From contig JAZDHW010000172.1 of NCBI GenBank assembly GCA_043805555.1, positions 1,689 through 65,688 on the forward strand: DNA of 64,000 bases. Reading direction: 5' to 3'. How positions within the stretch are numbered: the stretch's first letter is position 1; each line of letters begins with the position of its first letter. A program made the position numbers and the translations under genes. Shown here piece by piece: positions 1 through 64,000 of the stretch. This DNA comes from Pseudomonadota bacterium (GTDB lineage: Bacteria > Desulfobacterota > Desulfarculia > Desulfarculales > Desulfarculaceae). The notes under the pieces were generated by a model. It was not told the DNA's origin, did no database searches, and saw only the letters and a program-made list of their open reading frames with translations.

Positions 1-673
1 AGGAGACCTGGCCCCAGTGGTTGCCCGGCACGCCCTTGGGAAAACCCGTGGTGCCGCCGGTGTAGAGGATGTAGGAGAGGTCCTCCACCGGGTCCAGGTC
101 AACTTTCGGCGGCGCGGCCGGAGCCCTGAGCAGCTTGTTGAACTGGAGCACGTCGCCGGTCTTTTCCACCCGGCCGGTGGGGGCCACGTCCATCAGCATG
201 GCCACCAAGCGCTTGACCGGGCCCACCATGTCCAACAGGTTGGTGATGATGATGCGCCCCAGCCCGGAGCCCTCGGCCGCCTCGCGCACGTAGCCGTAGT
301 TGGTGTCGTGGCAGACCACCGCCTTGGCCCCGGCATCCTTGATCATGTAGGCCAGCTCGTGGCTGGTGTAGATGGGCGAGACCAGCACCGTGGCCACGCC
401 CAGCTTCTGGCAGGCCATGAAGGTGATGATGAACTGCGGGCAGTTGTACAGGTAGATCACCAGGCGGTCGCCCTTCACGAGCCCCAGGCGCGCCAGCCCG
501 GTGGCGCAACGGTCCACCAGCTCCTTGAGCTTGGCGAAGCTGAAGCGCCGGCCCAGGAAGATCAGGGCCGTGGCCCGGGGGTTTTTCGCGGCCGCCGCCT
601 CGAAGCGGGTGAAGGTGAACTCCGCCGCGGGCTGCGGCCGGGGATCGTTTGCTGCTCTGGGTTGCGCGCTCAC
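1..673 (-). CDS. AMP-dependent acyl-CoA synthetase/ligase, N-terminal part (3' end lies beyond the window)
   Basis: The minus-strand frame reads ...VEDLSYILYTGGTTGFPKGVPGNHWGQVS over nt ~90-1, which is the AMP-binding motif. The frame stays open back to a GTG at 673. It is absent from the ORF track because it runs off the edge. Confidence 0.7.
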   Translation of the reverse strand, partial: MSAQPRAANDPRPQPAAEFTFTRFEAAAAKNPRATALIFLGRRFSFAKLKELVDRCATGLARLGLVKGDRLVIYLYNCPQFIITFMACQKLGVATVLVSPIYTSHELAYMIKDAGAKAVVCHDTNYGYVREAAEGSGLGRIIITNLLDMVGPVKRLVAMLMDVAPTGRVEKTGDVLQFNKLLRAPAAPPKVDLDPVEDLSYILYTGGTTGFPKGVPGNHWGQVS

Positions 674-702
674 TGGAGGCTCACCTCGTTTTGTCCCGCC
701 GC

Positions 703-759
703 CCTTGGCATGCGTTTTTGCAGCGCGCGTCAGCGCGCGTGCAAAAAGCCATGCCAAGG
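703..759. repeat. 57-nt near-perfect palindrome (long hairpin) between the livF stop and the ligase start
   Basis: CCTTGGCATGCGTTTTTGCAGCGCGCG-tca-GCGCGCGTGCAAAAAGCCATGCCAAGG. The arms are complementary except for a 2-nt swap. Confidence 0.6.
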
Positions 760-817
760 CGTGGCGGGCGCGGGGTTGGTCATTGCCGGTTCTAGCCGCC
801 GCGCCGCCCGGACCCGA

Positions 818-1556
<739 letters not shown>

Positions 1557-1564
<8 letters not shown>

Positions 1565-2336
1565 AGCTGTAGACCTCCTCGCTGCCGAAGTAGGCCCGCT
1601 TGACCTCCGCGTGGGCCATCACCTCATCCGGGGTGCCCTCGGTGATCTTGGCCCCGAAGTTGAGCACCAGCACCCGGGTGGCCAGGCGGAACAGTTCGCG
1701 CAGGCGGTGCTCCACCATGATCAGCGTCACACCCTCCTGCACCAGCTTCTCCATCAACGGCAGCATGGAGGCCATCTCGCTCATGGAAAGCCCGCTGAAG
1801 ACCTCGTCGCACAGGATGATGTCGGGCCGCAGCGCCAGGCAGCGCGCCAGTTCCAGGCGCTTCAAATAGCCGGTGGGCAGGGCCGAGGCGGCCTTGTAGG
1901 GCACGTAGGAGTCGCGCTCAAAACCGATCTCCTCCAATATGTCCACCGCCACCGCGTCGCGGCTGCCCAGGCGGCCGCCGCCGCGCCAACCGCCGGTGCG
2001 CCGGGCGCGCCGGCTGAAAAGCGGCACGATCAGGTTCTTGAACGCCGGCAGGCTGTAGTAGGGGCGCATCACCTGGAAGGTGCGGGTCAGCCCCAGGTCG
2101 GCGATCTTGTGGGGCTCCCAGTTGGTGATGTCCCGGCCCTGATAGACGACCTTGCCGGTGTCGATCTGGATGAAGCCGGTGATGGCGTTGACCAGCGTGG
2201 TCTTGCCCGAGCCGTTGGGGCCGATGATGCCCAACACATCGCCCTGCTTCAGCTCGAAGCTCACCCCGGTCAGGGCCTGCACCCCGCCGAAGGCCTTGTT
2301 CACGTCGCGGACGCTGAGTATGGTTTTCTCGCTCAT
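1557..2336 (-). CDS. livG: Liv-type ABC transporter ATP-binding protein (LivG-like)
   Basis: Walker A GPNGSGKTT and the LivG-type C-terminus ...EVKRAYFG. It overlaps the permease gene by 4 nt. Confidence 0.9.
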
Positions 2337-3394
2337 ATTTCCACCCAGCGCTCGAACTGTTCGTACTTGCGCGCCATGTAGGGCAGGATGCCCTCGCTCT
2401 TGAAAACCACGAACCCGGTGAGGATCACGGCGTAGACCGCGATGCGCAGGGTGCCGAAGTCACGCAGGAGCTCGGAGACCGGCACCAGGATCAGGCAGCC
2501 CAACAGCGGCCCGATCAGGGTGCCCGGCCCGCCCACCACCGTGGCCGCGATGGGGATGATGGAAAAGTCCAGGGCGAACTGGCTGATGCCGGCCCACATG
2601 TACATGTGGGAGAGGAAGGCCCCGCCCAGGCAGCCGATGGAGCTGGCGATGAACACGCCCAGGGCCTTGAAGGCCGTGATGCTGATGCCGCTGGCCTTGA
2701 CCGCCTGGTCGTTGTCCTTGACCCCGCGGAAGACCAGGCCCACGTCTTCTTCCACCAGCCGGCGCAGGCTGAAGAGCACCAGCAGGGCCAGGCCCAGGAG
2801 CAGGTATTGCTCCAAAAACCGGCTGGGCATGCCGTCCACGCCCAGGATGCCGTCGGTGCCGCCCAGGATGTCCAGGGCCTCGATCACCCGCGCGAGCAAC
2901 AGCGGGAACATCAGGCTGACGATGGCGAAGTACACGCCCCGAAGCGGCAGGCAGGGCCACAGGAGCAGGGTGCAGATGCCGCCGCCCAGGATGGTGGCCA
3001 GGGGCACGGTCAACAGCGGCGGGAGCCCCAGGCTGGTGTTGAGGATGGCGGCCAGATAAGCCCCCACCCCGATGTATAGCGCCCCGCCCAGGCTGACCAG
3101 GCCCACGAAATGGGCCAGGAAATCGAAGCTGATGGACAACAGCCCGTAGATGCAGATGATGGAGACCACCCGCTGCCAGTAGGGCGCCGCCCAGAAGATC
3201 AGGGGCAGGGCCAACAGCCCCAGGATCAAAAGCAGGCGCGGGGCCACCAGATAGCCGATTTCCTGCCAGGAGCTGACCGCGTAGACCGTGTCCGAGCGCA
3301 CTTTGATGCCCCGGTCCACCCGCTCCTTGCGCATGTTGCTCTGTCGTGCTGACATCCGTGGTCGCTCCCCTAGGAGGTCACACCCGCTCCTCAA
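2333..3394 (-). CDS. livM: Liv-type ABC transporter permease (LivM-like)
   Basis: Multi-TM hydrophobic protein positioned between livH and livG. The start is uncertain, with alternative ATGs at 3355 and 3334. Confidence 0.8.
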   Translation of the reverse strand: MRSGCDLLGERPRMSARQSNMRKERVDRGIKVRSDTVYAVSSWQEIGYLVAPRLLLILGLLALPLIFWAAPYWQRVVSIICIYGLLSISFDFLAHFVGLVSLGGALYIGVGAYLAAILNTSLGLPPLLTVPLATILGGGICTLLLWPCLPLRGVYFAIVSLMFPLLLARVIEALDILGGTDGILGVDGMPSRFLEQYLLLGLALLVLFSLRRLVEEDVGLVFRGVKDNDQAVKASGISITAFKALGVFIASSIGCLGGAFLSHMYMWAGISQFALDFSIIPIAATVVGGPGTLIGPLLGCLILVPVSELLRDFGTLRIAVYAVILTGFVVFKSEGILPYMARKYEQFERWVEI

Positions 3395-4244
3395 GCTCTT
3401 TTTGGCGTCCGAAGATGCCGCTGGGCTTGAGGATCAGGGTGATGATGATGGCCAAGATGGCCACCACCACCGAGTAGTGGCTGCCCAGATAGGTCGTGGT
3501 GAGGATCTGGGCGAAGCCGATGATGAAGGCCGCCAACACCGCGCCGGTCCAGGAGCCCAGACCGCCCACGATGCACACCGCCACCGCCATGATCAGGACC
3601 TGGTAGCCGGCCTCGACCACGATGTTGCCCAGGGGCAGCAGCACCAGGGCCGCCGCGCCGGCAAACAGCGCGCCCAAAGCCATGGAGACCACGGCCATGC
3701 GGTCGCTGTCGATGCCCAGCGTGAGCGCCGCGCGCTCGTCCTGGGCCATGCCCTTCAAGGCCAGGCCCAGGCGGGTGCGGTTGACGAAGGTCCACAGCGC
3801 GCCCACCAGCACCACGCCCAGGATGATGACCCAGATGCGCTGCCAGTCCAGGCTGGCGCCGAAGAACGTCACGCTTCCGGAGGTGAAAGGCGGCAGGGTG
3901 ATGGTGCTGCCCTTCAGCCCGCCCCAGCGCAGGCCCTCCAGGATGGCCAGGCCCACCGCGTAGGAGGCGATGATCTCGCTGATGGCCATGCCGCGCACCC
4001 GCACCAGGATCACGTGGTACAGGAATGCGCCCACCAACGCGATGAAGGCCAGGGCCAGCAGGCCGGCCAGCAGATAGGGCAGACCCAACCGCTGGAACAG
4101 CACCCAGCAGATATAGCCCGCCGTCACGTAGAGGGCGCCGTGGGCGAAGTTGGGCAGGCGGCTGATGCCGTAGACCAGGGTGAATCCCACGGCCATCAGG
4201 GCCAGGGCCACGCTGTTCACGATGCCGTAGATGATCAGTTCCAT
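3378..4244 (-). CDS. livH: Liv-type ABC transporter permease (LivH-like)
   Basis: 288-aa polytopic protein with the typical N-terminus MELIIYGIVNS...LALMAVGFTLVYG. Confidence 0.9.
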   Translation of the reverse strand: MELIIYGIVNSVALALMAVGFTLVYGISRLPNFAHGALYVTAGYICWVLFQRLGLPYLLAGLLALAFIALVGAFLYHVILVRVRGMAISEIIASYAVGLAILEGLRWGGLKGSTITLPPFTSGSVTFFGASLDWQRIWVIILGVVLVGALWTFVNRTRLGLALKGMAQDERAALTLGIDSDRMAVVSMALGALFAGAAALVLLPLGNIVVEAGYQVLIMAVAVCIVGGLGSWTGAVLAAFIIGFAQILTTTYLGSHYSVVVAILAIIITLILKPSGIFGRQKELEERV

Positions 4245-4305
4245 GCTGCTCGGCTCTCGGCGGCCGGGGCGCGGGGCCCCGGCCGCCCGCAGGTTGGAGG
4301 GGTTG

Positions 4306-5574
4306 CTACTTCATCCAGGGCGGCAGCAGGATTTCGCCGGTGGCGATCTTCGGCGGGAAGACCACCACGCGCTTGCCGGCTTGCCATTGGAAGATGGTGC
4401 CCACCGCGCCCTCGTTGGGGTCGAGGCTGGGGATGACCTGGTTGTCCTTGGGGTTGAACTTGATGCGCCCGTAGACGCCCATCAGGTCGATGCTCTTCAT
4501 GGCCGCCACCAGCTTGTCCGGGTCCATGCTGCCGGCCCGCTCGATGGCGTCCTTGATGGCGTAGACGGCCATGTAGCTGGAGCTGGAGCCGTAGCCCTCG
4601 GGCTCCAGGCCGTACTTCTTCTGGTAGGCGTCCACGAACTTCATGGTCCAGGGGGTGGCCTGGCTGGGCGCGTTGCCGGCGTTGACCACGTTGGCCAGGC
4701 AGTACTCGCCCTTGCCCTCGGTGGCCGCCCAGAAGCCGGGCTGCTCGGCCGCGGCGATGATGGAGCCGAAAGGCAGGGCCGGGATCTTCATGTCGTTCCA
4801 CTGCTTGAGCAGGATGGAGGTCTCGGGCATGTCCATCCAGATCAGGATGATCTGGGCCTTTTCGTTCTTGGCCTTGACCAGGCCCATGCTGAAGTCCGTG
4901 TTGCCGGTGGGATAGACCTCGGGCTCAAAAACCTTCCAGCCCTTGCCGGCCATCACCTTGGCGATGATGGCGCCGCCGGCCCGGGCGTGGGCCACGTCCT
5001 GGACCATGATGGACAGGCGGTTCAAGTTGTACTTCTGCCCGATCATCTCCAGGCAGGGGATGATCTCGCCGGTGACCATCCACTTGGCCTCGCCGGAGAT
5101 GCGGAACAGGTACTTGAACTTATCGGGGTTCTCACTCACCATGGCGTTGTATTTGGGGGTCAGCGCGCCGGTGGTCAGGATGCTGATCTTCTTGTTGTTG
5201 GCGATCAGCGGCATGGCGGCCAGGGCCGCCTCGGAGCGCACCGGGCCGCCCACGATGAAGTCGGCCTTCTTCTCCAGCAGCAGCTTTTCCACCGCCAGGA
5301 GCGCCTCGCTCACCGGCACGCCGGGTTCCAGGTCGCGGGTGTCGATGACCTCCACCTTGAAGGGGCGCGTTTCCTTGCCCACCTTCACCCCGCCGGCGGC
5401 GTTGATTTCATCCACGGCCAGCTTGATCGCCCGCTCCGCGTCCCAACCATAGAGGAATGCCGTGGAAAGCGGGCAACCCAGCACAATGGGGTCGGCCGCC
5501 CTGGCGGGTGTGCCAGCGAACAGGCCGGCCACCAGGGCCAGGGCCAAGAAAACCCGTACGGCGATTCTTTTCAT
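4306..5574 (-). CDS. Periplasmic substrate-binding protein of the Leu/Ile/Val-binding (type I) family
   Basis: Signal peptide MKRIAVRVFLALALVAGLFAG follows the ATG at 5574, and GAGGAGG lies 9 nt upstream. The 5619 start in the track is probably too long. Confidence 0.85.
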   Translation of the reverse strand: MKRIAVRVFLALALVAGLFAGTPARAADPIVLGCPLSTAFLYGWDAERAIKLAVDEINAAGGVKVGKETRPFKVEVIDTRDLEPGVPVSEALLAVEKLLLEKKADFIVGGPVRSEAALAAMPLIANNKKISILTTGALTPKYNAMVSENPDKFKYLFRISGEAKWMVTGEIIPCLEMIGQKYNLNRLSIMVQDVAHARAGGAIIAKVMAGKGWKVFEPEVYPTGNTDFSMGLVKAKNEKAQIILIWMDMPETSILLKQWNDMKIPALPFGSIIAAAEQPGFWAATEGKGEYCLANVVNAGNAPSQATPWTMKFVDAYQKKYGLEPEGYGSSSSYMAVYAIKDAIERAGSMDPDKLVAAMKSIDLMGVYGRIKFNPKDNQVIPSLDPNEGAVGTIFQWQAGKRVVVFPPKIATGEILLPPWMK

Positions 5575-5578
5575 CCCT

Positions 5579-5794
5579 TCATGCCTCCTCTTTGCTTTGG
5601 CAGTTGCGGAGCGGCTCACCGTCCATGTCCAGCCCGTGGCTCGCCAGGAGCCCGGTCAGGCCCTCGGCGTTCACACCGAGGATGCGGCAAGCCCATTCCA
5701 GGTCGCCCTTGGTGTGGCGCAGCACCTGCTGGATATGCTCCTTGCGAACCTGGCTGAGTGGCTCGACGCGCGACATCCGGCGCAGCTTCTCCAT
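5579..5794 (-). CDS. Small Fis-type helix-turn-helix protein
   Basis: ...VRKEHIQQVLRHTKGDLEWACRILGVNAEGL resembles the C-terminal HTH of NtrC-family proteins. The stop abuts the livK-like RBS. The start is ambiguous (5794 or 5776). Confidence 0.45.
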   Translation of the reverse strand: MEKLRRMSRVEPLSQVRKEHIQQVLRHTKGDLEWACRILGVNAEGLTGLLASHGLDMDGEPLRNCQSKEEA

Positions 5795-5813
5795 GGGGGG
5801 TCGCACCCGGAAT

Positions 5814-5830
5814 AAGCAAGAAGCATGCCG
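5814..5830 (-). promoter_or_regulatory. Sigma-54 (-24/-12) promoter candidate
   Basis: The minus strand reads CGGCATGCTTCTTGCTT against the consensus TGGCACG-N4-TTGCW. The GG and GC dinucleotides have the correct spacing. The site lies just upstream of the small HTH ORF and the liv operon, next to an NtrC-type activator gene. Confidence 0.55.
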
Positions 5831-5976
5831 GTGTTTGGCCATGCGGCGCCGTCATCGCCGCGCCGCATGGCAGCAAGCCGTTTCGATAGCCGGGACATTG
5901 GCCCGGCCCGGTCCGGCCCGGCCCGCCGGCAAGGATGCCTGGCAAGGGGGTGGAAAGAAGCTTTGCAGGGAGGTGG

Positions 5977-7344
5977 TTAGCTTTTGCGGTAGAGGCTGAA
6001 ATGGCCCATGCGCTTGCGCAGGGTGGGGCGCGAGATGCCCAGGGCCCGGGCGGTGGCCGAGATGTTCCAGTCGTTCTCATTGAGGGCGAAGAGGATGTGC
6101 TGGTGCTCCACCTCCTCCAGGGTGGAGAGATTGGGCCCGGCGGCGGGCGCGGCCGGGCCGGGCTCGGAGGCGGACAGGGCTTCGGTCACCGCCTCGGCCA
6201 AGAGCACCGGGCCGCGGCTGTCCATGGCCGCCCGGGTCAGCACGTTCTTTAGCTCGCGCACGTTGCCCGGCCAGTGGTGGGCGCGCAACTGGTCCATGGC
6301 CGGGCCCTCCACCCGGTTGACGGCGATGGACAGCTCGGCGTTGACCCGGCCCAGGAAGTATTGCACCAGCTTGGGCAGGTCGCTGATGCGCAATCGCAGG
6401 GGCGGCACCTCGATGGCCACCACCTTGAGCCGGAACAGGAGGTCCTGGCGGAAGCGTCCCTGGCGCGCCAGATCGCGCAGGTCGCGGTTGGTGGCGGCGA
6501 TGATGCGGGCCTGGGAGCGCTGCACCTGGGTGCCGCCCACCCGGGTGAACTCGCGGTTTTCCAAAAACCGCAGCAGCTTGGCCTGCAACAAGAGGGGCAG
6601 CTCGCCCACTTCGTCAAAAAAGATGGTGCCCTGGCCGGCCAGCTCCAGGCGGCCCTTCTTGTTTTCCACCGCGCCGGTGAAGGCCCCGCGCTCGTGGCCG
6701 AAAAGCTCGGACTCCATCAGGTTGCCCACCAGGGTGGTGCAATCCACGGTGACAAAGGGCTGGCCCTTGTCCTGGGAGGAATCATGGATCACCCGGGCGA
6801 TGAGGTCCTTGCCGCTGCCGGTCTCGCCGGTGATGAGCACCGTGGCCCGGTTGCGCGAGAGCAGGCCGATGGTCTTGAAGATGGAGTTCATCTCCGGGGT
6901 GTCGCCGATGATGCGCCGGCGCGCGTCGGGCGCCGTCTCCTTGCCGATCACCGGCTGGTGCGACAGGGTGGCGGCGGCGATGTGCAGGGCCTTGGCGATG
7001 ACCCGGTCCAGGTCCGGGGCCTTCAAGGGTTTTTGCAGGTAGTCGTAGGCGCCCAGGCGCATGGCCTCGATGGTGGTCTCCATGTCGTGGAAAGCCGTGA
7101 TCATGATGACCTTGGCCTCGGGGTCCTGGCTGGCGATGCGCGGCAGAAGCTCCAGGCCGGAGATGTCGGGCAGCTTGATGTCCATGATGACCACGGCCGG
7201 CTTGAGCTGGGCCCACAGGGCCAGGCCCTCGCCGCCGCTGCCGGCCGCCCAGACCTGGTAGCCCTTTTCCTTGAGGAACATCTCCAGCGACTCGCGCAGG
7301 GAGTCGTCGTCCTCCACGATGAGGATGCGCTTCATGGCCGCCAT
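5977..7344 (-). CDS. Sigma-54-dependent response regulator (NtrC/AtoC family)
   Basis: REC domain (ILIVEDDD...MDIKLPD), AAA+ domain with GETGSGKD and GAFTGA, and a C-terminal Fis HTH. Confidence 0.9.
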   Translation of the reverse strand: MAAMKRILIVEDDDSLRESLEMFLKEKGYQVWAAGSGGEGLALWAQLKPAVVIMDIKLPDISGLELLPRIASQDPEAKVIMITAFHDMETTIEAMRLGAYDYLQKPLKAPDLDRVIAKALHIAAATLSHQPVIGKETAPDARRRIIGDTPEMNSIFKTIGLLSRNRATVLITGETGSGKDLIARVIHDSSQDKGQPFVTVDCTTLVGNLMESELFGHERGAFTGAVENKKGRLELAGQGTIFFDEVGELPLLLQAKLLRFLENREFTRVGGTQVQRSQARIIAATNRDLRDLARQGRFRQDLLFRLKVVAIEVPPLRLRISDLPKLVQYFLGRVNAELSIAVNRVEGPAMDQLRAHHWPGNVRELKNVLTRAAMDSRGPVLLAEAVTEALSASEPGPAAPAAGPNLSTLEEVEHQHILFALNENDWNISATARALGISRPTLRKRMGHFSLYRKS

Positions 7345-9074
7345 GGCAGCCTCATGATGAAGGCGACCCCCACCCCCTGGCGGCCCTTGACCGCCACCGA
7401 GCCGCCGTGGGCCTCGATGATGCGCTTGACGATGGATAGCCCCAGGCCGGTGCCGCGGTTCTTGTTGGTGTAGAAGGGCGTGAACAGGTTTTCCTGCACC
7501 TCAGGGGCCAGGCCGGGGCCGTTGTCATGCACGCCCAGCTCCACCCACGAGCGCTCCGGGTCGGCCCGGCCCCGGCTCCAGACCGTGATGCGCCCGCCCG
7601 GCTCCAGGCTCTCCACCGCGTTGAGCATCAGGTTCAGGATGGCCTGCTCCATCTTGCCCAGGTCGGCCAGGGCCGGGGGCAGGCCGGGCTGGTGGCGCTG
7701 GCGCACGCTGATGCCCGCGGCCTTGATGCGCTCGGCCAGCAGATCCACGCAGTCGCGGGCGGCCTGGGCCAGGTCCAGGGGCGCGGGCTCGATGTTCATG
7801 GGCCGGGCCATGTCCAGGAGCTGGTGCAGGATGCTGTCCAGGCGGGTCAGCTCGCGCACGGTCATCTCCAGCCGGCGGCGGTCGAAGCCCTCCAGGTTCA
7901 GCTTCTCCTGCAAGATCATAATGTTGAGCGTGCAGGTGGAAAGCGGGTTGCGGATCTCGTGGCTCAGGGAGGCGGCGATCTGGCCCACGTAGGCCATGCG
8001 CTCGTTCTCGCGCAGGCGGTTTTCCATGGCCACCCGGCCGCTGGTGTCGCGGCAGATGCCGATGGTCACCGGGATCTGGCCCAGCTCCACCACCTTGTAT
8101 TTGATCTCGGTGTAGGCCTCGTCCGGCGGGCAGCCGGAGCGGGTGTACTCCATCTGGCCGCCCTGGGAGCGGCTGTTGAAGGCCTCGCGCAGGGCCTCCA
8201 CCACCCGGCTGCGGCAGTCGGGGGCGACGAAATCCACGAACGGCCGGCCGGGCACGCTCTCCGGCGGGGCCCCGTGCATGCGGCAGAAGGCCAGGTTGGC
8301 GAAAGACACCCGCTCGCCCTGGATCATGAAGTAACCGTCGTTGATCTCGTTGACCAGGGTCTTGTAGCGCTGCTCGCTCTCGGCCAGTTCGGCGGTGCGG
8401 ATGCGCACCGTGCGCTCCAGGCCCTGGGCGTGGGAGCGGATGGCCTTTTCGGCCATCTGCTGGAAAAGGTCGGAGAAGCGGTGGATGGTGAAGGCCAGGC
8501 ACTGGTTGATCGGCCCCAGGCAGGCCATGAGCAGGGGGGCCTGCTCCGGGCTTTGCAGGCGCCCCACCACGATGACCCGAAACAGCTCGAAAGCCTTTTG
8601 CACGTCGCTGAGCGGGAAGCCGGATTGCAGGCGCATCTCGGTGATGAAACGGATGAAGCGCCGGATGCGCTCCAGGTCGCCGCGGGTGAGCGCGGCCAGG
8701 TTGGCCCGGAAGGCCTCGGTGACCGTGACGTAAAGCTCGCTGGTGGGCCGGTTGGTGTAGAGCTGGGAGAGGTTGGCCAGTTGGTCGACCCATTCGTCCA
8801 CCAGGTCGTCGGCCGAAGCCTCCAGCCAGCGCAGGAAGGCCTGATAGGACGGCGACGTCCGGGGCAGCGCCAGGGCCGGTGCGGCCTGGCCCCCCGTGGC
8901 CGCGCTTGGTTCTTCCTGCTGGACGGCTGACATGCCGGCCCCCCCAGGCCCTGGACCCTCCGGGCGGCCTTCGCCCAGCGTGGCCAGGCTGTAACGTAGC
9001 TGCTTGGTAGCTGTATCCGGCATGCTAGCACAACCGCCGGCCGCCAAACAAGGCGGCTGGGGCCCGGCCGCCAC
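7332..9074 (-). CDS. PAS-domain sensor histidine kinase
   Basis: H-box SLSHEIRNPL and HATPase motifs (NLMLNAVES, DNGPG, GTGLGL). It overlaps the regulator gene by 13 nt. The start is uncertain (9074, 9023 or 8933). Confidence 0.85.
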   Translation of the reverse strand: MAAGPQPPCLAAGGCASMPDTATKQLRYSLATLGEGRPEGPGPGGAGMSAVQQEEPSAATGGQAAPALALPRTSPSYQAFLRWLEASADDLVDEWVDQLANLSQLYTNRPTSELYVTVTEAFRANLAALTRGDLERIRRFIRFITEMRLQSGFPLSDVQKAFELFRVIVVGRLQSPEQAPLLMACLGPINQCLAFTIHRFSDLFQQMAEKAIRSHAQGLERTVRIRTAELAESEQRYKTLVNEINDGYFMIQGERVSFANLAFCRMHGAPPESVPGRPFVDFVAPDCRSRVVEALREAFNSRSQGGQMEYTRSGCPPDEAYTEIKYKVVELGQIPVTIGICRDTSGRVAMENRLRENERMAYVGQIAASLSHEIRNPLSTCTLNIMILQEKLNLEGFDRRRLEMTVRELTRLDSILHQLLDMARPMNIEPAPLDLAQAARDCVDLLAERIKAAGISVRQRHQPGLPPALADLGKMEQAILNLMLNAVESLEPGGRITVWSRGRADPERSWVELGVHDNGPGLAPEVQENLFTPFYTNKNRGTGLGLSIVKRIIEAHGGSVAVKGRQGVGVAFIMRLPWRP

Positions 9075-9213
9075 TTCAATGACGCCGACCCCTTGTCAGG
9101 CCCCCGAACCAGGTGCTAAATATTGGGAAGCCCCCATTTTTGTCACGCCAGGCCGCGCGGGGGCCCAGGTCATTCACCTAAATCAGGCGGGGCTCCCCCC
9201 CGAGGAGAGGGCC

Positions 9214-10230
9214 ATGACATCGGAGATCGGCGTCACCGTTACCCAGCACCTTCTGAGCCAGCAGGCCGAGCACGGCGGCGCCACCGGCGCCTTCACCCGC
9301 CTGCTCAACGAGCTGATCCTCTCGGCCAAGATCATCAGCCGCGAGGTGACCAAGGCCGGCCTGGTGGAGATCCTGGGTTTCACCGGCCAGCGCAACGTGC
9401 AGGGCGAGCGGGTGCGCAAGCTCGACGAGTTCGCCCACGACGTGATGGTCCACCGCCTCTGCCACTCCGGCCATTTGTGCGTCATGGGCTCGGAGGAGGA
9501 CGCCGACCCCATCGAGGTGCCGCGCGGTTTCCAGGTGGGCAACTATGTCTGCCTCTTCGACCCCCTGGACGGATCGAGCAACATCGACGCCAACGTCTCC
9601 ATCGGCACCATCTTCAGCGTGCTGCGCAAGCAGAGCAGCGACCACACCTATCAGATGAGCGACCTGCTGCAGCCGGGCTACAAGCAGGTGGCGGCCGGCT
9701 ACTTCCTCTACGGCTCCTCCACCATGATGGTCTACACCACCGGCGCCGGGGTCAGCGGCTTCACCCTGGACCCCAGCGTGGGCGAGTTCCTGCTCAGCCA
9801 CCCCAACATCGAGATCCCCCAGAAGGGCAAGATTTTCAGCGCCAACACCGGCTACTGGGATTTCTGGGACGAGGACACCCGGGCCTACCTGGACTACCTG
9901 CGCCGGCCGGGGCCGGACAAGCCGGTCTACTCCCTGCGCTACATCGGCTCCCTGGTGGCCGACTTCCACCGCACCCTGCTCTACGGCGGCGTGTTCCTGT
10001 ACCCCTCCGACAGCAAGGACCCCAAGAAGCCCCACGGCAAGCTGCGCCTGCTCTACGAGTGCTCGCCGCTGTCGTTCATCTGCGAGCAGGCCGGCGGCGC
10101 GGCCAGCACCGGCCGCCAGCGCATCATGGAGGTGCAGCCCAGCGAGCTGCACCAGCGGGTGCCCATCGTCATCGGCAGCGCCGAGGAGGTCTACCTGGCC
10201 GAGCAGTTCTACGCCGGCAAAAGGCTTTAG
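9214..10230 (+). CDS. fbp: Fructose-1,6-bisphosphatase class 1
   Basis: MTSEIGVTVTQHLL..., DPLDGSSNID and GKLRLLYE motifs. The ATG at 9214 gives about 338 aa, so the 9004 start in the track is too long. Confidence 0.9.
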   Translation: MTSEIGVTVTQHLLSQQAEHGGATGAFTRLLNELILSAKIISREVTKAGLVEILGFTGQRNVQGERVRKLDEFAHDVMVHRLCHSGHLCVMGSEEDADPIEVPRGFQVGNYVCLFDPLDGSSNIDANVSIGTIFSVLRKQSSDHTYQMSDLLQPGYKQVAAGYFLYGSSTMMVYTTGAGVSGFTLDPSVGEFLLSHPNIEIPQKGKIFSANTGYWDFWDEDTRAYLDYLRRPGPDKPVYSLRYIGSLVADFHRTLLYGGVFLYPSDSKDPKKPHGKLRLLYECSPLSFICEQAGGAASTGRQRIMEVQPSELHQRVPIVIGSAEEVYLAEQFYAGKRL

Positions 10231-10234
10231 CCGG

Positions 10235-10355
10235 ATGCCTGAAAAGTCCATCCCTGGACTTTTCAGGCCCGCGGCGGACGAAGAAAATTCGTTCGCCGCG
10301 GCGAAAAGCTTGCCCCAGGGGGGCTACGCTTTTCGGCGGGCCATCCATGGCCCGC
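10235..10355. repeat. Mosaic of intergenic hairpins
   Basis: The mosaic contains GAAAAGTCCATCCCTGGACTTTTC, GCGGCGGACGAAgaaaaTTCGTTCGCCGC and GGCGGGCCATCCATGGCCCGC. The same modules recur at 27896, 53370-53491 and inside the MITEs. Confidence 0.7.
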
Positions 10356-10417
10356 AGTCTGAAGCCGAGGTTTGCCCGGGCAATGGGACAGACCAAAGCG
10401 CCGATCCCGGCGCGCTG

Positions 10418-11431
10418 GTGCTGGGCATCGAAAGCTCCTGCGACGAGACCGCCGCGGCCGTGGTGGCCGACGGCCGCCGGGTGCTATCCAACGTCATCGC
10501 CAGCCAGGTCAAGGACCACGCGCCCTTTGGCGGGGTGGTGCCGGAGTTGGCCAGCCGCCGCCACCTGGAGAACATCGCCCCGGTGGTGCGCGCGGCCCTC
10601 CATGAGGCCGGGATCGGCCTCGACGATCTCACCGGCGTGGCGGTGACCCAGGGGCCGGGCCTGATCGGCGCGCTGTTGGTGGGCCTCAACTTCGCCAAGG
10701 CCCTGGCCTGGGCCCGGCGACTGCCCATCGCCGGCGTCAGCCACCTGGAGGGCCACCTCATGGCCCTGGGCCTGGCCGGGGAGCCCCCGCCCCACCCCCA
10801 CCTGGCGCTACTAGTAAGCGGCGGCCACACCAGCCTCTACCTGGTGAAAGCCCCGCTGGTGCAGGAGGAGCTGGGCCAGACCGTGGACGACGCGGCCGGC
10901 GAGGCCTATGACAAGGTGGCCAAACTCTACGGCCTGGGCTATCCCGGCGGGGCGATCATCGACCGCCTGGCCCATGCCGGCGATCCGGCCGCCATCAGCC
11001 TGCCCCGGCCGCGCCTGCACGACGGCACTCTCGATTTCTCCTTTGCCGGGCTCAAGACCGCGGTGCTCTATTTCCGCGAAAAGCACCAGGGCCAGCCCTA
11101 TCGCATCGAGGACCTCTGCGCCGGCTTCCAGGAGGCCGTGGCCGAGGTGCTGGTCAAGAAGACCATCCGCGCCGCCAGCCAGCGCGGGGTGGGCCACGTG
11201 GCCCTGGCCGGGGGGGTGGCGGCCAACCGCCGTCTGCGCGAGCTTTTGGCCCAGGAGGCCGTTGCCGCCGGCCTGGGCGTCACCCTGCCGCCGCTCGGCC
11301 TGTGCACCGACAACGCCGCCATGATCGCCGCCGCCGGCTGCCATGCCCTGCGCGCCGGCCAGCGTCTCTCCCCGGCCGCCGACGCGGTCAGCCGCCTGCC
11401 CCGCGGCGGCAGCCTGCCGGCCGGGGTCTAA
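10418..11431 (+). CDS. tsaD: tRNA N6-adenosine threonylcarbamoyltransferase
   Basis: The LVLGIESSCDETAAAVV N-terminus and GHTSLY motif are present. The upstream part of the track ORF is repeat sequence. GTG 10418 is the nearest in-frame start, so the start is approximate. Confidence 0.85.
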   Translation: MLGIESSCDETAAAVVADGRRVLSNVIASQVKDHAPFGGVVPELASRRHLENIAPVVRAALHEAGIGLDDLTGVAVTQGPGLIGALLVGLNFAKALAWARRLPIAGVSHLEGHLMALGLAGEPPPHPHLALLVSGGHTSLYLVKAPLVQEELGQTVDDAAGEAYDKVAKLYGLGYPGGAIIDRLAHAGDPAAISLPRPRLHDGTLDFSFAGLKTAVLYFREKHQGQPYRIEDLCAGFQEAVAEVLVKKTIRAASQRGVGHVALAGGVAANRRLRELLAQEAVAAGLGVTLPPLGLCTDNAAMIAAAGCHALRAGQRLSPAADAVSRLPRGGSLPAGV

Positions 11432-11549
11432 TACCAATATGCGATCAAAGCCGTCCCATGGCTTTGCCCGCCGATCGGCTGGGCAAAAGCGCAGTTTTGC
11501 CCAGCCTTAGAGCACTTGCGCGCTCGGCGGGTCAGCCTTGGCCCGCATA

Positions 11550-11588
11550 CCAATCAGCGTTCAAACTATCCGTTTGAACGCTGATTGG
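11550..11588. repeat. Perfect 17-bp-stem hairpin
   Basis: CCAATCAGCGTTCAAAC-tatcc-GTTTGAACGCTGATTGG. Two further hairpins precede it (CAAAGCC..GGCTTTG and GCTGGGCAAAA..TTTTGCCCAGC). Confidence 0.7.
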
Positions 11589-11625
11589 ACTAACCGTTCC
11601 GTCTGCCCAACGAGGAGAATGCGCC

Positions 11626-12042
11626 ATGGAGATTAAACGCGAACCCCAGCTTCGCCAGCTAGCCAACCTGAAGCAGGAACACTTCGGCGAGGTCTTCCGC
11701 CAGGTGCTGTTCTCGCCGGAGACCACCGGCAACAACTACCTGAAGATGGCTTACATCAACGTGCCAGCCGGCGCGCAGGGCACCCCCCACCACCATCTCG
11801 GCGAGGAGATCGTCTACACCATCAGCGGCCACGCGGTGCTGCCCATGCGGGGGGTCGACTATCACCTGACCGCGGGCACCTGCCTGCTCATCCCGCCCGA
11901 CACCGCCCACCCGGCCCGGGTGTTGGGCGAGGAGCCCTGGGTGGCGGTGGCCGCCTACTGCGACGAGTGCCCGGTGCTCAAGAAGACCCTGGGCAAGGAG
12001 GGCCAGGCCTATCCCCTGGACGTGCCGGCCGGCCAGGAGTAG
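11626..12042 (+). CDS. Cupin-domain protein
   Basis: Cupin motifs GTPHHHLGEEIVYTISG and LLIPPDTAHPARV. Confidence 0.7.
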   Translation: MEIKREPQLRQLANLKQEHFGEVFRQVLFSPETTGNNYLKMAYINVPAGAQGTPHHHLGEEIVYTISGHAVLPMRGVDYHLTAGTCLLIPPDTAHPARVLGEEPWVAVAAYCDECPVLKKTLGKEGQAYPLDVPAGQE

Positions 12043-12064
12043 CGCCCGCGCCACAAAAACCACG

Positions 12065-12091
12065 GGGGCCGGGAGCTGATCTCCCGGCCCC
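12065..12091. terminator. Bidirectional rho-independent terminator candidate between convergent genes
   Basis: GGGGCCGGGAG-ctgat-CTCCCGGCCCC is flanked by an A5 run upstream (T5 on the minus strand) and TTT downstream. Confidence 0.55.
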
Positions 12092-12115
12092 GCGCGTTTA
12101 CCGCCTGGGCGGTGA

Positions 12116-12652
12116 TTACATGCGCTGCATGACGATGCTGTGCTCGCCGGTGTCCATGTACAGGTGGTTGCCCTCGATGTGGAAGCGGGCGTTGATCACG
12201 TAGTCGTCCTGGTTCAGGATCAGGGTCGAGCCCACCACCCGGTAGCGCTCCACCTCCTCCCTCACCTGGCCCGACTGCTCCACCTTGGTGTTGAGCGCGG
12301 TGCCGTCGGCCCGGAAATGGACCCTCCACTCCCGATAGGTGTGGCCGGGCCTGGGCACGATGCTGGTCACCAGCCAGCGGGTGCCGGCCAGGGGCTGCAC
12401 CTCCACCGCCTTGACCTGCTTGCGGTGGCCCACCTCCTGCTTGTCCACCTCGTTGCCGATGATATAGCCCAGGCCCAGGCCCACGCCGGCCCCCAGCAGG
12501 GTGGCCCCGGTGTTGCCGCCAATGGCCTGGCCGATCAGGGCCCCCAGGCCCGCGCCCGCCCCGGCCCCGGTCTGGGCCTTGGTGGCGCAGCCCGCGCCCG
12601 GGGCGACCATAAACGCCAGCAGGACCGCAATCGCTCCCAACCTTGTTTTCAT
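12116..12652 (-). CDS. Lipoprotein with a glycine-zipper segment plus a C-terminal beta-rich domain
   Basis: Lipobox LAFMVAPGAGC and glycine zipper GLGALIGQAIGGNTGATLLGAGVGLGLGYIIGNE. Confidence 0.6.
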   Translation of the reverse strand: MKTRLGAIAVLLAFMVAPGAGCATKAQTGAGAGAGLGALIGQAIGGNTGATLLGAGVGLGLGYIIGNEVDKQEVGHRKQVKAVEVQPLAGTRWLVTSIVPRPGHTYREWRVHFRADGTALNTKVEQSGQVREEVERYRVVGSTLILNQDDYVINARFHIEGNHLYMDTGEHSIVMQRM

Positions 12653-12731
12653 GCGCGCATTCCTTTCGCTTCAGCTTGCCGCCGGGATTGGGCCGCGGCG
12701 CCGGGGCAGGCTCCCGGCGCCGGGCGCGGCC

Positions 12732-12977
12732 CTACTTGCCGTTGGACTTGGCGTCGTTCTTGTCCATCTCGTTGCCGATGATGTAGCCCAGGCCCAGGCC
12801 CACGCCGGTGCCCAACAGGGTGGCCCCCGTGTTGCCGCCGATGGCCTGGCCGAGCAGGGCGCCGGTGCCCGCGCCCACCGCGGCCCCGGTCTGGCCCTTG
12901 GTGGCGCAGCCCGCGCCCAGTCCAACCACCACGCTCAAGAGGAGCGCTGTAGCCGCCATCTTCTTGAAGCTGTACAT
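12732..12977 (-). CDS. Small glycine-zipper lipoprotein, paralogous to the N-terminus of the neighbouring gene
   Basis: Lipobox VVGLGAGC and GTGALLGQAIGGNTGATLLGTGVGLGLGYIIGNE, nearly identical to residues in the 12116-12652 product. Confidence 0.55.
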   Translation of the reverse strand: MYSFKKMAATALLLSVVVGLGAGCATKGQTGAAVGAGTGALLGQAIGGNTGATLLGTGVGLGLGYIIGNEMDKNDAKSNGK

Positions 12978-13164
12978 TTTGTGCTCCTTTCTCCGGGCCT
13001 GGGCCCTGGGGCCGGCCCTTCACTCGGCACTACGGCCCTCCACGATCTCTCTAACATATAATCTAAGCATCTCAGTCCGGGTGGACACAACTTTTTAGCG
13101 ACTGGTACCCTATACTCCATGCGCCGCCCGGCGCGCCGCCGCTCACCCGCAGCCCGGAAAGCCC

Positions 13165-13830
13165 ATGCCTTATCGCGCCGTGTTATTCGATCTGGACGGC
13201 ACCCTGCTGGACAGCCTGGCCGACCTGGCTGACGCCGCCAACCACATGCTGGCCGACCTGGGCCACCCCGGCCACCCCCAGGACGCCTTTCGCTACTTCA
13301 TCGGCGAGGGGGTGGAAAAGCTGGTGGAGCGCGCCCTGCCCGCCGGGAGCCGCGATCCCGCCCACCTGGCCGCGGCCACCGGGCGCCTGCGCGAGCACTA
13401 CGCCCGCGACTGGGCGGTGAAAACCAGGCCCTATGCCGGCATCCCGGATCTGGTGGCCGCCCTGGCCGGCCGGGGGCTGACCCAGGTGGTGCTCTCCAAC
13501 AAGCCCGACGACTTCACTCGCCTGATGATAGAGCATTATTTCCCGGAAAAACCCTTCCGGATGGTGCGCGGAGCCCTGGCCGGGGTGGCCAAGAAACCCG
13601 ACCCGGCCGCGGCCGTGGCCATCGCCGCCGAGCTGGGCCTCGCCCCGGCCGAGTTCCTCTATCTGGGCGACTCGGCCATCGACATGCAGACTGCCACGCG
13701 GGCTGGCATGCACGCGGTGGGCGCGGCCTGGGGATTCCGCACTTGCCAGGAATTATTGGAAAACGGGGCGCGCCAGGTCATCGCCGCGCCCTGGGACCTG
13801 CTGTCCCTGCTGCCGCCGGAGGCCGCATGA
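13165..13830 (+). CDS. HAD-superfamily phosphatase (phosphoglycolate phosphatase-like)
   Basis: DxDGT motif VLFDLDGTLLDS, SNKP and YLGDSAIDMQTA. Confidence 0.8.
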   Translation: MPYRAVLFDLDGTLLDSLADLADAANHMLADLGHPGHPQDAFRYFIGEGVEKLVERALPAGSRDPAHLAAATGRLREHYARDWAVKTRPYAGIPDLVAALAGRGLTQVVLSNKPDDFTRLMIEHYFPEKPFRMVRGALAGVAKKPDPAAAVAIAAELGLAPAEFLYLGDSAIDMQTATRAGMHAVGAAWGFRTCQELLENGARQVIAAPWDLLSLLPPEAA

Positions 13831-14699
13831 ACCACCCCGGCCAGTTGCTCAAGACCCACAACCTGCGCGCCAGCAAGGCCCGGGGCCAGAACTTCCTGAC
13901 CCAGCCCGCCAGCGCCGCGGCCATCGCCCGCGCGGCCAACATCACCCCGGAGGACGTGGTGGTGGAGATCGGCGGCGGCCTGGGGGCCCTGACCCTGGCG
14001 CTGGCCCCCCTGGCGCAGCGGGTGATCAGCCTGGAGGTGGACCGGGGCCTCCTGCCGGTGTTGCAGGCGTTGCTGGACGAGGCCGGGGCGGCCAACGTGG
14101 AGGTGCGCCTGGCCGACGCCCTGGACTTTGCCTGGGCCGCCGAGGCCGCGGCCGCCGGCCGGCCCCTGGTCGTGGCCGGCAACCTGCCCTACGCCATCAG
14201 TTCGCCTCTGCTTTTCGCCCTGGTGGAGAACCGGGCGCACTGGACCGGCGCGACTTTGATGGTGCAGCGCGAGGTGGCCCAGCGCCTGGTGGCCGGGCCG
14301 GGAGGCAAGGATTACGGGCGCTTGGCGGTGCTGATCCAGACCTGGTGCACCACCCGGCCGGGCATGGTGCTGGGGCCGGACCAGTTTTTCCCCCGCCCGG
14401 CGGTGGAGAGCCAGGTGGTGCACCTGACCCCGCGCGAGGCGCCTTTGGTGGCTTGGGCAATGGGTGAAAAAGGCCAGTGGTTCGCCCAGGTGGTCAAGGC
14501 GGCCTTCAGCCAGCGCCGCAAGACGCTCCTCAACAGCCTGGCCGCCGGCCTGGGCCTGGAAAAGCCCCTGGTGGCCGCCGCCCTGGCGCGGGCGGGCGTG
14601 GATCCCGGCCGCCGGGCCGAGGCGCTGGGCATCCCCGAACTGGGGGCCGTGGCCGCCGTCCTGCCCGGCGCACCGGCCGAACTAGCCGCGCCGGCCTAG
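13827..14699 (+). CDS. rsmA: 16S rRNA (adenine1518/1519-N6)-dimethyltransferase
   Basis: The sequence contains KARGQNFL and EIGGGLGALT. The ATG at 13827 overlaps the upstream stop (ATGA), so the 13743 start in the track is too long. Confidence 0.9.
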   Translation: MNHPGQLLKTHNLRASKARGQNFLTQPASAAAIARAANITPEDVVVEIGGGLGALTLALAPLAQRVISLEVDRGLLPVLQALLDEAGAANVEVRLADALDFAWAAEAAAAGRPLVVAGNLPYAISSPLLFALVENRAHWTGATLMVQREVAQRLVAGPGGKDYGRLAVLIQTWCTTRPGMVLGPDQFFPRPAVESQVVHLTPREAPLVAWAMGEKGQWFAQVVKAAFSQRRKTLLNSLAAGLGLEKPLVAAALARAGVDPGRRAEALGIPELGAVAAVLPGAPAELAAPA

Positions 14700-14713
14700 C
14701 TGGCCTGGCAGGC

Positions 14714-14908
14714 CTACCTGGCCGGCAGGGCCTGGGGCGGGCGCAGGGCCGGGGCGCGGTGGCGGCGCACCACCTGCATGCTCCAGCCGCAGGCGCAGCG
14801 CAGGCCGCGGCCCGGGGCCAACTCGCAGCGGCCCGCGGCGAGCTGCCGCCCGCAACGGGGGCAGGTCAGGGCCATGACCGGCTGGGGTTGTTTTTTGTCA
14901 TGAGGCAT
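14714..14908 (-). CDS. Possible small zinc-ribbon protein
   Basis: Only a CPRCG...CACG cysteine pattern supports it. It is short and the high-GC context makes this weak. Confidence 0.25.
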   Translation of the reverse strand: MPHDKKQPQPVMALTCPRCGRQLAAGRCELAPGRGLRCACGWSMQVVRRHRAPALRPPQALPAR

Positions 14909-15072
14909 GAGGCCTCTCTCCCTGGGGTTGGCGCTGGGGTTGGCGCTGGCGCGGGCAGGCGAATGGTTTTAGTCTAGCACAAACGCACCCACATATTGTG
15001 GCAGCAGCATTACAAATGCACAATATAGTGTGCATGGTTGCACATGATTGTGACGCCGGGCCGATGCGGGTG

Positions 15073-15101
15073 TTGACAGGCCGGCCGGCCTGTGCTATTT
15101 G
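15073..15101 (+). promoter_or_regulatory. Sigma-70-type promoter candidate ~190 nt upstream of panC
   Basis: TTGACA, a 17-nt spacer, then TATTTG. Confidence 0.4.
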
Positions 15102-15290
15102 CTGCCCTGGTCCTGGAGCCGGCAGAGGCCTGGACCAATGCCCGAGGGTGCCTTATAATTACTAAGATTCCGGCGGCGCGCCAGCGGCCGCGCGAGCCCC
15201 AGGGGGGCCGGGCAGGCCGCGCAGAGGCGGGCCGGGATGGCACCATAACCGCTTGGATTAGCCGGTGCGCCGGCGACCGGGACGGTGGAG

Positions 15291-16148
15291 ATGAGCCAAA
15301 CCCCTCTCGTCATCGAGAATCCCCGCGAGATGCGCGCCTACAGCGCCGCGGCCAAGGCCCGCGGCGAGCGGGTCGGCTTTGTCCCCACCATGGGCGCCCT
15401 GCACCAGGGCCACCTCTCCTTGATCCAGTTCGCCCGCCAGCACTGCGACCGGCTGGTGGTGAGCATCTTCGTCAATCCCCTGCAATTCAACCAGGCCAGC
15501 GACCTGGACAAGTATCCGCGCACCTTCCCGGCCGACAGCGCGCTCTGCGCCGGCGCCGGGGTGGACGTGATCTACTTCCCGGACCTAAAAGCCATGTATC
15601 CCGAGGGCTTCCAGACCAAGGTCAGCCTCGGGCGCATGACCGAGGGCCTGTGCGGGGCCTTCCGGCCGGGGCATTTCGACGGCGTGACCACGGTGGTGCT
15701 GAAGCTCTTCAACGCCGTGCTGCCGGACATCGCCGCCTTTGGCGAAAAGGACTACCAGCAACTGGCCGTCATCCAACGCATGGCGGCCGACCTGGACCTG
15801 GCGGTGGAGGTGGTGGGCCGGCCCACCGGGCGCGAACCCGACGGGCTTGCACTCTCCAGCCGCAATGTCCATCTTTCCGCCCAAGAGCGCGCCGAGGCCC
15901 TGTGCCTGTGGCGGGGGCTCTGTGCAGCCCGGGCCCTGGCCCAGGCCGGCGAGACCCACGCGGCGGCGGTCAAGGCCGCGGCCCGGGCCCCCATCGCGGC
16001 CGCTGCGGGCATCAAGCTGGAGTATCTGGAAATAGTGGACTCCACAACCCTGGAGCCGCTCACGCGCCTGGATCGTCCGGCGCGCATGGCGGTGGCGGCC
16101 TGGGCGGGGGGTACCCGGCTCATAGACAACCTGGCCTTGAATTACTAG
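15291..16148 (+). CDS. panC: Pantoate--beta-alanine ligase
   Basis: The sequence contains VGFVPTMGALHQGHLSLI and FGEKDYQQ. The ATG at 15291 is preceded by GGTGGAG, although the track starts at GTG 15285. Confidence 0.9.
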   Translation: MSQTPLVIENPREMRAYSAAAKARGERVGFVPTMGALHQGHLSLIQFARQHCDRLVVSIFVNPLQFNQASDLDKYPRTFPADSALCAGAGVDVIYFPDLKAMYPEGFQTKVSLGRMTEGLCGAFRPGHFDGVTTVVLKLFNAVLPDIAAFGEKDYQQLAVIQRMAADLDLAVEVVGRPTGREPDGLALSSRNVHLSAQERAEALCLWRGLCAARALAQAGETHAAAVKAAARAPIAAAAGIKLEYLEIVDSTTLEPLTRLDRPARMAVAAWAGGTRLIDNLALNY

Positions 16149-16166
16149 CCAGGGAGAGGTAGCACC

Positions 16167-16556
16167 ATGCAGCGCTTCATGATGAAGTCCAAAATTCACC
16201 GCGCCACGATCACCCAGGCCGATCTGCACTACGAGGGCAGCCTGACCGTGGACCAGGAGTTATTGGACGCCGCCCAGATGGTCCCCTACGAGATGGTGAA
16301 GGTCTACAACGTCGACAACGGCGAGCGGTTCGAGACCTACGTCATCCCCGGCCCGCGCCATAGCGGGGTGATCTGCTTAAACGGCGCCGCCGCCCGCAAG
16401 GGCATGGTGGGCGATCTCCTCATCATCGTCACCACCTGCGTGCTGGAGGAGGCCGAAGTGGCCAAGCACAAGCCGGTGGTGGTCCTGGTGGACGGCGAGA
16501 ACCGCATCAAGAAGGAATCCGACGGCGAGACGGCCTTCCTCAAGGTGGCCCACTAA
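16167..16556 (+). CDS. panD: Aspartate 1-decarboxylase
   Basis: The sequence contains MMKSKIHRATITQADLHYEGSLTVD and the NGAAAR motif. Confidence 0.9.
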   Translation: MQRFMMKSKIHRATITQADLHYEGSLTVDQELLDAAQMVPYEMVKVYNVDNGERFETYVIPGPRHSGVICLNGAAARKGMVGDLLIIVTTCVLEEAEVAKHKPVVVLVDGENRIKKESDGETAFLKVAH

Positions 16557-16918
16557 GCTCCTGCCGGGAAAAGCCATCCATGGCCCGCATGGGAGCCTGC
16601 CGGCGGGGTTTCTCCGCCAGGCTCCCAGCCGCCCCGCGTTTCCCGCCTGCCCCCCGCCGGCCGCGGCGGTTCTGACGGCCCAGGCCATAGGCTGGGGCTC
16701 TGGGTACCATAGGAGTGCGCCTGCTCCGGCCCCGGCCTTTTAGGCCGGTCCCGGCCCGGCCGTCCGGCCCCGGAATCCGGCCCGTCCCGCCCGCCCGCGG
16801 GCCGGATTTTCAGCCTTGTCATTAAAGTTTCACATCCGCGCCTGCCCGAGGTTCAAATCGATTTTAAGCTGTTTTTTAAGTATATTATCCACCAAGGCCA
16901 CCCCCGGGGCGCTCTGCC

Positions 16919-16947
16919 TTGACACAAACCGGCCCGGATGGTTAAAT
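16919..16947 (+). promoter_or_regulatory. Sigma-70-type promoter candidate for metK-ahcY
   Basis: The elements are TTGACA, a 17-nt spacer and TTAAAT. An AT-rich tract lies upstream. The leader to ATG 16982 is about 30 nt and carries a GGAG RBS. Confidence 0.45.
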
Positions 16948-16981
16948 CATCGGTCTCGACTTAATTAAAAGGAGCAACGGC

Positions 16982-19446
<2,465 letters not shown>

Positions 19447-19453
19447 AAGTAGT

Positions 19454-19487
19454 GACGCCCAAAGTCCATCCTTGGACTTGGGGCGTC
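19454..19487. repeat. Hairpin of the CCATCC-TGG apex family
   Basis: GACGCCCAAAGTCCATCCTTGGACTTGGGGCGTC, immediately after the ahcY stop. Confidence 0.6.
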
Positions 19488-19607
19488 CCGCTTGGCCGGG
19501 CTAACTCCGCCCAGCCGCCCGAAAAACTGGTCCCTGCCAGACCGCGCTTTTCGGGCGGGCCACCCCCGGCCCGCATTAGGCGCCATCGAGCCCCCCAGCC
19601 CCCCCAG

Positions 19608-19637
19608 CCCCGCCGGCCCGCCCGGCGGGGCTTTTTC
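19608..19637 (+). terminator. Rho-independent terminator candidate
   Basis: CCCCGCCGG-cccgc-CCGGCGGGG followed by CTTTTTC. Confidence 0.6.
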
Positions 19638-19713
19638 GCGCCCGGCCCCCGGCCCCCACCCGCCCCTCGGCCCGGAGCTCGCCGGGGTGGTTGGTGATTT
19701 TTTTCCGCACCGC

Positions 19714-19742
19714 TTGACTTCCCATGGCAAGGCCTGTACCAT
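19714..19742 (+). promoter_or_regulatory. Sigma-70-type promoter candidate for the RRM gene, implying a ~150-nt leader
   Basis: TTGACT, a 17-nt spacer, then TACCAT. Confidence 0.35.
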
Positions 19743-19892
19743 TCTTTCCTGAAGACCAATTAGCCACTATCCTGCATCAGCCCCTTGGGCGCACCCGCGC
19801 CACAGCATAGCTTGCAAGTAAGGCTCGTTGGACCGACCGAATCCCCCGGCATCGGGTCGGGGAGGGGTTTACTTTTCTTTGGAGAATGTTAA

Positions 19893-20174
19893 GTGAGCAA
19901 GAAGATTTACGTGGGAAACCTGCCCTGGAGCACCTCTGACGATTCCCTGCGCGACATGTTCGCCCGTCACGGCGAGGTCATTTCGGCCCGGGTCATCACC
20001 GACCGCGACACCGGCCGCTCCCGGGGCTTTGGTTTCGTCGAGATGGAGGGCGAGGCTGCCGACGCCGCCATCCGCGCCCTGGACGGCGCCAGCATGGAGG
20101 GCCGCAACTTGCGCGTCAACCAGGCCCAGGAGCGCGACAGCCGCCCCCAGCAGCAGCAGCGCAGCCGCTGGTAG
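19893..20174 (+). CDS. RRM-type RNA-binding protein
   Basis: RNP1/RNP2 motifs are KIYVGNLPW and RGFGFVEM. The start is a GTG with GGAG 8 nt upstream. Confidence 0.85.
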   Translation: MSKKIYVGNLPWSTSDDSLRDMFARHGEVISARVITDRDTGRSRGFGFVEMEGEAADAAIRALDGASMEGRNLRVNQAQERDSRPQQQQRSRW

Positions 20175-20204
20175 GCGCCTGAAAAGGGCCCAACCCGCCC
20201 ATTT

Positions 20205-20245
20205 CGGCCCCGTCCCGGACCCACCGGGGCGGGGCCGTCTTTTTT
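20205..20245 (+). terminator. Rho-independent terminator
   Basis: CGGCCCCG...CGGGGCCG stem followed by TCTTTTTTG. Confidence 0.7.
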
Positions 20246-20326
20246 GTGGCCGCCGGCCGGGCCCGCCTTGCGCGCTTTCGCCGGCCGCCCGGCCCGCGGT
20301 GTGGTACAAACTATGGCCAGGCGAGC

Positions 20327-21217
20327 ATGACCCGATTGCCAAGCGAGCGGCCCTTGTCAAAATCGAGCCCCAACCAGCCACCGCACCCCCCGCCGCCGGC
20401 CGGCCCCGGCCCCCTGACCCAGGTGAGCACCCTGCAACGGGACGCGGCCGGCCTGCGCGCCGCCGACCAGATGGTCTGCCAAGAGGCGCCGGTGGAGATC
20501 CGGCTCAACGGCCGCTCCCAGGTCATCCTCATGGCCACGCCCATGCAACTGGAGGAGCTGGCCCTGGGCTACTGCGTGAGCGAGGGCGTGGTGCAGGAGG
20601 CGGCCCAGGTGCAGGGGCTCGGCCTGGGCGCGGCCGAGCTGCCCGCGGTGGGCCCGGCCCACTGGGTGGACGTGACCCTGGCGCCGGAGCTGGCCCGCGC
20701 CGCGCGGACCCGGCGGGTGGCCCCGGCCGCCACCTCCTGCGGCCTGTGCGGCCTGGAATCCTTGCAGGAGCTGCCGGACGACCTGACCCCACTGCCCGCG
20801 CCCCGGCCGCTCACGGAGCTGGCCGGCGTGTTCCGCCTGCTGGCCGGCCTGGAGGCGGCGCAGGCCTTGTTCGCCCGCACCGGCGGCGCCCACGCCGCGG
20901 CCCTGGGCAGGGCCGACGGCGCGCTGGTCAGCGTGGCCGAGGACATCGGCCGCCACAACGCCCTGGACAAGGCCCTGGGCATTGCCCATCGGGCGGGCGG
21001 CTGGGACCCGGCCCGGGGCCTGGCCGTCTTGAGCGGGCGCATGAGCTATGAGATGGCCATGAAAATCGCCCGCGCCGGCATCCCGGTGGTGGCCTCGGTC
21101 TCCGCGCCCACCGGCCTGTGCGTGCGCCTGCTGCAGCAGTTGAACATCACCCTGATCGCCTTCTGCCGGCCGCCCCGGGCCACCATCTTCACCCACCCCG
21201 AGCGGATCATAACCTAG
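20327..21217 (+). CDS. fdhD: FdhD-family sulfurtransferase (formate dehydrogenase accessory protein)
   Basis: VEIRLNG, SCGLCG, GGAHAAAL, EDIGRHNALDK and VLSGRMSYEM. The ATG at 20327 lies downstream of the terminator. Confidence 0.8.
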   Translation: MTRLPSERPLSKSSPNQPPHPPPPAGPGPLTQVSTLQRDAAGLRAADQMVCQEAPVEIRLNGRSQVILMATPMQLEELALGYCVSEGVVQEAAQVQGLGLGAAELPAVGPAHWVDVTLAPELARAARTRRVAPAATSCGLCGLESLQELPDDLTPLPAPRPLTELAGVFRLLAGLEAAQALFARTGGAHAAALGRADGALVSVAEDIGRHNALDKALGIAHRAGGWDPARGLAVLSGRMSYEMAMKIARAGIPVVASVSAPTGLCVRLLQQLNITLIAFCRPPRATIFTHPERIIT

Positions 21218-21267
21218 GGCCTGTTAACACTATCCGCCTACTGGCCAGTTAAGACTGGGGGCCGGTA

Positions 21268-21345
21268 GCAGGCTTGAGCCCCCGGCGGTCAAGGGTTGCA
21301 CGAGCTGGCCAGGCCGGCCCTTGTCCGCCGGGGGCTCAAGCCTGC
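21268..21345. terminator. Long hairpin (21-bp perfect arms plus an inner stem) between convergent genes
   Basis: GCAGGCTTGAGCCCCCGGCGG ... CCGCCGGGGGCTCAAGCCTGC, with an inner CAAGGG/CCCTTG stem. Confidence 0.5.
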
Positions 21346-21366
21346 TCTCATTGTATCAACCCGCCC

Positions 21367-22704
21367 CTAGTCCCCCGCCTCCACCTGTATCGAGCGCTTG
21401 GCCACGCCGGTGGTGAACCAGTCCGCCTCGGCCAGGCGCACCGGCTCCAGGCTGAACCCGCCCGCGGCCAGGGCCCGGCGCACCGGAGCCAGGCCGGCCA
21501 GGGCGACGGCCACCGCCGCCCTGCGCCCCGGCGGCGCGCCCGGCGCGGTCAGCACCTCCAGCCCCAGGCGGCGGCCGGTGCAGGCCAGGATCAGGCGGGC
21601 CCGGAAGTTGACCACCCCCGGCACCGCGAAGATAGCCTCGTCCAGTCTGGCCTGGGTCAGGGTGACGCCGCCGCCCAGGTCCACGGTTTTGGCCAGGCGG
21701 CCGTGCAGGCTATTGAGGCGCGGCAGCGCCGAGCCGCAGGCGCAGGGCCTGGTCGACAGCCGGCCCAGGTCGCCGCTCCGGTAGCGGATCAGCGGCATGG
21801 CCTCACGGTTCAGGGTGGTGAAGACCAGCTCGCCGGCCTGGCCCGGCGGCAGGGGCCGGCCGGCCGGGTCGATCACCTCGCAGTAGATGTCGGCCGCGCG
21901 CAGGTGGCAGCCGGCGTGGGCCGCGCACTCCACCGCGCCGCCCAGGCCCAGCTCGGTCATGCCGTAGTGGTTGAAGACCTCCGCGCCCCAGGCCTGGCCC
22001 ACCGCCCGGCGGACGGCCTTGGGCACGTAGTCGGTGGTCAGCAGCGCGCTGCGCACCCGGCCCCGGGGCAGGCCGGCCGCGTCCGGGTGGCGCACCAGGG
22101 CCAGCACCTGGCTGGGGATGCCCACCAGGCAGTCGGCCCCGCTGGCCCTCAGCACGGCCAGGGTGGCGGCCGGGTCGCGCACCGGGCCGTGGGGCAGCGG
22201 CCGCGCGCCCAGGCGGGTGAGGGCCCGGGCCAGCAGGTCGCCCACGCTGTCCGGGGCCTGGCCGGGCAGCAGGATCAGCACCGTGCGCCCCGGCCCGCAC
22301 AGGCTGGCCATGCCGTGGTGGAAAAAATCCAGGGTCAGCTCCAGGTCGGCCGGGCTGAAAAAGAGCCGCTTGGGTTGGGCAGTGGTGCCGGAGCTGTGCA
22401 GGGTCACGATGCGGGCCACCTCGCCCTGGCCGGTGCAGAGCATGCGCTCAGGCTGCTCGCGCAGGTCCTCGGCCGTGGTGAAGGGCAGGCGGGCCAGGTC
22501 GGCCAGGTCGGCGATGGGCTCGGCCGGCAGCCCGGCCAGGCGCTGGCGGTAAAAGGGGCTGCGCTCCCGCGCCCAAGCCACGGTCGCGCGCAGACGCGTG
22601 AGTTGCGCGGCGGCCAGGTGCGAGGGGTGCAGGGGGCCGTCCCCGGCCAGGCCCAGGCGGGTCCGGGTCCAGGCGTCCAGCGGCGTGATGGCCGGCGCGG
22701 TCAT
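21367..22704 (-). CDS. PaaK / coenzyme F390 synthetase-type adenylate-forming ligase
   Basis: TLHSSGTTAQPKRLFFS and the overall PaaK-like layout. ATG 22704 overlaps the upstream stop (ATGA). The N-terminal 91 codons of the track ORF are discarded. Confidence 0.8.
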   Translation of the reverse strand: MTAPAITPLDAWTRTRLGLAGDGPLHPSHLAAAQLTRLRATVAWARERSPFYRQRLAGLPAEPIADLADLARLPFTTAEDLREQPERMLCTGQGEVARIVTLHSSGTTAQPKRLFFSPADLELTLDFFHHGMASLCGPGRTVLILLPGQAPDSVGDLLARALTRLGARPLPHGPVRDPAATLAVLRASGADCLVGIPSQVLALVRHPDAAGLPRGRVRSALLTTDYVPKAVRRAVGQAWGAEVFNHYGMTELGLGGAVECAAHAGCHLRAADIYCEVIDPAGRPLPPGQAGELVFTTLNREAMPLIRYRSGDLGRLSTRPCACGSALPRLNSLHGRLAKTVDLGGGVTLTQARLDEAIFAVPGVVNFRARLILACTGRRLGLEVLTAPGAPPGRRAAVAVALAGLAPVRRALAAGGFSLEPVRLAEADWFTTGVAKRSIQVEAGD

Positions 22705-24074
22705 GGCGCAGCCGGCCGATAGAGGGTCTGGCCCGTGGCGCTGGTCAGGTTGTAGAGGCAAAACGGCACCAGACCGCCGGCCGGGCCCAGCACGTGGATG
22801 CAGCAATCGCGCGCCCGCTCCAGGTCCAGGGTCTGGGCGTCCATGAAGGCCATGGCCGAGATGGAGAAGGCCCGCTGCTGGGCCGTGGCCAGGAAGTCGT
22901 CCAGGCTGGGCGGCGCGCCGGACGCGGCGGGCGGCGGGGCGAGCAGGCTCGCCAGCCCCTGGGGCGGCGCGGACCACTGCCGGGCCTGGCGGGCGATGGT
23001 CTTTTGCGCGCCCTCGGCCGCCGGCCGGGGCGGGGCGCAGCAGTTGCCCGCGCCCGCGCCCAGGGCGCGCAGGCCGCCGCCGGGTTCAATCAGGAAGTTG
23101 CCGCTGAAGGAGCAGCGCGCGTTCTCGCAGCCCGGCGGGCTGAAGTGCTCCGGCCGCACCAGGCCGTCCGTCTGCGCGGCCAGGCCCCGCATCAGCTCAG
23201 GCAGGGTGATGCGTTCGGCTGCTTGCGGCGGATGCGGGTAGCGGCCGAAGTAGGCGATGGGTTGCAGGTGCAGGCCGCGCACCGTGGGAGCCAGGCCGAG
23301 GCCCAGGCGCAAGAGCGCGCCCAGGTCGCCGTCGTTGACGCCGGGCGCCACCGTGGCCACCAGCACCACCCCCAGCCCGGCCGCGGCGCAGGCCTCGATG
23401 GCCGCGAGCTTTGCCCGCAACAGCGGCCGGCCGCGCAAATGGCGATAGACGCCGTCATGGCTGCCGTCAAATTGCAGGAAGACCGAGGCCAGGCCGGCGG
23501 CGGCCAGGCTTTGGGCATAGCCCGGCTCGGAGGCCAGGCGCAGGCCGTTGGTATTGAGCTGGATGAAAGGGTAGCCGACATCGCGGGCCAGGGCGATGAT
23601 CTCGCTTAAGTCCGGGCGCTGGGTGGGCTCGCCGCCGGAGAGCTGGAGGTTACAGGGGCCGGTGGCGGCAAAGGCGCGCCGGAGCCGGCCGGCCAGGTCG
23701 TCCAGGCTGGGGTCCGGCCCGGCCCCGGCCGCGCCGCCGGCGCTGGCGAAGCAGACCGGGCAGCCCAGGTCGCAGGCCTGGGTGACCTCCACCAGGAGAG
23801 TGCAGGTGTGCTGGCGGTGGTCCGGGCACAGGCCGCAGTCATGCGGGCAGCCACGCTCCACGGCGCGCAAGGCCAACGCCGGCGGCGAGGGCAGCTTGGG
23901 CCGGCGCCAGGCATCCCAGTCCGGCGCGCCGCGCCAGACCGGGGCCGCGCTGGGCCCGTGCTCCGGGCAGGTCTTGACCAGCCAAACCTCGTCGCCGCGG
24001 CGCTGGTAGGCCGCCGCCACCCGCGCCAGGCAGACCGGGCACAGGCTGGCCGTGGCCTCGGTTTTTGGGGCCAT
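22701..24074 (-). CDS. Radical SAM enzyme with an N-terminal zinc ribbon
   Basis: CPVCLARV...TCPEHG zinc ribbon followed by CDLGCPVC (CX3CX2C). The ATG at 24074 shares 1 nt with the upstream stop. Confidence 0.8.
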   Translation of the reverse strand: MAPKTEATASLCPVCLARVAAAYQRRGDEVWLVKTCPEHGPSAAPVWRGAPDWDAWRRPKLPSPPALALRAVERGCPHDCGLCPDHRQHTCTLLVEVTQACDLGCPVCFASAGGAAGAGPDPSLDDLAGRLRRAFAATGPCNLQLSGGEPTQRPDLSEIIALARDVGYPFIQLNTNGLRLASEPGYAQSLAAAGLASVFLQFDGSHDGVYRHLRGRPLLRAKLAAIEACAAAGLGVVLVATVAPGVNDGDLGALLRLGLGLAPTVRGLHLQPIAYFGRYPHPPQAAERITLPELMRGLAAQTDGLVRPEHFSPPGCENARCSFSGNFLIEPGGGLRALGAGAGNCCAPPRPAAEGAQKTIARQARQWSAPPQGLASLLAPPPAASGAPPSLDDFLATAQQRAFSISAMAFMDAQTLDLERARDCCIHVLGPAGGLVPFCLYNLTSATGQTLYRPAAP

Positions 24075-24511
24075 CAATACCCGCCGAAACCGTTGGCGGC
24101 CAGGATCTCCACGGCCTTGGCATAGGTCTCGGCCACCAGGGAGCCGCACTTCCGGCGGGCTGCGGCCGGGGTGTCATCGCCCAGGATGGCCTCGCAGGTC
24201 ACGGCCGGGCACTCCGGCCCCAGGCGCTGGGCGAACCAGTCGCCCAGCTCCTGCAACATCATCAGCAGCCGCTCGTCCTCCTGCTCCTCGGCCGCGCCCT
24301 TGCCGGCATGGAGGCCGATCAGGCAGGCCGCGCCCGAGAGCGCACCGCAGGCCCCCCGTCCGCCGCCGCAGCCATAGGCCAGGCCGGCGAGCGCCCGCAC
24401 CAGGCCGGGGTTGTCCTCGCCCCGGGCCTCCAGGCCCAGCAGGATGATGATCTGGCTGCAATGATAGCCCTGGCCGGCCAGTTGCAACAGCCGCAGGTCA
24501 AGCTCGTCCAT
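24074..24511 (-). CDS. C_GCAxxG_C_C family protein
   Basis: The conserved pattern is HC...GACGALSGA...TCEAI...KCGS, in a 145-aa protein. Confidence 0.8.
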   Translation of the reverse strand: MDELDLRLLQLAGQGYHCSQIIILLGLEARGEDNPGLVRALAGLAYGCGGGRGACGALSGAACLIGLHAGKGAAEEQEDERLLMMLQELGDWFAQRLGPECPAVTCEAILGDDTPAAARRKCGSLVAETYAKAVEILAANGFGGY

Positions 24512-24512
24512 G

Positions 24513-25259
24513 CTAGTCCTCCCGGCAACGCGCCAGCAGCAGGTAATAGCCCGGCCGGCTGGGGCGGGGGTCGCAGCCGCCGGTGCAGCCGCCCAGGCCC
24601 ATGCACTCCCAAAGCGCGGCCAGCGAGCCGCAGGCGAAAACCAGGCGCGCGGCCAGTTCCTTGAGCAGGCGGGAGTGGTCCTCCCACACCGTCAGGCGAA
24701 GCCCGGCCGCCGCCACCAGATCCAGCACCTCCCCCCGGCCGCGCGCGCCGGCCAGGCAGGAGCCACCGGCCAGGCCGGGGCCACCGGCCAGGCCGGGGCC
24801 GGCCGGGGCCGGGGCCAGCTCGGGCCGGCGCAGGTAAACGTCACTCAAGACCAGCCAGCCGCCGGGCTTGAGCAGACGGCGGCACTGATCCAGGACCTCG
24901 CCCGGCCGGGCGCAGAGCGAGAGCACGCATTCGCAGAAGACCGCGTCCAGGCTGGCCTCGGCCAGGGGCGGCGCGGCGGCGTCGGCTTGCATGAAGGCCA
25001 GGCCGGGGTGCAGCTGCCGGGCCTGGCGCACCTGCCCGGCCGAGCGATCCAGGCCCAGGGCCGCGAGCCCCTGCCCGGCCAGCCAGGCCGTGCTGGCCCC
25101 CAGGCCGCAGCCCAGGTCCAGCGCCCGCGCGCCGGGGGCCAGGTCGATGAGGGCCCAGGCCCGCCGGGTCAGCTCCAGGCCGCCGGGGCGCAGGGTCTCG
25201 CCCGCGGCCTGGCGCAGCTCCGGGGTCTCATAGAGCGGCGGCCGGGCCGGGAGCCTCAC
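24513..25259 (-). CDS. Class I SAM-dependent methyltransferase
   Basis: Motif I is ALDLGCGLGAS. GTG 25259 overlaps the upstream stop (GTGA). The track start at 25334 would overlap the previous gene by 78 nt. Confidence 0.75.
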   Translation of the reverse strand: MRLPARPPLYETPELRQAAGETLRPGGLELTRRAWALIDLAPGARALDLGCGLGASTAWLAGQGLAALGLDRSAGQVRQARQLHPGLAFMQADAAAPPLAEASLDAVFCECVLSLCARPGEVLDQCRRLLKPGGWLVLSDVYLRRPELAPAPAGPGLAGGPGLAGGSCLAGARGRGEVLDLVAAAGLRLTVWEDHSRLLKELAARLVFACGSLAALWECMGLGGCTGGCDPRPSRPGYYLLLARCRED

Positions 25260-25468
25260 TTGTCCTCCAGGAGCTGCTCCACCTCGGCCATCTTGCCCAG
25301 GGCCAGATCCTCGGGGATGTAGACCAGGCCGCATTGGGGGCAGCGCGGCAGCTCGGTGGTGAACTGGTTGCCCAGGTACTCCAGGGTGACGTTGGCCGCC
25401 ACCATGGCCTCGTCGCAGGCCTGGCAGCGCCAGGCGAAGTCAGCGGGTTTCAGGCTGGGGGCCTTCAT
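25256..25468 (-). CDS. 70-aa four-Cys zinc-ribbon protein
   Basis: CQAC...27 aa...CPQCG. It is translationally coupled at both ends (ATGA upstream, GTGA downstream). Confidence 0.55.
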   Translation of the reverse strand: MKAPSLKPADFAWRCQACDEAMVAANVTLEYLGNQFTTELPRCPQCGLVYIPEDLALGKMAEVEQLLEDK

Positions 25469-27759
25469 AGCCGGCCTCCGCCCACCACGTACATGCGGTG
25501 GCTGTAGGCGTTGAAGACCTCGTAGCCGTCCCCGGCCGGCGCGTACTCCACCCAGAAGGTGGCCTGAAGAGGTCGGTGGGCGGCCAGGCGGTGGCCGGTC
25601 TCCGGGTGCACCCGCGCCTCGCCGCTCCGCTCGGCCTGGGCGATGGCCGCGCGCAGGTCTTCCAGCAGGATGCGGCGCGCCTCCAGGCGCTCGGCCACCT
25701 CCGGGCTCATGCTCAATTTGATGGCCTGGATTTCTGCCACGGCCGCCTCCTCCTCGCCCCAGAGCCGGCGCAGCAGGTCGCGCCTGAGCCGGGAGCGGTT
25801 TTCGCGTCGCATTGACCAGCCCGGCCGGGGCCGGGCGGCCGGGTCGTCAACCCCGGCCGGGGGGAAGACCAGGTCCAGCAGGTGCAGGCAGCGCTTGCCC
25901 GCCCCGGCCAGGCTGTCGCGGCACATGGCGCAATAGGCGATGTAGTCGCCCCCGCCCCGCCCGCCGCGCCGCCGGGCCACCTCGGTGGCCAGGTCCGGGT
26001 TGGCGTTGGCCATCAGGCCGCCGAACCCGCAGCACTCGGTATGCTCGCCGGTCAGCGCCAATTCCGTCAGCCCCACCCCCAGGCGCGCCAGTTGATCGCG
26101 CACCGCCTGGCGCACCGCCGGCAGGTGGCGGCTGGTGCAGGGGTCGTGCAGGGTCAGGGGGCCGGCCGGCGCGGCGGCCAGGTCTTTCAGGTCCAGCGCC
26201 TGCCACAGCGAGACGGTCTCCACCGCGGGCAGGCGCTCGGCGAAAGTCTTCAGGCAGGTGGTGCAGGCGGCGATGATTTGGGGCCGGCCCAGGGACTCCC
26301 ACTGCGCTTGCCACTGGGCGTGGGCCGCGGCCAGGCGGGCCTCTTCGCCCGCCCACAAGGCCGGCGCGCCGCAGCAGCCCAGCATCAGCCCTACGCCGTC
26401 CGCCCGGCCGGACATGAGGCGCTGGTAGACCGCCTCCACCTGGGCCGGGGCCGAGGCCGAGAGCTGGCAGCCGGGGAAGAAGATCGCCGCGCTGGTCTCA
26501 TGGCCGGGCTGGTGCCGGGCCAGGCTGAAGTCCGGGCCCTGGCTGAAGTCCAGGTCCAGCAGGGCGAACTCGTGGGCCGAGGGCGGCATCTTGCCGCGCT
26601 TGACCATGTCGCGCCTGGCCTCCAGGGCGAGGTCCTGCATGGCGAAGTCTTCGGGGCAGACCGCCTGGCACAGGCCGCACAGGCTGCACGAGTTGACCAG
26701 CTTGTTGGCCAGGCGCATGCCCATGACGATGGAGGCGTTGTTGTAGATCTCGCGGGCGTACTTGCGCGGGTAGGAGCCGAAGCGCTCCAGGTAGGCGCAG
26801 ACCTTGACGCACTCCAGGCATTGGCAATTGAGGCAGCGGGCCGCCTCGGCCGAGGCCTCGGCCGCGCCGTAGCCGGCCGGGTTGGCCGGCGCCACGGCCG
26901 ACGAGGGCCCCACCCCGGCCAGGCTGGTGAAGAGCCGGGTGGGCTGGGGGCCTTCCTTCTCGCGGCCCACGGTGAGCGAGACCTTTTGCAGGCGGCGATC
27001 CAGGGAGGCCGCGGCCCAGCGCCCGCGCGCCGTGCGCCACACCGGCGAGGCCTCGACCAGGGCGGCGAAGACCTTATCGGCGCTGGTGGCGCCCAGGGCC
27101 GGGTCCAGCACCAAAGCGCCGTCCGGCCCCGGGGTCAGGGCCAGGCCCGCGCCGGAGCAGGCGGCCAGGTCCACCAGCACCGCGTCGGCCTGCTCCAGGC
27201 CAGCCGCCAGGCAGGCGGGGTCGCCGAGGTCCACACAGGCCACGAAGCTCACCCCGGCCGCGGCCAGGCGGGCGGCCTCGGCGGCGATGACCTCCGGCGT
27301 CAGGGCCGGGAACTCGGCCGTGAGGCCAAAGCCGGGCGTGGGGCCGGCATGGCGCAGGGCCACCGGGTAGCCCTTGCGGGCCAGGTCCCAGGCCGCCGTG
27401 AGGCCGGCCAGGCCGTCGCCCAGCACCGCGACCTTCTGGCTCTTGCGCGGCAGGGGAGACAAACGCAGGCGCGGGACGGGGTGGGCGGTGACCGCCCGCT
27501 CCAAGAGGCCGATGCGGATGGCCTCGCCCGCCTCAGCGCGCTTGCAGCGGGCCTCGCAGGGCGCATCGCAGATGCGGGCCAACAGCCCCGGCAGGGGCAT
27601 GGCCTTCATCAGCACCGCCCAGGCCTGGTCCCAGCGCCCGGCCGCCGCCTGGCCGCACAGGGCGCGGGCGTCCAGGTGCAGCGGGCAGGCTGCCACGCAC
27701 TCCGGTGGCTCTTCCTGGATACAGCGCCGCTCCCACTCGCGCAGCTCGTTTTGTTCCAT
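25465..27759 (-). CDS. Multidomain flavo/Fe-S oxidoreductase: GltD-like N-terminus, 2x[4Fe-4S] ferredoxin, HdrD/GlcF-type CCG domains and a C-terminal extension
   Basis: The motifs are ECVAACP, VAVLGDGLAGL (GxGxxG), CLNCQCLECVKVC, CSLCGLCQAVCP, FFPGCQL, LHDPCTS and ECCGFGG. ATG 27759 was chosen because the upstream track sequence is repeat DNA. Confidence 0.8.
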   Translation of the reverse strand: MEQNELREWERRCIQEEPPECVAACPLHLDARALCGQAAAGRWDQAWAVLMKAMPLPGLLARICDAPCEARCKRAEAGEAIRIGLLERAVTAHPVPRLRLSPLPRKSQKVAVLGDGLAGLTAAWDLARKGYPVALRHAGPTPGFGLTAEFPALTPEVIAAEAARLAAAGVSFVACVDLGDPACLAAGLEQADAVLVDLAACSGAGLALTPGPDGALVLDPALGATSADKVFAALVEASPVWRTARGRWAAASLDRRLQKVSLTVGREKEGPQPTRLFTSLAGVGPSSAVAPANPAGYGAAEASAEAARCLNCQCLECVKVCAYLERFGSYPRKYAREIYNNASIVMGMRLANKLVNSCSLCGLCQAVCPEDFAMQDLALEARRDMVKRGKMPPSAHEFALLDLDFSQGPDFSLARHQPGHETSAAIFFPGCQLSASAPAQVEAVYQRLMSGRADGVGLMLGCCGAPALWAGEEARLAAAHAQWQAQWESLGRPQIIAACTTCLKTFAERLPAVETVSLWQALDLKDLAAAPAGPLTLHDPCTSRHLPAVRQAVRDQLARLGVGLTELALTGEHTECCGFGGLMANANPDLATEVARRRGGRGGGDYIAYCAMCRDSLAGAGKRCLHLLDLVFPPAGVDDPAARPRPGWSMRRENRSRLRRDLLRRLWGEEEAAVAEIQAIKLSMSPEVAERLEARRILLEDLRAAIAQAERSGEARVHPETGHRLAAHRPLQATFWVEYAPAGDGYEVFNAYSHRMYVVGGGRL

Positions 27760-27764
27760 TGTAA

Positions 27765-28080
27765 TACCTCTCGCAAACAAAGCCATCCCTGGCTTTGTTT
27801 GCTCCCCGACCGGGCAAAAGCGCGACTGCACCCCACAAAGCCGAACTTTGTGGGGGCCCACAGTTTTGCCCGGTCGGGCGGGCGCTGTCGCGCCCGGCGG
27901 GCCATCCATGGCCCGCTTTGGGTTGCGCGCGAACCGCGGGTTCAACCGCAACTTAGCGGGCCGGAGGCCAGAGCGGGGCGGCGGGTCTGCCCCGCTCGCC
28001 CCGATCGCGGCCGGAATCCGGTTGTCCGCACCGGCGATGGTTTCAGCATACCATCGCCGGCGCGGGTTTGTCGCGCTGAG
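27765..28080. repeat. Hairpin-packed spacer between mop and the downstream gene
   Basis: At least seven hairpins are present. They include CAAACAAAGCCATCCCTGGCTTTGTTTG, the nested CCGACCGGGCAAAA...TTTTGCCCGGTCGG, GGCGGGCCATCCATGGCCCGC, GAGCGGGGC..GCCCCGCTC and CCGGCGATGGT..ACCATCGCCGG. Confidence 0.7.
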
Positions 28081-28083
28081 CGC

Positions 28084-30801
28084 CTAGCCCTTCAGGCCGG
28101 CCAGGACCTTCTCGGGCAGGGCGGGGAGCTTGGTGATGCGCACCCCGCAGGCGTTGTAGATGGCGTTGATGATGGCGGCGTGGGGGCAGGTGAGCGGCAG
28201 CTCGCCCACGCCGGCCGCGCCAAAGGGACCTTCGGGCCGGGGCTCCTCCACGTAGATCAGCTCCATCTCGTCGGGAATCTGCTTGGCGTAGGGGAAGCCC
28301 GCGCCGCGCAGGGTGGAGTGCTTCTGGATGTCCTCGAAGTCCTCGGTGAGCGCCAGGCCGATGCCCTGGGCCAGGCCGCCATAGAGCTGGCCGTCGGTGA
28401 CCAAGCGGTTGTTCACTTTGCCGATGTCGGCCACCAGGGTCATCTTCTCCACCGCGGTCTGGCCGGTGGCCACTTCCACCGCCACCTGGGCCATGAACAC
28501 GCCGTACATATAGACCGCAAACGGCGCGCCCTGGCCGTTCTCGTCGCAGGCCGTGGCCGGGGCGGTCCACTTGCCGTCGAAGACGGTGGGGATCTTCTCG
28601 GCCACCATCTCGGCGTAGGTGCGGTAGCTGCCGTCGGCCTTGCGCATGGCGGCCAAGAGCAGCTCGCAGGCGGCCTTGATGGCCTGGCCGGTCACCACCT
28701 GGGAGCGGCTGCCGCCGGCCGGGCCGCTGTTGGGGGTCACCGCGGTGTCGTTCATCACCTGGCGGATCTGGTCGGGCTTCAGGCCCAGGGGGCGCAGGCC
28801 CTGGTGGGCGGTGCCCAGCGCGCCGGCGTCGGCCCCCTGGCCGTGGTCCTCCCAGGAGGTGAACAGCGTCACCCCGCCGTCGGGGTCCAGTTGCAGGCGC
28901 GCCTCGGAGCCGTCCGGGCCGTCCAGGCCGCAGCCGTAGACGCCCACCGAGATGCCCACCCCGCGCTTGACCGCGTCGGTGGACTCGGCCTTGGCCTGGG
29001 CCAGGGCCGCCTGGTACTTGGGCCGGATGATGTCCAGCATCTGGGGCAGGGTGTAGACCTCCGGGGCCTGGCCCGAGGGGTTGGTGGCGCCGGGGCGGTA
29101 GACGTTCTTGAAGCGCAGCTCCAGGGGGTCCAGGCCCAGCTTCTCGGCCAGCTCGTCCATCAGCACCTCGGAGGAGAACTCGCTCTGGGGCGAGCCATAG
29201 GCCCGGAAGGCCGAGCCCCAGGCGTGGTTGGTGCAGACGGTGCGGCCCTCGCCGCGGATGGCCGGGATGTCGTAGCCCGCGCCGATGAACTGGGCCCCGC
29301 GCAGGGTCAAGAGGTCGCCGAACTCCGAGTAGGGGCCGTGGTCCACCGACCAGTCGCTCTCCATGGCCAAGAGCTTGCCGTCCTTGTCAGCGGCCAGGCG
29401 CAGGTTGACGAAAAACGGCGAGCGCTTGCCGGTGTAGGTCATCTGCTGGTGGTAGTCATAGTTCAGGAAAACCGGCTGGCCGGTGGCCAGGCAGGCCACG
29501 CCCACCAGGGCCTCCATGGTGGGGCTGAACTTGTAGCCGAAGGTGCCGCCGGCGGGATTCTGCACCATCACCAGCTTGTCCAGCTCCACGCCCAGGCCGG
29601 CGGCGATCATGGCCGCGTGCAGGTGCAGGCCGATGGACTTGGAGTGGATGCACAGCCGGCCCTGGTCGTCGGCGTAGGCGAAACCCACGTCCGGCTCGAT
29701 GGGCATGTGGGGCTGGCGGCCCACGTAGAAGTCGTCCTCCACCACCACCGGCGCGCTGTCAAAGATGGGCGCGGTCTCCGGGCCCTTGGCGATTTTTTGG
29801 ACGAAGTAGACGTTGGGGGTGCCGGGGTGGATCTCCATGGCGTCCTCGGCCATGGCCGCCGGCGCGCTCATGTAGGCCGGCAGCTCCTCCAGCTCCACCT
29901 TGACCTTGGCCGCCGCGGCCTTGGCCTGGGCCAGGGTGTCGGCGCCGACGATGGCGATGGCGTCGCCGTACTGATAGACCTTCTCGTCGCAGAGGATGGG
30001 CCGGTCCCAGCCGTCGCCCTTGTTGGTGGGGAAGGTGATCAGGCCGGTGATGCGGTTCTTGCCCTTGACGTCCTGGTGGGTGACCACCTTGGCCACGCCG
30101 GGCATCTTCTCGGCCTCGGCGGTGTCAATGCCCTTGATCAGCGCGTGGCTGACCGTGGCCTGCACCAGGGCGCAATGCAGGGTGTTCTCGGGCAGCTTCA
30201 GGCCCAGGTCCGCGCCATAGTCCAACGTGCCGGTGACCTTGCCCACCGCGGTGGGCCGGGGGTGCTTGCCGCCCCATATCACGCCGTCGGCCGGAAGCTT
30301 GTACATCAGCTCCTCGGCCTTCATCTCCCCGCGCATGACCTTGGCCGCGTCCATGACCGCGTCCACCAGGGGCTTGTAGCCGGTGCAGCGGCAGGCGTTG
30401 CGGTGCACCTGGAACCAGTCGCGCACCTGGTCCCGGCTGGGGTTGGGGTTCTCGGCCAGAAGCGCCTTGGACGAGACGATGAAGCCGGGGCTGCAGAAGC
30501 CGCACTGGGCGCCGCCGTGGAGGATCCAGGCCAGTTGCAGGGGGTGCAGGTTGTCCGGCTGGCCCACGCCCTCGATGGTGATGACGCTGGCCCCGTCGGC
30601 CACCTTGCCCAGCTTGGTCACGCAGGAGCGCACCAGCTTGTCGTCCAGGATCACGTTGCACGCCGCGCACTGGCCCTGGCCGCAGCCGATCTTGACGCCG
30701 GTCAGGCCGAACTGCTGGCGCAGCACGTTGGCCAGCGACTCCTCGGCCGGCGCGATGACCGTGCGGGTTATACCATTGATTTTAAGTGATTTCTTGATCA
30801 T
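28084..30801 (-). CDS. mop: Aldehyde oxidoreductase, Mo-pterin + 2x[2Fe-2S] (xanthine oxidase family, MOP type)
   Basis: 905 aa. The N-terminus MIKKSLKINGI...GCGQGQCAACNV...RNACRCTGY carries the two 2Fe-2S motifs. Length and N-terminus resemble Desulfovibrio gigas MOP as I recall it. Confidence 0.9.
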   Translation of the reverse strand: MIKKSLKINGITRTVIAPAEESLANVLRQQFGLTGVKIGCGQGQCAACNVILDDKLVRSCVTKLGKVADGASVITIEGVGQPDNLHPLQLAWILHGGAQCGFCSPGFIVSSKALLAENPNPSRDQVRDWFQVHRNACRCTGYKPLVDAVMDAAKVMRGEMKAEELMYKLPADGVIWGGKHPRPTAVGKVTGTLDYGADLGLKLPENTLHCALVQATVSHALIKGIDTAEAEKMPGVAKVVTHQDVKGKNRITGLITFPTNKGDGWDRPILCDEKVYQYGDAIAIVGADTLAQAKAAAAKVKVELEELPAYMSAPAAMAEDAMEIHPGTPNVYFVQKIAKGPETAPIFDSAPVVVEDDFYVGRQPHMPIEPDVGFAYADDQGRLCIHSKSIGLHLHAAMIAAGLGVELDKLVMVQNPAGGTFGYKFSPTMEALVGVACLATGQPVFLNYDYHQQMTYTGKRSPFFVNLRLAADKDGKLLAMESDWSVDHGPYSEFGDLLTLRGAQFIGAGYDIPAIRGEGRTVCTNHAWGSAFRAYGSPQSEFSSEVLMDELAEKLGLDPLELRFKNVYRPGATNPSGQAPEVYTLPQMLDIIRPKYQAALAQAKAESTDAVKRGVGISVGVYGCGLDGPDGSEARLQLDPDGGVTLFTSWEDHGQGADAGALGTAHQGLRPLGLKPDQIRQVMNDTAVTPNSGPAGGSRSQVVTGQAIKAACELLLAAMRKADGSYRTYAEMVAEKIPTVFDGKWTAPATACDENGQGAPFAVYMYGVFMAQVAVEVATGQTAVEKMTLVADIGKVNNRLVTDGQLYGGLAQGIGLALTEDFEDIQKHSTLRGAGFPYAKQIPDEMELIYVEEPRPEGPFGAAGVGELPLTCPHAAIINAIYNACGVRITKLPALPEKVLAGLKG

Positions 30802-31043
30802 GAAAGCCTCCTGGCAGCGGTTGGGCGATTACTGGCCTGTCAAACGGCGGGGTGGTTACTTGCGCCCTGCCCGGCGGTTATGCGGGGTGTGGTGAAGACT
30901 TTCCTGCGCAGGACGTTAATTTCAATATGCCAAAAGCGCCTGCCGCTTGCAACTTGATTTTACTGAGTTTTCAATTGCTTATGTGTTTAATAGTGTTATT
31001 TTAAGCATGTTTGTGCAATTGAGCCGCCGCGCATGGCGAAACC

Positions 31044-31060
31044 ATTGCCCATTGGGCAAT
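31044..31060. repeat. 17-bp perfect palindrome ATTGCCCATTGGGCAAT (copy 1)
   Basis: An identical copy lies at 32718-32734. Confidence 0.9.
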
Positions 31061-31249
31061 GTGCGCAAACGTAGCGTATACCCAGATGGCCACTGTTTAC
31101 TTAGGCCAACGACATTTCGTGATGCTTATGAAGATTCGCAGGAATGCAGGTGCTGCGAGCAGTTTTTGCCTTATATTGGTCTGTAATACATCATTGGCTG
31201 GAGCAAACTATTTGAAACTATCGAATCATTGTTAATGAGTAAGTATGCA

Positions 31250-32602
31250 TTATTCAAACGGTCTTCCGAAATAGGTTAGTACAGCGAGAGCAACGAGGTA
31301 CAAGCTAATTACCGATTGTATGCCGGATACCAAGCGAACCCAACCTGTCGCACGTAATAAATACTCGCGTGGTTGCATGTGGCTCATCCAGGTGCCTACA
31401 TTTAAGTCACGCCATCCAAATCGGAACGCGGAGAGTACAGAAAAATAAAATGAATAAGCTAGCTTATATTTCCATGTTAATGATTTAATTGATTCTGGTG
31501 TGTCAGTCCCTTCATCAAGCCGTATCCGGTCAGGCTGCCAACTGCGCCATATACATCCACCACCTTTCACGTACAATGAGACTAGATATATTAATGCGAA
31601 CGGGATAATTAAATACAATAGATATAGTACTGGCTGGATTGGATACAGCCCCCAACCACAAGTAACCCCAAAAAGTAGTTGTGGGATAAAATTGAGTACA
31701 TCATTGTCTTTAATTATTTCATTACTTTTTATTGCATACGTTAATTCCCGTTCTGATTGTCTCAGCCCATAGGCTATAAATGTATTCCGTAAACCCGCAA
31801 GACCTACAGGAGAGTGGTTATATGTTAACTTATCTAAGTTTTGCGCAGTAGAAATAAATAATGGTGAAGGCAAGGCTTTAGGATCTATATCGAATACCAC
31901 TCCATCCATATTAGCCATAGCAAAACTGGCACCGGTTAAATCGGAATCATAAAATTGAGTATTCTGCAACCTACAGTTATAGAAATTTGCATTCACCAAT
32001 TTTGCTTGTGTGAATACTGCCCCATTACAGTCAGCTTCGCAAAAGTTTGCCCTTGAGGCATCTAATGCAATAAACTTTGTATTTCTCAAATCGGCCTTAT
32101 ATAGCTTTGCGCCTACCATGCTCGCATATTCTAAATTTGCACCTTCTAAGTGAATACCTTCCATGTCTGCATCACAAAACTTCGCCAATCTTAAATCGCG
32201 CAATCTCAGATCAGCACCCCTCAAGTTGGCACCAGAAAAATCAGCCCTTTTTATCTTGTAAGCCTTATTGAACGACTCCTGATCCATTTTTTGAATGATT
32301 AGATTCAAATAACGTCTGGTCTTTGGTCCGCTCGAATACGCTGTCCATACCTCCTTTACCCATGCCTCGTGCGAAGCAATTATGCGATTCAAATCCGTTT
32401 CAGATATGGCTGAACCATCTATTAAGAGTCCCTGCCATTCTGATTTGTGTTTTTGCCCTACAACTTCGCCTGCATTACTCGGGCAGGTACCCAATACGGT
32501 GAATATTGTCACTACTATTAAAAATATTAAGTTCGTTACCGCCGGCATACTTTTCACCTCAATGATCACTATGGCTCCAACCTTCTGGCTCGGGATACCC
32601 AA
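31250..32602 (-). CDS. Pentapeptide-repeat protein with an N-terminal signal/TM segment and a C-terminal membrane domain
   Basis: It has a long run of A(D/N)LxG-type pentapeptides (ADFSGANLRGADLRLRDLRLAKF...) and C-terminal hydrophobic helices. The gene is strikingly AT-rich. The start is 32602 or 32548. Confidence 0.8.
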   Translation of the reverse strand: MGIPSQKVGAIVIIEVKSMPAVTNLIFLIVVTIFTVLGTCPSNAGEVVGQKHKSEWQGLLIDGSAISETDLNRIIASHEAWVKEVWTAYSSGPKTRRYLNLIIQKMDQESFNKAYKIKRADFSGANLRGADLRLRDLRLAKFCDADMEGIHLEGANLEYASMVGAKLYKADLRNTKFIALDASRANFCEADCNGAVFTQAKLVNANFYNCRLQNTQFYDSDLTGASFAMANMDGVVFDIDPKALPSPLFISTAQNLDKLTYNHSPVGLAGLRNTFIAYGLRQSERELTYAIKSNEIIKDNDVLNFIPQLLFGVTCGWGLYPIQPVLYLLYLIIPFALIYLVSLYVKGGGCIWRSWQPDRIRLDEGTDTPESIKSLTWKYKLAYSFYFSVLSAFRFGWRDLNVGTWMSHMQPREYLLRATGWVRLVSGIQSVISLYLVALAVLTYFGRPFE

Positions 32603-32717
32603 GCTAGCAACAGGCTGTGCCTAAAATTACCATCTTCCAGCCATATTTTGTCAATCGAAAAATCATTTCCAGTTAATGTGTCCGATTTCATGACTACTCC
32701 TCGAAATAGCCTCCCCT

Positions 32718-32734
32718 ATTGCCCATTGGGCAAT
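32718..32734. repeat. 17-bp perfect palindrome ATTGCCCATTGGGCAAT (copy 2)
   Basis: Identical to 31044-31060. Confidence 0.9.
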
Positions 32735-32840
32735 CCGCGTGGGCCGCGCTTGTGCAACCCCGCCTCGTTCCGCTCCGCCCGCGCGCCCGCCATCGCACAA
32801 AATCCGTCCCGCCAAATCGCGCCGCCCCGCCGGAGCGGGC

Positions 32841-32869
32841 TTGACGAACCCGTCCGGCCGTCTTATTAT
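32841..32869 (+). promoter_or_regulatory. Near-consensus sigma-70 promoter of the first DUF134 gene
   Basis: TTGACG, a 17-nt spacer, then TATTAT. Confidence 0.6.
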
Positions 32870-32883
32870 GAACCTAGGTTCAT
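32868..32883. promoter_or_regulatory. 16-bp perfect palindrome overlapping the -10/+1 region (operator candidate)
   Basis: ATGAACCTAGGTTCAT. Confidence 0.5.
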
Positions 32884-32900
32884 AACGAAAGGATCAACCC

Positions 32901-33311
32901 ATGCCCCGCCCCCGCCTTTGCCGCCTGGTGGCCGACACCCCGCCCGTGGACTACTACAAGCCACGCGGGGTGCCCCTGGCCCAGTTGCGCGAGGTGGTCC
33001 TGCCCCTGGAGGGCCTGGAGGCCCTGCGTTTGGTGGAGGTGGAGGGGCTGGACCAGGAGGCGGCCGCGGCGCGCATGGGCGTGTCGCGGCCCACCTTCAC
33101 CCGGGTGCTGGCCGAGGCCCGCCACCTGGTGGCCGTGGCGCTGACCCAGGGCCAGGCCCTGCGCATCGCCGGCGGCGACTACCGCCTGGCCGAGGCCCCG
33201 GCCGGCCAGCCCGACGCCCCCTGCCTGGGGCGTATGGGTCATGGCCGGGGCGGGTTCGGCGGCGGCGGCCACGGGCGCGGACGCGGGCGGGGCCGGGATT
33301 GGCCGGCATGA
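32901..33311 (+). CDS. DUF134 (UPF0251) family putative DNA-binding protein with a Gly/Arg-rich tail
   Basis: The sequence contains MPRPRLCR...YYKPRG..., EALRLVEVEGLDQEAAAARMGVSRPTF and the tail GHGRGGFGGGGHGRGRGRGRD. Confidence 0.8.
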   Translation: MPRPRLCRLVADTPPVDYYKPRGVPLAQLREVVLPLEGLEALRLVEVEGLDQEAAAARMGVSRPTFTRVLAEARHLVAVALTQGQALRIAGGDYRLAEAPAGQPDAPCLGRMGHGRGGFGGGGHGRGRGRGRDWPA

Positions 33312-33341
33312 ACCAGAGCCACCCTAACCAAGGAGGATGAA

Positions 33342-33626
33342 ATGCCTATGCGTGATGGCAGCGGACCCTGGGGCAACGGCCGCCAGGGGCGCGGATTGGG
33401 ACCCTGCGGCGGCGGCCTGGGCGGTCGCGGCGGGGCCGGCCGGGGCGGCGCACGCGGCGCCGGCTTCGGCTTCATCGGCGGCGGCCGCTGGGCGGCCGGG
33501 CCGGTGGCCGGCGGCGCGGAATCGGCCCAGTTGAGCGACCTGGCCCGCCAGGTGGATCAACTGCAGTCCGAGATCAAGGCCCTGCGCCAGAGCCCGTCCA
33601 GCGCCCCGGCCAAGATCGAGGACTAG
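33342..33626 (+). CDS. DUF5320-like protein (Gly/Arg-rich N-terminus, coiled-coil C-terminus)
   Basis: The sequence contains MPMRDGSGPWGNGRQGRGLGPCGGG... and LARQVDQLQSEIKALRQ. A strong RBS (AAGGAGGA) lies upstream. Confidence 0.65.
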   Translation: MPMRDGSGPWGNGRQGRGLGPCGGGLGGRGGAGRGGARGAGFGFIGGGRWAAGPVAGGAESAQLSDLARQVDQLQSEIKALRQSPSSAPAKIED

Positions 33627-33711
33627 GAACCCGAACCACAACCCGATGATGCTCCGGAGCGGGGGCCTGGACGGGCAGGCCCCCGCCGCAAAAAAGACCA
33701 TGATATCCCTA

Positions 33712-33739
33712 TTGACAGCACCGGTTTTGGGATTATATT
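33712..33739 (+). promoter_or_regulatory. Sigma-70 promoter candidate of the second DUF134 unit
   Basis: TTGACA, a 16-nt spacer, then TATATT. Confidence 0.55.
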
Positions 33740-33780
33740 AGTTTTGAGCCTACGCCCATAACATAGCCCAAAGGTAGACG

Positions 33781-34461
33781 ATGCCCCGACCGCGCAAATG
33801 CCGCCTGGTTTCCGCCCGGCCCCTGGTCAACTACTTCAAGCCCCGGGGCATCCCCATGCACGACCTGCAGGAGGTGCGCCTGAGCCTGGAAGGCCACGAG
33901 GCCCTGCGCCTGGCCGACCTGGACGGACTCTGCCGCGACGAGGCCGCGGCGCGCATGGGCGTGTCGCGCCAGACCTTCAGCCGGGTGCTGGTCGAGGCCC
34001 GGCGGGCGGTGGCCGAGGCGGTGGTGGGCGGGCGGGCGCTTTACATCGAGGGCGGGGCCTACCGCCTGCCGGACCAGGCCGCCCCGCCCCAGGACAAGGA
34101 GACAGCCATGAGCAAGATCGCCATCAGCAGCGAGGGCCCCCGCCTGGACGACCTGGTGGACCCGCGTTTCGGCCGCAGCGGCGGCTTTATCATCGTGGAC
34201 ACCCAGAACATGGAGACCACCTACCTGGACAACGGCGCGGCCCAGGCCCGCGGCCAGGGGGCCGGCATCCAGGCCGCCGAGCTGGTGGCCGGGGCCGGGG
34301 CCACGGTGGTGCTCACCGGTTTCGTGGGCCCCAAGGCCTTCGCCGCCCTCCAGGCGGCCGGCGTGGGCGTGGGCCAGGACCTGGGCGGAGTCAGCGTGCG
34401 CGAGGCCGTGCAGCGCTACCTGGACGGCCGGGTGCCCCTGGCCGCCAACCCCAACCGTTAA
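33781..34461 (+). CDS. DUF134 domain fused to a NifX/NifB-C-type (dinitrogenase FeMo-cofactor biosynthesis-like) domain
   Basis: The N-terminus MPRPRKCR...FKPRG...MGVSRQTF is paralogous to 32901-33311. The C-terminus is KIAISSEG...DPRFGRSGGFIIVD...VVLTGFVGPKA. Confidence 0.8.
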   Translation: MPRPRKCRLVSARPLVNYFKPRGIPMHDLQEVRLSLEGHEALRLADLDGLCRDEAAARMGVSRQTFSRVLVEARRAVAEAVVGGRALYIEGGAYRLPDQAAPPQDKETAMSKIAISSEGPRLDDLVDPRFGRSGGFIIVDTQNMETTYLDNGAAQARGQGAGIQAAELVAGAGATVVLTGFVGPKAFAALQAAGVGVGQDLGGVSVREAVQRYLDGRVPLAANPNR

Positions 34462-34510
34462 ACAACCCGGCCCGGCCGCCCCGCTTGGCCGGGCCCCCCG
34501 CAACCCGGAG

Positions 34511-35371
34511 ATGACGACCATGAGCCAAGAACCTTCCGGCGGCGCCTGTGGACACGGCGGCCCCGACCCCGACCAGGACGCCCGCCTCACCGACAACCTG
34601 GCCCGCATCCGTTTCAAGATCCTGGTCATGAGCGGCAAGGGCGGCGTGGGCAAATCCACCGTGGCCGCCTACCTGGCCCTGGGCCTGGCCGCCCGGGGCC
34701 ACTCCGTGGGCCTGATGGACGTGGACCTGCACGGCCCCTCCATCCCCCGCATGCTGGGGCTCACCGGCCACGCCCGGGTGGACGAGGCCAGCCAGGGCAT
34801 CGAACCCATGGTGACCAGCCACGGGCTCAAGGCGCTCAGCGTGGAGATGCTGATGCCCGACCGGGAAAGCTCGGTCATCTGGCGCGGGCCGCTCAAGATC
34901 GGCGTGATCAAGCAGTTCATCTCCGACGTCAACTGGGGCCGGCTGGACTTTTTGGTCATCGACTCCCCGCCCGGCACCGGCGACGAGCCGCTCACCGTTG
35001 CCCAGAGCGTGGAAGGCGCTCTGGCCGTGGTGGTGACCACCCCCCAGGAGATCGCCCTGGCCGACGTGCGCAAGTCCCTGGACTTCTGCCGCCAGTTGGA
35101 GATGCCGGTGCTGGGGGTGGTGGAGAACATGGCCGGGCTCACCTGCCCCCACTGCGGCCAGCCGGTGGACCTTTTGGGCCAGGGCGGCGGCCAGGCCCTG
35201 GCCGAGCGCCTGGGCCTGGACTTCCTGGCCCGCCTGCCCTGGGACCCGCGCCTGGTCAAGGCCAGCGACGCCGGCCGGCCCCTGGATCTGGAGCAGGACG
35301 ACAGCCCGGCCGCCGCGCCCTACCGCGCCCTGGTGGCCGCGGTGCTGGCGCGCACCGTGGAGCGGGGCTAG
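34511..35371 (+). CDS. Mrp/NBP35 (ApbC) family Fe-S cluster carrier ATPase
   Basis: The sequence contains ILVMSGKGGVGKST, VIDSPPGTGDE and the CPHCG motif. The start is 34511 or 34520. Confidence 0.85.
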   Translation: MTTMSQEPSGGACGHGGPDPDQDARLTDNLARIRFKILVMSGKGGVGKSTVAAYLALGLAARGHSVGLMDVDLHGPSIPRMLGLTGHARVDEASQGIEPMVTSHGLKALSVEMLMPDRESSVIWRGPLKIGVIKQFISDVNWGRLDFLVIDSPPGTGDEPLTVAQSVEGALAVVVTTPQEIALADVRKSLDFCRQLEMPVLGVVENMAGLTCPHCGQPVDLLGQGGGQALAERLGLDFLARLPWDPRLVKASDAGRPLDLEQDDSPAAAPYRALVAAVLARTVERG

Positions 35372-35374
35372 GCC

Positions 35375-36265
35375 ATGATCATCGCGGTGGCCAGCGGCAA
35401 GGGCGGCACCGGCAAGACCACGGTGACTGCGTCCCTGGCCTGGGTCTGGGGCCGGCCCCTGGTGGCGGTAGACCTGGACGTGGAGGAGCCCAACCTCCAT
35501 TTGTTCCTGAAGCCCGAGCCGGGAGCCGAGCAGACCGCCTGGATGGAGGTGCCCCAGGCCGACGAGTCCCTGTGCACCGCCTGCGGGGCCTGCGCCGAGA
35601 TCTGCCAGTTCAAGGCAATCAGCCTCTTGGGCGAGACCCTGCTGACCTTTCCGGAGATGTGCCACGGCTGCGGCGGCTGCCTGGCCGTCTGCCCTTCCGG
35701 GGCGCTGACCCCAGGCAAGCGCGAGCTGGGCAGCATCCTCTGGGGACGGGCCGGGGACATCGCCTTTTTGGGCGGCCGGCTCCGGGTGGGCGAGGCCATG
35801 AGCCCGCCCCTGATGCGCCAGGTGCGCGCGGCCCTGGCCGAGCTCTTGGCCGGCGGCGGGGCCGACGCCATCATCGACGCCCCGCCGGGGGTGAGCTGCC
35901 CGGCGGTGAACGCGGTCATGGACGCCGACCTGATCCTCTTGGTCACCGAGCCCACGCCCTTTGGCCTGCACGACCTGGCCCTGGCCCACCAGGCCTTCAC
36001 GCCGCTGGGTAAGCCCATGGCGGTGGTGGTCAACCGGGCCGGCCTGGGCGACCAGGGCGTGCAGGACTACTGCCGCCGCCAGGGCCTGGCCATCCTGGCC
36101 GAGATCCCTTTCCAGCGCGAGGCGGCCGCGGCCTATGCCCGCGGCGAGGTGCTGGCCGCGGCCTCGGCCGAGCACCGCGCCCGCTTCCACAACCTGGCCC
36201 TGGAGCTGCGCCGGCTGCTGGACCTCTCCCAGCAACGGCCGGGCAAGGCGGTGACCAATGCCTGA
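35375..36265 (+). CDS. MinD/ParA-type P-loop ATPase with an inserted 2x[4Fe-4S] ferredoxin domain
   Basis: IAVASGKGGTGKTT, CTACGACAEIC and CHGCGGCLAVCP. Confidence 0.8.
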   Translation: MIIAVASGKGGTGKTTVTASLAWVWGRPLVAVDLDVEEPNLHLFLKPEPGAEQTAWMEVPQADESLCTACGACAEICQFKAISLLGETLLTFPEMCHGCGGCLAVCPSGALTPGKRELGSILWGRAGDIAFLGGRLRVGEAMSPPLMRQVRAALAELLAGGGADAIIDAPPGVSCPAVNAVMDADLILLVTEPTPFGLHDLALAHQAFTPLGKPMAVVVNRAGLGDQGVQDYCRRQGLAILAEIPFQREAAAAYARGEVLAAASAEHRARFHNLALELRRLLDLSQQRPGKAVTNA

Positions 36266-37146
36266 GATCGTGGTCCTGAGCGGCAAGGGCGGCACCGGCA
36301 AGACCTCGCTGACCGCCGCCTTCGCCCATCTGGCCAACGCGCCGGTGATCTGCGACCTGGACGTGGACGCGCCCGACCTGCACCTGCTGCTGCAGCCCCG
36401 GCCCGAGAGCGACCACGAGTTCCGCTCGGGCAACGAGGCGGTCATCGACCCCGAGCTGTGCCAGGCCTGCGGAGAGTGCCTGGAGCGCTGCCGCTACGAG
36501 GCCATCGCCCTGCGCGAGGGCGTCTATCATGTCGACCCCCTGCGCTGCGAAGGCTGCAAGGTCTGCGTGCAGTTCTGCCCGGCCGGGGCCATCGCTTTCC
36601 CCGTGCGCTACTGCGGCGACTGGCACATCTCCGCGACCCGCTTCGGGCCCCTGGTCCACGCCCCAGCTTTTTCCCGGCCAGGAGAACTCCGGCCGCCTGG
36701 TGGCATTGCTGCGCCAGGAGGCCAAGACCCTGGCCAAGAGCCTGGGCCGCGAGCTGATCCTGTGCGACGGCGCGCCGGGCATCGGCTGCCCGGTCATCAG
36801 CTCGCTGAGCGGGGTGGATCTCGCCGTGGCGGTGTGCGAGCCCACGCCCTCGGGCCTGCACGACCTGAAGCGCCTGGCCCAACTGAGCGCCCATTTCCGG
36901 GTGCCGCTGGCGGTGATCGTCAACAAGGCCGACCTGAGCCCGGAGCGCACCAGCCAGATCGAGGACTTCTGCCGCCAGGACGGCCTGGCCCTCGTCGCCT
37001 GCCTGCCCTTCAGCCGGGCGGTGGTGGAGGCCATGCTGCACGCCCAGGCGGTGACCGAGTACGAACAAGGTGAACTGAGTCAAAGTCTGCGCCGGGCCTG
37101 GGAGGTCATCACCACGATGGCCGCCTCCCGGAGCCGGGCCCATTGA
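36258..37146 (+). pseudogene. Second MinD/ParA-ferredoxin ATPase, interrupted by a +1 frameshift near 36660-36664
   Basis: Frame A (36258-) encodes VVLSGKGGTGKTS, CQACGECLERC, CEGCKVCVQFCP and ...RFGPLVHA. Frame B continues with QLFPGQENSGRLVALLRQ...DGAPGIGCPV... up to 37146. Removing one C from the run GCCCCA restores a single ORF. Confidence 0.7.
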
Positions 37147-37181
37147 ACTATGTCCCCTGTTTTTTCACCAAGGAGCCGAAG

Positions 37182-37559
37182 ATGAAAACGGTGGTTGCCT
37201 TCCCATCCAGCCAGCCCGGCGGCCTGGACGCCGCCCTGGGCGCCCATTTCGGTCACTGCGACCTCTACACCGTCATCACCCTGGAGGATGAGACCATCTC
37301 CGACGTGAAGCTCTTACCCAACGTGCCCCATCAGCAGGGCGGCTGCCTGGCCCCGGTGCAGTTCCTGGCCCAGAACGGCGTCCAGGTGCTGGTGGCCGGC
37401 GGCATGGGACTGCGGCCGCTCATGGGTTTCAACCAGGTGGGCATCGCGGTCTACTATGGCGGCGGCCACGCCAGCGTCTCCGCTGCGGCCACGGCCCTGG
37501 CCCAGGGGCAACTGCCCCGCTTCAGCCAGGACTTCACCTGCGGCGGCGGCGGCCACTAG
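37182..37559 (+). CDS. NifX/NifB-C-type (FeMo-cofactor biosynthesis-like) domain protein
   Basis: The sequence contains VAFPSSQPGGLDAALGAHFGHCDLYTV and VLVAGGMG. An AGGAG RBS precedes ATG 37182. Confidence 0.75.
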   Translation: MKTVVAFPSSQPGGLDAALGAHFGHCDLYTVITLEDETISDVKLLPNVPHQQGGCLAPVQFLAQNGVQVLVAGGMGLRPLMGFNQVGIAVYYGGGHASVSAAATALAQGQLPRFSQDFTCGGGGH

Positions 37560-37727
37560 GTGCGTGTCGGAGAAAGCCATCCATGGCTTTTTCCTCTTGG
37601 AACTTGCCAAAAGTGAACTTTGGCAAGTTCTCGGAATGGCGCCAAAAATTAATTTGGCGCCATTCCGGGCGGGCCGTCCATGGCCCGCTCGGAAGCCTGT
37701 CGGAGGATTACTCCGACAGGCTCCTAG
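37557..37727 (+). mobile_element. 171-bp MITE-like element, copy A
   Basis: It is bounded by CTAG...CTAG. The imperfect terminal inverted repeats are CTAGGTGCGTGTCGGAGAAAGCC and the reverse complement CTAGGAGCCTGTCGGAGTAATCC. The interior is five consecutive hairpins. Confidence 0.75.
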
Positions 37728-37804
37728 CAACGCCAAGCGCCCGCGCCCGGCGCGCGGCATAGACCTGGCCGGGGCCGCAAGACCCCGGAGGCGAGGAGCG
37801 GCCC

Positions 37805-38053
37805 ATGCCCATCTATGACGTTAAATGCCTCCGCTGCGGCCGGGTGGGGGAGGTGCTGGTTACAGGCGCCAGCGCCCCCCTGCCCTGTCCGCATTGCGGC
37901 AGCGAACAGACCGAAAAGCTTGTCTCGGCTCCCAGCGCCCTCACCGGCCGCGCGGCCACCCTGCGGCCGGGGCCAGCCGACCATGGCTGCTGTGGGAGCC
38001 GGCCCCAGGATGCCGGCTGCGCCGGCCCCGGCTCCTGCTGCGGCCGGGCCTAG
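37805..38053 (+). CDS. FmdB-family zinc-ribbon protein
   Basis: The sequence contains MPIYDVKCLRCG and CPHCGS, with a Cys-rich tail. A GAGGAG RBS lies upstream. Confidence 0.7.
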   Translation: MPIYDVKCLRCGRVGEVLVTGASAPLPCPHCGSEQTEKLVSAPSALTGRAATLRPGPADHGCCGSRPQDAGCAGPGSCCGRA

Positions 38054-38062
38054 GCGGTTGCC

Positions 38063-38428
38063 ATGACCAAGGTGCTGTTGGTGGGCCGCAATCCGGGCGG
38101 GCTTTCCGCCCTGGCCGCGGCCCTGAGCGAGACCGCGGAGGTGGACGTGCGCTGGGCCGAGGGCGCCAGTCCGGCCCTGGACCAGGCGCGCCAATGGCGG
38201 CCCCACCTGGCCGTGCTGGACGACGGCCTGGACCGTGAGGGCCCCTGGCCTTTGATCCGCGCGCTGCTGGCGGTGGACGCCTTCCTCAACACCGCGGTGG
38301 TCAGCGCGCTGGAGTCCGAGGAGTTCCACGAGGCAGGCGAGGGCCTGGGCATCCTGGCCCAACTGCCGCCCGCGCCCGGCCCGGCCGAGGCTGCCTGGCT
38401 GCTCTACCACCTGCGGGCGCTGGGCTGA
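38063..38428 (+). CDS. Atypical stand-alone receiver (CheY-like) domain protein
   Basis: It has KVLLVGRN (no N-terminal acidic pair), HLAVLDD (putative acceptor Asp) and TAVVSAL. Confidence 0.5.
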   Translation: MTKVLLVGRNPGGLSALAAALSETAEVDVRWAEGASPALDQARQWRPHLAVLDDGLDREGPWPLIRALLAVDAFLNTAVVSALESEEFHEAGEGLGILAQLPPAPGPAEAAWLLYHLRALG

Positions 38429-38493
38429 TAGGTGGCTCCGGTTGTTTGGACAGAATTGCTGAATCCATAAGTGGAGCCCTGCATTTTTCCATC

Positions 38494-38664
38494 TAGGTGT
38501 GTGTCGGAGAAAGCCATCCATGGCTTTCTCCTCTTGGAACTTGCCAAAAGTTAATTTTGGCAAGTTCTCGGAATGGCGCCAAAAATTAATTTGGCGCCAT
38601 TCCGGGCGGGCCGTCCATGGCCCGCTCGGAAGCCTGTCGGAGGATTACTCCGACAGGCTCCTGG
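38494..38664 (+). mobile_element. 171-bp MITE-like element, copy B
   Basis: It is near-identical to copy A and in the same orientation. Its right end is CTGG instead of CTAG. Confidence 0.75.
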
Positions 38665-38725
38665 TTATGACTCAAACGCCCCGGCCGCGCGGCCGGGGCG
38701 TTGTCGTGTGCGGGGACTGGCCGGG

Positions 38726-39805
38726 CTATTGGCGGATGGTGGTGAAGAGCCAGAGGCCCAGCAGGCTGAACAGGCCGTTGGGCAGCCAGACGGCCAGGAA
38801 GGGCGGCAGCACCCCGGAGTAGCCGAAGATGCTGCGCACGTAGGAGAAGCTGACCCAGTAGAGCAGGGCCACCCCCATGCCCACCACCACGCCCAGGGCC
38901 AGAGATTGGCCTTTTTCCTTCATCAGCGCCAGGGGGATGCCCACCAGGGCCATGATCAGGCAGACGAAGGGGAAGCTGAGCTTGGCCTGCAAATCCACCC
39001 GGTAGCGGCGCGAGTCGTAGCCCTCCTCCTCGATTTTCTGCACGTAGCGTATCAGCTCGCCCAGGCTCATCTCCTCGCTGGGCTTGGCCAGGCGGGTGAA
39101 GTCCGAGGGCCGCTCGGGCAGATCCACCTCCTGCTCATCGAAGGGCTTGGCCGAGTAGCCGCCCTCGGCCAGGCGCTCCTGCAGCAGCCCCGAGAAAAAC
39201 ACCCAGCGCCCGCCCAGGAAACGGGCCCGGCGGGCGTCCACCCGCTGGGCCAGGTTGAATTCCTTGTCGAACCGGTAGTAGGCCACGTCGGAGAGCGACT
39301 GGCTGTCCGGGTCGTAGAAGCCCACCCGGTAGATGGAGTTCTGCCCCTTGTACCAGAACTTTTCCTTGTGGATGAACTGGCCGGGGCGCTTCTCCACCAG
39401 GACCTCCCAGATGAAGTTGGTCTTGGACTTGGTGCGCGGGATCACGGTCTCGTTGAGCATGGCCACGGCCAGGGTCAGCGCTAGGCTGATGAGCAGGATG
39501 GGCAGGGTGAAGCGGAAGACGCTGACCCCGCTGGACTTGATGGCCACGATCTCGTTGCGCTTGCCCATGAGCCCCAAGGTGATGACGGTGCTCATCAGCA
39601 CCGCCACCGGCACCATCAGGGCGGTGATCTCCGGAATCTGGAGCATGAAGAAGGTGAGCATGGCCGGCGCGGCCACCCCGGCCTCCTGGAAGTTGTCCAC
39701 CTTCTCGATGAAGTCGAAGATGGTGAACAGGGCCACGAAGCCCACCACCATCAGGGCGAAGAGCTTGAGGAACTCGCGGGAGATGTACAGGGCCAGGATG
39801 CGCAC
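38726..39805 (-). CDS. lptG: LPS export ABC permease LptG
   Basis: It has the YjgP/YjgQ-type layout, MRILALYISREFLKLF..., and is adjacent to lptF. Confidence 0.85.
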   Translation of the reverse strand: MRILALYISREFLKLFALMVVGFVALFTIFDFIEKVDNFQEAGVAAPAMLTFFMLQIPEITALMVPVAVLMSTVITLGLMGKRNEIVAIKSSGVSVFRFTLPILLISLALTLAVAMLNETVIPRTKSKTNFIWEVLVEKRPGQFIHKEKFWYKGQNSIYRVGFYDPDSQSLSDVAYYRFDKEFNLAQRVDARRARFLGGRWVFFSGLLQERLAEGGYSAKPFDEQEVDLPERPSDFTRLAKPSEEMSLGELIRYVQKIEEEGYDSRRYRVDLQAKLSFPFVCLIMALVGIPLALMKEKGQSLALGVVVGMGVALLYWVSFSYVRSIFGYSGVLPPFLAVWLPNGLFSLLGLWLFTTIRQ

Positions 39806-39808
39806 GGC

Positions 39809-40996
39809 CTAGTTCACCCCCGCCCCGGCCCGTCCCCGGGCCCGCAGCCGGCTGATCAGGGCCGGGATCTTGTTTAGGTTGTCCAGGAGGGGGATGGGGG
39901 CCTCGCGCCGCTCGCGGTTGAACATCACCAGGCCCAGCAGGGCGAAGATGACGTTGGGCACCCACATGCCCACCTTGGGCGGATAGGCCCCGCTGACCCC
40001 AAAGGACCAGGCGGCCGAGAGCATGAGGTAGTAGGTGAAAAAGACCACCAGGGCCACGGCCACGCCCCAGGAGCGGCCGGAGCGGCTGTGGCTGCCCAAG
40101 GGCAGGCCGATGAGCGCCATGACCAGGCAGGAGAAGGGCAGGGTGAACTTCTTTTGCAGCTCCATGTCCAGCAGGTAATAGCGCTTGCTGCCCGGCGACT
40201 CCTTGGTCATGGCCTCCACAAGCTCGTCCAGCATCATTTCTTTCTCGTGCTTGCTGGTGCGCTGGGCCCCGCCGAAGCCGGGGGCGGCCATGGTCACGTC
40301 GTAGCTCTGGAACTGGGCGGTCTGGGCGGTCTTGAGCTGGGCCCCCACCCCGTGGATGGTGCCGTCATACAGGCGCACGGTGATCTTGCCGCCGGTGACC
40401 GGGAAGATGCGGCCGCGCTTGGCCACCACGGTGTAGGCCCGGGTGGGGTCGCGCTCGTCGACGATGAACACGTCCTGCATCTGGCCGTCGCCGGGCAGGC
40501 GGTTGATATAGATGACCAGGCCGGGGAAGTTGTCCAGGAACACGCGCTCTTTGAGCGCCAGGTCGGCCTTGGCCTGGGCCACGGTGAAGATGAGGTTCTC
40601 GAACTTGTGGTTGCCCCAGGGCAGGGCCCAGATGGCCAGCACGCTGGTGGCGGCCCAGGCCAGGAGCGCCAGGGCGGCCACCGGCGGCACCAGTTGCATC
40701 AGGCCCACGCCGGCGGCCTTGAGCGCGGTGATCTCGTTGTCGCCCGAGAGCCGCAAAAAGGCCAGCAGCACCCCCAGCAGGGTGGCCATGGGCAGGGTGA
40801 AGACGAAAAGATAGGGCAGGGTGTAGGAGAGCAGGCGGCCCACCACGTCCAGGCCCACCCCCCGGCTGACCACCAGGTCGGTCAGCTCCATGATCTTGGC
40901 CAGCAGCAGGACAAAGGTGAAGACGCCCAGGCTCACGAAAAACGGCCCCAGCATCTCCCTAAAGAGGTAACGATGTATTATCCTGGTTCCCAGCAT
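39809..40996 (-). CDS. lptF: LPS export ABC permease LptF
   Basis: The sequence begins MLGTRIIHRYLFREMLGPFF.... ATG 40996 is preferred over the 41095 track start. Confidence 0.85.
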   Translation of the reverse strand: MLGTRIIHRYLFREMLGPFFVSLGVFTFVLLLAKIMELTDLVVSRGVGLDVVGRLLSYTLPYLFVFTLPMATLLGVLLAFLRLSGDNEITALKAAGVGLMQLVPPVAALALLAWAATSVLAIWALPWGNHKFENLIFTVAQAKADLALKERVFLDNFPGLVIYINRLPGDGQMQDVFIVDERDPTRAYTVVAKRGRIFPVTGGKITVRLYDGTIHGVGAQLKTAQTAQFQSYDVTMAAPGFGGAQRTSKHEKEMMLDELVEAMTKESPGSKRYYLLDMELQKKFTLPFSCLVMALIGLPLGSHSRSGRSWGVAVALVVFFTYYLMLSAAWSFGVSGAYPPKVGMWVPNVIFALLGLVMFNRERREAPIPLLDNLNKIPALISRLRARGRAGAGVN

Positions 40997-41043
40997 GGCA
41001 GGGAGTCTAAAGGCTTGGGGGGATTTTGTAAAGGAGGACGGGG

Positions 41044-42084
41044 ATGAGCCTGCGCCAGGAGCTTGAGGCCCGCGAGGAGCAGTGGCTGTCGCCACACGCC
41101 GCCCGCTCGGGTAAAAGCCGCGGCCGGCTGCGGGCCGAGCCCGAATGCAGCCTGCGCCCGGCGTTCCAGCACGACCGCGACCGCATCCTCTACGCCAAGG
41201 CCTTCCGCCGCCTGAAGCACAAGACCCAGGTCTTCCTGGCCCCCACCGGCGACCATTACCGCACCCGGCTCACCCACACCCTGGAGGTGGCCCAGATCGC
41301 CCGCACCCTGGCCCGCAGCCTGCGGCTCAACGAGGACCTGACCGAGGCCATCGCCCTGGGCCACGACCTGGGCCACACGCCTTTCGGCCACGCCGGCGAG
41401 AAGGTGCTGGACCAACTGCTGCCCGGCGGCTTCCGCCACTGGGAGCAGTCGCTCAGGGTGGTGGACGTGCTGGAAAAAGACGGCCGGGGCCTCAACCTGA
41501 CCTTCGAGGTGCGCATGGGCATCCTAGCCCATTCCAAGGGCCGGGGGCGTTTCCTGCCGGAGCCGGGCCAGGAGCCGGACGTGACCCTGGAGGCCCAGGT
41601 GGTGCGGGCGGCCGACGTCATCGCCTACATCGCCCACGACACCGACGACGCGGTGCGCGGGGCGGTCATCGGCCAGGACGACCTGCCCCAGGTGGTGCTG
41701 GAGGTGCTGGGCCCGCGCCTGAGCCGCCAGATCGACACCATGGTGCGCGACCTGCTGACCCAGAGCCTGGCCGTGGGCGGCGGCCGCCTGGTGATGAGCC
41801 CCACGGTGGAGGAGGCCATGTGGGCCTTGCGCGATTTCCTCTACCGGCGCGTCTACGACAATTACGACGTCCACGCGGACTTCATCAAGGCCAGCAAGGT
41901 GATCCAGGAGTTGTTCGGCCATTTGCTGGACAACGACGACTTTTTCCAGACCCAGATCGGCCCGCCCCCGGCCGGGGACGAACGGGCCCGGGCCGCGGCC
42001 GACTATGTGGCCGGCATGACCGACCGCTACGCCCTGCAACTTTATGACGAGACATTCCTGCCCCGGCCCTGGGGGCGCTTTTAA
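41044..42084 (+). CDS. dGTPase-like HD-domain triphosphohydrolase
   Basis: The motifs are FQHDRDRILY, RTRLTHTLEVAQI and GHDLGHTPFGH. An AGGAGGA RBS lies upstream. Confidence 0.85.
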   Translation: MSLRQELEAREEQWLSPHAARSGKSRGRLRAEPECSLRPAFQHDRDRILYAKAFRRLKHKTQVFLAPTGDHYRTRLTHTLEVAQIARTLARSLRLNEDLTEAIALGHDLGHTPFGHAGEKVLDQLLPGGFRHWEQSLRVVDVLEKDGRGLNLTFEVRMGILAHSKGRGRFLPEPGQEPDVTLEAQVVRAADVIAYIAHDTDDAVRGAVIGQDDLPQVVLEVLGPRLSRQIDTMVRDLLTQSLAVGGGRLVMSPTVEEAMWALRDFLYRRVYDNYDVHADFIKASKVIQELFGHLLDNDDFFQTQIGPPPAGDERARAAADYVAGMTDRYALQLYDETFLPRPWGRF

Positions 42085-42155
42085 CGAAACGGGGGAAGTT
42101 CCCCCGATCTTGTGGACACCTTGAAAGGGTCGGATACTGGCCCAGGAGGTGTTCC

Positions 42156-42452
42156 ATGGGAGATCGTCGTCGGAGTTTCAGTCGTGAGTTCAAGCTGGAG
42201 GCGGTGCGTCTTGTGACGGCAGGCGGTCTGAGTGTGGCGCAGGCGGCGCGCGACCTTGGGGCCCAGGAAAGCGTTTTGGGCCGCTGGAAGAAGCATCTGG
42301 CCGAAGACCCCGAGGAAGCCTTCCCCGGCAAAGGTCGCCTGAAGGACCGGGACGAGGAACTGCGGCGATTGAGCCGTGAAAACGAGATATTGCGCCAGGA
42401 GCGCGACATCCTAAAAAAAGCCGTGGGCATCTTCTCGCGGGTGCCCAAATGA
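42156..42452 (+). CDS. IS3-family transposase OrfA (HTH)
   Basis: RRSFSREFKLEAVRLV...GLSVAQAARDLG...LGRWKK...EILRQERDILKKA. Confidence 0.75.
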   Translation: MGDRRRSFSREFKLEAVRLVTAGGLSVAQAARDLGAQESVLGRWKKHLAEDPEEAFPGKGRLKDRDEELRRLSRENEILRQERDILKKAVGIFSRVPK

Positions 42453-42834
42453 GATGCCAATTTGTTGGTGACCATTCCGGCCAGTTTCCCGTACGGCGGA
42501 TGTGCCGGGTGCTGGGGGTGCCTGCCAGCGCCTATTACGCCTGGCGGGGACGCCCGGAGAGCCCGCGGGTGCGCGAGAACCTCCGGCTTTTGGTCGAGAT
42601 TAAGGCTGTTCACTTGGCCAAGCGTGAGGGGACTGCTGGGACAACGCCCCCATGGAGGGCTTCTTCCAAACTCTCAAGACCGAGCTGGTCCACCACCGTG
42701 ATTACCAGACCCGCTGGCAAGCCAAGGCATACATCTTCGAGTACATCGAGGTCTTCTACAACCGAGGCCGTAGGCACTGCGCCTTGCGCTTCATCGCGCC
42801 AGCGGAATACGAGAGGCTCAACCTGGTTGCTTAA
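42449..42834 (+). pseudogene. IS3-family OrfB fragments (N-terminal ~60 aa joined out of frame to the C-terminal ~60 aa)
   Basis: FPVRRMCRVLGVPASAYYAWRGRP... is followed by frame 42652-42834, [13 protein letters not shown]...[11 protein letters not shown].... The DDE core is missing. Confidence 0.7.
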
Positions 42835-42869
42835 CTCTGTGTCCACAAAAACGGGGGAGGATCAACCAT

Positions 42870-42980
42870 GCGGTGGAGTATTATCGGCAGACGCGGGACC
42901 TGTTGGCCGTTCAGGAGCGCATGGGGCACGCGGACGCCAAGACCACGCAGCACTACCTGCGCTCCCTCATGGCCCGCTGA
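42870..42980 (+). pseudogene. C-terminal stub (36 codons) of a tyrosine recombinase/integrase
   Basis: AVEYYRQTRDLLAVQERMGHADAKTTQHYLRSLMAR* has the LGH...T..Y C-terminal signature. It is truncated by the IS remnant and lies 67 nt from tRNA-Arg. Confidence 0.5.
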
Positions 42981-43046
42981 GATTACACCCCATTACCCCC
43001 GGAAATTCAGCCAAGACAACCAAGGCTGGCTAACTATTTGAAATGA

Positions 43047-43123
43047 TGGTGCCCCCGGCGCGATTCGAACGCACGACCTACGGCTTAGGAGGCCGTTGCT
43101 CTGTCCAGCTGAGCTACGAGGGC
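43047..43123 (-). tRNA. tRNA-Arg (anticodon CCT)
   Basis: It was folded by hand. The acceptor stem is GCCCTCG/CGGGGGC, the D arm is GCTC..GAGC and the anticodon arm is ACGGC-CTCCTAA-GCCGT. The T arm is GTGCG-TTCGAAT-CGCGC and the CCA is encoded. Confidence 0.9.
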
Positions 43124-43163
43124 GCGAAGTGGGAGGTTAACACATGCCCCGGTCCCTGCCAAG

Positions 43164-43493
43164 TCAATGCGGGCGGCCGGGTTTGGCGGGCGGCGGCGTG
43201 GCCGGCTTGGCCCGGCGGCGCATCTGCATCTCCAGGTAGCCCTGGCTGAGGGGGTAGGGGCCGGCCATGAAGCGGGGGCAGGGGTACTGGTCGCAGTCGG
43301 CCGAGCAGTAGGCCACCCCGCGCTCTTGCGCGCAATCCAGGATGGGGCAGACCCCGCCCAGCAGCTTGAGCTGGGTGGCCAGCTTCTGGCGGGCCTCGGG
43401 CTCGGTGCCGGCCGCGCAGGGGCCGCACTTGCCCTGGCGCATCAGGCCGCAGGCCAGGCAGTTGATCCCGCAGGCCCCGGTGCCGGCGCCCAT
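43164..43493 (-). CDS. Cys-rich protein, DUF3795-like
   Basis: ACGINCLACG...KCGPC...CPILDC...YCSADCDQYPC. ATG 43493 lies 2 nt after the upstream stop. The rest of the 281-aa track ORF is an artefact. Confidence 0.6.
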   Translation of the reverse strand: MGAGTGACGINCLACGLMRQGKCGPCAAGTEPEARQKLATQLKLLGGVCPILDCAQERGVAYCSADCDQYPCPRFMAGPYPLSQGYLEMQMRRRAKPATPPPAKPGRPH

Positions 43494-43495
43494 GT

Positions 43496-44131
43496 TCACT
43501 CCTCCGGGCAGAGCCGGGCCACCAGCAGGTTGGTCAGGGCCCATACCCCGTCCAGGGCCAGCTGGTGGTGGGCGTTGGCGTCCAGGCCCACCACGGCCCG
43601 GGCGCTGAATTCCTCGTCTGCCGCCCAGAGCAGCACGAAAAGCGGCAGGTGGGGCAGGCCGGGCACCTGCACCGCCACGTCGCCGCCGGCATTGCTGGGC
43701 GTCCCGCCCAGGGCCGCGGCGCGCTGGACCAGGGCGGCCGGCTCGTGGCCAAAGGCCGCCTCCAGGGCGCGGGTGTTGACCGCGTGGGGGCCGGTGAAAA
43801 AGAGCGAGCCGCCGGGCAGCTCCTGGGGGGTGACCATGCGCCCGGCCGGGGGCACGCCCAGGGCGCGGGCCAGGTGGCTGACCAGGATCATGCCGGCCTG
43901 GAAGCCCACCCGGTGTTGGGGCCGGTCCGCCTCGCGCACCCGGCGCGCGGCCGGGTCCACCCGGTATGCGCGCCCGGCCAGGGGCAGGTGGTAGCAGCCG
44001 TCCTGCCATTGCGCGCCCGCCGCCTGGGCCGCCTCAGGGGCCGGGCGGGCGGCAAGGTCGTCCCACAGGGCGGCCGGCAATTGATCCGCCCAGCGGAAAA
44101 GGGCTATTTCCTGGGGATCAAGCGTCGCCAT
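43496..44131 (-). CDS. Hypothetical protein (possibly DUF3786-like)
   Basis: It is a 211-aa ORF with good coding appearance. Its start overlaps the carboxyltransferase stop by 14 nt. Confidence 0.5.
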   Translation of the reverse strand: MATLDPQEIALFRWADQLPAALWDDLAARPAPEAAQAAGAQWQDGCYHLPLAGRAYRVDPAARRVREADRPQHRVGFQAGMILVSHLARALGVPPAGRMVTPQELPGGSLFFTGPHAVNTRALEAAFGHEPAALVQRAAALGGTPSNAGGDVAVQVPGLPHLPLFVLLWAADEEFSARAVVGLDANAHHQLALDGVWALTNLLVARLCPEE

Positions 44132-46010
44132 CGGTGACCACCGCGGTTAGGCCCTCGCCGGGCAGGCGGCGCTGATAGGGCCGCCAGCCCGCCCGCTGCT
44201 TGGGCTGGCCGCGCCGGGTGCGCGCGAAAAGCTCCAGGTACTTGGCTACGGCCATGCCCATGCTCTCGCGGGGGACCACTTCCTGGATGCCCCGGATGTC
44301 GCCGAAGTAATCGGGCTTCTCCAGGCACTGGGCCGAGATCGCCACCAGGCTGTCGGCCCGCACCGCGTCCTCCTGCACCTCGAAGCCGCGGGCCTTCATC
44401 ACCCGGGGGCCGGTGAAGATGACCATGGCGCCGGGCTCGGCCAGGCAGACGTCGCCCAGGGCGGCATAGGAGGCGATGGCCCCGCCGGTGGAGGGGTCGC
44501 CCAGGATGGAGATGAAGGGCAGGCCGGCCTGCTTGAGCCGCTCCACCGCAGCCACGGTCTTGTACATCTGCATCAGCGCCACGATGCCCTCATACAGCCG
44601 CGCGCCGCCGGAGCAGCAGACGCTGACCAGGGGCCAGCCCTTGCGCAGGGCGTATTCCACGGCCAGGCGGAACTTTTCGCCGAAAACCACCCCCATGGAG
44701 CCGCCGGCAAAGGCGAACTCGCTGATGGCCAGCACGCAGGGATAGCCCTTGATGGTGGCCTGGGCGGTGACCAGCGACTCGGTGAAGCCGGTGCGCTTCT
44801 TCTGTTTGGTGAGGAAATCGCGGTAGTAGTTGTGGATGTCTTCCTCGTCCAGCAGGTCGTGGACGGTCATGTTGCGGAATAGCTCGTGGAAGGTGCCGGG
44901 ATCGGCCAGGGCGTGGATCCAGCCGGCCGCGTCCAGCACGTGCCGGGACCCGCAGTTGGGGCAGACCTGGTGGTTCTTCAGGTATTCGTCCAGGGGGATC
45001 ATGGCCTCGCAGCCGGGGCCGTTGTCGCCGGTGTGGACGTCCTTGCACAGCACGTAGGCCTGGCCCGGGGTCAGCACGGTGCCGTCGCCGTAGTAGTCGT
45101 CCACGTGGATGGCCCCGGAGGGGGCCTCGATGACCTTGACGTCCGGCGGGGCCTTGTGCAGGGTCTTCAGGGGCTTTTCGATAAAGCGCTTCAGTTCGTA
45201 GAAGCGGCCGCGCTTCATCACGCCCAGGTCCTCGGCCCGCTCGAATCGCTGGAACAGGAGCTTGTCCAGGTTGCGCCGGAAAAGCTCGCGCACGGTCTTG
45301 TCCAGCCAGGCCTCTATGTTCCTGGCCAGGCCGTCGGCGTCGTCCACCTTTTTGGTGGCCGGGATCACCGCCTCCACCACGTTGAAGTGCTTCAGGTCCT
45401 TGGCGGTGGACTTGCTGATGGTCAGGGCGTCCTCGATGCGGCCGGCGTCGCGGAAAATGATGGCGGCCAGCGACTCCGGCGGGGCGGTGGCATAGAGGGC
45501 GTCCTCCACCGCCGCCCGGCGGTCGGCCACCTGCAGGGCCAGGGCCCCGCCCGAGCCGCCCTCGCCCAGCACGATGCTGGCGGTGCGGAGGGGCACGCTC
45601 AGGTAGGCGCGGATCAGGTGGGCGATGAAGAAGGCCTGCAGGCGCAGGGCGCTGTACATGGAGATGTCGGCGCCGAAGGTGTCCACGAACGACAGCAGCA
45701 GGGAGTCCTCATGGGGGCCGGTCTGCTTGAGCCGGCGCAACAGGCCCAGCACCTGGGCGTGCTCGTCGGCGTTGAGCATGCCCCAGTTGAGACGGGCCAC
45801 GGCCTCCGGGCTGCTGAACTGCTCTGGCCGGGGCTTCTGCTGGCCGATCACGTAGACCCGCCGGCCGGCCAGGTGGCCCTCGCCCATGATGAGCGAATCG
45901 CCCACGGCCCCATAGTCGCGAAAATCGGCCAGCAGGCGCTGGATGACGTCGGAGGCCCGGGGCCGGAAGGGATGCCGGGTGCGGGTCTTGAAAACGTCCA
46001 GTAACTTCAA
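44118..46010 (-). CDS. Fused carboxyltransferase (AccA-like N-terminal half, AccD-like C-terminal half with zinc ribbon)
   Basis: The N-terminal half has VLGEGGSGGALAL. The C-terminal half has CPNCGSRHVLD followed by AFAGGSMGVVFGEKF and ...CSGGARLYEG. Confidence 0.85.
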   Translation of the reverse strand: MKLLDVFKTRTRHPFRPRASDVIQRLLADFRDYGAVGDSLIMGEGHLAGRRVYVIGQQKPRPEQFSSPEAVARLNWGMLNADEHAQVLGLLRRLKQTGPHEDSLLLSFVDTFGADISMYSALRLQAFFIAHLIRAYLSVPLRTASIVLGEGGSGGALALQVADRRAAVEDALYATAPPESLAAIIFRDAGRIEDALTISKSTAKDLKHFNVVEAVIPATKKVDDADGLARNIEAWLDKTVRELFRRNLDKLLFQRFERAEDLGVMKRGRFYELKRFIEKPLKTLHKAPPDVKVIEAPSGAIHVDDYYGDGTVLTPGQAYVLCKDVHTGDNGPGCEAMIPLDEYLKNHQVCPNCGSRHVLDAAGWIHALADPGTFHELFRNMTVHDLLDEEDIHNYYRDFLTKQKKRTGFTESLVTAQATIKGYPCVLAISEFAFAGGSMGVVFGEKFRLAVEYALRKGWPLVSVCCSGGARLYEGIVALMQMYKTVAAVERLKQAGLPFISILGDPSTGGAIASYAALGDVCLAEPGAMVIFTGPRVMKARGFEVQEDAVRADSLVAISAQCLEKPDYFGDIRGIQEVVPRESMGMAVAKYLELFARTRRGQPKQRAGWRPYQRRLPGEGLTAVVTDGDA

Positions 46011-46283
46011 GTCGTCACCCCTTTGGTGGGTGGGATGGTCGCCTGGCCTTGCCCCCGCCGCTCTGCGGTCGGGGCGAAAACCGATCCGCGGGAGGGCCCA
46101 AGCCCGCCCGCGATGGTGGGTTAATCCTAGTGGAGGGGGGGCGGGGTGTCAAGCCTACCTGATAGGTGGTATTTGACCCGCAAGTCCCCCGGTTGGCGGG
46201 GAAAGGCCTTGCGCCGGCCAGGGCCCTCTGTTATAAATCCATGCACTGCGCCGCCGGCGCAGTAAGTCCTGTCTTTTCATTGC

Positions 46284-46362
46284 GGTGGCTGTAGCTCAGT
46301 TTGGTTAGAGCGCCAGGTTGTGGCCCTGGAGGCCGTGGGTTCGAGTCCCATCAGCCACCCCA
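46284..46362 (+). tRNA. tRNA-His (anticodon GTG)
   Basis: It has the extra 5' G(-1), the acceptor stem GTGGCTG/CAGCCAC, the anticodon arm CCAGG-TTGTGGC-CCTGG, TTCGAGT in the T loop and an encoded CCA. Confidence 0.9.
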
Positions 46363-46582
46363 CCCGCAGGTCAACCGCTAATTTAGTCTAACGATCCAAA
46401 TCGGGCATCACCTTCGCAGGGCGGCGCTTCATGACGCCGGGCGACGGTTGCGCGCTCGCTGGGCGGCCAGCATGCGAGCTTTGGGCCTCTTTTCCTGCCA
46501 CGCCGTTAGCGCCGCCCGCCAGCGACGATCCCGCGTTTTTCATAGCATCTACCGAGGCGACCGGCCGCCCCTGCCGGCGGCG

Positions 46583-47038
46583 TCAGGCCTGATCCGGCAT
46601 GGCCAGGCGCAGCGGGGTCATGGGCGAGGGCTTGAAGCCGTGGCGGGCGTAGAAGCGCTGGGCCGCGGCGTTGTCGCCGTCGGTGAGCAGGGTGACCCGC
46701 AGGCAGCCCTGGTTGCGGGCCAGGGCCACGGCCTGGCTGAGCAGCCGCGCGCCCAGGCCGCCGCCGCGCACCCGGGCGGTGACGACCATGTCCTCCAACA
46801 GCGCCACCCGGCCGCCCAGGGCGGTGGAGGTGAGGTATTGCAGGCTCACCATGCCGAGCGCCCGGCCGTCGCGGCGGGCCACCAGGATGTGGCCGGCCTC
46901 GGGGTGGGCCAGGATGGCGGCCAGCCCGCGCTCCTGGGCCGCGCGGTCGGGGATGAACTCGGCCTCCTGGCTGAAAAGCTCGCTGAGCAGGTCGCAGAGG
47001 GCCGGGATGTCGGCCGGTTGGGCCAGGCTGATCTCCAT
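46583..47038 (-). CDS. GNAT-family N-acetyltransferase
   Basis: The motif is RVRGGGLGARLLSQAVALAR...RFYARHGF. ATG 47038 is an internal start of the track ORF. Confidence 0.8.
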   Translation of the reverse strand: MEISLAQPADIPALCDLLSELFSQEAEFIPDRAAQERGLAAILAHPEAGHILVARRDGRALGMVSLQYLTSTALGGRVALLEDMVVTARVRGGGLGARLLSQAVALARNQGCLRVTLLTDGDNAAAQRFYARHGFKPSPMTPLRLAMPDQA

Positions 47039-47316
47039 GGCGTCGGTCCCGTGACAAGTGCTGCCGCCGGCTGCGCGCCCGTCCCCCGGCCGGGGCTGCG
47101 GGTGCGCACAAGCCCAGTTTACCGCAAGCCGCCCCGGTCGGGGCCGGACGCAATTAATAGAACCCGCCCAATCATCCAGGTTTAAAATAGGAATTAGCGT
47201 CGGCCGGCCGGGCGGTCCGGCTGGCAGTCCGGGCGGATCTCCGCTAAACAAGCATGCATCCAGGCTGGTTGTTTCTGCCCGGCGCCTTGGGGAAAACGCG
47301 GTTTCGGGAGCTGCCG

Positions 47317-48495
47317 ATGGAAAAAAGCCACATCCCAGGTGCGGTGGCGGTGCGGGTGGCCGAGACCCAGGCCGAGCGCGAGGCCATCTATGCCTTGCGC
47401 TACCAGGTCTATGTCCGGGAGCTCAAAAAGGCCAATGTGGACAACGCCGACCACGCCCAGGGCTGGATCAGGGATCCGGAGGACGACCAGCCCCAGACCA
47501 TCCTGCTCTACAGCGGGCCGCGGGACGCGCCGGCCGGCACCATGCGGCTCAGGGTATGGGCGCAGGGCGAGGTGGACCAGCACACCGCCCAGATCTATTC
47601 CCTGGCCCGCTTCCCGGATCTGAACCGCCAGGCGGTTTTCGAGATATCGCGGCTGATCGTCAGCCCCTCGGTGCGCAGCAGTCCGGTGGCCCCCAGTCTG
47701 TTCGAGGCGGCCTACCGCCTGGCCGTGGGCCGGCGCCACGCCCACATCGGCTTCCTCTACTGCGCGCCCGGCCTGTCGCGGGCCTACCATCGCCTGGGCT
47801 TCCGCGGCTACCAGGGCGAGCTGATCCCCAGCCCGGACGGCCTGCGGGTGCCCATGGTGATGATCGCCGGCGACCTGGAACACTTCCAGAAGGTGGGCAG
47901 CCCGCTCACCCCCCTGGTGCAGGAGCACTTCCCGGCCGGCTCGGACCACCACGCCGACACCACCGACTACCGGTATTTGGTGGAGGGGGCCTTCCATCCC
48001 TATGAGCTGGACCCGGCCGCGGTGTGGCGGGAGATGCAGGAATCCCTGGTGGATAACGAGCGGCCGGCCTCGGTGTTTCTGGACAAGGTGCCGCCCGAGG
48101 CCCTGAAGCGCCTGGCCGACGCGGCCACGGTGATGGAGGCGCCGGCCGGGGCGGTGATCACCCGCGAAAAGCTGGTGGAGGAGGAGATGTTCCTGGTGCT
48201 CTCCGGCGAGTTCCAGGTGCTGCTCAACGGCCAGCGCCTGGTCGTGCTGCGCCCCGGTGACATCGCCGGCGAGCTGGCCCTTTTCCTGCCCAACCACCAG
48301 CGCACCGCCAACATCGAGGCCGTCACCCCCGGCCGCCTGGTGGTCATCGGCCGCAAGTTCATGGCCACCATCAAGAAGGAGAACCCGGCCCTGGCCGCCG
48401 AGCTGCTGGAGAACCTGTGCCGGATCATGGCCAGCCGCCAGGCCGCCACCGACGTGGTCTGCTACGCCACCAAGCCGGCCCCGGACGGCGTCTAG
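47317..48495 (+). CDS. N-acyl amino acid synthase (FeeM)/autoinducer-synthase-like GNAT fused to a cyclic-nucleotide-binding domain
   Basis: The N-terminus is AETQAEREAIYALRYQVYVRELKK...FEISRLIV. The C-terminus is a cNMP beta-barrel with GDIAGELALF...RTANIEA. A GGGAG RBS precedes ATG 47317. Confidence 0.65.
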   Translation: MEKSHIPGAVAVRVAETQAEREAIYALRYQVYVRELKKANVDNADHAQGWIRDPEDDQPQTILLYSGPRDAPAGTMRLRVWAQGEVDQHTAQIYSLARFPDLNRQAVFEISRLIVSPSVRSSPVAPSLFEAAYRLAVGRRHAHIGFLYCAPGLSRAYHRLGFRGYQGELIPSPDGLRVPMVMIAGDLEHFQKVGSPLTPLVQEHFPAGSDHHADTTDYRYLVEGAFHPYELDPAAVWREMQESLVDNERPASVFLDKVPPEALKRLADAATVMEAPAGAVITREKLVEEEMFLVLSGEFQVLLNGQRLVVLRPGDIAGELALFLPNHQRTANIEAVTPGRLVVIGRKFMATIKKENPALAAELLENLCRIMASRQAATDVVCYATKPAPDGV

Positions 48496-48663
48496 TTGCG
48501 TGTCGGAGAAAGCCATTCATGGCTTTCTCCTCTTGGAACTTGCCAAAAGTGAATTTTGGCAAGTTCTCGGAATGGCGCCAAAAATTAATTTGGCGCCATT
48601 CCGGGCGGGCCGTCCATGGCCCGCTCGGAAGCCTGTCGGAGGATTACTCCGACAGGCTTCTAG
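48493..48663 (+). mobile_element. 171-bp MITE-like element, copy C
   Basis: It is near-identical to copies A and B and bounded by CTAG...CTAG. Its first TAG is the stop codon of the upstream gene. Confidence 0.75.
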
Positions 48664-48726
48664 GGCTCGCAACAAACCGGGCGGGCCCGGCGCTCCGGCC
48701 CCGCCCGCCGGCTTAGCTGACGCTGC

Positions 48727-49062
48727 CTAGCAGGAGCAACCGCTGCCGCAGGAGCCGCTGCCGCAGCTCTCGCCCGCGGCCAGGGGATTGGCCGAGGAGA
48801 GCACGAAGCCCTGCTGGTAGCCGTTGTCCAGGTAGTCGATGCTCACTTCGCCACTTTGCGCGGCCAGGCTCGGCTCGATCAGATAGGTCAGGCCGTCCAC
48901 CTCGTACTTCTCATCCCCGTCCTTGGCCTCGTCCAGCACCAGGCGCAGCGAGGAGCCGCAGCATCCGCTGGATTGCACGACGATGCGCAGGGCCGAATCC
49001 AGGCTGCGCTCCTGCATGAACTCCTTGATGTTCTGGCTGGCCGCTTCACTCACCTTGATCAT
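48727..49062 (-). CDS. HesB/IscA-like Fe-S assembly protein, Cys form
   Basis: The sequence contains MIKVSEAASQNIKEFM, RIVVQSSGCCGSSLRLVLDE and the tail CGSGSCGSGCSC. Confidence 0.8.
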   Translation of the reverse strand: MIKVSEAASQNIKEFMQERSLDSALRIVVQSSGCCGSSLRLVLDEAKDGDEKYEVDGLTYLIEPSLAAQSGEVSIDYLDNGYQQGFVLSSANPLAAGESCGSGSCGSGCSC

Positions 49063-49183
49063 AACGCCTCTTCCTTCCTGCCCGGGGGGCTGGTTGCTGT
49101 CTTTCTAGATAATGGTTCCTAAATTTTGAAATGCAAGCTGAGGCCAGGAGTAAGACCGAGGTGTGACGCGGAGCCGGGCCGGG

Positions 49184-49222
49184 CCCAAAAGCAAGGCGGA
49201 GAAGGGCAAGCCCTTCTCCGCC
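49184..49222 (-). terminator. Rho-independent terminator candidate after the Sec-type hesB-like gene
   Basis: The minus strand reads GGCGGAGAAGGGC-tt-GCCCTTCTCCGCC followed by TTGCTTTTGGG. Confidence 0.55.
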
Positions 49223-49241
49223 GGACAGGTCAAGGCCTATA

Positions 49242-49565
49242 TCAACAGGAGCAACCGCTGCCGCAGCTTCCACCGCCACCGCCCAGGGGGTTGGTGGCCG
49301 AGAGTACGAAACCCTGCTGCCAGCCGTTGTCGATGTAATCAACTTTAACCGTGCCGCTTTGGGTGCTCAGTTCCTTGTCGATGAGGTAGGTTAGCCCATC
49401 CACCTCGGTCTTCTCGTCGTTGTCCTTCGGTTCATCCAGAACCAGTCGCAACGAAGGGCCGCTTCAGCCGCCGGACTGCAGGAAGACCCGCAGGGCGGAA
49501 CTGAGCTGCCGCTCCTCCATAAAGGCCTTGATGGCCTTGCTGGCGGAATCGGTCACTTCGATCAT
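49242..49565 (-). CDS. HesB/IscA-like protein with in-frame TGA (putative selenocysteine at codon 34)
   Basis: ATG 49565 opens MIEVTDSASKAIKAFMEERQLSSALRVFLQSGG-TGA-SGPSLRLVLDEPKDNDEK...GGGGGSCGSGCSC. The TGA at 49466-49464 aligns with the first Cys of SSGCCGSS in the paralog. The track only lists the 69-aa part after the TGA. Confidence 0.7.
49424..49457 (-). promoter_or_regulatory. SECIS-like hairpin starting 6 nt after the in-frame UGA
   Basis: The mRNA reads UGAAGCGG-CCUUC-GUUGCGACU-GGUUC-UGGAU-GAACC-GAAGG. This gives two stacked 5-bp helices, a 5' bulge and a G-containing apical loop. Confidence 0.5.
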
Positions 49566-49773
49566 GGTATACGTTCCTTCCTGCACTTAGCGTCGTGCGC
49601 CATTGTTTCCATAAATAATGGCAACGAATCCGCTTCCGGGCAAGTAGCGAGATGCGTTTTTCTGGCGCGTGAGCAAAATATGCCAGGATTTTCGGCAAGG
49701 TCGACCACTTGCCAGGACCGGCGGGCTTTAGTAACATCAGGAGCCGCATAAGTCAACCACAGCGTCGAGGGTC

Positions 49774-52521
49774 ATGTCAGCCTCCAGATCGTCATCTCAG
49801 ACCAGGCCCCGCAACTTCAAGCCGATGCGTGTATCCCGGCCGGGCGGGGCCGTGCGCCTGGATTCCCTGCGCCTGTTGCGCCGGTTCTGGCGCCTGTCCG
49901 ACGACATGTTTTTCCGCCTGGACGTGGCCACCGGCCTTTTCGACCACGTCAGCCCGGCGGTGAGCCGGATCTTCGGCTGGCCCCGGGCCGAGGTGCTGCG
50001 CACCCCCGACTTCCTATTCCAGATAGTCCATCCCGACGACCGCGGGAAGGTGCTGGCCTGGCACCAGGAGTGCCTGCGGGCGGGCCGCATCGACAGCACC
50101 ATGGAGGTGTTCCGCGCCCGCCGCCGGGACGGCCGCGACGTCTACATCCACCACAAGCTGCGCCCCATCTATGACCAGGCCGGCCGCCTGACCCACGTGG
50201 AGGGCATCGCCCGCGACGCCACCGGCCTGGTGGATCTGCGCCTGGAGATGGAGCGCATCCTGGACGCGCTGCCCGGCCTGGTGGTGCGCCTGGACGAGGA
50301 CCTGCGCGTCACCTGGGCCAACCGCCGCTGGCTGTGCCTGTTGGGCCGCGAACTGGCCGACACCCTGGGCCAGGCCGGCGTGCCCCTGATGACCGCGGCC
50401 GAGGGCGCGGTGGATTTGCTGCAGACCCTGGCCAGCCTAGAGCTGGAGCGCCCGGCGGTGAGCCTGTCGCCCCTGGTGTTGCCCGGCCGCGAGGACAAGG
50501 CCATCATCATCTGGCGCTTCGTGGTGCTGGCCAAGGCCGGGGGCGGGCGCGAAATCATCTGCCTGGGCCAGGACGTCACCGACCAGATCTCGGCCCAGGC
50601 CGCCCTGCAGCAGACCAGCCAGGAGCTGGGCAAGGTGGTGAGCCTCCTGGACCGGGCCCCGGTGATGGCCAGCCGCAGCCGCTGGACCCGGGCCCAGCGC
50701 CTGGAGGTGGAGTACGTCAACCGGGGCTGCCTGGCCATATTGGGCTACACGCCCGAGGAGCTCATGAGCGACCCCGGCCTGACCCGGCGCATCCTGCCCG
50801 ATCCCTGGTACCAGCACTACTATGGCCTGGCCGCCAAGTTCCTGGCCACGGCCAAGCCCGGCGACAGCATCACCACCGAGTACGGCTTCGTGCGCAAGGA
50901 CGGCAGTCCGGGCTGGGCCCGGCACACGGCCTGGGTTGCGGACATGGACCTGGACACCCAGGAGCTGGTGGTGGAGGCCTGCATCCACGACATCACGGCC
51001 CTCAAACAGGCCGAGCAGGCCCTGCGCCAGAGCGAGCAGGAATACCGCCAATCCCACGCCCGGTTGCAGGCCTTGATGGAGAACACCAGCGATTTCATGG
51101 TGATAAGCGACAAGGATGGCCGGTCGGAGCATTTCAACACCGCCTACGCGCAGATCATGCGCGAGGCGCTGGGCCTCCAGATGCGCCCCGGCCTCAAGCC
51201 CCACACCCTGCTGCCCTCGGCCGAGGACCGCGACTATTGGGAACACCTTCACCGGCGGGTGCTCTCCGGCGAAAAGTTCCGGGCCGATTTCAGCCTGGAC
51301 ATCGCCGGCCAGGGCCGGCGCTATTTTGACGCATCCTTCTCGCCCATCATGGAGGACGGCGAGGTCAAGGGCTTTTGCGAGATCACCAGCGACATCACCG
51401 CCCACAAGCTGGCCGAGCAGACCCTGCGCCAGATGACGGCCGGCATGGCCCACAATTTCAACAACCTGCTGGCCGCGGTGCTGGGCAACGCCCAGGCGGT
51501 GCAGCAGATGTTCTACGAGCATCGCCTGGAGTCGGCCCAGGCCGCGGAGCTGATGGCCAACGTGGTGGAGAGCGCCCGGGCCGGGGTGCAACTGGTGCAG
51601 CGCCTGGCCGCCTGCGCCGCCACCCGGGCCGAGCCGGACCAGCAGGCCGCCCAGGCGGTGGACGCGGTGGAGATCGCCGAGCGCGCCCTGTGCATCGCCA
51701 GCCGGGCCTGGCCGGGCCAGGCGGCGGCCGGGCTGCGCCTGGAGACCCAGGTGCAGGGGCCGTTCTGGGTGCGGGCCCATCCCGGCGCGTTGCTGGAGGT
51801 GTTCCTGAACCTGGCCAAGAACGCCCTGGAGGCCATGGCCGGCTGCGGGGTGCTGATCGTGGAGGGCGAGGCCGGCGCGGACTGGGTCCGGCTGAGCTTC
51901 AGCGACAACGGCCCCGGCATGGACGCCGAGATCGCCCATCGCGCCTTCGAGCCCTTTTTCAGCACCAAGCAGGGCTCGGGCCTGGGCCTGCCCAGCAGCC
52001 GCGGTATCCTGCGCTCCCTGGGGGGGGACCTGGTGCTGCGCACGCTGCCGGGCCGGGGCTGCGAGGCGGTGGTGACCCTGCCCCTGGCCCGCCCGCCCCG
52101 CCCTGCCGCCGCCCCGCCCGCCCCGGCCAAGGCCCGCGGCGAACGGGTGCTCTTGCTGGAGGACGAGGCCCTGGTGGCGCTGGGCATCGAGGCCATGCTG
52201 AGCGCGGCCGGCTACCGCCTGCGCTGGTCCACCCGCCTGGAGGAGGCCCTGGCCGTGCTGGAGGAGTTCGCCCCCCAGGCCGTGATCTGCGACCTGGGCC
52301 TGCCCGACGGCAACGGCTGGGACCTGGCCCGGGCCGCGGCCCGCCTGCCCCGGCGGCCGGCCATCATCCTGCTCACCGGCTGGGGCAGGGAGCAGGCCGA
52401 CGCCTGGGCCGGCGACGACCCGGTGGAGCTGGACGCGGTGCTGCACAAGCCGGTGGAGCACAGCCTGCTGTTGAACACCCTGGCCCAGACCCTGCAACGC
52501 CGCCAGCCGATCGCCTGCTGA
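49774..52521 (+). CDS. Multi-PAS hybrid sensor histidine kinase with a C-terminal receiver
   Basis: Several PAS-like modules are present, along with the H-box MTAGMAHNFNNLL, HATPase motifs (DNGPGM, GSGLGL) and a REC domain (VLLLEDE...VICDLGLPDG...HKP). The start is uncertain. Confidence 0.85.
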   Translation: MSASRSSSQTRPRNFKPMRVSRPGGAVRLDSLRLLRRFWRLSDDMFFRLDVATGLFDHVSPAVSRIFGWPRAEVLRTPDFLFQIVHPDDRGKVLAWHQECLRAGRIDSTMEVFRARRRDGRDVYIHHKLRPIYDQAGRLTHVEGIARDATGLVDLRLEMERILDALPGLVVRLDEDLRVTWANRRWLCLLGRELADTLGQAGVPLMTAAEGAVDLLQTLASLELERPAVSLSPLVLPGREDKAIIIWRFVVLAKAGGGREIICLGQDVTDQISAQAALQQTSQELGKVVSLLDRAPVMASRSRWTRAQRLEVEYVNRGCLAILGYTPEELMSDPGLTRRILPDPWYQHYYGLAAKFLATAKPGDSITTEYGFVRKDGSPGWARHTAWVADMDLDTQELVVEACIHDITALKQAEQALRQSEQEYRQSHARLQALMENTSDFMVISDKDGRSEHFNTAYAQIMREALGLQMRPGLKPHTLLPSAEDRDYWEHLHRRVLSGEKFRADFSLDIAGQGRRYFDASFSPIMEDGEVKGFCEITSDITAHKLAEQTLRQMTAGMAHNFNNLLAAVLGNAQAVQQMFYEHRLESAQAAELMANVVESARAGVQLVQRLAACAATRAEPDQQAAQAVDAVEIAERALCIASRAWPGQAAAGLRLETQVQGPFWVRAHPGALLEVFLNLAKNALEAMAGCGVLIVEGEAGADWVRLSFSDNGPGMDAEIAHRAFEPFFSTKQGSGLGLPSSRGILRSLGGDLVLRTLPGRGCEAVVTLPLARPPRPAAAPPAPAKARGERVLLLEDEALVALGIEAMLSAAGYRLRWSTRLEEALAVLEEFAPQAVICDLGLPDGNGWDLARAAARLPRRPAIILLTGWGREQADAWAGDDPVELDAVLHKPVEHSLLLNTLAQTLQRRQPIAC

Positions 52522-53372
52522 TGGGCCCCGTAGCCCAGACCTGGCTGGAGGCCCGGGTGCCGGTGCGCCTGCAGGCCCAGGGCCAGGCCCTGGCCCGCTG
52601 GCTCAAAATGAGCGGCGCGGCGGTGGTCTGGCGGCAGGAGGGGCAGCTCCGGGCGGTGTGGCCGGCCGGGGAAGCCGGCCGGGCGGCGGCGGCCGAGCTG
52701 GCCCGGCGCGCCGGCGAGGCGGCCCAGGTCCACGAATTCTGCGCTCCCGACCCCCGCGCGGCCTTTTCCCGCCCGCCCGAGGACCCCATCCACCCCGGCC
52801 TGGCCCTGACCCCGGCCTGGAGCGGGCTCCCGCCCACGCCATCCCGGCTGGTCATCGACCCGCTCACGGCCTTCGGGGCCGGCGACCACCCCAGCACCCG
52901 CCTGAACCTGCTGCTCCTGTCCCGGCTGCTGGCCGCCGATGCGCCCCCCGCCGGGGCCTGGGCGGCCGACGTGGGGGCCGGCACCGGGGTGCTGGCCCTG
53001 GCCATGGCGCTCATTGCCGGGCTTCAGGTGGCGGCCATGGACCCCGACCCGGCCGCGGCCCGGGCCACGGCCCGCAACTGCGGCCTAAACCCCCTGGCCG
53101 GCGGGCGGGTGCATTTCGTGCGCGCCACCCACGCCGCGCTGGCCGGCCGCCTGCCGCTCATCGCGGCCAACCTGCCGGGGCCGCTGCTCATCCACACCGC
53201 GCCCCACCTGGCCGGCTGCCTGGCACCCGGCGGGCGGCTGGTGGTCAGCGGGTTCCGGGACGAATTCGCCGGTCAGGCGGCGGAGGTCTTTGGCGGGCTG
53301 GGCATGGTCCTGCAAGACGAAGCCACCCAGGCCGGCTGGACCGGCCAGGCCTGGGCGGCGTCTGTATCTTGA
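52521..53372 (+). CDS. prmA: Ribosomal protein L11 methyltransferase-like
   Basis: It has FGAGDHPSTRL and DVGAGTGVLALA. Its ATG overlaps the upstream stop (TGATG). Confidence 0.75.
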   Translation: MGPVAQTWLEARVPVRLQAQGQALARWLKMSGAAVVWRQEGQLRAVWPAGEAGRAAAAELARRAGEAAQVHEFCAPDPRAAFSRPPEDPIHPGLALTPAWSGLPPTPSRLVIDPLTAFGAGDHPSTRLNLLLLSRLLAADAPPAGAWAADVGAGTGVLALAMALIAGLQVAAMDPDPAAARATARNCGLNPLAGGRVHFVRATHAALAGRLPLIAANLPGPLLIHTAPHLAGCLAPGGRLVVSGFRDEFAGQAAEVFGGLGMVLQDEATQAGWTGQAWAASVS

Positions 53373-53492
53373 AAAAGTCCATCCATGGACTTTTTCAACC
53401 CAAGTCGGCCGAAGTAAATTCAGCCGACTTGGCGCAAAACGCGGACCTTGGAGCAGGTCCGCGTTTTGCGGGCGGGCCATCCATGGCCCGCG
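53370..53492. repeat. Four-hairpin intergenic mosaic
   Basis: TGAAAAAGTCCATCCATGGACTTTTTCA, CCAAGTCGGC..GCCGACTTGG, CGCAAAACGCGGACC..GGTCCGCGTTTTGCG and GGCGGGCCATCCATGGCCCGC. Confidence 0.75.
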
Positions 53493-53526
53493 CAGGCTGT
53501 TCCATCAACCCGCGAGGTGTGTGTAA

Positions 53527-53937
53527 TTAGCCCATGGCCACCAGGGCCCGCACCTCCTCGACCTTGAAGACCACCCCGGCCACGATGGCCTGGGCCGCCT
53601 GGGCCCCGGCCTTGGCCGCGATGGCCTCGCGCACCGCGGCCAGCACCTCGCCGTCGCGGTCGATTTTTTGCACGCTCAGGTAGAGCCGCCAGCCGGGAGT
53701 GGTGAAGGTCACCGGCGCCTCGGCGGCCACGAAAAAGACGGCCTTGGGGTTGGCCTCCAGGTTGGCCAGGCTGCGGTTTTTCATGAGCCCCATGACCAGG
53801 GCGCCGTCGGGGTTCAGGCGCGGGCTGCCGAAATAGGCCGCGTTGGGCTGGCCCGAGGCGTCGGCCGTGGCCAACACGCCGATGCGGCCGGGCTGGTTGA
53901 TCGCCTCCACCATCTGGGCGTCGATCTGCGCCATCAT
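53527..53937 (-). CDS. Pyridoxamine 5'-phosphate oxidase-like FMN-binding protein
   Basis: It has split-barrel-like sequence (IGVLATADASGQPNAAYFGS...). ATG 53937 was chosen over the longer track ORF. Confidence 0.65.
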   Translation of the reverse strand: MMAQIDAQMVEAINQPGRIGVLATADASGQPNAAYFGSPRLNPDGALVMGLMKNRSLANLEANPKAVFFVAAEAPVTFTTPGWRLYLSVQKIDRDGEVLAAVREAIAAKAGAQAAQAIVAGVVFKVEEVRALVAMG

Positions 53938-54038
53938 GACTCTCCTTTGCAATAAGGTTGCGCGGACCCTGCGGCCCGTATGCTCATGAGGATAGGGCAG
54001 GCCGCCGAAGCCGGCCGTAGCAGGCGCTACCAACCCCC

Positions 54039-54071
54039 AAAAAAATTCACGGGGCTATGGGCCCCGTGAAT
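54039..54071 (-). terminator. Rho-independent terminator after ispB
   Basis: The minus strand reads ATTCACGGGGC-ccata-GCCCCGTGAAT followed by T6/T7. Confidence 0.7.
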
Positions 54072-54095
54072 CAACCGGCCTGACGCGGCCGGCGC

Positions 54096-55121
54096 TTAGT
54101 TGCGGCGGGTGATGACGTAGCTGGCCAGGCCCATGAGGGTGTCCTGGTCGGGGTTCGCGCCCGGACCGGTCCAGAAAGGCATGAGTGCGGCCTGGGCGGC
54201 CACGGCGTGGGCCTTGGCCTGGGCGAATGTGACCTCCACCCCGCCGTGGTCGCGCACGATGGCCTTGGCCTCCTCCAGCACCTCGGGCTTGCGCTTGCCC
54301 ATGCGGGCCAGGTCGATGAGGCGCTCGCGCACCGCGGCCGGGGCCTTCTCGCGGGCGTGGATGAAGGGCAGGGTGATCTTGCCTTCCTTCAGGTCGTGGC
54401 CCACGGGCTTGCCGAACTCGTGCATGTCGCCCACGTAGTCCAGGGCGTCGTCGACCATCTGGAAGGCCAGGCCCAGCTCCAGGCCGTAGGCGTAGAGCGC
54501 TTCCACCGCGGCCTGGTCCGCGCCGGCGTAGATGGCCCCCATCTGGCAGGCGGCGGCGATGAGCACCGCGGTCTTGGCCCGGATCACCTCCAGGTAGCCG
54601 GGATAGTCCAGGGTGTGGTTGTCGGTGTGCACCAGCTCCAGCACCTGGCCCTCGGCCATGAGGGTGGTGCAGTCGGTGAGCGCGCGCACGAAGCGCAGAT
54701 CCGGCACCTGAACCGACAGCGAATAGCTCTTGGAGAACAGGAAATCGCCCACCAGGATCACGGCGTCGTTGCCGTATTCCATCCGGGCCGCCGGCCGGCC
54801 CCGGCGCAGGCCGGACTCGTCCACCACGTCGTCGTGCAGCAGGGTGGCCGCGTGCAGGTATTCGAAGATGGCGGCCAGGCGGGGGTCGCCGGGCCGGCCC
54901 ATGGCCGCCGCGGCCAGCATGAACAGCGCCGGGCGCAGGCGCTTGCCCCCGCTGAAGATGATATAGTCGCTCACCTGGCCGATCAGGGGCACGTGGCTGG
55001 TCAGGTTGTCCTGGAGGGCCTGGTCGGCCGGCGCGGCCAGGGCCAGCACCCGGGCCTTGACCTCGGCGTTGTCCAGGGGGGTGATCAGCTCGCCAGCGGG
55101 CGGGTTTTGGGCGGGGGACAC
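54096..55121 (-). CDS. ispB: Polyprenyl diphosphate synthase (octa/heptaprenyl type)
   Basis: The two Asp-rich motifs are LLHDDVVDE and FQMVDDALD. Confidence 0.9.
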   Translation of the reverse strand: MSPAQNPPAGELITPLDNAEVKARVLALAAPADQALQDNLTSHVPLIGQVSDYIIFSGGKRLRPALFMLAAAAMGRPGDPRLAAIFEYLHAATLLHDDVVDESGLRRGRPAARMEYGNDAVILVGDFLFSKSYSLSVQVPDLRFVRALTDCTTLMAEGQVLELVHTDNHTLDYPGYLEVIRAKTAVLIAAACQMGAIYAGADQAAVEALYAYGLELGLAFQMVDDALDYVGDMHEFGKPVGHDLKEGKITLPFIHAREKAPAAVRERLIDLARMGKRKPEVLEEAKAIVRDHGGVEVTFAQAKAHAVAAQAALMPFWTGPGANPDQDTLMGLASYVITRRN

Positions 55122-55182
55122 GGCGTTTCTCCGGAAGCGGGTTGGACTGCTGCCCCCCTCTACCCAATGCGGGGGGGGGTTG

Positions 55183-55902
55183 TCAAGCCGGGCGGTCGGC
55201 GGCCGCCCACAGGGCGCTCACCTGCTGGGGGTGGCGCCGGCAAAGCTCGCGCAGGAGGGGCTGGACCGCGGGCAGAAGCTCCTCGGGCGGGCGCAGGCGG
55301 TCCAGCTCGGCGTCCAGGCCCAGGCGCTGGGCCGAGAGCGGGTGGAACGACATCGCCGCGGCGGCCGCGGCCGTCTCGCCGGGGGTGAAGTTGACCCCCA
55401 AGAGCCGGCGGCGCTGCAACTCCACGGGATTGAGCGAGCGCAGGTAGGATTGCAGGCCCAACAGGTCGTAGTTGCGCTCGAAGCTCATGATGTCCTGATT
55501 CACCTCGTCGCGCAGGGACAGCACCTCCAGGCGCTCCTGGATCAGCGCCTCATGGCTGGCCCACAGGTCGCGGTAGATGCGCCCCACCAGGCGGCGGTAG
55601 CGCCGGCAGCGGGTCAGGCCGCGCACGGCCGGCAAGTCGATCTGGCCGGGGTTGAGCGCGTCCGGGGTGATGGAGAGCCCGGCCAGGGCGAAAAAGCGCC
55701 CCACGCCCTCGTGGGTGATCAGGGCGCGGGCCAGGCGGACCTTGTTGGCCTCCCAGGCGCAGATGCCGCCCTGGAAGGCGCTGCAGGCCTCGAAAAGGAT
55801 GTTGGTCTCCTCTTCCACGATGCGGCGTTCGCGCAGGTAGTTCTCGATGATCTCCTGCTTGACCGCCTGGTTGAGGGCGGAGATCAGGTCGTCGTCGGCC
55901 AA
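55183..55902 (-). CDS. Hypothetical protein
   Basis: It is a 239-aa ORF with coding-like composition. No motif was recognised. Confidence 0.45.
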   Translation of the reverse strand: MADDDLISALNQAVKQEIIENYLRERRIVEEETNILFEACSAFQGGICAWEANKVRLARALITHEGVGRFFALAGLSITPDALNPGQIDLPAVRGLTRCRRYRRLVGRIYRDLWASHEALIQERLEVLSLRDEVNQDIMSFERNYDLLGLQSYLRSLNPVELQRRRLLGVNFTPGETAAAAAAMSFHPLSAQRLGLDAELDRLRPPEELLPAVQPLLRELCRRHPQQVSALWAAADRPA

Positions 55903-55997
55903 GCTGCACCGTCCGGGTGTGATGATGGCGTATCCGGGCCATGGCCCTTGTGAGCGGCCCGGCTTTTTGCTAGCTTGGCCAATTGGAGGCCCGCAGC

Positions 55998-56849
55998 ATG
56001 CAAAAAGTGGTGGTGGTGTACAAGGCCAACTCGGCCGAGGCCCTGGAGCTGGCCCGCCGCCTGGGCGACTGGCTGGGCCGGCGCGGCCGGGGGGCGCTGT
56101 TGCACGAGGCCCAGGCCGAACCGGCCGGCCACGCCCCCGCCGACCCGAACCTGCCGCCGGACTGCGGCCTGGTGGTGGTGCTGGGCGGCGACGGCACCAT
56201 GCTGGGCGCGGTGCGCGAGACCGTGCGCGCCGGCCTGGCCCAGGCCCCCATCCTGGGCGTGAACCTGGGCGGCCTGGGCTTCCTCACCGCCCTGGCCCCG
56301 GAGGAGCTGCTGCCGGCCCTGGAGATGGTGCTGGACGGCCATTTCAGCGCCCCGCCGCGCCTGATGCTGGAGGCCTGCGTGCGCCGCCAGGGGGCCCCGG
56401 AGCGCCGGGTGGTGGCCCTGAACGACGTGGTGATCAACAAGGCCGCCCTGGCCCGCATCGTGGAGCTGACCCTCAGCGTGGACGATAAGCCGCTCACGGT
56501 CTTCCGGGCCGATGGCCTGATCATCGCCACCCCCACCGGCTCCACCGCCTACAACCTCTCGGCCGGCGGCCCCATCTGCCATCCCAGCCTGGACTGCATC
56601 GTGGTCACGCCCATCTGCTCCTTCGCGCTGAGCAACCGGCCGCTCCTCCTGGGCCCGCAGATGACGCTGAGCGTGGAGCTGGGCCAGCGGGCCCAGGACA
56701 CCACCCTGACCAGCGACGGCCAGGTGGGCATCCAGCTCCTGCCCGGCGACCGCATCGACATCCGCCGGGCCGGGCCCTCGGTGCGCCTGGTGCAATCGCC
56801 CTTCAAGGACTATTTCGAGATCCTGCGCACCAAGCTGCGCTGGGGCTGA
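55998..56849 (+). CDS. nadK: NAD kinase
   Basis: The motifs are GGDGTMLG, NLGGLGFL and TPTGSTAYNLSAGGP. ATG 55998 has GGAGG 9 nt upstream, whereas the track starts at TTG 55983. Confidence 0.9.
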   Translation: MQKVVVVYKANSAEALELARRLGDWLGRRGRGALLHEAQAEPAGHAPADPNLPPDCGLVVVLGGDGTMLGAVRETVRAGLAQAPILGVNLGGLGFLTALAPEELLPALEMVLDGHFSAPPRLMLEACVRRQGAPERRVVALNDVVINKAALARIVELTLSVDDKPLTVFRADGLIIATPTGSTAYNLSAGGPICHPSLDCIVVTPICSFALSNRPLLLGPQMTLSVELGQRAQDTTLTSDGQVGIQLLPGDRIDIRRAGPSVRLVQSPFKDYFEILRTKLRWG

Positions 56850-56890
56850 GAGCCCCCCGCCCAGCCGGGCCTGCGCCGCCGCCGGGGCCA

Positions 56891-57934
56891 TCAGGCCTCC
56901 TGGCGGGGCAGGCGCACGCAAAAGACGCTGCCCTGGCCGGGCTGGCTGTCCAGCTCCAGGCTGCCGCCGTGGGCGGCCACGATCTTGCGGCTGATGGCCA
57001 GGCCCAGGCCGGTGCCCTGGTGCTTGGTGGTGAAAAAGGGGAAAAAAATCCGGCCCGTGTCCTCGCGGGGGATGCCGCAGCCCTGGTCGCTCACCTCCAG
57101 GCGCACCTCGTCGCCGCCGGCCCGGGCGCTGAGCCAGACCTGGCTGCCCCGGGGGCTGGCCTGGATGGCGTTTTGCAGCAGGTTGAGGGTCACCTGCTTG
57201 AGCCGGGCGGCGTCCACCACCGCGCAGGCGCTGTGGGATCCGGGGTCGCAGACCACCCGCACCCCGTGGTTCTGGGCCAGCTCCCCGGCCAGCTCGGCGC
57301 ATTCGGCCATCAGCGGCCCCAGGTCCTGGGAGGCCAGGTTCAGGTGCAGGGGGCGCGAGTAGTCCAGCATCTCCCTTAAAAGCCGCTCCATGTGCCCCAC
57401 CTGCGCCACGATGATCTCCAGTTGGCGGTGGTGGGGGTGCTCGGCCGGGGATTCGCGCAGCATGCGCTGGGCGAACCCGCCGATGGCCACCAGCGGGGTC
57501 TTGAGTTCGTGGGCCACGGCCGCGGTGGCCTGGCCCAACAGGGCCAGGTCCTGGTTCTGCTTGAGCCGCTGGGACTCCCGGCGCTCGCGGTCCACGATCA
57601 GGCCGATGATGATGCCGGTGAGGAAATAGAGCCCCAGCTCCACCAGGTTGATGGTCAGCGAGCCGTCCGGGGGGCTGGATTGGGCGGCGATGAGGGGCTG
57701 ATAGTAGTTGAGCGAGATGAGCAGGGCGGCGCTGAGACCGCCGCGCAGGCCGAAAAGCAGGCAGGCCATGAAGAGCGGCAGGAAGAAAAGGCGCTGCACC
57801 ACGGCCAGCAGCGGCGAACCGGTGTCCAGCAGGCGGGAATGGGCCAGCGACAGCCCGGCCAGGAGCAGGGCCACGGGCACAACCTTGGCCCAGGTGGGGA
57901 TGATCTGCCAGCGACGCAGCAGGCCGGAGAACAT
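56891..57934 (-). CDS. Membrane sensor histidine kinase
   Basis: It has N-terminal TM helices, the H-box AAVAHELKTPL and HATPase motifs (DQGCGI, GTGLGL). ATG 57934 is preferred. Confidence 0.8.
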   Translation of the reverse strand: MFSGLLRRWQIIPTWAKVVPVALLLAGLSLAHSRLLDTGSPLLAVVQRLFFLPLFMACLLFGLRGGLSAALLISLNYYQPLIAAQSSPPDGSLTINLVELGLYFLTGIIIGLIVDRERRESQRLKQNQDLALLGQATAAVAHELKTPLVAIGGFAQRMLRESPAEHPHHRQLEIIVAQVGHMERLLREMLDYSRPLHLNLASQDLGPLMAECAELAGELAQNHGVRVVCDPGSHSACAVVDAARLKQVTLNLLQNAIQASPRGSQVWLSARAGGDEVRLEVSDQGCGIPREDTGRIFFPFFTTKHQGTGLGLAISRKIVAAHGGSLELDSQPGQGSVFCVRLPRQEA

Positions 57935-58167
57935 CGGCGACCTCCGCTCCAGCCGGGACCGGCGAGCGCATGCACGGTGCGGATGACCACCAGCATACAA
58001 CAGCACCCGGCCCCTCGCCAAGCAAGGCCTCGGCCACAGAAATGAATTGCCTGCCGCCCCCCGGCGTGGTACCAAAAAAACACGGGCCGTGGGCGGGCTG
58101 GCGCGAGGGGCCAGCCGGGTTGCCTGGTCCGCGATTGCTGGCAAAACCCTCCCGGCGAGGATCACCC

Positions 58168-58596
58168 ATGCCCAGGATGCGTCTGCTGCCCCTGCCCCTG
58201 CTTCTGCTGCTGCTCTGCCCCCTGGTCATGGCCATGGGCTTCGGCGACAGCAACGCCCCCACCCGCATCCCCGAGCCCCAGGCCAACTACCGGGGCCTGG
58301 TGGTGGACCAGGAAGGCACCCGGGTGGACCTGACCCAGGTGGCCGTCGACGGCCAGACCTTTGTGCTGGGCAGCCTGGGCCAGGGCCAGGCCGCCATACC
58401 CTTCGACAAGGTCAAGACCGTGGAACTGGCCAACCAGGGCGGGGTGCTCAAGGGCAAGGTGAGCCTGAAAGAGGGCGCGCCGGTGGAGCTGGTCATGGAT
58501 GGCCTGCTCAAGCTGACCGGCCGCACCAGCTTCGGCAACTTCCGCATCCCCCTGGCCGAGGTGCGCTCCATCGAGATCCAGGGCCTGGTGCGCTAG
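58168..58596 (+). CDS. Secreted hypothetical protein
   Basis: The signal peptide MPRMRLLPLPLLLLLLCPLVMA begins at ATG 58168. Confidence 0.5.
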   Translation: MPRMRLLPLPLLLLLLCPLVMAMGFGDSNAPTRIPEPQANYRGLVVDQEGTRVDLTQVAVDGQTFVLGSLGQGQAAIPFDKVKTVELANQGGVLKGKVSLKEGAPVELVMDGLLKLTGRTSFGNFRIPLAEVRSIEIQGLVR

Positions 58597-58606
58597 AGGC
58601 CGGGCC

Positions 58607-59407
58607 GTGGCCGCGGTCGCGGACCTGCGCCGGATCGTCCGGGATTTCGTGGCCGCCTATCCGGCCCGGACCGGGGTGCGAGACTGGTGGCGCGAGCCCC
58701 TCTTGGTCACCGCCCCGGCTGACGGACGCTTCGGGCAACTCCCCCGCATCGCTGCGCCAGACCACCTGCTGCCGGCCGACCTGCTGCCCGGCGCGCGCAG
58801 CGTGATCGTCTACTTCATCCCCTTCCAGCGCGCGCTGGCCGCGGCCAACCGGCCGGGCGAGTTCCCCTGCCGGGACTGGGGCCTGGCCTACCACCAGACC
58901 AACGCCATGATCGCGGCCATCAATGAGCGCCTGGCCGCCTGGCTGGGCGAACAGGGCCACGCCGCGGCCGTGACCCCGGCCACGGCCAACTTCGACCCGG
59001 TGCGGCTGGTGAGCCGCTGGTCCCACAAGCACCTGGGCCACCTGGCCGGCCTGGGCCGGTTCGGGGTCAACTGCCAGCTCATCACTCCGGCCGGCTGCAC
59101 CGGCCGCCTGGGCAGCCTGGTCACCACGGCCGATTTGGGCGACCACCCCCTGGTGAGCGCGGCCGAGCACTGCCTGCACCGCCGGGGGCTGGCTTGCCTG
59201 GCCTGCGCCCGGCGCTGCCCGGCCGGCGCATTGAGCGCCGAGGGCTTCGACCGCCAGGCCTGCTACGCCCGCCTGGAGCTGGCCGAGACCCAGCCCGAGT
59301 TCGAAGGCCTGCCCATGCCCAGCCACGTCTGCGCCAAATGCCAGGTGATGCTGCCGTGCAGCTTCGAGGCACCGGCCGCCGGGCGCGGGGAGGCCGAGCG
59401 GGCCTAG
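58607..59407 (+). CDS. QueG/reductive-dehalogenase-related 4Fe-4S protein
   Basis: It has SHKHLGHLAGLGRFGVNCQLITP...GRLGSLVTTADL and the CLACARRCP cluster motif. The start is a GTG. Confidence 0.6.
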   Translation: MAAVADLRRIVRDFVAAYPARTGVRDWWREPLLVTAPADGRFGQLPRIAAPDHLLPADLLPGARSVIVYFIPFQRALAAANRPGEFPCRDWGLAYHQTNAMIAAINERLAAWLGEQGHAAAVTPATANFDPVRLVSRWSHKHLGHLAGLGRFGVNCQLITPAGCTGRLGSLVTTADLGDHPLVSAAEHCLHRRGLACLACARRCPAGALSAEGFDRQACYARLELAETQPEFEGLPMPSHVCAKCQVMLPCSFEAPAAGRGEAERA

Positions 59408-60069
59408 ACCAGGCGCTCCGGCCGGGGCAAAAACAGGCGGATCAGGAGCAGGCCGGCCACGAAGCCGCCGATGTGGGCCATCCAGGCCACGCCGGAGCCG
59501 CCCACGCCCAGCACCTGGAATAAGAACCAGATGCCCAGCATCAGCACCGCCGGCACCCGCACGAAGTTCACGAAGAAGAAGAACCAGATCAGCACCACCA
59601 CGTTGGCCCGGGGGTAGAGCAGGAAATAGGCCCCCAGCACCGCGGCGATGGCCCCGCTGGCCCCCACCATGGGCAGCATGGCCCCGGGTTCGGTGAGCAC
59701 GAAGGCCAGGGCGGCCAGCACCCCGCCCACCAGGTAGAAGGCCAAAAAGCGCACCGGGCCCAGACGGTCCTCGATGTTGTTGCCGAAGATCCACAGATAG
59801 AGCATGTTGCCGGCCACGTGCAGGATGTCGCCGTGCAGGAACATGCTGGTGAGCACGGTCAGCGGCCGGGCGATGAAATCCGGCGGCGGCCCCTGGCGGG
59901 CGCTGTGGGTCAGCCAGCCCGGCACCAGGCCGTAGTCGTAGATGAACAGTTGCTCGGCCGGGCCGGAGAGCAGGAGCTGGTAGGCGTAGACCAAGAGATT
60001 GGCCGCGATGAGGGCGATGGTCAGAAAGGGGACGCCCTGGGTGGGGTTCTCGTCGCGGATGGGAATCAT
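59404..60069 (-). CDS. Rhomboid-family intramembrane serine protease
   Basis: The motifs are HGDILHVAGNM, GASGAIAAVLGAY and HIGGFVAG. Confidence 0.85.
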   Translation of the reverse strand: MIPIRDENPTQGVPFLTIALIAANLLVYAYQLLLSGPAEQLFIYDYGLVPGWLTHSARQGPPPDFIARPLTVLTSMFLHGDILHVAGNMLYLWIFGNNIEDRLGPVRFLAFYLVGGVLAALAFVLTEPGAMLPMVGASGAIAAVLGAYFLLYPRANVVVLIWFFFFVNFVRVPAVLMLGIWFLFQVLGVGGSGVAWMAHIGGFVAGLLLIRLFLPRPERLV

Positions 60070-60210
60070 CGCCGCCTCCGGCTCGGTGCGGCCCCCAGCA
60101 TGAACCAAGCCGGCCGCCGTGGCAAGCCCCCGGCCGGCGCGGGCAGGAGTTGCATCCCCGGCGGGGGTGGGATAGCCTTGGGCAAAAGCCTGTTATGCAA
60201 GGAAACCGCC

Positions 60211-61548
60211 ATGGCCGACCCCGCCGGCAAACGCGTGCACATCACCACCTTCGGCTGCCAGATGAACGAGTACGACTCGGCGCGCATGCTGGCCATGCTG
60301 AACGGCCAGGGCTGGCGCGAGGCGGATGGCGTGGAGGACGCGGACCTGATCCTCATCAACACCTGCTCGGTGCGCGAGCTGGCCGAGCACAAGGTCCACT
60401 CCCTGGTGGGCAGCCTCAGGGAGCTCAAGGCCCAGCGGCCGGGGCTGATGATCGCGGTGGGCGGCTGCGTGGCCCAGCAGGAGGGCCAGCGCCTGCTGAA
60501 GAAAAACCCGCACCTGGATCTCGTCTTCGGCACCGGGGTCATCGAGCGCCTGCCCGAGCTGGTGGCCCAGGCCGCCCAGGGCCGGCGCACCGCCCTGACC
60601 GAGCTGCAAACCGCGCCCTTTGCCGCGCCCGCCGCGCCCATCGTCCTGGCGGCCAAGCCCGGCCTCAAGGCCATGGTCACCGTGATGCGCGGCTGCGACA
60701 ATTTTTGCTCCTACTGCGTGGTGCCCTACGTGCGCGGCCGCGAGGCCAGCCGCCCGGCGGCCGAGGTGGTGGACGAAGTCGCGGCCCTGGCCGCGGCCGG
60801 GGTGCGCGAGGTGACCCTGCTGGGCCAGAACGTCAACTCCTACCGCGATCCGGAGGGCGGCCTGGGCTTTGCCGGGCTGCTCGGGCGGGTGGCGGAGGTG
60901 GCCGACATCTGGCGGGTGCGTTTCACCACCAGCCACCCCAAGGACCTGTCGCCGGAGCTGATCCAGGCCATCGCCGGCATCGACAAGGTGATGGAGCAGC
61001 TCCACCTGCCGGCCCAGTCGGGCAGCGACCGCGTCCTGAAGGCCATGCACCGGGGCTATACCCGGGCCCAATACCTGGAGCGGGTGGCCGAGCTGCGGGC
61101 CCTGGCGCCGGATATCGCCCTGGGCGGGGACATCATCGTGGGCTTTCCCGGCGAGACCGAGGCGGAGTTCGCCGAGAGCCTGGAGCTCCTGGACCAGGCC
61201 CAATACGATTTCCTGTACAGTTTCAAATATTCAGACCGGCCTTTCACCAAGGCCGGGCGCATGGCGGGCAAGCTGCCGGCGGCGGTCAAGGCCCAGCGCC
61301 TGGAGCGCTTGCAGGACCGCCAGAAACAGATTTCGCTTGCCCTGCACCGGGCCCAGGTGGGCAAGCTGGAAGAAGTCCTGGTGGAAGGCCCGGCCAAGAA
61401 GGGCGCGGGCATGCTCACCGGCCGCAGCCGGGCCGGCCGGGCGGTCAACTTCCCAGGCTCGCCCGAACTGACGGGCAGCCTGGTGCGGGTGCGCATCAGC
61501 GAGGGGCTGGTCAATTCGCTTCGCGGCCGGCTGGAGCCGCCGGCCTGA
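60211..61548 (+). CDS. miaB: tRNA-2-methylthio-N6-dimethylallyladenosine synthase
   Basis: It has TFGCQMNEYDS and the radical SAM motif CDNFCSYCVVP, plus a TRAM C-terminus. The start is an internal ATG at 60211. Confidence 0.9.
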   Translation: MADPAGKRVHITTFGCQMNEYDSARMLAMLNGQGWREADGVEDADLILINTCSVRELAEHKVHSLVGSLRELKAQRPGLMIAVGGCVAQQEGQRLLKKNPHLDLVFGTGVIERLPELVAQAAQGRRTALTELQTAPFAAPAAPIVLAAKPGLKAMVTVMRGCDNFCSYCVVPYVRGREASRPAAEVVDEVAALAAAGVREVTLLGQNVNSYRDPEGGLGFAGLLGRVAEVADIWRVRFTTSHPKDLSPELIQAIAGIDKVMEQLHLPAQSGSDRVLKAMHRGYTRAQYLERVAELRALAPDIALGGDIIVGFPGETEAEFAESLELLDQAQYDFLYSFKYSDRPFTKAGRMAGKLPAAVKAQRLERLQDRQKQISLALHRAQVGKLEEVLVEGPAKKGAGMLTGRSRAGRAVNFPGSPELTGSLVRVRISEGLVNSLRGRLEPPA

Positions 61549-61561
61549 GGGGAGGAGAGTC

Positions 61562-62041
61562 GTGATCCGCATGATAGTGCAGGGGCTGACCATTGACCCG
61601 GCCAGCAACTCCCCCATCCTCATCCTGAAGGAGCCCGAAGGGGAGCGCAGCCTGCCCATCTGGATCGGCCTTTTGGAGGCCACCGCCATCGCCAGCGAGC
61701 TGGAGAAGGTGGCTTTCGCCCGGCCCATGACCCACGACCTGTTGCGCAACGTCATCACCGCCCTGGACCACAGCATCAGCAAGGTGGAGGTGGTGGACCT
61801 GAGGGACAACACCTTCTACGCCCTGGTGCACCTGCTGGGCCCGGCCGGGGGAAGGGTCATCGACGCCCGGCCCTCGGACGCCGTGGCCCTGGCGCTCCGG
61901 GCCGAGGCGCCCATCTACGTGGCCCTCAAGGTCCTGGATCTGGCCGGCGGGGCCGAGGCCGGCGGCGGCCAGGACGAAGACAAGTGGAAAGAGCTGCTGG
62001 AGAAAATGGACCCGGAGGACTTCGGCAAGTATAAAATGTGA
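61562..62041 (+). CDS. Bifunctional nuclease (BFN/DUF151) domain protein
   Basis: The sequence contains ILILKEPEGERSLPIWIG...EATAIA and RPMTHDLL. The start is a GTG. Confidence 0.8.
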   Translation: MIRMIVQGLTIDPASNSPILILKEPEGERSLPIWIGLLEATAIASELEKVAFARPMTHDLLRNVITALDHSISKVEVVDLRDNTFYALVHLLGPAGGRVIDARPSDAVALALRAEAPIYVALKVLDLAGGAEAGGGQDEDKWKELLEKMDPEDFGKYKM

Positions 62042-62165
62042 TATAAGACTATTGCGTAGGATGTTGCTACCCAATATTGCTTAGGTGTTCTGCTATCGGC
62101 AGCCAATGCCGCTAACCCGGGAAAGGCGATCGCTTTCCCGGCCGCAAATTCACCAATGGGACCCC

Positions 62166-63176
62166 ATGAGCACCACAGCTCCCGGCATACTGATTGTCGA
62201 TGATTCGCATCTCGCCCGTTCGTCCATCGTGGACAGCCTGGGAAGGGCTGGCTATGACCATCTGGCCCAGGCCGCCTCGGCCGCCGAGGCCCTGGCCTCG
62301 CTGACTGCGGCGGAGGCCGCCGGCCGCGGCTTTGACCTGGTCCTGCTGGACATCATCATGGAAGGCCAGAGCGGCATCGAGTTTTGCCGCGGGCTCAAGC
62401 AGGACGCCCATCTGCGCGACATCCCGGTGATCATGGTCACCGCCAAAGTGGACATGGACAGCCTGCGCGAGGCCTTCGCGGCCGGGGCCAACGACTATAT
62501 CGGCAAGCCCATCAGCGAGGTGGAGCTGTTGGCCCGGGTGCGCTCGGCCCTGGCGCTGAAGGCCGAGACCGACCGCCGCAAGACCCGCGAGGCGAAGCTG
62601 CACGACCTGGCCGCCAAGCTTTCCACGGCCAACCGCGAGCTGCGGGCCCGGTCCAACCTGGACGGCCTGACCCTGGTGGCCAATCGCCGGTTTTTTGACG
62701 AGACCCTGGCCAAGGAATGGAGCCGCTGCCTGCGCCGGGAGGCGCCCCTGGCGCTGTTGATGGTGGACGTGGACCAGTTCAAGGCCTATAACGACAAGTG
62801 GGGTCATCTGGCCGGCGACGACTGCCTGCGCCAGGTGGCCCGCACCCTGGTGCGGGGCGTCAAGCGCCCCGGCGACCTGGTGGCCCGCTACGGCGGCGAG
62901 GAGTTCGTGGTGCTGTTGCCCGAGACCGACGCGGCCGGCGCCATGGTTCTGGCCGAGCAGTTGCGCGTGGACCTGCAAGCCCTGGGCCTGGAGCACCCCG
63001 GCTCCAGCGTGGCCCCGGTGGTGACCATCAGCCTGGGCGCGGCGGCGCTGGCGCCCGGCCCGGCCGAGGAGCCCAGCCGGGTGGTGCAGATGGCCGACCA
63101 GGCCCTGTACCGGGCCAAGCACCAGGGCCGCAATTGCTGCAAACTCTACGACCCAGCCAAGGACGGACCGGCGTGA
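62166..63176 (+). CDS. Response regulator-diguanylate cyclase (REC-GGDEF)
   Basis: ILIVDDS...LLDIIMEG...GKP followed by RYGGEEFVVLL. Confidence 0.85.
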   Translation: MSTTAPGILIVDDSHLARSSIVDSLGRAGYDHLAQAASAAEALASLTAAEAAGRGFDLVLLDIIMEGQSGIEFCRGLKQDAHLRDIPVIMVTAKVDMDSLREAFAAGANDYIGKPISEVELLARVRSALALKAETDRRKTREAKLHDLAAKLSTANRELRARSNLDGLTLVANRRFFDETLAKEWSRCLRREAPLALLMVDVDQFKAYNDKWGHLAGDDCLRQVARTLVRGVKRPGDLVARYGGEEFVVLLPETDAAGAMVLAEQLRVDLQALGLEHPGSSVAPVVTISLGAAALAPGPAEEPSRVVQMADQALYRAKHQGRNCCKLYDPAKDGPA

Positions 63177-63832
63177 TCGACCTGCACTCCCACACCATCT
63201 TCAGCGACGGCGAGCTGATCCCGGCCGAGCTGATCCAGCGGGCCGAGGTCAAGGGGCTCATCGGCATCGCGCTCACCGACCATGCCGACATGAGCAACCT
63301 GGATCTCATCGTGCCCCGGGTGCGCCGGGCCTGCCTGGCGCTGAACCGCCAGCACCGGGTGCAGGCCCTGCCCGGCGTGGAGCTGACCCACGTGCCGCCG
63401 GCCTTGATCCCGGACCTGATCAAGCAGGCCCGCGACCTGGGCGCGGCCATCGTGGTGGTGCACGGCGAGACCATCGTGGAGCCGGTGCCGGCCGGCACCA
63501 ACCTGGCCGCGCTCCAGGGCGGGGCCGATCTCCTGGCCCACCCCGGCCTGCTCACGCCCGCGGAAGCCGCCCTGGCCGCCGAAAGGGGCGTGCTGCTGGA
63601 GCTGAGCGCCCGCAAGGGCCACTGCCTGGGCAACGGCCGGGTGGCGGCCCTGGCCCGGGCGGCCGGGGCCGCGCTGGTGGTCAACACCGACACCCACGCG
63701 CCGGGCGACCTCATCGACCACGCCCAGGCCGAGCGGGTGGCCCTGGGCGCCGGGCTCGATCCCGCCGAGGTGGCGGCCGTGTTCGCCGCGGCCCAGGCCT
63801 TCCTGACCAAGGCCATGGAGACGCTCTCCTGA
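63173..63832 (+). CDS. PHP-domain phosphoesterase
   Basis: The sequence contains VIDLHSHTIFSDG, ALTDHAD and NTDTHAP. The GTG start overlaps the upstream stop (GTGA). Confidence 0.75.
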   Translation: MIDLHSHTIFSDGELIPAELIQRAEVKGLIGIALTDHADMSNLDLIVPRVRRACLALNRQHRVQALPGVELTHVPPALIPDLIKQARDLGAAIVVVHGETIVEPVPAGTNLAALQGGADLLAHPGLLTPAEAALAAERGVLLELSARKGHCLGNGRVAALARAAGAALVVNTDTHAPGDLIDHAQAERVALGAGLDPAEVAAVFAAAQAFLTKAMETLS

Positions 63833-64000
63833 CCCCGGCGGCGCCCAGCCCGGCCGCGCCGGTCTTCGCCCTGATCCACGTCCACACCACCCAGAGCGAC
63901 GGCACCGCCGACGTGGCCGCCATCGCCGCGGCCGCCCGCCGGGCCGGGGTGGCGGTGGTGATGCTCAGCGACCACGACCAGCTCTCGGCCGGTTTCGGCT
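63829..64000 (+). CDS. Second PHP-like protein, 5' part (continues beyond the window; start not resolved)
   Basis: The frame reads ...FALIHVHTTQSDGTADV...VVMLSDHDQL. No ATG start could be identified. Confidence 0.35.
   Translation, partial: MTPAAPSPAAPVFALIHVHTTQSDGTADVAAIAAAARRAGVAVVMLSDHDQLSAGFG

Follow-up and report, generated by a model that had tools for sequence, protein, structure and literature searches.

The window, a 64,000-nt stretch of DNA from a Pseudomonadota bacterium, encodes on its minus strand a molybdopterin-dependent aldehyde oxidoreductase (MOP; mop, 905 aa, 28084–30801; NF045668, 1688 bits, cut-off 1100) followed by six downstream genes. These encode, in order, 'big', a 764-aa flavo/Fe-S/CCG protein (25465–27759; NF045663, 967 bits, cut-off 530); a 70-aa DVU_1557-family Zn-ribbon (or rubredoxin-like) protein (25256–25468; NF045645, 101.9 bits, cut-off 60; PF24292); a 248-aa DVU_1556-family class I SAM methyltransferase with a GTG start at 25259 (24513–25259; NF045667, 237.6 bits, cut-off 155); a 145-aa DVU_1555-family C_GCAxxG_C_C protein (24074–24511; NF045669, 164.5 bits, cut-off 103; PF09719); the 457-aa radical SAM enzyme TrsS (22701–24074; NF045646, 615 bits, cut-off 490); and a 445-aa DVU_1553-family PaaK/F390-type adenylate-forming ligase (21367–22704; NF045666, 458.5 bits, cut-off 300). 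All seven products exceed the cut-offs of curated NCBIfam equivalog models named after D. vulgaris DVU_1553–1559. The first-pass annotation had described the same seven genes, and ORF calls reproduced its coordinates; Pfam and NCBIfam searches agree with each of its family assignments, and the motifs it reported are present (CX3CX2C and an N-terminal CxxC...CPEHG in TrsS, HSSGTTAQPKR in the ligase, and four Cys in the 70-aa protein).

The five junctions within the six genes, re-read from the sequence, are likewise as first described: ATGA (25465–25468), GTGA (25256–25259), a 1-nt gap (24511/24513), TGATG (24072–24076), and ATGA (22701–22704). GGAGG-type Shine-Dalgarno sequences precede the mop start and the big/Zn-ribbon, Zn-ribbon/methyltransferase, and methyltransferase/C_GCAxxG_C_C junctions, and GAGAGG occupies this position before the ATG of 'big' at 27759; in the short stretches inspected at the last two junctions, no Shine-Dalgarno sequence was evident. 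Between mop and 'big' lies a 324-nt spacer (27760–28083, minus strand; median of approximately 113 nt in 110 other loci), so that mop is more loosely coupled to the six genes than these are to each other. The spacer contains three perfect hairpins (28031–28060, 27831–27855, and 27774–27801), with no match to an Rfam family and no T-tract terminator.

The first-pass annotation had pointed to an equivalent gene order in Desulfovibrio vulgaris Hildenborough, and this parallel is borne out: order, strand and equivalogs match DVU_1553–DVU_1559 (NF045663–NF045669, NF045645, and NF045646 'TrsS'), four of the models carry the names DVU_1553, DVU_1555, DVU_1556, and DVU_1557 family, and DVU_1559 is the 97-kDa aldehyde oxidoreductase. 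Judged by sequence, the six coupled genes and mop are the local copy of the MOP-associated 'TrsS/DVU_1553–DVU_1558' cassette, which is already catalogued in NCBIfam and widespread in anaerobic bacteria, without an assigned function; the literature searched yielded neither a function for the cassette nor expression or fitness data for DVU1553–1558. The gene arrangement is far beyond chance. Most of 80 species genomes, which span at least six phyla, share both gene order and strand with the window, and so do most of 80 metagenome contigs.

The link between cassette and mop is strong in both directions. A colinear MOP is encoded in 50 of 63 TrsS-anchored genome loci, with MOP nearby in four more; conversely, 'big' lies immediately downstream of mop in 56 of 59 mop-anchored metagenome loci, and all six genes are present in 26 of the 36 that have enough flank. 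The cassette is therefore tied to mop, as had been proposed, and does not occur as often without it. Two loci (L097 and L102) contain mop–big–Zn-ribbon trios on their own, without TrsS, methyltransferase, or ligase, and in loci that lack MOP its place is taken by AOR-family (with ferredoxin) or DMSO-reductase-family enzymes. In one locus (L052) the core neighbors indolepyruvate:ferredoxin oxidoreductase, a bona fide PaaK, a StyD-like aldehyde dehydrogenase, and AOR. Elsewhere the order is mop, the six genes, then xdhC-type (NF045664) and mocA-type (MocA-like NTP-transferase/HD) genes, which follow the ligase in 54 of 80 genomes, and a MoeA-like gene is 5' of mop in 30 of 80; the window differs from this DVU-type neighborhood in lacking all three and in encoding the Cys form of TrsS.

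'Big' combines a GltD/NfnB-like domain for two [4Fe-4S] clusters, an FAD-type Rossmann motif, a ferredoxin dicluster, two CCG domains of HdrB/HdrD type, and a C-terminal docking domain (Pfam: Fer4_20, Fer4_17, and two CCG; the DAO/GIDA N-terminal Rossmann-motif matches are below gathering cut-offs), and its PDB matches are confined to residues 6–207 (NfnB/GltD-type proteins). The C-terminal domain (CTD; residues ~676–760, 25480–25734, minus strand) carries the motif VTYWVEY...AYSHRM. MOP-less loci retain just these last ~85 residues, either beside the Zn-ribbon protein or as an in-frame fusion with it, and one locus (L015) lacks both CTD and Zn-ribbon gene. Database fusions (big plus Zn-ribbon, CCG plus CTD plus Zn-ribbon, and CTD plus Zn-ribbon) all place the Zn-ribbon at the very end, and the AF2 model of a natural fusion is confident (pLDDT 84.9, pTM 0.79). 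At the level of gene organization and predicted structure, these comparisons show a pairing of the CTD with the Zn-ribbon protein, a new observation. The CTD may be RelE-like: the best-probability Foldseek matches are RelE/HigB toxins (TM 0.5–0.57), with weak scores (E > 0.04), and DUF4258 matches in seven of 22 sequences are also weak (Pfam E ≥ 0.007). The Zn-ribbon protein in turn has sub-threshold YgiT/MqsA matches. An adjacent or fused CTD and Zn-ribbon resemble a type II toxin–antitoxin system (RelE/DUF4258 toxin plus YgiT/MqsA zinc-ribbon antitoxin) with all scores below family thresholds; unlike such a system, the pair has no HTH domain, sits in a redox operon, and is fused to an oxidoreductase.

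In the 70-aa protein, C15/C18/C43/C46 and a terminal LEDK, which ends a conserved C-terminal helix, are kept in 74 of 75 orthologs. LEDK is encoded by 25 different 12-mers, and the three stop codons are used equally; the LEDK-COOH terminus is held by protein-level selection, also a new observation. As in HdrD/HdrB-type CCG proteins and in DsrK–DsrC, a ferredoxin dicluster and two CCG domains are accompanied by a small Cys protein with a conserved exact C-terminus; by contrast, 'big' has an additional GltD/NfnB-like Fe-S/FAD module and the RelE-like docking domain, and the LEDK tail of its partner has no Cys.

TrsS resembles the tetraether synthase GDGT-MAS/Tes (PDB 7TOL/7TOM; PMC9433317) in its four-domain fold: it matches 7TOL by sequence (E 2.5e-74), and its AF2 model (pLDDT 84, pTM 0.88) matches by Foldseek (E 2.4e-39, TM 0.77). 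C12/C15/C36/H39 correspond to the rubredoxin-type site of GDGT-MAS (C-X2-C-X20-C-X2-H), C76/C80/C83/H86 to [4Fe-4S]N (C-X3-C-X2-C plus His), C101/C105/C108 to the radical SAM cluster, and M408 to the labile Met439 on the C-terminal cluster; the metal ligands are conserved in 81 of 81 TrsS orthologs. However, TrsS scores 282 bits against the Tes model NF045702, under the cut-off of 450; the position of Tyr459 is never Tyr in the 81 sequences (Val/Ile/Thr instead); residues 313–395 are unalignable with GDGT-MAS, being in the window a Pro/Gly/Ala-rich segment carrying Cys316, C321, and C345/346; and the context is one of redox enzymes. TrsS is thus predicted to keep all four GDGT-MAS metal sites but neither the substrate-facing Tyr nor the lipid pocket, a further new observation. 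Position 316 is Sec in L079, and Haft and Tolstoy (2025), as cited in PMC13188914, include TrsS among selenoprotein families. In its radical SAM core, TrsS is also similar to MoaA.

The methyltransferase belongs to Pfam Methyltransf_11/25, and scores for BioC, ArsM, and UbiE are below cut-off. The C_GCAxxG_C_C protein, with conserved C18, C55, C106, and C122, has no solved relative in a PDB search by sequence. The ligase carries a C-terminal K436 and falls far under the cut-offs of models for PaaK proper; its best PDB matches are AjiA1, PaaK, and NatL2-like ligases (E about 1e-30). The non-PaaK PaaK-like ligases AjiA1 and 6SIW are reported to form ester or amide bonds, not CoA thioesters.

We favor, tentatively, the reading that the cassette serves the aldehyde oxidoreductase as a functional partner system and is not a pterin-tailoring kit. 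The cassette probably gives MOP its missing electron outlet and links MOP, via the Zn-ribbon protein, to the radical enzyme (MOP to 'big' to a Zn-ribbon hub serving a TrsS/methyltransferase/ligase module). The electron path, the hub and all substrates that follow are what we infer. MOP contains Fer2, Fer2_2, Ald_Xan_dh_C, and MoCoBD_1/2 domains (two [2Fe-2S] and two Moco-binding domains) and no flavin domain, and is to our knowledge the one xanthine-oxidase-family enzyme without it. On oxidation of an aldehyde, the two [2Fe-2S] clusters of MOP would hand very low-potential electrons to 'big', and 'big' would provide an Fe-S/FAD route ending at the HdrD-like CCG site; this logic follows from the FAD-type motif, Fe-S, and CCG domains of 'big' set against the missing FAD domain of MOP, and from the trios that stand alone. 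The RelE-like CTD would hold DVU_1557 as a hub common to the MOP and TrsS sides, either a rubredoxin-like/thiol redox carrier or a carrier arm, as suggested by the survival of the CTD–Zn-ribbon pair in MOP-less loci and in fusions. The hub would serve a four-protein chemistry module, in which TrsS, with GDGT-MAS-type machinery (rubredoxin-type iron, a radical SAM cluster, and a pair of auxiliary [4Fe-4S] clusters, of which one has a labile Met ligand), may functionalize an unactivated C–H via a cluster-sulfur adduct to form a C–C or C–S/Se bond. Its substrate would be non-lipid, given the unalignable, Cys/Sec-bearing residues 313–395. The C_GCAxxG_C_C protein may support redox or cluster chemistry, the methyltransferase would methylate, and the ligase would adenylate a carboxylate, possibly the acid product of MOP. 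The order found elsewhere matches the usual scheme of structural genes followed by maturation genes, and is counted in favor; the trailing xdhC and mocA genes are compatible with the six as functional partners or as further maturation factors. Counting against the partner system, a whole aldehyde oxidoreductase is an extravagant reductant for one radical SAM enzyme; the structured spacer renders co-transcription with mop putative in this genome; and the pyranopterin cofactor is the sole common denominator of the MOP, AOR, and DMSO-reductase neighbors and MoeA/XdhC/MocA, which suits maturation equally.

Of the two alternatives raised in the first-pass annotation, the pathway module, with its dedicated electron sink, is a better fit than pterin/Mo cofactor tailoring, given the pairing of 'big' with the Zn-ribbon protein, the lone trios, and the replacement of MOP by AOR- or DMSO-reductase-family enzymes; neither is proven. 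Tailoring, in which the Trs core would modify the Mo/W cofactor or apo-enzyme, or aid insertion or repair, for all three enzyme families, is in our view unlikely. The core always adjoins a pterin enzyme, of three unrelated families, among MoeA, XdhC-type, and MocA-like genes, the NF045664 XdhC-type neighbor is an 'aldehyde oxidoreductase maturation factor', and the TrsS core is MoaA-like. Nevertheless, maturases do not usually include a 764-aa flavo/Fe-S/CCG oxidoreductase or show stoichiometric translational coupling, the trios dispense with TrsS, methyltransferase, and ligase, and the L052 core also sits with a pterin-free NAD-type aldehyde dehydrogenase. High-resolution structures of D. gigas MOP reportedly contain molybdopterin cytosine dinucleotide of the ordinary kind and show no residue modifications, which also counts against tailoring. 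The pterin C-methylase precedent rests on MJ0619, since shown to be the tetraether synthase GDGT-MAS, which performs lipid C–C coupling (PMC9433317); with this reassignment, pterin methylation loses its main chemical argument.

In its components, the cassette is a formal parallel to the lipoyl system (LplA, LipA, lipoyl-lysine arm, E3 reductase) and LysW, with a ligase that adenylates, a radical SAM enzyme whose auxiliary cluster is sacrificed or forms an adduct, a small carrier in which a Lys or the C-terminus is critical, and a disulfide-type reductase. DVU_1557 might accordingly be a LysW-/lipoyl-domain-like scaffold, with the ligase loading an acid on C-terminal Lys70, TrsS catalyzing LipA-like sulfur insertion or C–C coupling, the methyltransferase capping, and 'big' redox-cycling a thiol/disulfide arm with MOP electrons. 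Several points would suit such a carrier: heterodisulfide reductases use CCG domains for catalysis, LEDK-COOH is under selection in a domain always C-terminal in fusions, Zn-ribbon plus acidic tail resembles LysW, the closest solved relatives of the ligase include AjiA1 and 6SIW, and GDGT-MAS forms substrate–S(cluster) adducts and, under limiting SAM, releases a lipid that contains sulfur. We nonetheless consider it rather unlikely: modified DVU_1557 has never been observed, its tail is predicted to be helical and not a floppy arm (AF2), trios without ligase or TrsS exist, and we know of no precedent for a terminal Lys and an ANL ligase as a carrier system. Unlike the putative carrier DVU_1557, LysW has a terminal Glu and works with an ATP-grasp ligase, and no cassette protein is related in sequence to LplA, LipA, lipoyl domains, or LysX. 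Quite improbable is a catabolic side-branch in which MOP oxidizes a specific (aryl or branched) aldehyde, the ligase forms an acyl-CoA, TrsS and the methyltransferase transform it further, and 'big' is the respiratory outlet; the PaaK family of the ligase and the L052 neighborhood, typical of anaerobic aromatic amino-acid degradation, are consistent with it, whereas the invariant Zn-ribbon/CTD hub, the C_GCAxxG_C_C protein, and the DMSO-reductase-family neighbors are left unexplained, and the conserved neighborhood includes no genes for transporters, thiolase, or beta-oxidation. Close homology to GDGT-MAS, and the proposal that bacterial Tes homologs are brGDGT synthases (PMC8941075), would allow TrsS to be a true Tes orthologue coupling lipid tails into membrane-spanning lipids; given the sub-threshold Tes score, the missing Tyr459 equivalent, the Cys-bearing segment, and neighbors that are soluble redox proteins with no lipid genes, we regard this as extremely improbable.

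The convergent fdhD gene just downstream of the cassette (20246–21217, plus strand; PF02634) had been pointed out in the first-pass annotation, but its adjacency is coincidental: fdhD occurs in none of 160 related loci (80 genomes and 80 metagenome contigs). The 149-nt region between ligase and fdhD (MFE −88 kcal/mol) contains a 22-bp perfect inverted repeat between the two stop codons (21267–21346), which is the probable bidirectional end of both transcripts.

The minus-strand genes at 21367–30801 belong to a cassette that is a near-constant genomic companion of the molybdopterin aldehyde oxidoreductase (MOP, encoded by mop) in Desulfobacterota, Chloroflexota, Bacillota, Nitrospirota, and other anaerobes. 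Reading the ORFs from the sequence reproduced the coordinates, lengths, and motifs of all seven genes in the first-pass annotation, and Pfam confirmed every family call. All seven products also exceed curated NCBIfam equivalog cut-offs: MOP (NF045668; 1688 bits, cut-off 1100); the 764-aa flavo/Fe-S/CCG protein, hereafter "big" (NF045663, [quoted passage not shown]; 967 bits, cut-off 530); the 70-aa Zn-ribbon protein (NF045645, "DVU_1557 family redox protein"; 101.9 bits, cut-off 60); the methyltransferase (NF045667, "DVU_1556 family methyltransferase"; 237.6 bits, cut-off 155); the C_GCAxxG_C_C protein (NF045669, "DVU_1555 family C-GCAxxG-C-C protein"; 164.5 bits, cut-off 103); the radical SAM enzyme (NF045646, "radical SAM (seleno)protein TrsS"; 615.2 bits for residues 7–453 over model positions 2–441, cut-off 490); and the ligase (NF045666, "DVU_1553 family AMP-dependent CoA ligase"; 458.5 bits, cut-off 300). 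The first-pass annotation named an equivalent gene order in Desulfovibrio vulgaris Hildenborough (DVU1553–DVU1559), and correctly so, because the matching NCBIfam models bear DVU names; DVU_1559 is the 97-kDa aldehyde oxidoreductase. The searchable literature gives no function for any of the six genes besides mop (including under DVU1553–1558, DUF7479, and PF24292), and the D. vulgaris RB-TnSeq paper treats only the tungsten AOR DVU1179, not the cassette; the system is therefore catalogued in NCBIfam but uncharacterised. A table in a 2026 review lists TrsS as a selenoprotein family (PMC13188914, citing Haft and Tolstoy, 2025).

The five tight junctions among the six genes downstream of mop are as annotated: ATGA at 25465–25468, GTGA at 25256–25259, a 1-nt gap at 24512, TGATG at 24072–24076, and ATGA at 22701–22704. 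The first three junctions and the mop start are each preceded by a GGAGG-type ribosome-binding site, and big by GAGAGG; the short stretches inspected at the last two junctions showed no evident site. The mop–big spacer (27760–28083) comprises 324 nt with three perfect hairpins and no T-tract terminator, and a riboswitch search (Rfam) of the spacer and of the region upstream of mop gave no match. Across 110 related loci the spacer has a median of ~113 nt (range 1–716, never overlapping), placing that of the window at the long end, at ~3 times the median. Folding of the native spacer sequence gave a run of long perfect hairpins (MFE −217.6 kcal/mol). The spacer could be an attenuator or an mRNA-stability element through which the expression ratio of mop to the cassette is set. 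At the other end of the cassette, a 22-bp perfect inverted repeat separates the ligase stop from that of fdhD, which lies convergent just downstream (plus strand), as annotated, and encodes a bona fide FdhD/NarQ protein. Its suggested tie to the minus-strand cassette did not hold: the adjacency is coincidental, since fdhD is absent from all 160 related loci.

A scan with a TrsS alignment over one genome per species found at least 597 stretches encoding a TrsS relative (of 599 matches listed). The best 80 of these loci come from Desulfobacterota, Chloroflexota, Bacillota, Nitrospirota, Acidobacteriota, Campylobacterota, and others, with a recurrent one-strand order of mop, big, Zn-ribbon, methyltransferase, C_GCAxxG_C_C, TrsS, and ligase genes. 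DVU_1553, DVU_1555, DVU_1556, and DVU_1557 family genes each occur in 73–76 of these best 80 loci, and in the window the same four are contiguous with TrsS on the same strand. Where at least 7 kb of upstream sequence was available, MOP is colinear with TrsS in 50 of 63 loci, nearby in 4, and absent from 9. Linkage was also tabulated from the mop side, using 80 metagenome contigs (68–82% identity): big directly follows mop in 56 of the 59 loci with enough flank, and among the 36 with at least 9.5 kb downstream all six genes are present in 26 and none in 3. The proposed tie between cassette and mop is thus upheld in both directions, and the cassette does not occur as often without mop as with it. 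An XdhC-type gene (NF045664, "XdhC family aldehyde oxidoreductase maturation factor") follows the ligase gene in 54/80 TrsS loci, succeeded in some (L001-type loci) by a MobA-like NTP-transferase/HD gene, and a MoeA-like molybdopterin-binding gene precedes mop in 30/80. No XdhC, MocA, MoeA-like, or AOR genes were found elsewhere in the 64-kb window; since XdhC-, MocA-, and MoeA-type genes are missing, the locus is a further copy, slightly trimmed, of a catalogued system, and is of interest for that system more than for itself.

The first structure determined for a member of the xanthine-oxidase family was that of MOP; to our knowledge, it is still unclear which physiological substrate and which electron acceptor MOP uses in sulfate reducers. 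The MOP of the window is a single chain of 2x[2Fe-2S] and Moco domains without an FAD domain, its only Pfam domains being Fer2, Fer2_2, Ald_Xan_dh_C, and MoCoBD_1/2. Over residues 6–207 only, big is similar at its N-terminus to Fe-S flavoproteins of the NfnB/GltD type, with one Rossmann motif. This is followed by a ferredoxin dicluster (Fer4_17 at 308–372) and two CCG domains, the arrangement of HdrD-type CCG oxidoreductases; two CCG stretches (best 427–506) and a GlcF-like match (528–597) were detected, and the CCG-type Cys residues are conserved. The C-terminal domain of big (CTD) spans residues ~676–760.

The cassette is modular in other genomes. In 7 of the 9 MOP-less TrsS loci, big is reduced to its last ~85 residues, the CTD, which has a small gene of its own immediately upstream of the Zn-ribbon gene (L030, L038, and L051) or is fused to it in frame (L028, L040, L052, and L073). 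The neighbours of MOP-less loci are AOR-family tungsten/molybdenum aldehyde:ferredoxin oxidoreductases with ferredoxin, MoeA genes, and molybdopterin enzymes of the DMSO-reductase family, which fall below all NCBIfam cut-offs. L030 encodes (5443–7911), directly upstream of its stand-alone CTD and Zn-ribbon genes, an 822-aa chimera that combines an XDH/PaoA-type [2Fe-2S] N-terminus with a DMSO-reductase-family catalytic domain and likewise passes no NCBIfam cut-off. In the alphaproteobacterial MAG of L052 (2275–16773), the TrsS core lies amid genes for AOR, ferredoxin, a StyD-like NAD-type aldehyde dehydrogenase, indolepyruvate:ferredoxin oxidoreductase, a true PaaK, and a second DVU_1553-like ligase, an aromatic amino-acid/arylacetaldehyde context. 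Among mop loci, L097 and L102 retain only mop–big–Zn-ribbon, and L106 and L110 have mop–big–Zn-ribbon–C_GCAxxG_C_C–ligase. In L015 the Zn-ribbon gene and the CTD of big are both absent. Based on these partial loci, the CTD and Zn-ribbon pair is common to the "MOP side" and the "TrsS side" of the system. An apparent Zn-ribbon/C_GCAxxG_C_C fusion in L106 proved to be an out-of-frame ORF extension.

Across 75 orthologs of the Zn-ribbon protein, C15, C18, C43, C46, and the C-terminal helix are kept, and in 74 of the 75 the chain ends exactly in LEDK. In the window the LEDK codons (CTG GAG GAC AAG; 25256–25270) double as the GGAGGA ribosome-binding site of the methyltransferase gene. Synonymous-codon diversity rules out that LEDK is conserved for the sake of the next gene's Shine-Dalgarno site: the orthologs use 25 different 12-mers, followed by the three stop codons 25, 25, and 24 times, and because synonymous codons vary the constraint acts on the protein. 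An exhaustive search of 1.84 billion representatives recovered 240 Zn-ribbon relatives, among the best 150 of which the fused forms always carry the Zn-ribbon at the extreme C-terminus; a word-indexed search with the 70-aa protein returned 70-aa proteins only, and the fusions surfaced only in the exhaustive search. These are big+Zn-ribbon (770–915 aa), CCG+CTD+Zn-ribbon (~450 aa), and CTD+Zn-ribbon (~140–230 aa), and the fusion sequences fetched end in (L/M)EDK. The amino-group carrier protein LysW differs in using a C-terminal Glu, on which an ATP-grasp ligase (LysX/ArgX) acts, whereas the Zn-ribbon protein has a terminal Lys (Lys70 in the window) in 74/75 orthologs; no ATP-grasp gene is among the conserved neighbours of the 80 TrsS loci.

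The AF2 model of a natural CTD–Zn-ribbon fusion is confident (pLDDT 84.9, pTM 0.79) and gave no significant Foldseek match to the PDB; a profile search of the PDB with the CTD alignment gave chance-level matches only. The high-probability Foldseek matches of the CTD are RelE/HigB/ParE toxins (probability 0.8–0.93, TM 0.5–0.57, E > 0.04). In agreement with these, the CTD matches DUF4258 (PF14076) weakly in 7 of 22 cases (best E 0.0066, below the gathering score), and the Zn-ribbon matches YgiT_finger (TIGR03831) at 17.6 bits (E 0.0035), short of the cut-off of 20.2, so that the likeness to a RelE/DUF4258 toxin and YgiT/MqsA antitoxin stays below family thresholds. It is suggestive only, and consistent with the possibility that the CTD and Zn-ribbon are an exapted toxin-antitoxin-like docking pair.

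TrsS matches GDGT-MAS (Tes; PDB 7TOL), the synthase of tail-to-tail coupled tetraether lipids, at E 2.5e-74 in a sequence search, and its AF2 model (pLDDT 84, pTM 0.88) has a TM score of 0.77 to 7TOL, far above MoaA. The metal sites were mapped using the 7TOL chain offset and the ligands named in the structure paper (PMC9433317), and all are invariant in 81/81 orthologs: C12/C15/C36/H39 correspond to the rubredoxin-type iron (CX2CX20CX2H), C76/C80/C83/H86 to [4Fe-4S]N (C73/C77/C80+His), C101/C105/C108 to the radical SAM cluster (CX3CX2C), and M408 to the labile Met439 of [4Fe-4S]C. In GDGT-MAS the first substrate radical is stored as a carbon-sulfur adduct on [4Fe-4S]C, and a sulfur-containing product can be released (PMC9433317). 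Tyr459 of GDGT-MAS, which sits at 4.2 Å from the substrate carbon and shows strict conservation across 1000 archaeal homologs (PMC9433317), is by contrast Val428 in the window, and the TrsS orthologs have Val (65), Ile (6), Thr (6), or other residues, never Tyr. Tes enzymes have a hydrophobic pocket for two lipids, formed by amphipathic helices; TrsS residues 313–395 do not align to 7TOL. They are Pro/Gly/Ala-rich, with low AF2 confidence at 375–384, and carry C316, C321, and C345/346. Based on the alignment and model, TrsS appears to work like GDGT-MAS but not to be a tetraether synthase, because the Tyr459 equivalent has changed, residues 313–395 do not align, and the Tes cut-off is missed (NF045702, 282.5 bits, cut-off 450).

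Column 316 is Cys in the window and in 61/81 sequences but Gly/Ala in ~15 orthologs, and is thus not a universal metal ligand. In a Desulfobacterium MAG (L079) an in-frame TGA occupies this column within a PPGCENxxCSF motif, the only selenocysteine candidate among the best 80 TrsS loci; no aligned in-frame TGA occurs in the genes for big, the methyltransferase, or the C_GCAxxG_C_C protein of these loci. In a Desulfosporosinus MAG (L062, 9920–12145) DUF5714 is fused to a TrsS-like radical SAM protein, and no other cassette genes lie nearby; DUF5714 as a relative of the C_GCAxxG_C_C protein was rejected, the comparison giving no similarity.

The ligase matches PaaK, AjiA1, and NatL2-like ligases at E ~1e-30 and keeps the C-terminal Lys; it is not a PaaK phenylacetate-CoA ligase (TIGR02155, 121 bits, cut-off 646; NF041878, 153 bits, cut-off 700). 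The methyltransferase is a generic class I enzyme that falls below the cut-offs of BioC, ArsM, and UbiE (for arsenite methyltransferase ArsM, PRK11873, 46 bits vs. 263). Four Cys are conserved in the C_GCAxxG_C_C protein, for which no relative of solved structure was found.

We tentatively propose, at somewhat short of an even chance, that the cassette is a functional-partner system of MOP. For MOP, without a flavin domain of its own, big would supply an Fe-S/FAD/CCG outlet; the CTD of big would hold the Zn-ribbon hub, which would connect to a chemistry module (TrsS, C_GCAxxG_C_C protein, methyltransferase, and ligase) whose substrate would bear a carboxylate and not be a lipid. Should big and the Zn-ribbon protein prove to be the acceptor chain so far missing for MOP, the long-standing question about this enzyme could be tested directly in D. 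vulgaris, which is genetically tractable. The main rival, which we consider unlikely, is a role in maturation or tailoring of pyranopterin enzymes; in its favour, the enzymes that neighbour the cassette in place of MOP are all pterin enzymes, with MoeA, XdhC, or MocA genes flanking them. The pterin-methylase precedent offered in the first-pass annotation falls away, resting, like the Pfam name "HMPTM zinc ribbon", on the superseded MJ0619 assignment (PMC9433317).

A more specific reading, which we regard as rather improbable, would make the DVU_1557 family protein a carrier, a new kind of protein-borne swinging arm. The PaaK-type ligase would acylate its invariant C-terminal Lys, TrsS would act on the attached chain by GDGT-MAS/LipA-like cluster-sulfur chemistry, yielding a thiol (or selenol) or a cross-linked prosthetic group, and the HdrB-like CCG site of big would redox-cycle the arm with electrons from aldehyde oxidation. 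If so, this would be a previously unknown lipoyl-like cofactor system, and MOP would gain a physiological acceptor. A plain catabolic branch is more doubtful again, and a lipid role for TrsS very improbable; both account for less of the evidence. TrsS itself appears to be a bacterial branch of the tetraether-synthase fold with a non-lipid target, and for that reason TrsS sequences would be false positives as Tes markers of brGDGT producers. We found no description in the searchable literature of the CTD–Zn-ribbon hub, the invariant free LEDK terminus, the three-way swap of pterin-enzyme families, or the combination of GDGT-MAS metal sites with an apparently altered substrate region.

Directly upstream of mop, 30802–32900 has ~52% G+C vs. 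~70% elsewhere in the window and contains a gene (31250–32602, minus strand) whose 450-aa product is a pentapeptide-repeat protein, hydrophobic in its C-terminal half. The region resembles foreign DNA inserted between mop and the genes that once lay upstream of it. Beyond it, 32898–36265 (plus strand) carries genes for a pair of DUF134 proteins and for two ATPases. One of the DUF134 proteins has a NifX/NifB-type "dinitrogenase FeMo-cofactor" domain fused to it; of the ATPases, one is an Mrp/NBP35-type P-loop enzyme and the other is ParA-like and bears a 2x[4Fe-4S] insert. We take this cluster to be reminiscent of Desulfovibrio orange-protein (orp) gene clusters. On the other side, beyond fdhD, 15249–19446 contains panC, panD, metK (SAM synthetase), and ahcY (SAH hydrolase), assigned by eye from translations; the proximity of SAM-cycle genes to a radical SAM/methyltransferase operon is probably coincidental, since the 80 related loci have no conserved neighbour cluster there. 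Two tRNA genes (43050–43123 and 46285–46359) are the only Rfam gathering-threshold matches in the window.

What the first reader, a model, noticed from the sequence alone, without database searches (positions are those of the whole stretch)
32841..37559. DUF134 / DUF5320 / NifX-like / Mrp / MinD-ferredoxin cluster: a putative metallocluster-handling system of unknown function
Seen in the sequence: there are two promoter-led units. Unit 1 is a DUF134 putative DNA-binding protein followed by a DUF5320-like Gly/Arg-rich coiled-coil protein. Unit 2 has five genes: a DUF134 domain fused to a NifX/NifB-C-type domain, an Mrp/NBP35 ATPase, two MinD/ParA ATPases each with an inserted 2x[4Fe-4S] ferredoxin domain (the second frameshifted), and a stand-alone NifX-like protein (HFGHC motif). 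Established knowledge: NifX/NafY-type domains bind FeMo-cofactor precursors, and Mrp/NBP35 proteins carry Fe-S clusters. The organism shows no nitrogenase genes in this window. Inference: this is a dedicated system for assembly or trafficking of an Fe-S or heterometal cluster, autoregulated by DUF134 proteins. One of those DUF134 domains is physically fused to the cluster-binding module, so it could sense cluster load. The client enzyme is unknown. The Mo/Fe-S enzyme MOP lies only ~2 kb away, across an apparently inserted AT-rich island.
Basis: partly seen in the sequence, partly recalled or inferred. Interest (0 to 1): 0.8.

Follow-up and report, generated by a model that had tools for sequence, protein, structure and literature searches.

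The report
Orange-protein (ORP) complex operon, self-regulated variant
This is not an unknown system but the 'orange protein' metalloprotein-complex gene cluster already described in sulfate-reducing bacteria, here in a widespread variant that has not been described in the papers I could search, where a DNA-binding domain is fused to the orange protein and apparently controls the operon itself.

Summary
In detail: all seven ORFs, their domains, both sigma70-type promoters and the frameshift are present. The interpretation missed the identity. The 'NifX-like' domain fused to DUF134 matches the Desulfovibrio gigas orange protein (PDB 2WFB, E 4.6e-44, model TM 0.96). The Mrp best matches NCBIfam 'MrpORP'. 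The two MinD-ferredoxin ATPases and the HFGHC protein fit Orp3/Orp4/Orp5. So this is the known ORP complex cluster, whose physiological role is still unclear. In the published in vitro assays MrpORP transferred its Fe-S clusters to aconitase and to the Orp3-Orp4-Orp8 proteins themselves. The MOP link fails: 1 of 80 related loci, a 39% paralogue. The core order recurs in all 80 related loci and extends to 38428 (Zn-ribbon, receiver-like protein). Three features add to the published picture. First, these loci use sigma70 promoters, not the sigma54/OrpR control of D. vulgaris. Second, each promoter is overlapped by a paralogue-specific palindrome: O1 at standalone DUF134 genes (32/41, 0/81 at fusions) and O2 at fusion genes (69/81, 0/41). 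This supports DUF134 autoregulation. Third, an invariant internal ATG with an embedded GGAG (73/82 loci vs 5.7% background, two codon phases) suggests the fusion gene also yields free ORP. The orp4 frameshift is one extra C. Verdict: new variant of a known kind; moderate interest.

The parts
32841..32869 (+). P1: sigma70-type promoter of unit 1 (TTGACG-17-TATTAT)
   Evidence: 10/12 match; 0.3 such sites expected in the region. The same TTGAC-17-TAnnnT layout lies upstream of standalone DUF134 genes in relatives.
32866..32885 (.). O1: perfect 20-bp palindrome TTATGAACCTAGGTTCATAA overlapping the -10 of P1; putative operator of the standalone DUF134 paralogue
   Evidence: Unique in the 64-kb window. 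An O1-type palindrome sits at the same position in 32/41 standalone-DUF134 upstream regions and in 0/81 fusion-gene upstream regions; shuffles give 0.3.
32901..33311 (+). Standalone DUF134/UPF0251 HTH protein (136 aa), paralogue of Orp7, with a Gly/Arg-rich tail
   Evidence: Pfam PF02001 2.7e-20. 78% identical to the Desulfarculaceae orthologue. Its recognition helix reads SR-P-TF-T-R; the standalone class reads SR-P-TF-[S/C]-R.
33342..33626 (+). DUF5320 small protein (94 aa): an N-terminal MPxRDGSGPxGxG...C Gly/Arg-rich part and a C-terminal coiled coil
   Evidence: Pfam PF17253 3.1e-9. Similar small genes lie between the standalone DUF134 and the fusion gene in 18 of 82 unique loci, always at that position.
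33712..33739 (+). P2: sigma70-type promoter of the ORP operon (TTGACA-16-TATATT)
   Evidence: 11/12 match. TTGAC is present upstream of the fusion gene in 78/81 loci; shuffles give 7.5. No sigma54 -24/-12 motif was found.
33742..33761 (.). O2: imperfect palindrome TTTTGAGC-CTAC-GCCCATAA just downstream of the -10 of P2; putative operator of the DUF134-ORP fusion
   Evidence: An O2-type palindrome occurs in 69/81 fusion-gene upstream regions and 0/41 standalone upstream regions; shuffles give <1. It starts 25-35 nt after the -35 hexamer. Nearly identical in the closest relative L006.
33781..34461 (+). DUF134 (Orp7-like) fused to the orange protein ORP (Orp8), 226 aa
   Evidence: Pfam PF02001 plus PF02579. 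Residues 109-226 match D. gigas ORP 2WFB with E 4.6e-44. The AF2 model has pLDDT 83; TM 0.96 and rmsd 0.8 A to 2WFB; the DUF134 core resembles sigma70 region 4; the linker 93-109 is disordered. The same architecture occurs in >2000 database proteins and >=569 genome loci.
34096..34110 (+). Embedded ribosome-binding site AAGGAG (34096-34101), a 6-nt spacer, and the invariant internal ATG (34108-34110) at the first residue of the ORP domain
   Evidence: Met110 is invariant in the alignment. GGAG lies within -16..-5 of that ATG in 73/82 unique loci against 5.7% at other in-frame positions. It occurs in two codon phases (56/17), and 77 distinct pentapeptides precede the Met.
34511..35371 (+). Mrp/NBP35 Fe-S carrier ATPase (286 aa): the P-loop domain of MrpORP/Orp9 without its C-terminal Di-Nase domain
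   Evidence: NCBIfam NF041136 MrpORP 365 bits (cut-off 450), profile positions 2-251 of 365; ApbC scores only 222 bits. Pfam PF10609 1.8e-93. The SGKGGVGKS and CPHC motifs are read from the translation. It sits inside the operon only in the closest Desulfarculaceae loci L001-L009.
35375..36265 (+). Orp3/Orp4-type MinD-like P-loop ATPase with an inserted 2x[4Fe-4S] ferredoxin domain (296 aa)
   Evidence: Pfam CbiA plus 2 Fer4. Two CxxCxxCxxxC(P) motifs are in the translation. Conserved directly after the ORP gene in all 80 loci.
36258..37146 (+). Second Orp3/Orp4-type ATPase, interrupted by a +1 frameshift (extra C in the CCCC run at 36661-36664)
   Evidence: The two frames map to residues 1-138 and 130-291 of the orthologue. 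The DNA alignment shows one extra C against L006, L004 and L001. The repaired 295-aa protein has CbiA plus 2 Fer4. Relatives carry it intact.
37179..37559 (+). Orp5-like stand-alone Di-Nase/NifX-fold protein (126 aa) with AHFGHC and a C-terminal CGGGGH
   Evidence: Pfam PF02579 6.9e-17. It matches the Di-Nase part of the MrpORP profile, positions 273-359, at 2.6e-13. Conserved after the second ATPase in 70 of the 80 loci fetched; the other 10 end at or just after the ATPase genes.
37805..38053 (+). Zn-ribbon protein (82 aa), a conserved accessory gene of the cluster
   Evidence: Pfam Zn_ribbon_8 4.2e-11. Found at the same position in 31 of 80 related loci, at 45-80% identity in 30 of them and as a partial match in one.
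38063..38428 (+). Receiver-like (degenerate CheY-fold) protein, 121 aa; conserved last gene of the cluster
   Evidence: tblastn 42% identity to the PF00072 protein of L004. A homologue follows the cluster in most of the 80 loci, including 62 of the 70 that reach the NifX-like gene, and also in standalone-ORP loci L086 and L087. The window copy has no Pfam hit at E<=1e-3.

Best explanation
The locus is the gene cluster of the ORP (orange protein) complex, an anaerobe-specific multi-metalloprotein complex first described in Desulfovibrio. Here it is arranged as one co-directional operon in a Desulfarculaceae-like genome.

Gene content. It comprises a DUF134 (Orp7-like) domain fused to ORP (Orp8), then an Mrp/NBP35 Fe-S carrier (the P-loop part of Orp9/MrpORP). 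Next come two paralogous MinD-like ATPases with inserted 2x[4Fe-4S] ferredoxin domains (Orp3/Orp4 type), an Orp5-like Di-Nase protein, a Zn-ribbon protein and a receiver-like protein. A DUF134 + DUF5320 regulatory unit precedes the operon.

Shown elsewhere for D. vulgaris. MrpORP transfers Fe-S clusters in vitro to the apo-Orp3-Orp4-Orp8 proteins (Orp3 and Orp4 carry the ferredoxin-like motifs). Orp3, Orp4, Orp5, Orp8 and Orp9 form one complex. The ORP homologue (studied in D. gigas) holds a non-covalent Mo-Cu-S cluster. The physiological role is unresolved; cell division has been proposed.

Inferred here. This variant uses sigma70 promoters instead of the sigma54/OrpR/IHF control of D. vulgaris. 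Each promoter is overlapped at -10/+1 by its own palindromic operator. The standalone DUF134 represses P1 through TTATGAAC-N4-GTTCATAA. The DUF134-ORP fusion represses P2 through TGAGC-N4-GCYCA. An RBS and ATG embedded in the linker let the same mRNA also produce free ORP. The ORP domain tethered to the repressor then acts as the sensor, by binding the metal cluster or by being captured by the Orp3/Orp4 ATPases, and so couples operon expression to cluster or partner availability.

In this particular sequence the second ATPase gene carries a 1-nt insertion. This is either an assembly error or a recent inactivation.
For: Identity. Residues 109-226 of the fusion match D. gigas ORP (2WFB) at E 4.6e-44, and the model has TM 0.96 and rmsd 0.8 A to it. 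The best NCBIfam hit of the Mrp is MrpORP, and the last NifX-like protein matches MrpORP's Di-Nase part. The domain content of the two ATPases equals the published description of Orp3/Orp4 (PMC6345978). The gene names orp3-5 and orp7-9 are described in PMC8359166.

Conservation. The order fusion-ATPase-ATPase-NifX-(NifU)-(Zn ribbon)-receiver-like recurs in all 80 loci fetched from Desulfarculales, Desulfobacterales, Syntrophobacterales and Desulfovibrionales, as far as each contig reaches. It also recurs in loci with an unfused ORP.

Regulation. Both promoters are confirmed, and TTGAC is present upstream in 78/81 loci. O2 occurs in 69/81 fusion upstream regions and 0/41 standalone ones; O1 occurs in 32/41 standalone and 0/81 fusion ones; shuffles give <1. 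Many loci carry a second operator copy upstream of -35. The paralogues differ systematically at two recognition-helix positions, P vs H/Q and S/C vs G. The DUF134 core superposes on sigma70 region 4 HTHs at 0.7-0.9 A. No sigma54 motif is present. By contrast, the unfused Desulfovibrio sp. X2 locus has a PAS-EBP and a TGGCAT-N5-CTGCT sigma54 promoter.

Internal start. The ATG is invariant. GGAG lies upstream of it in 73/82 loci against 5.7% background, in two codon phases with a 5-11 nt spacer.
Against: No experiment on this variant exists. The operator regexes were derived from the same loci they were counted on. DUF134 DNA binding has never been shown in the papers I could search. The embedded GGAG could in principle be a relic of an ancestral two-gene arrangement, or a pause site. 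The Mrp here lacks the Di-Nase domain that defines MrpORP and scores below the NCBIfam cut-off (365 vs 450). No OrpR gene lies next to the locus, whereas the relative L004 has both an EBP and the DUF134 genes, so an additional layer of control is possible. One complex subunit gene is frameshifted. The function of the complex itself is unknown even in the model organism.
Confidence: 0.8

Rival explanations
1. One reading: a general-purpose assembly or trafficking line for an Fe-S or heterometal cofactor that serves an external client enzyme, for example the neighbouring Mo/Fe-S aldehyde oxidoreductase MOP.
For: Mrp/NBP35 and NifX-fold proteins are cluster carriers elsewhere. MOP lies ~2 kb upstream. 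The closest relative L006 has a MOP-like gene, a cysteine-desulfurase-like gene and a DsrC-like gene just upstream of its ORP operon. A NifU_N scaffold-like gene follows the cluster in many relatives. MrpORP can also load aconitase in vitro (PMC6345978).
Against: A MOP homologue is near the cluster in only 1 of 80 loci, and at 39% identity it is a paralogue. O1 and O2 occur nowhere else in the window, so there is no sign of co-regulation. MOP is on the opposite strand, across a foreign AT-rich island. In D. vulgaris the Orp proteins are subunits of one complex, and they are among the recipients of MrpORP's clusters in vitro (PMC6345978).
Confidence: 0.12
2. The cluster is a cell-division or positioning device. 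The two MinD/ParA-type ATPases act as a spatial regulator of the septum, with redox-active ferredoxin inserts, as proposed for D. vulgaris. The metal-cluster proteins are only accessory.
For: MinD/ParA-family fold. The literature reports morphological defects when orpR is inactivated and a polar localisation of MrpORP (PMC6345978, PMC8359166).
Against: This is compatible with, rather than opposed to, the best explanation, and it addresses only the end function. No min, fts or par genes accompany the cluster in the 80 loci, whose conserved neighbours are NifU_N, a Zn ribbon and a receiver-like protein. The authors themselves call the role 'still unclear'.
Confidence: 0.3
3. In this genome the locus is decaying. 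It is a pseudogenised remnant (frameshifted ATPase, lost NifU_N and OrpR neighbours, inserted repeats and a foreign island) and no longer functions.
For: There is a +1 frameshift in the second ATPase. NifU_N is present in the closest relatives but absent here, with a 170-nt repeat element at its place. An AT-rich island sits where L004 has an EBP.
Against: All other genes are intact, at 69-92% identity to relatives. Both promoters and operators are perfectly preserved; O1 is a perfect 20-bp palindrome. A single extra base in a homopolymer run is a typical assembly error, and the downstream frame has accumulated no further damage.
Confidence: 0.15

Closest known systems
ORP complex cluster of Desulfovibrio vulgaris Hildenborough (orp7-orp8-orp9 and orp5-orp4-orp3, DVU2103-DVU2109; Fievet 2011, Pardoux 2019, Fievet 2021)
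   Same: It has the same protein set: a DUF134-type Orp7 (by my recollection of the DVU2107 annotation), ORP/Orp8, an Mrp/NBP35, two MinD-like ATPases with 2x[4Fe-4S] inserts, and a second Di-Nase protein. The order DUF134-ORP-Mrp matches orp7-orp8-orp9.
   Different: Here there is one co-directional operon instead of two divergent ones, and Orp7 and Orp8 are fused in one ORF with an internal RBS. The Mrp lacks the Di-Nase domain. There are sigma70 promoters with DUF134-type palindromes instead of sigma54 promoters, OrpR (site GGGCGYRTTTTGCGCCC) and IHF. There is an extra DUF134+DUF5320 unit, and Zn-ribbon and receiver-like genes follow the operon.
Orange protein ORP of Desulfovibrio (Megalodesulfovibrio) gigas, PDB 2WFB
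   Same: About 62-70% identical over the whole 117-residue domain, with the same fold.
   Different: The D. gigas protein was isolated and crystallised as a free ~12-kDa protein. Here the domain is the C-terminal half of a 226-aa ORF. Mo-Cu cluster binding is untested for this homologue.
MrpORP (Orp9), NCBIfam NF041136
   Same: It is the best-scoring family for the Mrp. The P-loop and the CxxC bridging-cluster motif are present, and the gene lies in an ORP cluster.
   Different: Only profile positions 2-251 of 365 are matched, below the curated cut-off (365 vs 450 bits). The Di-Nase domain is missing from the Mrp. A free Di-Nase protein with the same HFGHC motif is encoded three genes downstream.
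NifX/NafY/NifB-C FeMo-cofactor carriers
   Same: Same Pfam family PF02579 and fold.
   Different: Similarity is distant (NafY E 1.3e-3; NifX in NifEN E 1.5e-3). No nif genes accompany the cluster in the related loci examined.
MinD/ParA and CooC-type deviant Walker-A ATPases
   Same: Deviant Walker A (SGKGGTGKT) and the CbiA/MinD fold.
   Different: A 2x[4Fe-4S] ferredoxin domain is inserted after the P-loop. Scores are far below the MinD equivalog cut-offs: 55 vs 202 bits for minD_arch (TIGR01969) and 37 vs 213 for minD_bact (TIGR01968).

Membership tests
ORP (orange protein) complex gene cluster | Encodes an orthologue of the D. gigas/D. vulgaris orange protein (Orp8) | tested here: met
   2WFB E 4.6e-44 over residues 109-226; TM 0.96, rmsd 0.8 A.
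ORP (orange protein) complex gene cluster | Two paralogous MinD-like ATPases, each with two [4Fe-4S] ferredoxin motifs (Orp3, Orp4) | tested here: met
   CbiA plus 2 Fer4 in both. The second is frameshifted in this sequence. Direct comparison with the DVU2103/DVU2104 sequences was not possible.
ORP (orange protein) complex gene cluster | A second small Di-Nase/NifX-fold protein (Orp5) | tested here: met
   PF02579 6.9e-17; HFGHC motif. Orthology to DVU2105 is not directly tested.
ORP (orange protein) complex gene cluster | Mrp/NBP35 protein of the MrpORP type with two domains (P-loop plus Di-Nase) | tested here: not met
   NF041136 scores 365 bits, below the cut-off of 450; only the P-loop part (2-251/365) is matched. 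The Mrp is in the operon only in the closest relatives.
ORP (orange protein) complex gene cluster | Sigma54 promoters activated by the PAS-EBP OrpR with IHF | tested here: not met
   No -24/-12 motif upstream of either unit or of 80 related fusion genes. There are sigma70-type promoters instead. No adjacent EBP; the only EBP-like match in the window is at 5992-6912, 43% identical over the AAA+ part.
ORP (orange protein) complex gene cluster | The proteins form one physical complex; ORP binds a Mo-Cu-S cluster | not testable with these tools
   Needs pull-down and spectroscopy.
DUF134/UPF0251 (PF02001) putative DNA-binding proteins | Match to PF02001 above the gathering score; HTH fold | tested here: met
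   73 and 79 bits against a cut-off of 27. The model core superposes on sigma70 region 4 at 0.7-0.9 A over 46-48 residues.
NifX/NafY FeMo-co carrier system | Genomic association with nitrogenase/nif maturation genes | tested here: not met
   None of the conserved neighbours in the 80 loci is a nif gene other than a NifU_N-domain protein. The rest of the window was not scanned for nif genes.
MinD septum-site ATPase | Reaches the MinD equivalog score; min operon context | tested here: not met
   TIGR01969 55 bits vs 202; TIGR01968 37 bits vs 213. No minC/minE nearby.

The most novel reading that the evidence does not exclude
In most Thermodesulfobacteriota the ORP operon may be governed by a so far uncharacterised family of transcription factors, DUF134/UPF0251, rather than by sigma54/OrpR. 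Two paralogues would each recognise their own palindrome (TTATGAAC-N4-GTTCATAA versus TGCTCA-N2-TGAGCA / TGAGC-N4-GCYCA). One of them would be made from a dual-product gene: the full-length ORF gives a repressor whose sensor domain is the orange protein itself, and an embedded RBS gives free orange protein from the same mRNA. The complex would then titrate or metallate its own repressor. If true, this gives the first DNA target and first physiological logic for DUF134, and a direct experimental handle on what the orange protein senses.
Probability: 0.5. Interest if true: 0.55.

Novelty: new variant of a known kind. Interest (0 to 1): 0.42.

Why it matters
The ORP complex is conserved in strict anaerobes, and its function has stayed unclear since the orange protein was described more than twenty years ago. 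Recognising this locus as ORP removes a false 'unknown system'. The comparative results turn vague ideas into bench-ready tests. They give two precise operator sequences, two paralogous candidate regulators with diverged recognition helices, and a predicted internal translation start. If DUF134 proteins bind these sites, a large domain-of-unknown-function family gains a function. The signal that releases the ORP-fused repressor (Mo/Cu-S cluster, Fe-S cluster, or the Orp3/Orp4 ATPases) would then point to what the complex does.

Tried and rejected
1. Fievet 2011, the primary description of the cluster (PMC3133258), is not held. The DUF134 identity of DVU2107/Orp7 therefore rests on my recollection plus the orp7-orp8-orp9 order in PMC8359166.
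The closest relatives are Desulfarculaceae MAGs.
3. I tried to learn whether the D. gigas ORP gene is itself a fusion. That would have tested the internal start against a protein purified from cells. The search with the 2WFB sequence returned only the PDB construct and many free ~120-aa ORPs, so the question is unresolved.
4. A sigma54 promoter search upstream of 81 fusion genes gave one weak hit, so sigma54 control of this variant was rejected.
5. MOP co-occurrence was rejected.
6. Programmed frameshifting at orp4 was rejected. There is no stop or slippery context, the 0 frame stays open for ~400 nt, and relatives have a plain in-frame gene.
7. Literature searches for DUF134, DUF5320, UPF0251, COG1342, COG1149 and COG1433 found nothing functional.
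8. A PDB sequence search found no solved DUF134 structure.
9. The Rfam scan of the region gave only sub-threshold RsmW-like hits in a repeat element.

Full report
WHAT IS THERE. In a ~70% GC window the + strand between 32841 and 38428 carries nine co-directional genes. Pfam and NCBIfam give the following:
- 32901-33311: DUF134.
- 33342-33626: DUF5320.
- 33781-34461: DUF134 plus Nitro_FeMo-Co.
- 34511-35371: Mrp/NBP35.
- 35375-36265: MinD/CbiA with two Fer4 motifs.
- 36258-37146: a second such gene, split over two frames.
- 37179-37559: Nitro_FeMo-Co with an AHFGHC motif.
- 37805-38053: Zn ribbon.
- 38063-38428: a receiver-like protein.

They are TTGACG-17-TATTAT at 32841-32869 and TTGACA-16-TATATT at 33712-33739; 4 sites were found where 0.3 were expected. 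The frameshift is one extra C in the run at 36661-36664 compared with three relatives. Deleting it restores a 295-aa protein with the full domain set.

WHAT IT IS. The domain fused to DUF134 is not a generic NifX. Residues 109-226 match the orange protein (ORP) of Desulfovibrio gigas, PDB 2WFB, with E 4.6e-44. An AlphaFold model (pLDDT 83) superposes on 2WFB with TM 0.96 and rmsd 0.8 A.

The Mrp scores best against NCBIfam 'MrpORP' (365 bits, against 222 for ApbC). The last NifX-like protein matches the Di-Nase part of that same profile.

The literature describes the ORP complex of D. vulgaris Hildenborough as Orp3 and Orp4 (paralogues, each with two [4Fe-4S] ferredoxin motifs), Orp5 (homologous to a small [2Fe-2S] protein), Orp8 (ORP, Mo-Cu-S cluster) and Orp9 (MrpORP). 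These are encoded by the operons orp5-orp4-orp3 and orp7-orp8-orp9 (PMC6345978, PMC8359166). The window holds that same set, in the order orp7::orp8 - mrp - ATPase - ATPase - Di-Nase. The locus is thus the ORP cluster. It is a known system, although the authors still call its role 'unclear' and only putatively linked to cell division.

CONSERVATION. The DUF134-ORP fusion is common. There are 2246 database hits, and the best 120 cover 96-100% of the query with both domains. At least 569 genome loci carry it. The nearest relatives are Desulfarculaceae MAGs (80% and ~70% identity), so the window is probably from that group rather than from Desulfovibrio.

In the 80 loci fetched, the order fusion - ATPase - ATPase - NifX-like - [NifU_N] - [Zn ribbon] - receiver-like is kept throughout, as far as each contig reaches. 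These loci come from Desulfarculales, Desulfobacterales, Syntrophobacterales and Desulfovibrionales, including Bilophila wadsworthia and D. piger. The Mrp lies inside the operon only in the closest Desulfarculaceae (L001-L009).

A standalone DUF134 precedes the fusion in about half of the loci (41 of 82 unique). A DUF5320-like gene lies between the two in 18. Loci with an unfused ORP (Desulfovibrio sp. X2, a Desulfobaccales MAG) keep the same downstream order.

A MOP-like gene is near the cluster in only one locus, at 39% identity. The MOP link is not supported.

REGULATION. No sigma54 -24/-12 motif occurs upstream of either unit or of 80 related fusion genes, and no OrpR gene is adjacent. The only EBP-like match in the window is at 5992-6912.

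Instead, 78 of 81 fusion genes have TTGAC at the -35 position (7.5 in shuffles). In 67-69 of 81, a palindrome starts 25-35 nt after it, overlapping the -10/+1 region (<1 in shuffles). This 'O2' motif reads TGCTCA-N2-TGAGCA or TGAGC-N4-GCYCA. The window has TTTTGAGCCTACGCCCATAA at 33742-33761.

Upstream of standalone DUF134 genes the same layout carries a different palindrome, 'O1', TTATGAAC-N4-GTTCATAA. The window has a perfect 20-mer at 32866-32885.

The two motifs are mutually exclusive. O1 occurs in 32/41 standalone and 0/81 fusion upstream regions. O2 occurs in 0/41 and 69/81. Many loci carry a second copy upstream of -35. Each motif occurs only once in the 64-kb window.

The two DUF134 classes differ systematically at two positions at the start of the recognition helix. 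Standalone proteins read SR-P-TF-[S/C]-R and fusions read SR-[H/Q]-TF-G-R. The DUF134 core models as a sigma70-region-4 HTH, with rmsd 0.7-0.9 A to SigR, SigD and sigmaE region 4.

Taken together this is good phylogenetic-footprint evidence that each DUF134 paralogue represses its own promoter. That step is inferred, not shown, and the motif patterns were derived from the same data. By contrast, the unfused locus of Desulfovibrio sp. X2 has a PAS-EBP and a canonical TGGCAT-N5-CTGCT promoter, as in D. vulgaris.

A SECOND PRODUCT FROM THE FUSION GENE. The Met that begins the ORP domain is invariant in the alignment, while the linker before it varies in length and sequence and is predicted to be disordered.

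GGAG lies within -16..-5 of this ATG in 73 of 82 unique loci, against 5.7% at other in-frame positions of the same ORFs. The motif falls in two different codon phases (56 and 17) with a 5-11 nt spacer, and 77 different pentapeptides precede the Met. The window has AAGGAG at 34096-34101 and the ATG at 34108.

The constraint is therefore on the nucleotides, as expected for a ribosome-binding site. The reading frame is also kept open across linkers of very different length, so the full-length protein is selected for as well. I infer that the gene gives both a DUF134-ORP protein and free ORP. I could not test this against the D. gigas gene.

HOW IT MOST LIKELY WORKS. Shown elsewhere: in vitro, MrpORP transfers its Fe-S clusters to apo-aconitase and to the apo-Orp3-Orp4-Orp8 proteins, of which Orp3 and Orp4 carry the ferredoxin-like motifs. 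In cells, Orp3, Orp4, Orp5, ORP and MrpORP form one complex (PMC6345978).

Inferred here: P1 and P2 are autoregulated by their first gene products. The ORP domain tethered to the P2 repressor reports either metal-cluster occupancy or capture by the ATPases. This sets the level of free ORP and of the rest of the complex. The role of DUF5320, the Zn-ribbon protein and the degenerate receiver-like protein is open.

PECULIARITIES OF THIS COPY. Four features distinguish it:
- orp4 is frameshifted. A single base in a homopolymer is compatible with an assembly error.
- NifU_N, present in the closest relatives, is missing, and a 170-nt repeat sits at its place.
- A GC-poor island with a pentapeptide-repeat membrane protein lies where the relative L004 has an EBP.
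- The Mrp lacks the Di-Nase domain.

VERDICT. The finding is real and well described, but it is the known ORP system, not a new one. Its regulation and gene architecture form a variant that appears undescribed in the papers I could search. The variant gives testable predictions for the DUF134 family. Interest is moderate.

Noticed in passing
window 37556-37725, 38493-38662 and around 48568-48603: A ~170-nt intergenic element built of four consecutive short hairpins occurs in three copies. The first two copies are 98% identical; for the third only one 36-nt hairpin was matched. Two copies bracket the Zn-ribbon and receiver-like genes, and one sits where relatives have NifU_N. There are weak sub-threshold Rfam hits to RsmW (CsrB/Rsm clan) on the minus strand: 35 bits against a gathering score of 52.
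   Followed up: partly
window 30900-32700: An AT-rich island (GC ~0.40 against ~0.70) encodes a 450-aa pentapeptide-repeat protein (31250-32602, minus strand); its hydrophobic C-terminal stretches in the translation suggest a membrane protein (my reading, no topology prediction run). It is probably horizontally acquired. It lies between MOP and the ORP locus, where the relative L004/L007 has a PAS-sigma54 activator.
   Followed up: no
L006 3507-7825: In the closest relative (80% identical fusion protein), the ORP operon is preceded by a MOP-like aldehyde oxidoreductase (39% identical to the window's MOP), a DsrC/TusE-like ORF and a class-V aminotransferase/cysteine-desulfurase-like ORF (the last two identified only by eye from the ORF translations). 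It has no standalone DUF134/DUF5320 unit.
   Followed up: partly
window 33781-33804 and related loci: The N-terminal arm MPRPRKCR of the fusion paralogue has an invariant Cys7 (81/81), whereas only 20/39 standalone DUF134 proteins keep it. This could be a metal or redox ligand, or part of a DNA-contacting arm.
   Followed up: no
L009 7229-7810, L010 7222-7806, L025 7219-7781; L086 6059-6900: Some loci carry two tandem DUF5320-like Gly/Arg-rich genes. The sigma54-type Desulfovibrio sp. X2 locus has no DUF134, but it has two Gly/Arg/Cys-rich small proteins between the activator and ORP.
   Followed up: no
window 38063-38428: The conserved last gene is receiver-like but degenerate. It has no Pfam hit at E<=1e-3, and by eye the N-terminal acidic pair of a receiver domain appears to be replaced, whereas its L004 homologue still hits Response_reg. 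Homologues end ORP clusters of both the fused and the unfused type.
   Followed up: partly
window 5992-6912 (minus strand): A sigma54-activator-like gene, 43% identical over the AAA+ part to the EBP that flanks the ORP cluster in L004. It lies ~26 kb from the ORP locus and is not obviously an OrpR orthologue.
   Followed up: no
window 38726-41095 (minus strand): Intact LptF and LptG permease genes lie immediately downstream, convergent with the ORP cluster. They are ordinary neighbours.
   Followed up: no

Follow-up and report, generated by a model that had tools for sequence, protein, structure and literature searches.

A mis-split gene for a predicted IscA/HesB-type selenoprotein, with a conserved in-frame UGA and hairpin, in Desulfarculales

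Background

The family of HesB-like selenoproteins has been known since the mid-2000s, i.e. for some twenty years, and TIGR01911 is the model that reviews cite for it (for example for the protein of Clostridium perfringens). Deltaproteobacterial members are reported by Zhang et al. 2006 (PMC1794560, Tables 1 and 3, supplementary file 4). The HesB-like protein of the archaeon M. maripaludis was identified as a selenoprotein by 75Se labelling and mutagenesis (PMC11097638) and is the only family member so tested. NCBIfam holds a further model, NF038090 ("IscA_HesB_Se"), which no paper of the literature searched mentions. Published HesB-like selenoproteins clear its cut-off of 85 bits: S. fumaroxidans and D. 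vulgaris both score 114 and S. aciditrophicus 107 (range 106.8-114.1).

The hairpin that belongs to such genes has been described for the E. coli fdhF-type SECIS and in the bSECIS consensus (Zhang and Gladyshev model; PMC13188914) as an element of the coding region just past the UGA. The bSECIS criteria applied here (PMC13188914, Fig. 2A) are a loop of 3-9 nt, a stem of 4-16 bp, a G at loop position 1 or 2 and a spacing of 16-37 nt, at an MFE of -7.5 kcal/mol or lower.

We analysed a candidate for this family in a stretch of 64,000 nucleotides of Desulfarculales DNA (the window). An initial annotation, made from the letters alone, had proposed an unrecognized selenoprotein gene there and had pointed to HesB-like selenoproteins in deltaproteobacteria, which is correct according to Tables 1 and 3 of PMC1794560.

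Results and discussion

Gene structure and family assignment

The region 49242-49565 (minus strand) is very probably one gene, which encodes a 107-residue IscA/HesB-type selenoprotein. Its frame is opened by ATG 49565-49563 and runs for 107 codons plus a stop, with a single in-frame TGA on the way. The 33 codons from the ATG to this TGA read, on the minus strand, MIEVTDSASKAIKAFMEERQLSSALRVFLQSGG. The TGA itself (49466-49464) is residue 34 and is read here as a predicted Sec codon; the 73 codons past it end in ...CGSGCSC and are closed by the stop TGA at 49244-49242. The initial annotation had drawn this frame in the same way, and each of its landmarks was found on the sequence. It had also remarked that the ORF track breaks up the gene and lists a 69-aa tail; this is so (49242-49451), and the same mechanical list holds a 40-aa head as well (49464-49586).

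Many other genes in the window end at an ordinary TGA stop, as does the selenoprotein gene itself, so that the genome uses neither code 4 nor code 25. We scanned the window for in-frame TGAs with at least 30 open codons on either side (271 in all) and checked these for coding-like GC1/GC2/GC3. The TGA at 49466-49464 is the only real case with coding-like composition on both sides. One other match, the TGA at 25813, was rejected because its GC1 is that of an antisense frame. This composition-aware scan gives no second selenoprotein gene in the window, and on the relatives' flanks it gives only adjacent genes that share a frame, again with no second selenoprotein gene.

For HMM scoring, Cys was substituted for the TGA. 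The resulting protein reaches 121.3 bits with NF038090 (cut-off 85) and 32.3 bits with PF01521 (Pfam, Fe-S_biosyn domain; gathering score 26.3), in agreement with the HesB/IscA identity given in the initial annotation. TIGR00049 is passed at the borderline (59.0 against 58.8). The score with TIGR01911 (HesB_rel_seleno) is 42.8 bits and falls short of the cut-off of 66.35; the gene is therefore filed under NF038090 and not under TIGR01911. The two groups have the PF01521 fold family, the Sec position and the UxGP motif (U-S-G-P in the window protein) in common. They differ in that the C. perfringens protein scores 98.8 bits with TIGR01911, and in that this model, within the models' domain limits, is shorter than NF038090 (92 positions) and has no C-terminal Cys motif. 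Scores with the equivalog models lie far below their cut-offs: 44.6 against 150.6 for IscA, 41.9 against 136.2 for SufA and 43.7 against 117 for ErpA. The window protein resembles these three carriers in its domain, its length, the first ligand position at the UGA and a C-terminal Cys-x-Cys. It differs from them by these scores, by a predicted Sec in place of the first-ligand Cys and by its location outside any isc or suf operon; none of its gene neighbours is related to Fe-S clusters or selenium.

Closer likeness is found with the published proteins of S. fumaroxidans, D. vulgaris and S. aciditrophicus. The window TGA falls in the same alignment column as their U, within GG-U-SG-P/L, and the four proteins also share the LDEP segment (which encodes the hairpin discussed below), a Gly-rich linker and the C-terminal Cys-x-Cys. 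Identity is 50% to the S. fumaroxidans protein and 37-50% to the published members, which makes the clade of the window protein a distinct one within the subfamily, as judged by sequence. Unlike the published members, it belongs to hosts of the order Desulfarculales, and five of its genomes have a tandem Cys-Cys paralog.

The initial annotation had equated the TGA with the conserved cluster-ligand Cys of IscA-type proteins. The alignment bears this out: besides the U of the published selenoproteins, the TGA matches Cys35 of E. coli IscA (SGCSG; 1R94/1S98) and the Cys of GGCSG in Aquifex AQ_1857 (1NWB). By alignment, the predicted Sec thus sits at the first of the three cluster-ligand Cys positions of A-type carriers, the other two being represented by the C-terminal C-S-C. 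Within the ligand pattern C-x(n)-C-x-C the window protein would accordingly have Sec as its first member; the C-S-C is present, and an extra Cys precedes it in CGSGCSC.

Conservation of the UGA codon and the hairpin

The comparison covered the window and 21 species-level Desulfarculales genomes (22 Sec-type genes in total), with five Cys paralogs as contrast. The same architecture is found in all 21 other genomes. TGA occupies the same codon in 22 of the 22 Sec-type genes and, in the 19 genes checked, is the sole in-frame stop within the first 94 codons. The five Cys paralogs all have TGC at this codon, so that the alignment of orthologues and paralogs yields the Sec/Cys pairs that the initial annotation had suggested looking for. 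That annotation had also named a stop with no conserved upstream frame as evidence that would count against it. Such a pattern did not turn up: the protein sequence of the 33 codons ahead of the TGA is conserved, and the tail invariably follows the head without a break in the frame. Nucleotide variation at codon positions 1, 2 and 3 amounts to 0.27, 0.15 and 0.40 before the TGA and to 0.19, 0.13 and 0.41 after it, i.e. substitution is of the coding type on both sides. This pattern is kept among orthologues with up to about 40% protein divergence, and in the tree the nearest outgroups of the clade are published Sec forms. One relative, L023, has a clearly broken copy with a 5-nt and a 1-nt deletion.

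For this clade, public records hold the gene in two fragments. Examples are the tails of 66-73 aa entered as "hypothetical protein" for Dethiosulfatarculus sandiegensis and for Desulfoferula mesophila, and the N-terminal stubs of Desulfarculus MAGs. Among cultured relatives, Dethiosulfatarculus sandiegensis SPR and Desulfocarbo indianensis SCBM have the gene.

Directly downstream of the selenoprotein gene lies a Cys paralog of 111 aa (48727-49062, minus strand), which has its own RBS and scores 104.9 bits with NF038090. Its Cys-Cys pair (48963-48958) occupies the Sec-Ser position of the selenoprotein. Because 33 residues precede the site in both genes, the first Cys codon (48963-48961) of the paralog lines up with the TGA, as the initial annotation had it. 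The tandem arrangement of Sec and Cys-Cys genes occurs in five genomes (the window, L001, L004, L012 and L017), and the TGA gene is found without an adjacent Cys paralog in 17 genomes.

Just past the TGA the mRNA can form a conserved upper stem-loop, UGGUUC / UGGAU / GAACCG (49428-49444, minus strand), which we predict to be a bacterial SECIS. Its arms are 49444-49439 and 49433-49428, its loop UGGAU is 49438-49434, and it lies within codons 41-46 (L-V-L-D-E-P). In the window the loop has 5 nt, the stem 6 bp and the spacing from the UGA to the apical loop 25 nt, with an MFE of -17.1 kcal/mol for the 60-nt downstream segment. All four bSECIS criteria hold, in identical register, for 22 of the 22 Sec-type genes and for none of the five Cys paralogs; RNAalifold returns the same 6-bp stem. 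The clade consensus, GGUUC-UGGAY-GAACC, is almost invariant. Compared with the bSECIS consensus, the apical loop of 5 nt, the G at position 2 followed by another G, the upper stem of 5-8 bp, the spacing of 25 nt and the MFE below -7.5 kcal/mol are all alike. The optional N1-N2 loop-closing pair is U-U or U-C in the window clade and so is unpaired, and beyond the general pattern the hairpin sequence is unrelated to that of fdhF.

Taken from the window sequence alone, the fold is not significant (z = -1.67 for 66 nt; 12 of 200 shuffles fold equally well), and the significance of the hairpin derives from its conservation across genomes. RNAalifold finds no double compensatory changes in the stem, which is nearly invariant and changes only in wobble-compatible ways. 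Because of this lack of covariation, the structural case rests on the constraint at synonymous sites and on the contrast with the Cys paralogs. In the arms, all 22 genes use GTT for Val and CTG for Leu, and 21 of 22 use GAA for Glu, the single GAG codon retaining a G-U pair. This synonymous freeze is confined to the stem arms; neighbouring 4- and 6-fold codons vary freely. The Cys paralogs share this peptide but use different codons for it (GTG and GAG in four of the five, TTG and GAG in L017) and have no hairpin.

The initial annotation had drawn a longer structure, in which a lower stem CCUUC/GAAGG with a 9-nt bulge extends the hairpin to 49424-49457. The stem-loop itself stands, with its upper 5-8 bp conserved. 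The lower stem does not: MFE folds of this part differ among genomes without a consensus, and in the window it competes with a UCGUUG/CAACGA pairing. Likewise, what matters is the 25 nt between the UGA and the apical loop, not the 6 nt to the stem as drawn. Searches with Rfam gave no SECIS or tRNA-Sec match, either for the whole window at gathering thresholds or for 49230-49640 at E up to 10, and returned only chance matches (mir-3960, HOTAIRM1 and similar). This result carries little weight because Rfam has few bacterial SECIS models.

Expression signals and proposed mechanism

A Shine-Dalgarno sequence, AGGAAGG (49576-49582, minus strand), lies 10 nt 5' of the ATG and is kept as GGAAGG or GGAAAGG in most orthologue upstream regions. 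Further upstream, conservation points to a promoter-like region (49615-49661, minus strand) with an A-tract (49661-49657), a -35 element TTGCCC (49643-49638), a spacer of 17 nt, a TG (49623-49622) and a -10 element CATTAT (49620-49615). The pattern CTTGCn, 17 nt, TGcCATATT is kept in 17 of the 18 genomes aligned. The region agrees with the sigma-70 consensus at 8 of 12 positions, just below the scan threshold of 9 of 12, so that the assignment as a promoter rests on conservation and not on the scan. Two other readings of the conserved 5' region were rejected: a riboswitch or regulatory RNA, as the alignment resolves into promoter hexamers and an RBS, and a sigma-54 GG-N10-GC motif, which fails across genomes. 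Behind the gene, the scan matched an intrinsic terminator (49195-49222, minus strand) with a 12-bp stem (9 of 12 pairs G-C) and a loop UUGC, followed by UUGCUUUU. Of the four other genomes with tandem paralogs, at least three have a GC-rich hairpin at this position; that of L001 lies just outside the aligned stretch. With this terminator in between, the selenoprotein gene is a transcription unit apart from the Cys paralog.

We propose that the mRNA would start at the gene's own promoter and end at its own terminator, and that ribosomes would initiate at AUG 49565. The hairpin GGUUC-UGGAU-GAACC, 25 nt past UGA 49466-49464, would then recruit SelB with Sec-tRNA(Sec). Termination would thereby be replaced by Sec insertion, and translation would run on to the second UGA (49244-49242), which would terminate as it has no such hairpin in register. 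The product may bind or transfer iron, an Fe-S cluster or some related thiophilic cargo, and a selenolate would then replace one of the thiolates.

Genes for this machinery were sought by tblastn with SelA, SelB and SelD from E. coli and from deltaproteobacteria against the window and 23 loci. Neither the 64-kb window nor some 350 kb of relatives' flanks gave a selA, selB or selD homologue, and ARAGORN detects no tRNA-Sec (selC) in the window or these flanks. In a database search with SelA, the best 120 of 8,000 matches are all of the Syntrophobacteraceae type.

Alternative explanations

The same observations may be set against three other accounts of the locus. A duplicated IscA/HesB gene might have been inactivated by a change from TGC to TGA, with the adjacent Cys paralog as the functional copy. 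The change needs a single base, a functional-looking paralog does lie 500 nt downstream, and decay is seen in the broken copy of L023. However, one and the same TGA is kept in all 22 Sec-type genes, with coding-type substitution on both sides up to about 40% protein divergence and with no further in-frame stops. The 17 genomes with a TGA gene and no adjacent Cys paralog, as well as the position of the published Sec forms as nearest outgroups, speak against it too. A pseudogene thus appears effectively refuted by conservation, and we consider its chances negligible. Scarcely better are the prospects of two separate products, a 33-aa peptide ending at the UGA and a 69-aa C-terminal protein starting from TTG 49451. 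Gene callers do predict a free-standing tail protein in many genomes (P0008, P0018, P0022-P0062), but its start codon is not kept among orthologues: most genomes have CTG, CTC or CTA at codon 39, and in L001 and L009 both candidate tail starts are CTG or CTC, with no ATG, GTG or TTG. Moreover, there is no Shine-Dalgarno sequence ahead of the tail start, whereas a strong and conserved RBS precedes ATG 49565. On its own, the tail would have no first ligand residue and would lack half of the PF01521 domain, and it is never found apart from the head or out of its frame.

Read-through of the UGA with another residue (Trp, Cys or Gly, by a near-cognate or suppressor tRNA or a variant code), which the hairpin would merely stimulate, is very unlikely as well, if somewhat less so than the other two. 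It would fit the lack of Sec machinery in the window and the relatives' flanks, and a public pipeline gave Trp at the site in orthologue P0012. But in P0012 the terminal TGA is also rendered as W (...CSCW), and the Trp is therefore an artefact of the translation table. A variant code is at odds with the many window genes that end in TGA, the selenoprotein gene among them. Sec insertion, in turn, agrees with a hairpin that fits the bSECIS criteria in loop size, G position and spacing, and with a site that is the Sec site of published family members.

The tandem Cys paralog

Given Sec insertion at the UGA, the paralog 500 nt downstream would be a selenium-independent isoform. The tree gives a hint that duplication of a Sec ancestor, with conversion of Sec to Cys-Cys, produced the Cys forms. 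It is conceivable, though less likely than not, that the tandem pair, in which the Sec gene has its own conserved promoter and terminator and the Cys-Cys paralog its own expression signals, is a selenium-responsive pair of isoforms of an A-type Fe-S carrier. By analogy with the Sec/Cys isoenzyme pairs of Methanococcus, cells would rely on the Sec form as long as they have selenium and fall back on the Cys-Cys form otherwise. The selenolate of the Sec form might then ligate the cluster or iron directly.

Conclusions

Summarizing, the locus is very probably a genuine selenoprotein gene that has been mis-split, and it adds a member to a known family. The biological gain is small, and the value lies mainly in the correction of an annotation: the gene is routinely mis-annotated, and the correction applies to the window and at least 21 related genomes. 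For searches in other genomes, the near-invariant GGUUCUGGAYGAACC with its loop 25 nt past the UGA could serve as a pattern. The finding also marks the Desulfarculales as probable Sec users; no report of selenoproteins or selenium use in this order was found in the literature searched. Experiments might be worthwhile only for the tandem Sec/Cys-Cys pair. If the isoform reading is true, the pair would offer a genetically simple two-gene system for the role of selenium at an Fe-S ligand position.

Reading frame of the Sec gene

Read on the minus strand (48600-49800), the IscA/HesB-type gene at 49242-49565, here called the Sec gene, starts at an ATG (49565-49563) and runs through 33 codons, MIEVTDSASKAIKAFMEERQLSSALRVFLQSGG in the translation of 49242-49565, into an in-frame TGA at 49466-49464. 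Past this codon the frame is open for 73 codons more (SGPSLRLVLDEPKDNDEK...GGGGGSCGSGCSC) and ends at 49244-49242 in a terminal stop that is also TGA. The initial annotation had described the same frame and both TGA codons, and its description is reproduced exactly. It had also reported that the ORF track splits the gene, as seen in the mechanical ORF list, where a 69-aa tail (49242-49451, minus strand, TTG start) and a 40-aa head are listed.

Since the GC content of the window is 68.6%, true frames can be distinguished by composition. Among 271 in-frame TGAs in the window (at least 30 open codons required on each side), the Sec-gene codon alone is a genuine hit, the composition being coding-like both before and after it; one other hit of the scan was rejected as an antisense frame. 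Elsewhere in the window TGA is a normal stop, as it is at the Sec gene's own end. P0012, an orthologue from the database search (JGI metagenome contig, 64,412 nt), was translated by a public pipeline with Trp at both the Sec codon and the terminal TGA (...SGGWSGPS...CSCW); the pipeline evidently read the contig with a TGA=Trp table that is wrong for it.

Conservation in relatives

The protein search yields three types of match: full-length Cys forms of about 110 aa, many tails of 66-73 aa beginning with M/LRLVLDEPKD, and N-terminal fragments ending in ...LQ[AS]GG. This pattern is the trace of gene callers stopping at the conserved TGA. Of the 24 loci found in a scan of species-representative genomes, 23 are Desulfarculales-type. 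The Sec-type gene carries the TGA at the identical codon in 22 of 22 cases (the window and 21 scanned loci), and the Cys paralogs have TGC there in five of five.

These data exclude that the gene is a pseudogene: besides the invariant TGA, no other in-frame stop occurs in the first 94 codons of the 19 genes checked, and variation follows a coding pattern on both sides (0.27/0.15/0.40 at codon positions 1/2/3 in the 33 codons upstream of the TGA, 0.19/0.13/0.41 downstream). Two separate products can be excluded as well. The 69-aa tail has no conserved start: the codon is CTG, CTC or CTA in most genomes compared, two relatives (loci L001 and L009) have no start codon at either candidate site, and no Shine-Dalgarno precedes the putative start of the tail; the upstream frame is conserved, and a conserved GGAAGG precedes the ATG of the Sec gene. 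Orthologues with a stop but no conserved upstream frame would have spoken against a selenoprotein; the frame is kept with coding-type variation and the call survives.

In Desulfarculales bacterium strain Dcd-1 (L023, 5126-5440) the orthologue is broken: the GGC-GGC-TGA site is lost to a 5-nt deletion, and the frame is regained about 90 nt further on by a 1-nt deletion. In-frame stops lie between the two deletions, although the sequence of the SECIS hairpin is preserved. This copy represents either a recent selenoprotein loss or an assembly error.

The SECIS hairpin

On its own, the fold of the window hairpin is unremarkable (z = -1.67) and it has no match in Rfam. Across genomes the core GGUUC-UGGAY-GAACC is almost invariant. 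Val+8 is GTT, which is unusual for GC-rich genomes, and Leu+9 is CTG in each of the 22 Sec-type genes; Glu+11 is GAA in 21, the lone GAG keeping a G-U pair, and Pro+12 is invariant. For each of the neighbouring Pro+3, Ser+4, Arg+6 and Gly+23, four or five synonymous codons occur. In contrast, the Cys paralogs encode L-V-L-D-E as CTG GTG CTG GAC GAG in four of five cases (CTG GTT TTG GAT GAG in the relative L017) without the Pro that follows, and the hairpin cannot form.

Four criteria for the bacterial SECIS (bSECIS) have been published (PMC13188914, Fig. 2A). When the 60 nt that follow the UGA are folded to minimum energy, the same hairpin is found in all 22 TGA genes, whereas all five Cys paralogs fail the criteria. 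In these TGA genes the 5-nt loop has G at positions 2 and 3, the upper stem has 5-8 bp, the spacing from UGA to loop is exactly 25 nt and the energy of the segment ranges from -12 to -22 kcal/mol. RNAalifold recovers the same stem, with no double compensatory changes because the stem scarcely varies; the evidence for the hairpin is thus constraint and the contrast with the Cys paralogs, not covariation. Of the SECIS-like hairpin initially proposed, the upper stem-loop is conserved and qualifies as a bSECIS throughout, but the lower stem CCUUC/GAAGG is not conserved. The SECIS of the Desulfarculales Sec genes is unusually uniform.

Protein family and ligand position

With Cys substituted for the TGA, the Sec-gene product passes the cut-offs of Pfam PF01521 (Fe-S_biosyn; 32.3 bits against 26.3) and NCBIfam NF038090 'IscA_HesB_Se' (121.3 bits against 85) and falls below that of TIGR01911 'HesB_rel_seleno' (42.8 bits against 66.35). 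Reviews cite TIGR01911, with the motif UxGP, for the HesB-like selenoprotein family (PMC13188914, Table 1). Among the published sequences (Zhang et al. 2006; PMC1794560, supplementary file 4), those of S. fumaroxidans (114.1 bits), D. vulgaris (113.9 bits) and S. aciditrophicus (106.8 bits) all pass NF038090, and the C. perfringens protein passes TIGR01911 (98.8 bits), which indicates that, of the published family, NF038090 represents the deltaproteobacterial branch. Judged by sequence, the Sec gene is a member of this branch. The published U and the window TGA share one alignment column, and the S. fumaroxidans protein is 50% identical to that of the window.

Residue 34, the TGA position, aligns with Cys35 of E. 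coli IscA (1R94/1S98), the Cys of SGCSG, and with the Cys of GGCSG in Aquifex AQ_1857 (1NWB), in agreement with the earlier view of the TGA as standing in for the conserved ligand Cys. As the alignment shows, the predicted product resembles the A-type carriers, has a selenolate where they have their first ligand and carries a C-terminal C-S-C. From its family membership, a role in Fe-S or metal handling may be inferred.

The tandem Cys paralog

The paralog at 48727-49062 (minus strand) has 33 residues ahead of its Cys-Cys pair, as many as precede the TGA, which places the first Cys codon of the pair (48963-48961) in the same register as the TGA, as first noted. In five genomes (the window; L001, 10627; L004, 10510; L012, 496; L017, 1245) the Sec gene is followed immediately, on the same strand, by a Cys paralog; the other 17 loci have no adjacent paralog. 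Four of the five carry a Cys-Cys doublet at the Sec-equivalent site and L017 a single Cys; the paralogs of L001, L004 and L012 have one residue extra at the doublet site. In a neighbour-joining tree, without support values and from a short protein, the Desulfarculales Sec and Cys forms fall in one clade with the published Sec forms as nearest outgroups, which suggests that the Cys-Cys paralogs derived from a Sec ancestor.

Transcription units

Aligning the upstream regions of 18 genomes reveals a conserved order of A-tract, CTTGCn, 17 nt, TGcCATATT and RBS. In the window (minus strand) it comprises a -35 element TTGCCC (49643-49638), a TG element (49623-49622), a -10 element CATTAT (49620-49615) and the RBS AGGAAGG (49582-49576). 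At 8/12 against the sigma-70 consensus, the promoter lies just below the scan threshold of 9, so we infer it from conservation. The region 49615-49661 (minus strand) and its equivalents in 17 loci are conserved beyond the hexamers (GTTGCCATATT and the upstream A-tract), in genomes with protein divergence of up to about 40%; a common regulator site that overlaps the -10 element may account for the extra conservation.

The scan places a terminator with a 12-bp stem after the Sec-gene stop (49222-49195, minus strand), and of the four other genomes with a following Cys paralog at least three have a GC-rich hairpin in this position (that of L001 lies just beyond the aligned stretch). With a terminator between them, the Sec gene and the Cys paralog look like separate transcription units.

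Genomic surroundings

The neighbours of the Sec gene encode a PAS/histidine-kinase/receiver protein, a PrmA-like methyltransferase, a FeeM-like and cNMP-binding protein, a GNAT protein and an AccA-AccD fusion; none of them has a relation to Fe-S or selenium. L001 is collinear with the window at 84-87% nucleotide identity and is thus a close yet distinct relative. In the window, the Sec gene is separated from the conserved PrmA-like neighbour by an inserted histidine-kinase gene. Seven relatives (L003, 8365; L008, 2211; L013, 8713; L015, 6423; L016, 7973; L021, 5650; L022, 7258) have a tRNA-Pro(CGG) gene 1-4.5 kb upstream of the Sec gene; the window does not.

The single 630-aa ORF at 44118-46010 (minus strand) joins alpha-like (PF03255) and beta-like (PF01039) carboxyltransferase domains with a zinc-ribbon between, and looks like an AccA-AccD fusion of acetyl-CoA carboxylase domains. 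At 47254-48495 (plus strand) a FeeM-like N-acyl amino acid synthase/GNAT domain (PF21926) is combined with a cyclic-nucleotide-binding domain (PF00027), which is unusual. A low-GC island (30850-32700; 36-45% GC against 68.6% for the window) was probably acquired horizontally. It holds a single 450-aa ORF (31250-32602, minus strand), by eye pentapeptide-repeat-like in its N-terminal half and hydrophobic in its C-terminal half, adjoining a gene at 28084-30801 (minus strand) whose translation appears, by eye, aldehyde-oxidoreductase-like.

Proposed Sec decoding and significance

Neither tRNA-Sec nor a second selenoprotein gene was found in the window or the relatives' flanks, and SelA, SelB and SelD homologues are absent from the window and about 350 kb of flanks (E. 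coli and deltaproteobacterial queries). In a SelA database search the best 120 of 8,000 hits were all Syntrophobacteraceae-type. The literature searched contains nothing on selenium use in Desulfarculales. The case for Sec decoding of the UGA is an indirect one: in the absence of such decoding the gene would be only 33 codons long, and the 73 downstream codons would not be kept open and under selection in 22 lineages. Standard bacterial Sec insertion is the best-supported mechanism, in which the ribosome would reach the UGA and the hairpin would bring in SelB with Sec-tRNA(Sec).

Summarizing, the observation is real and its initial interpretation as a selenoprotein is right. The family itself is already known, having been described in the mid-2000s and now being represented by a curated NCBI model. 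The novelty is modest: in the window and its relatives the gene lacks an annotation and is split, the literature searched contains no selenoprotein record for the host order Desulfarculales, the SECIS is uniform, and some genomes keep a tandem Cys-Cys backup copy.
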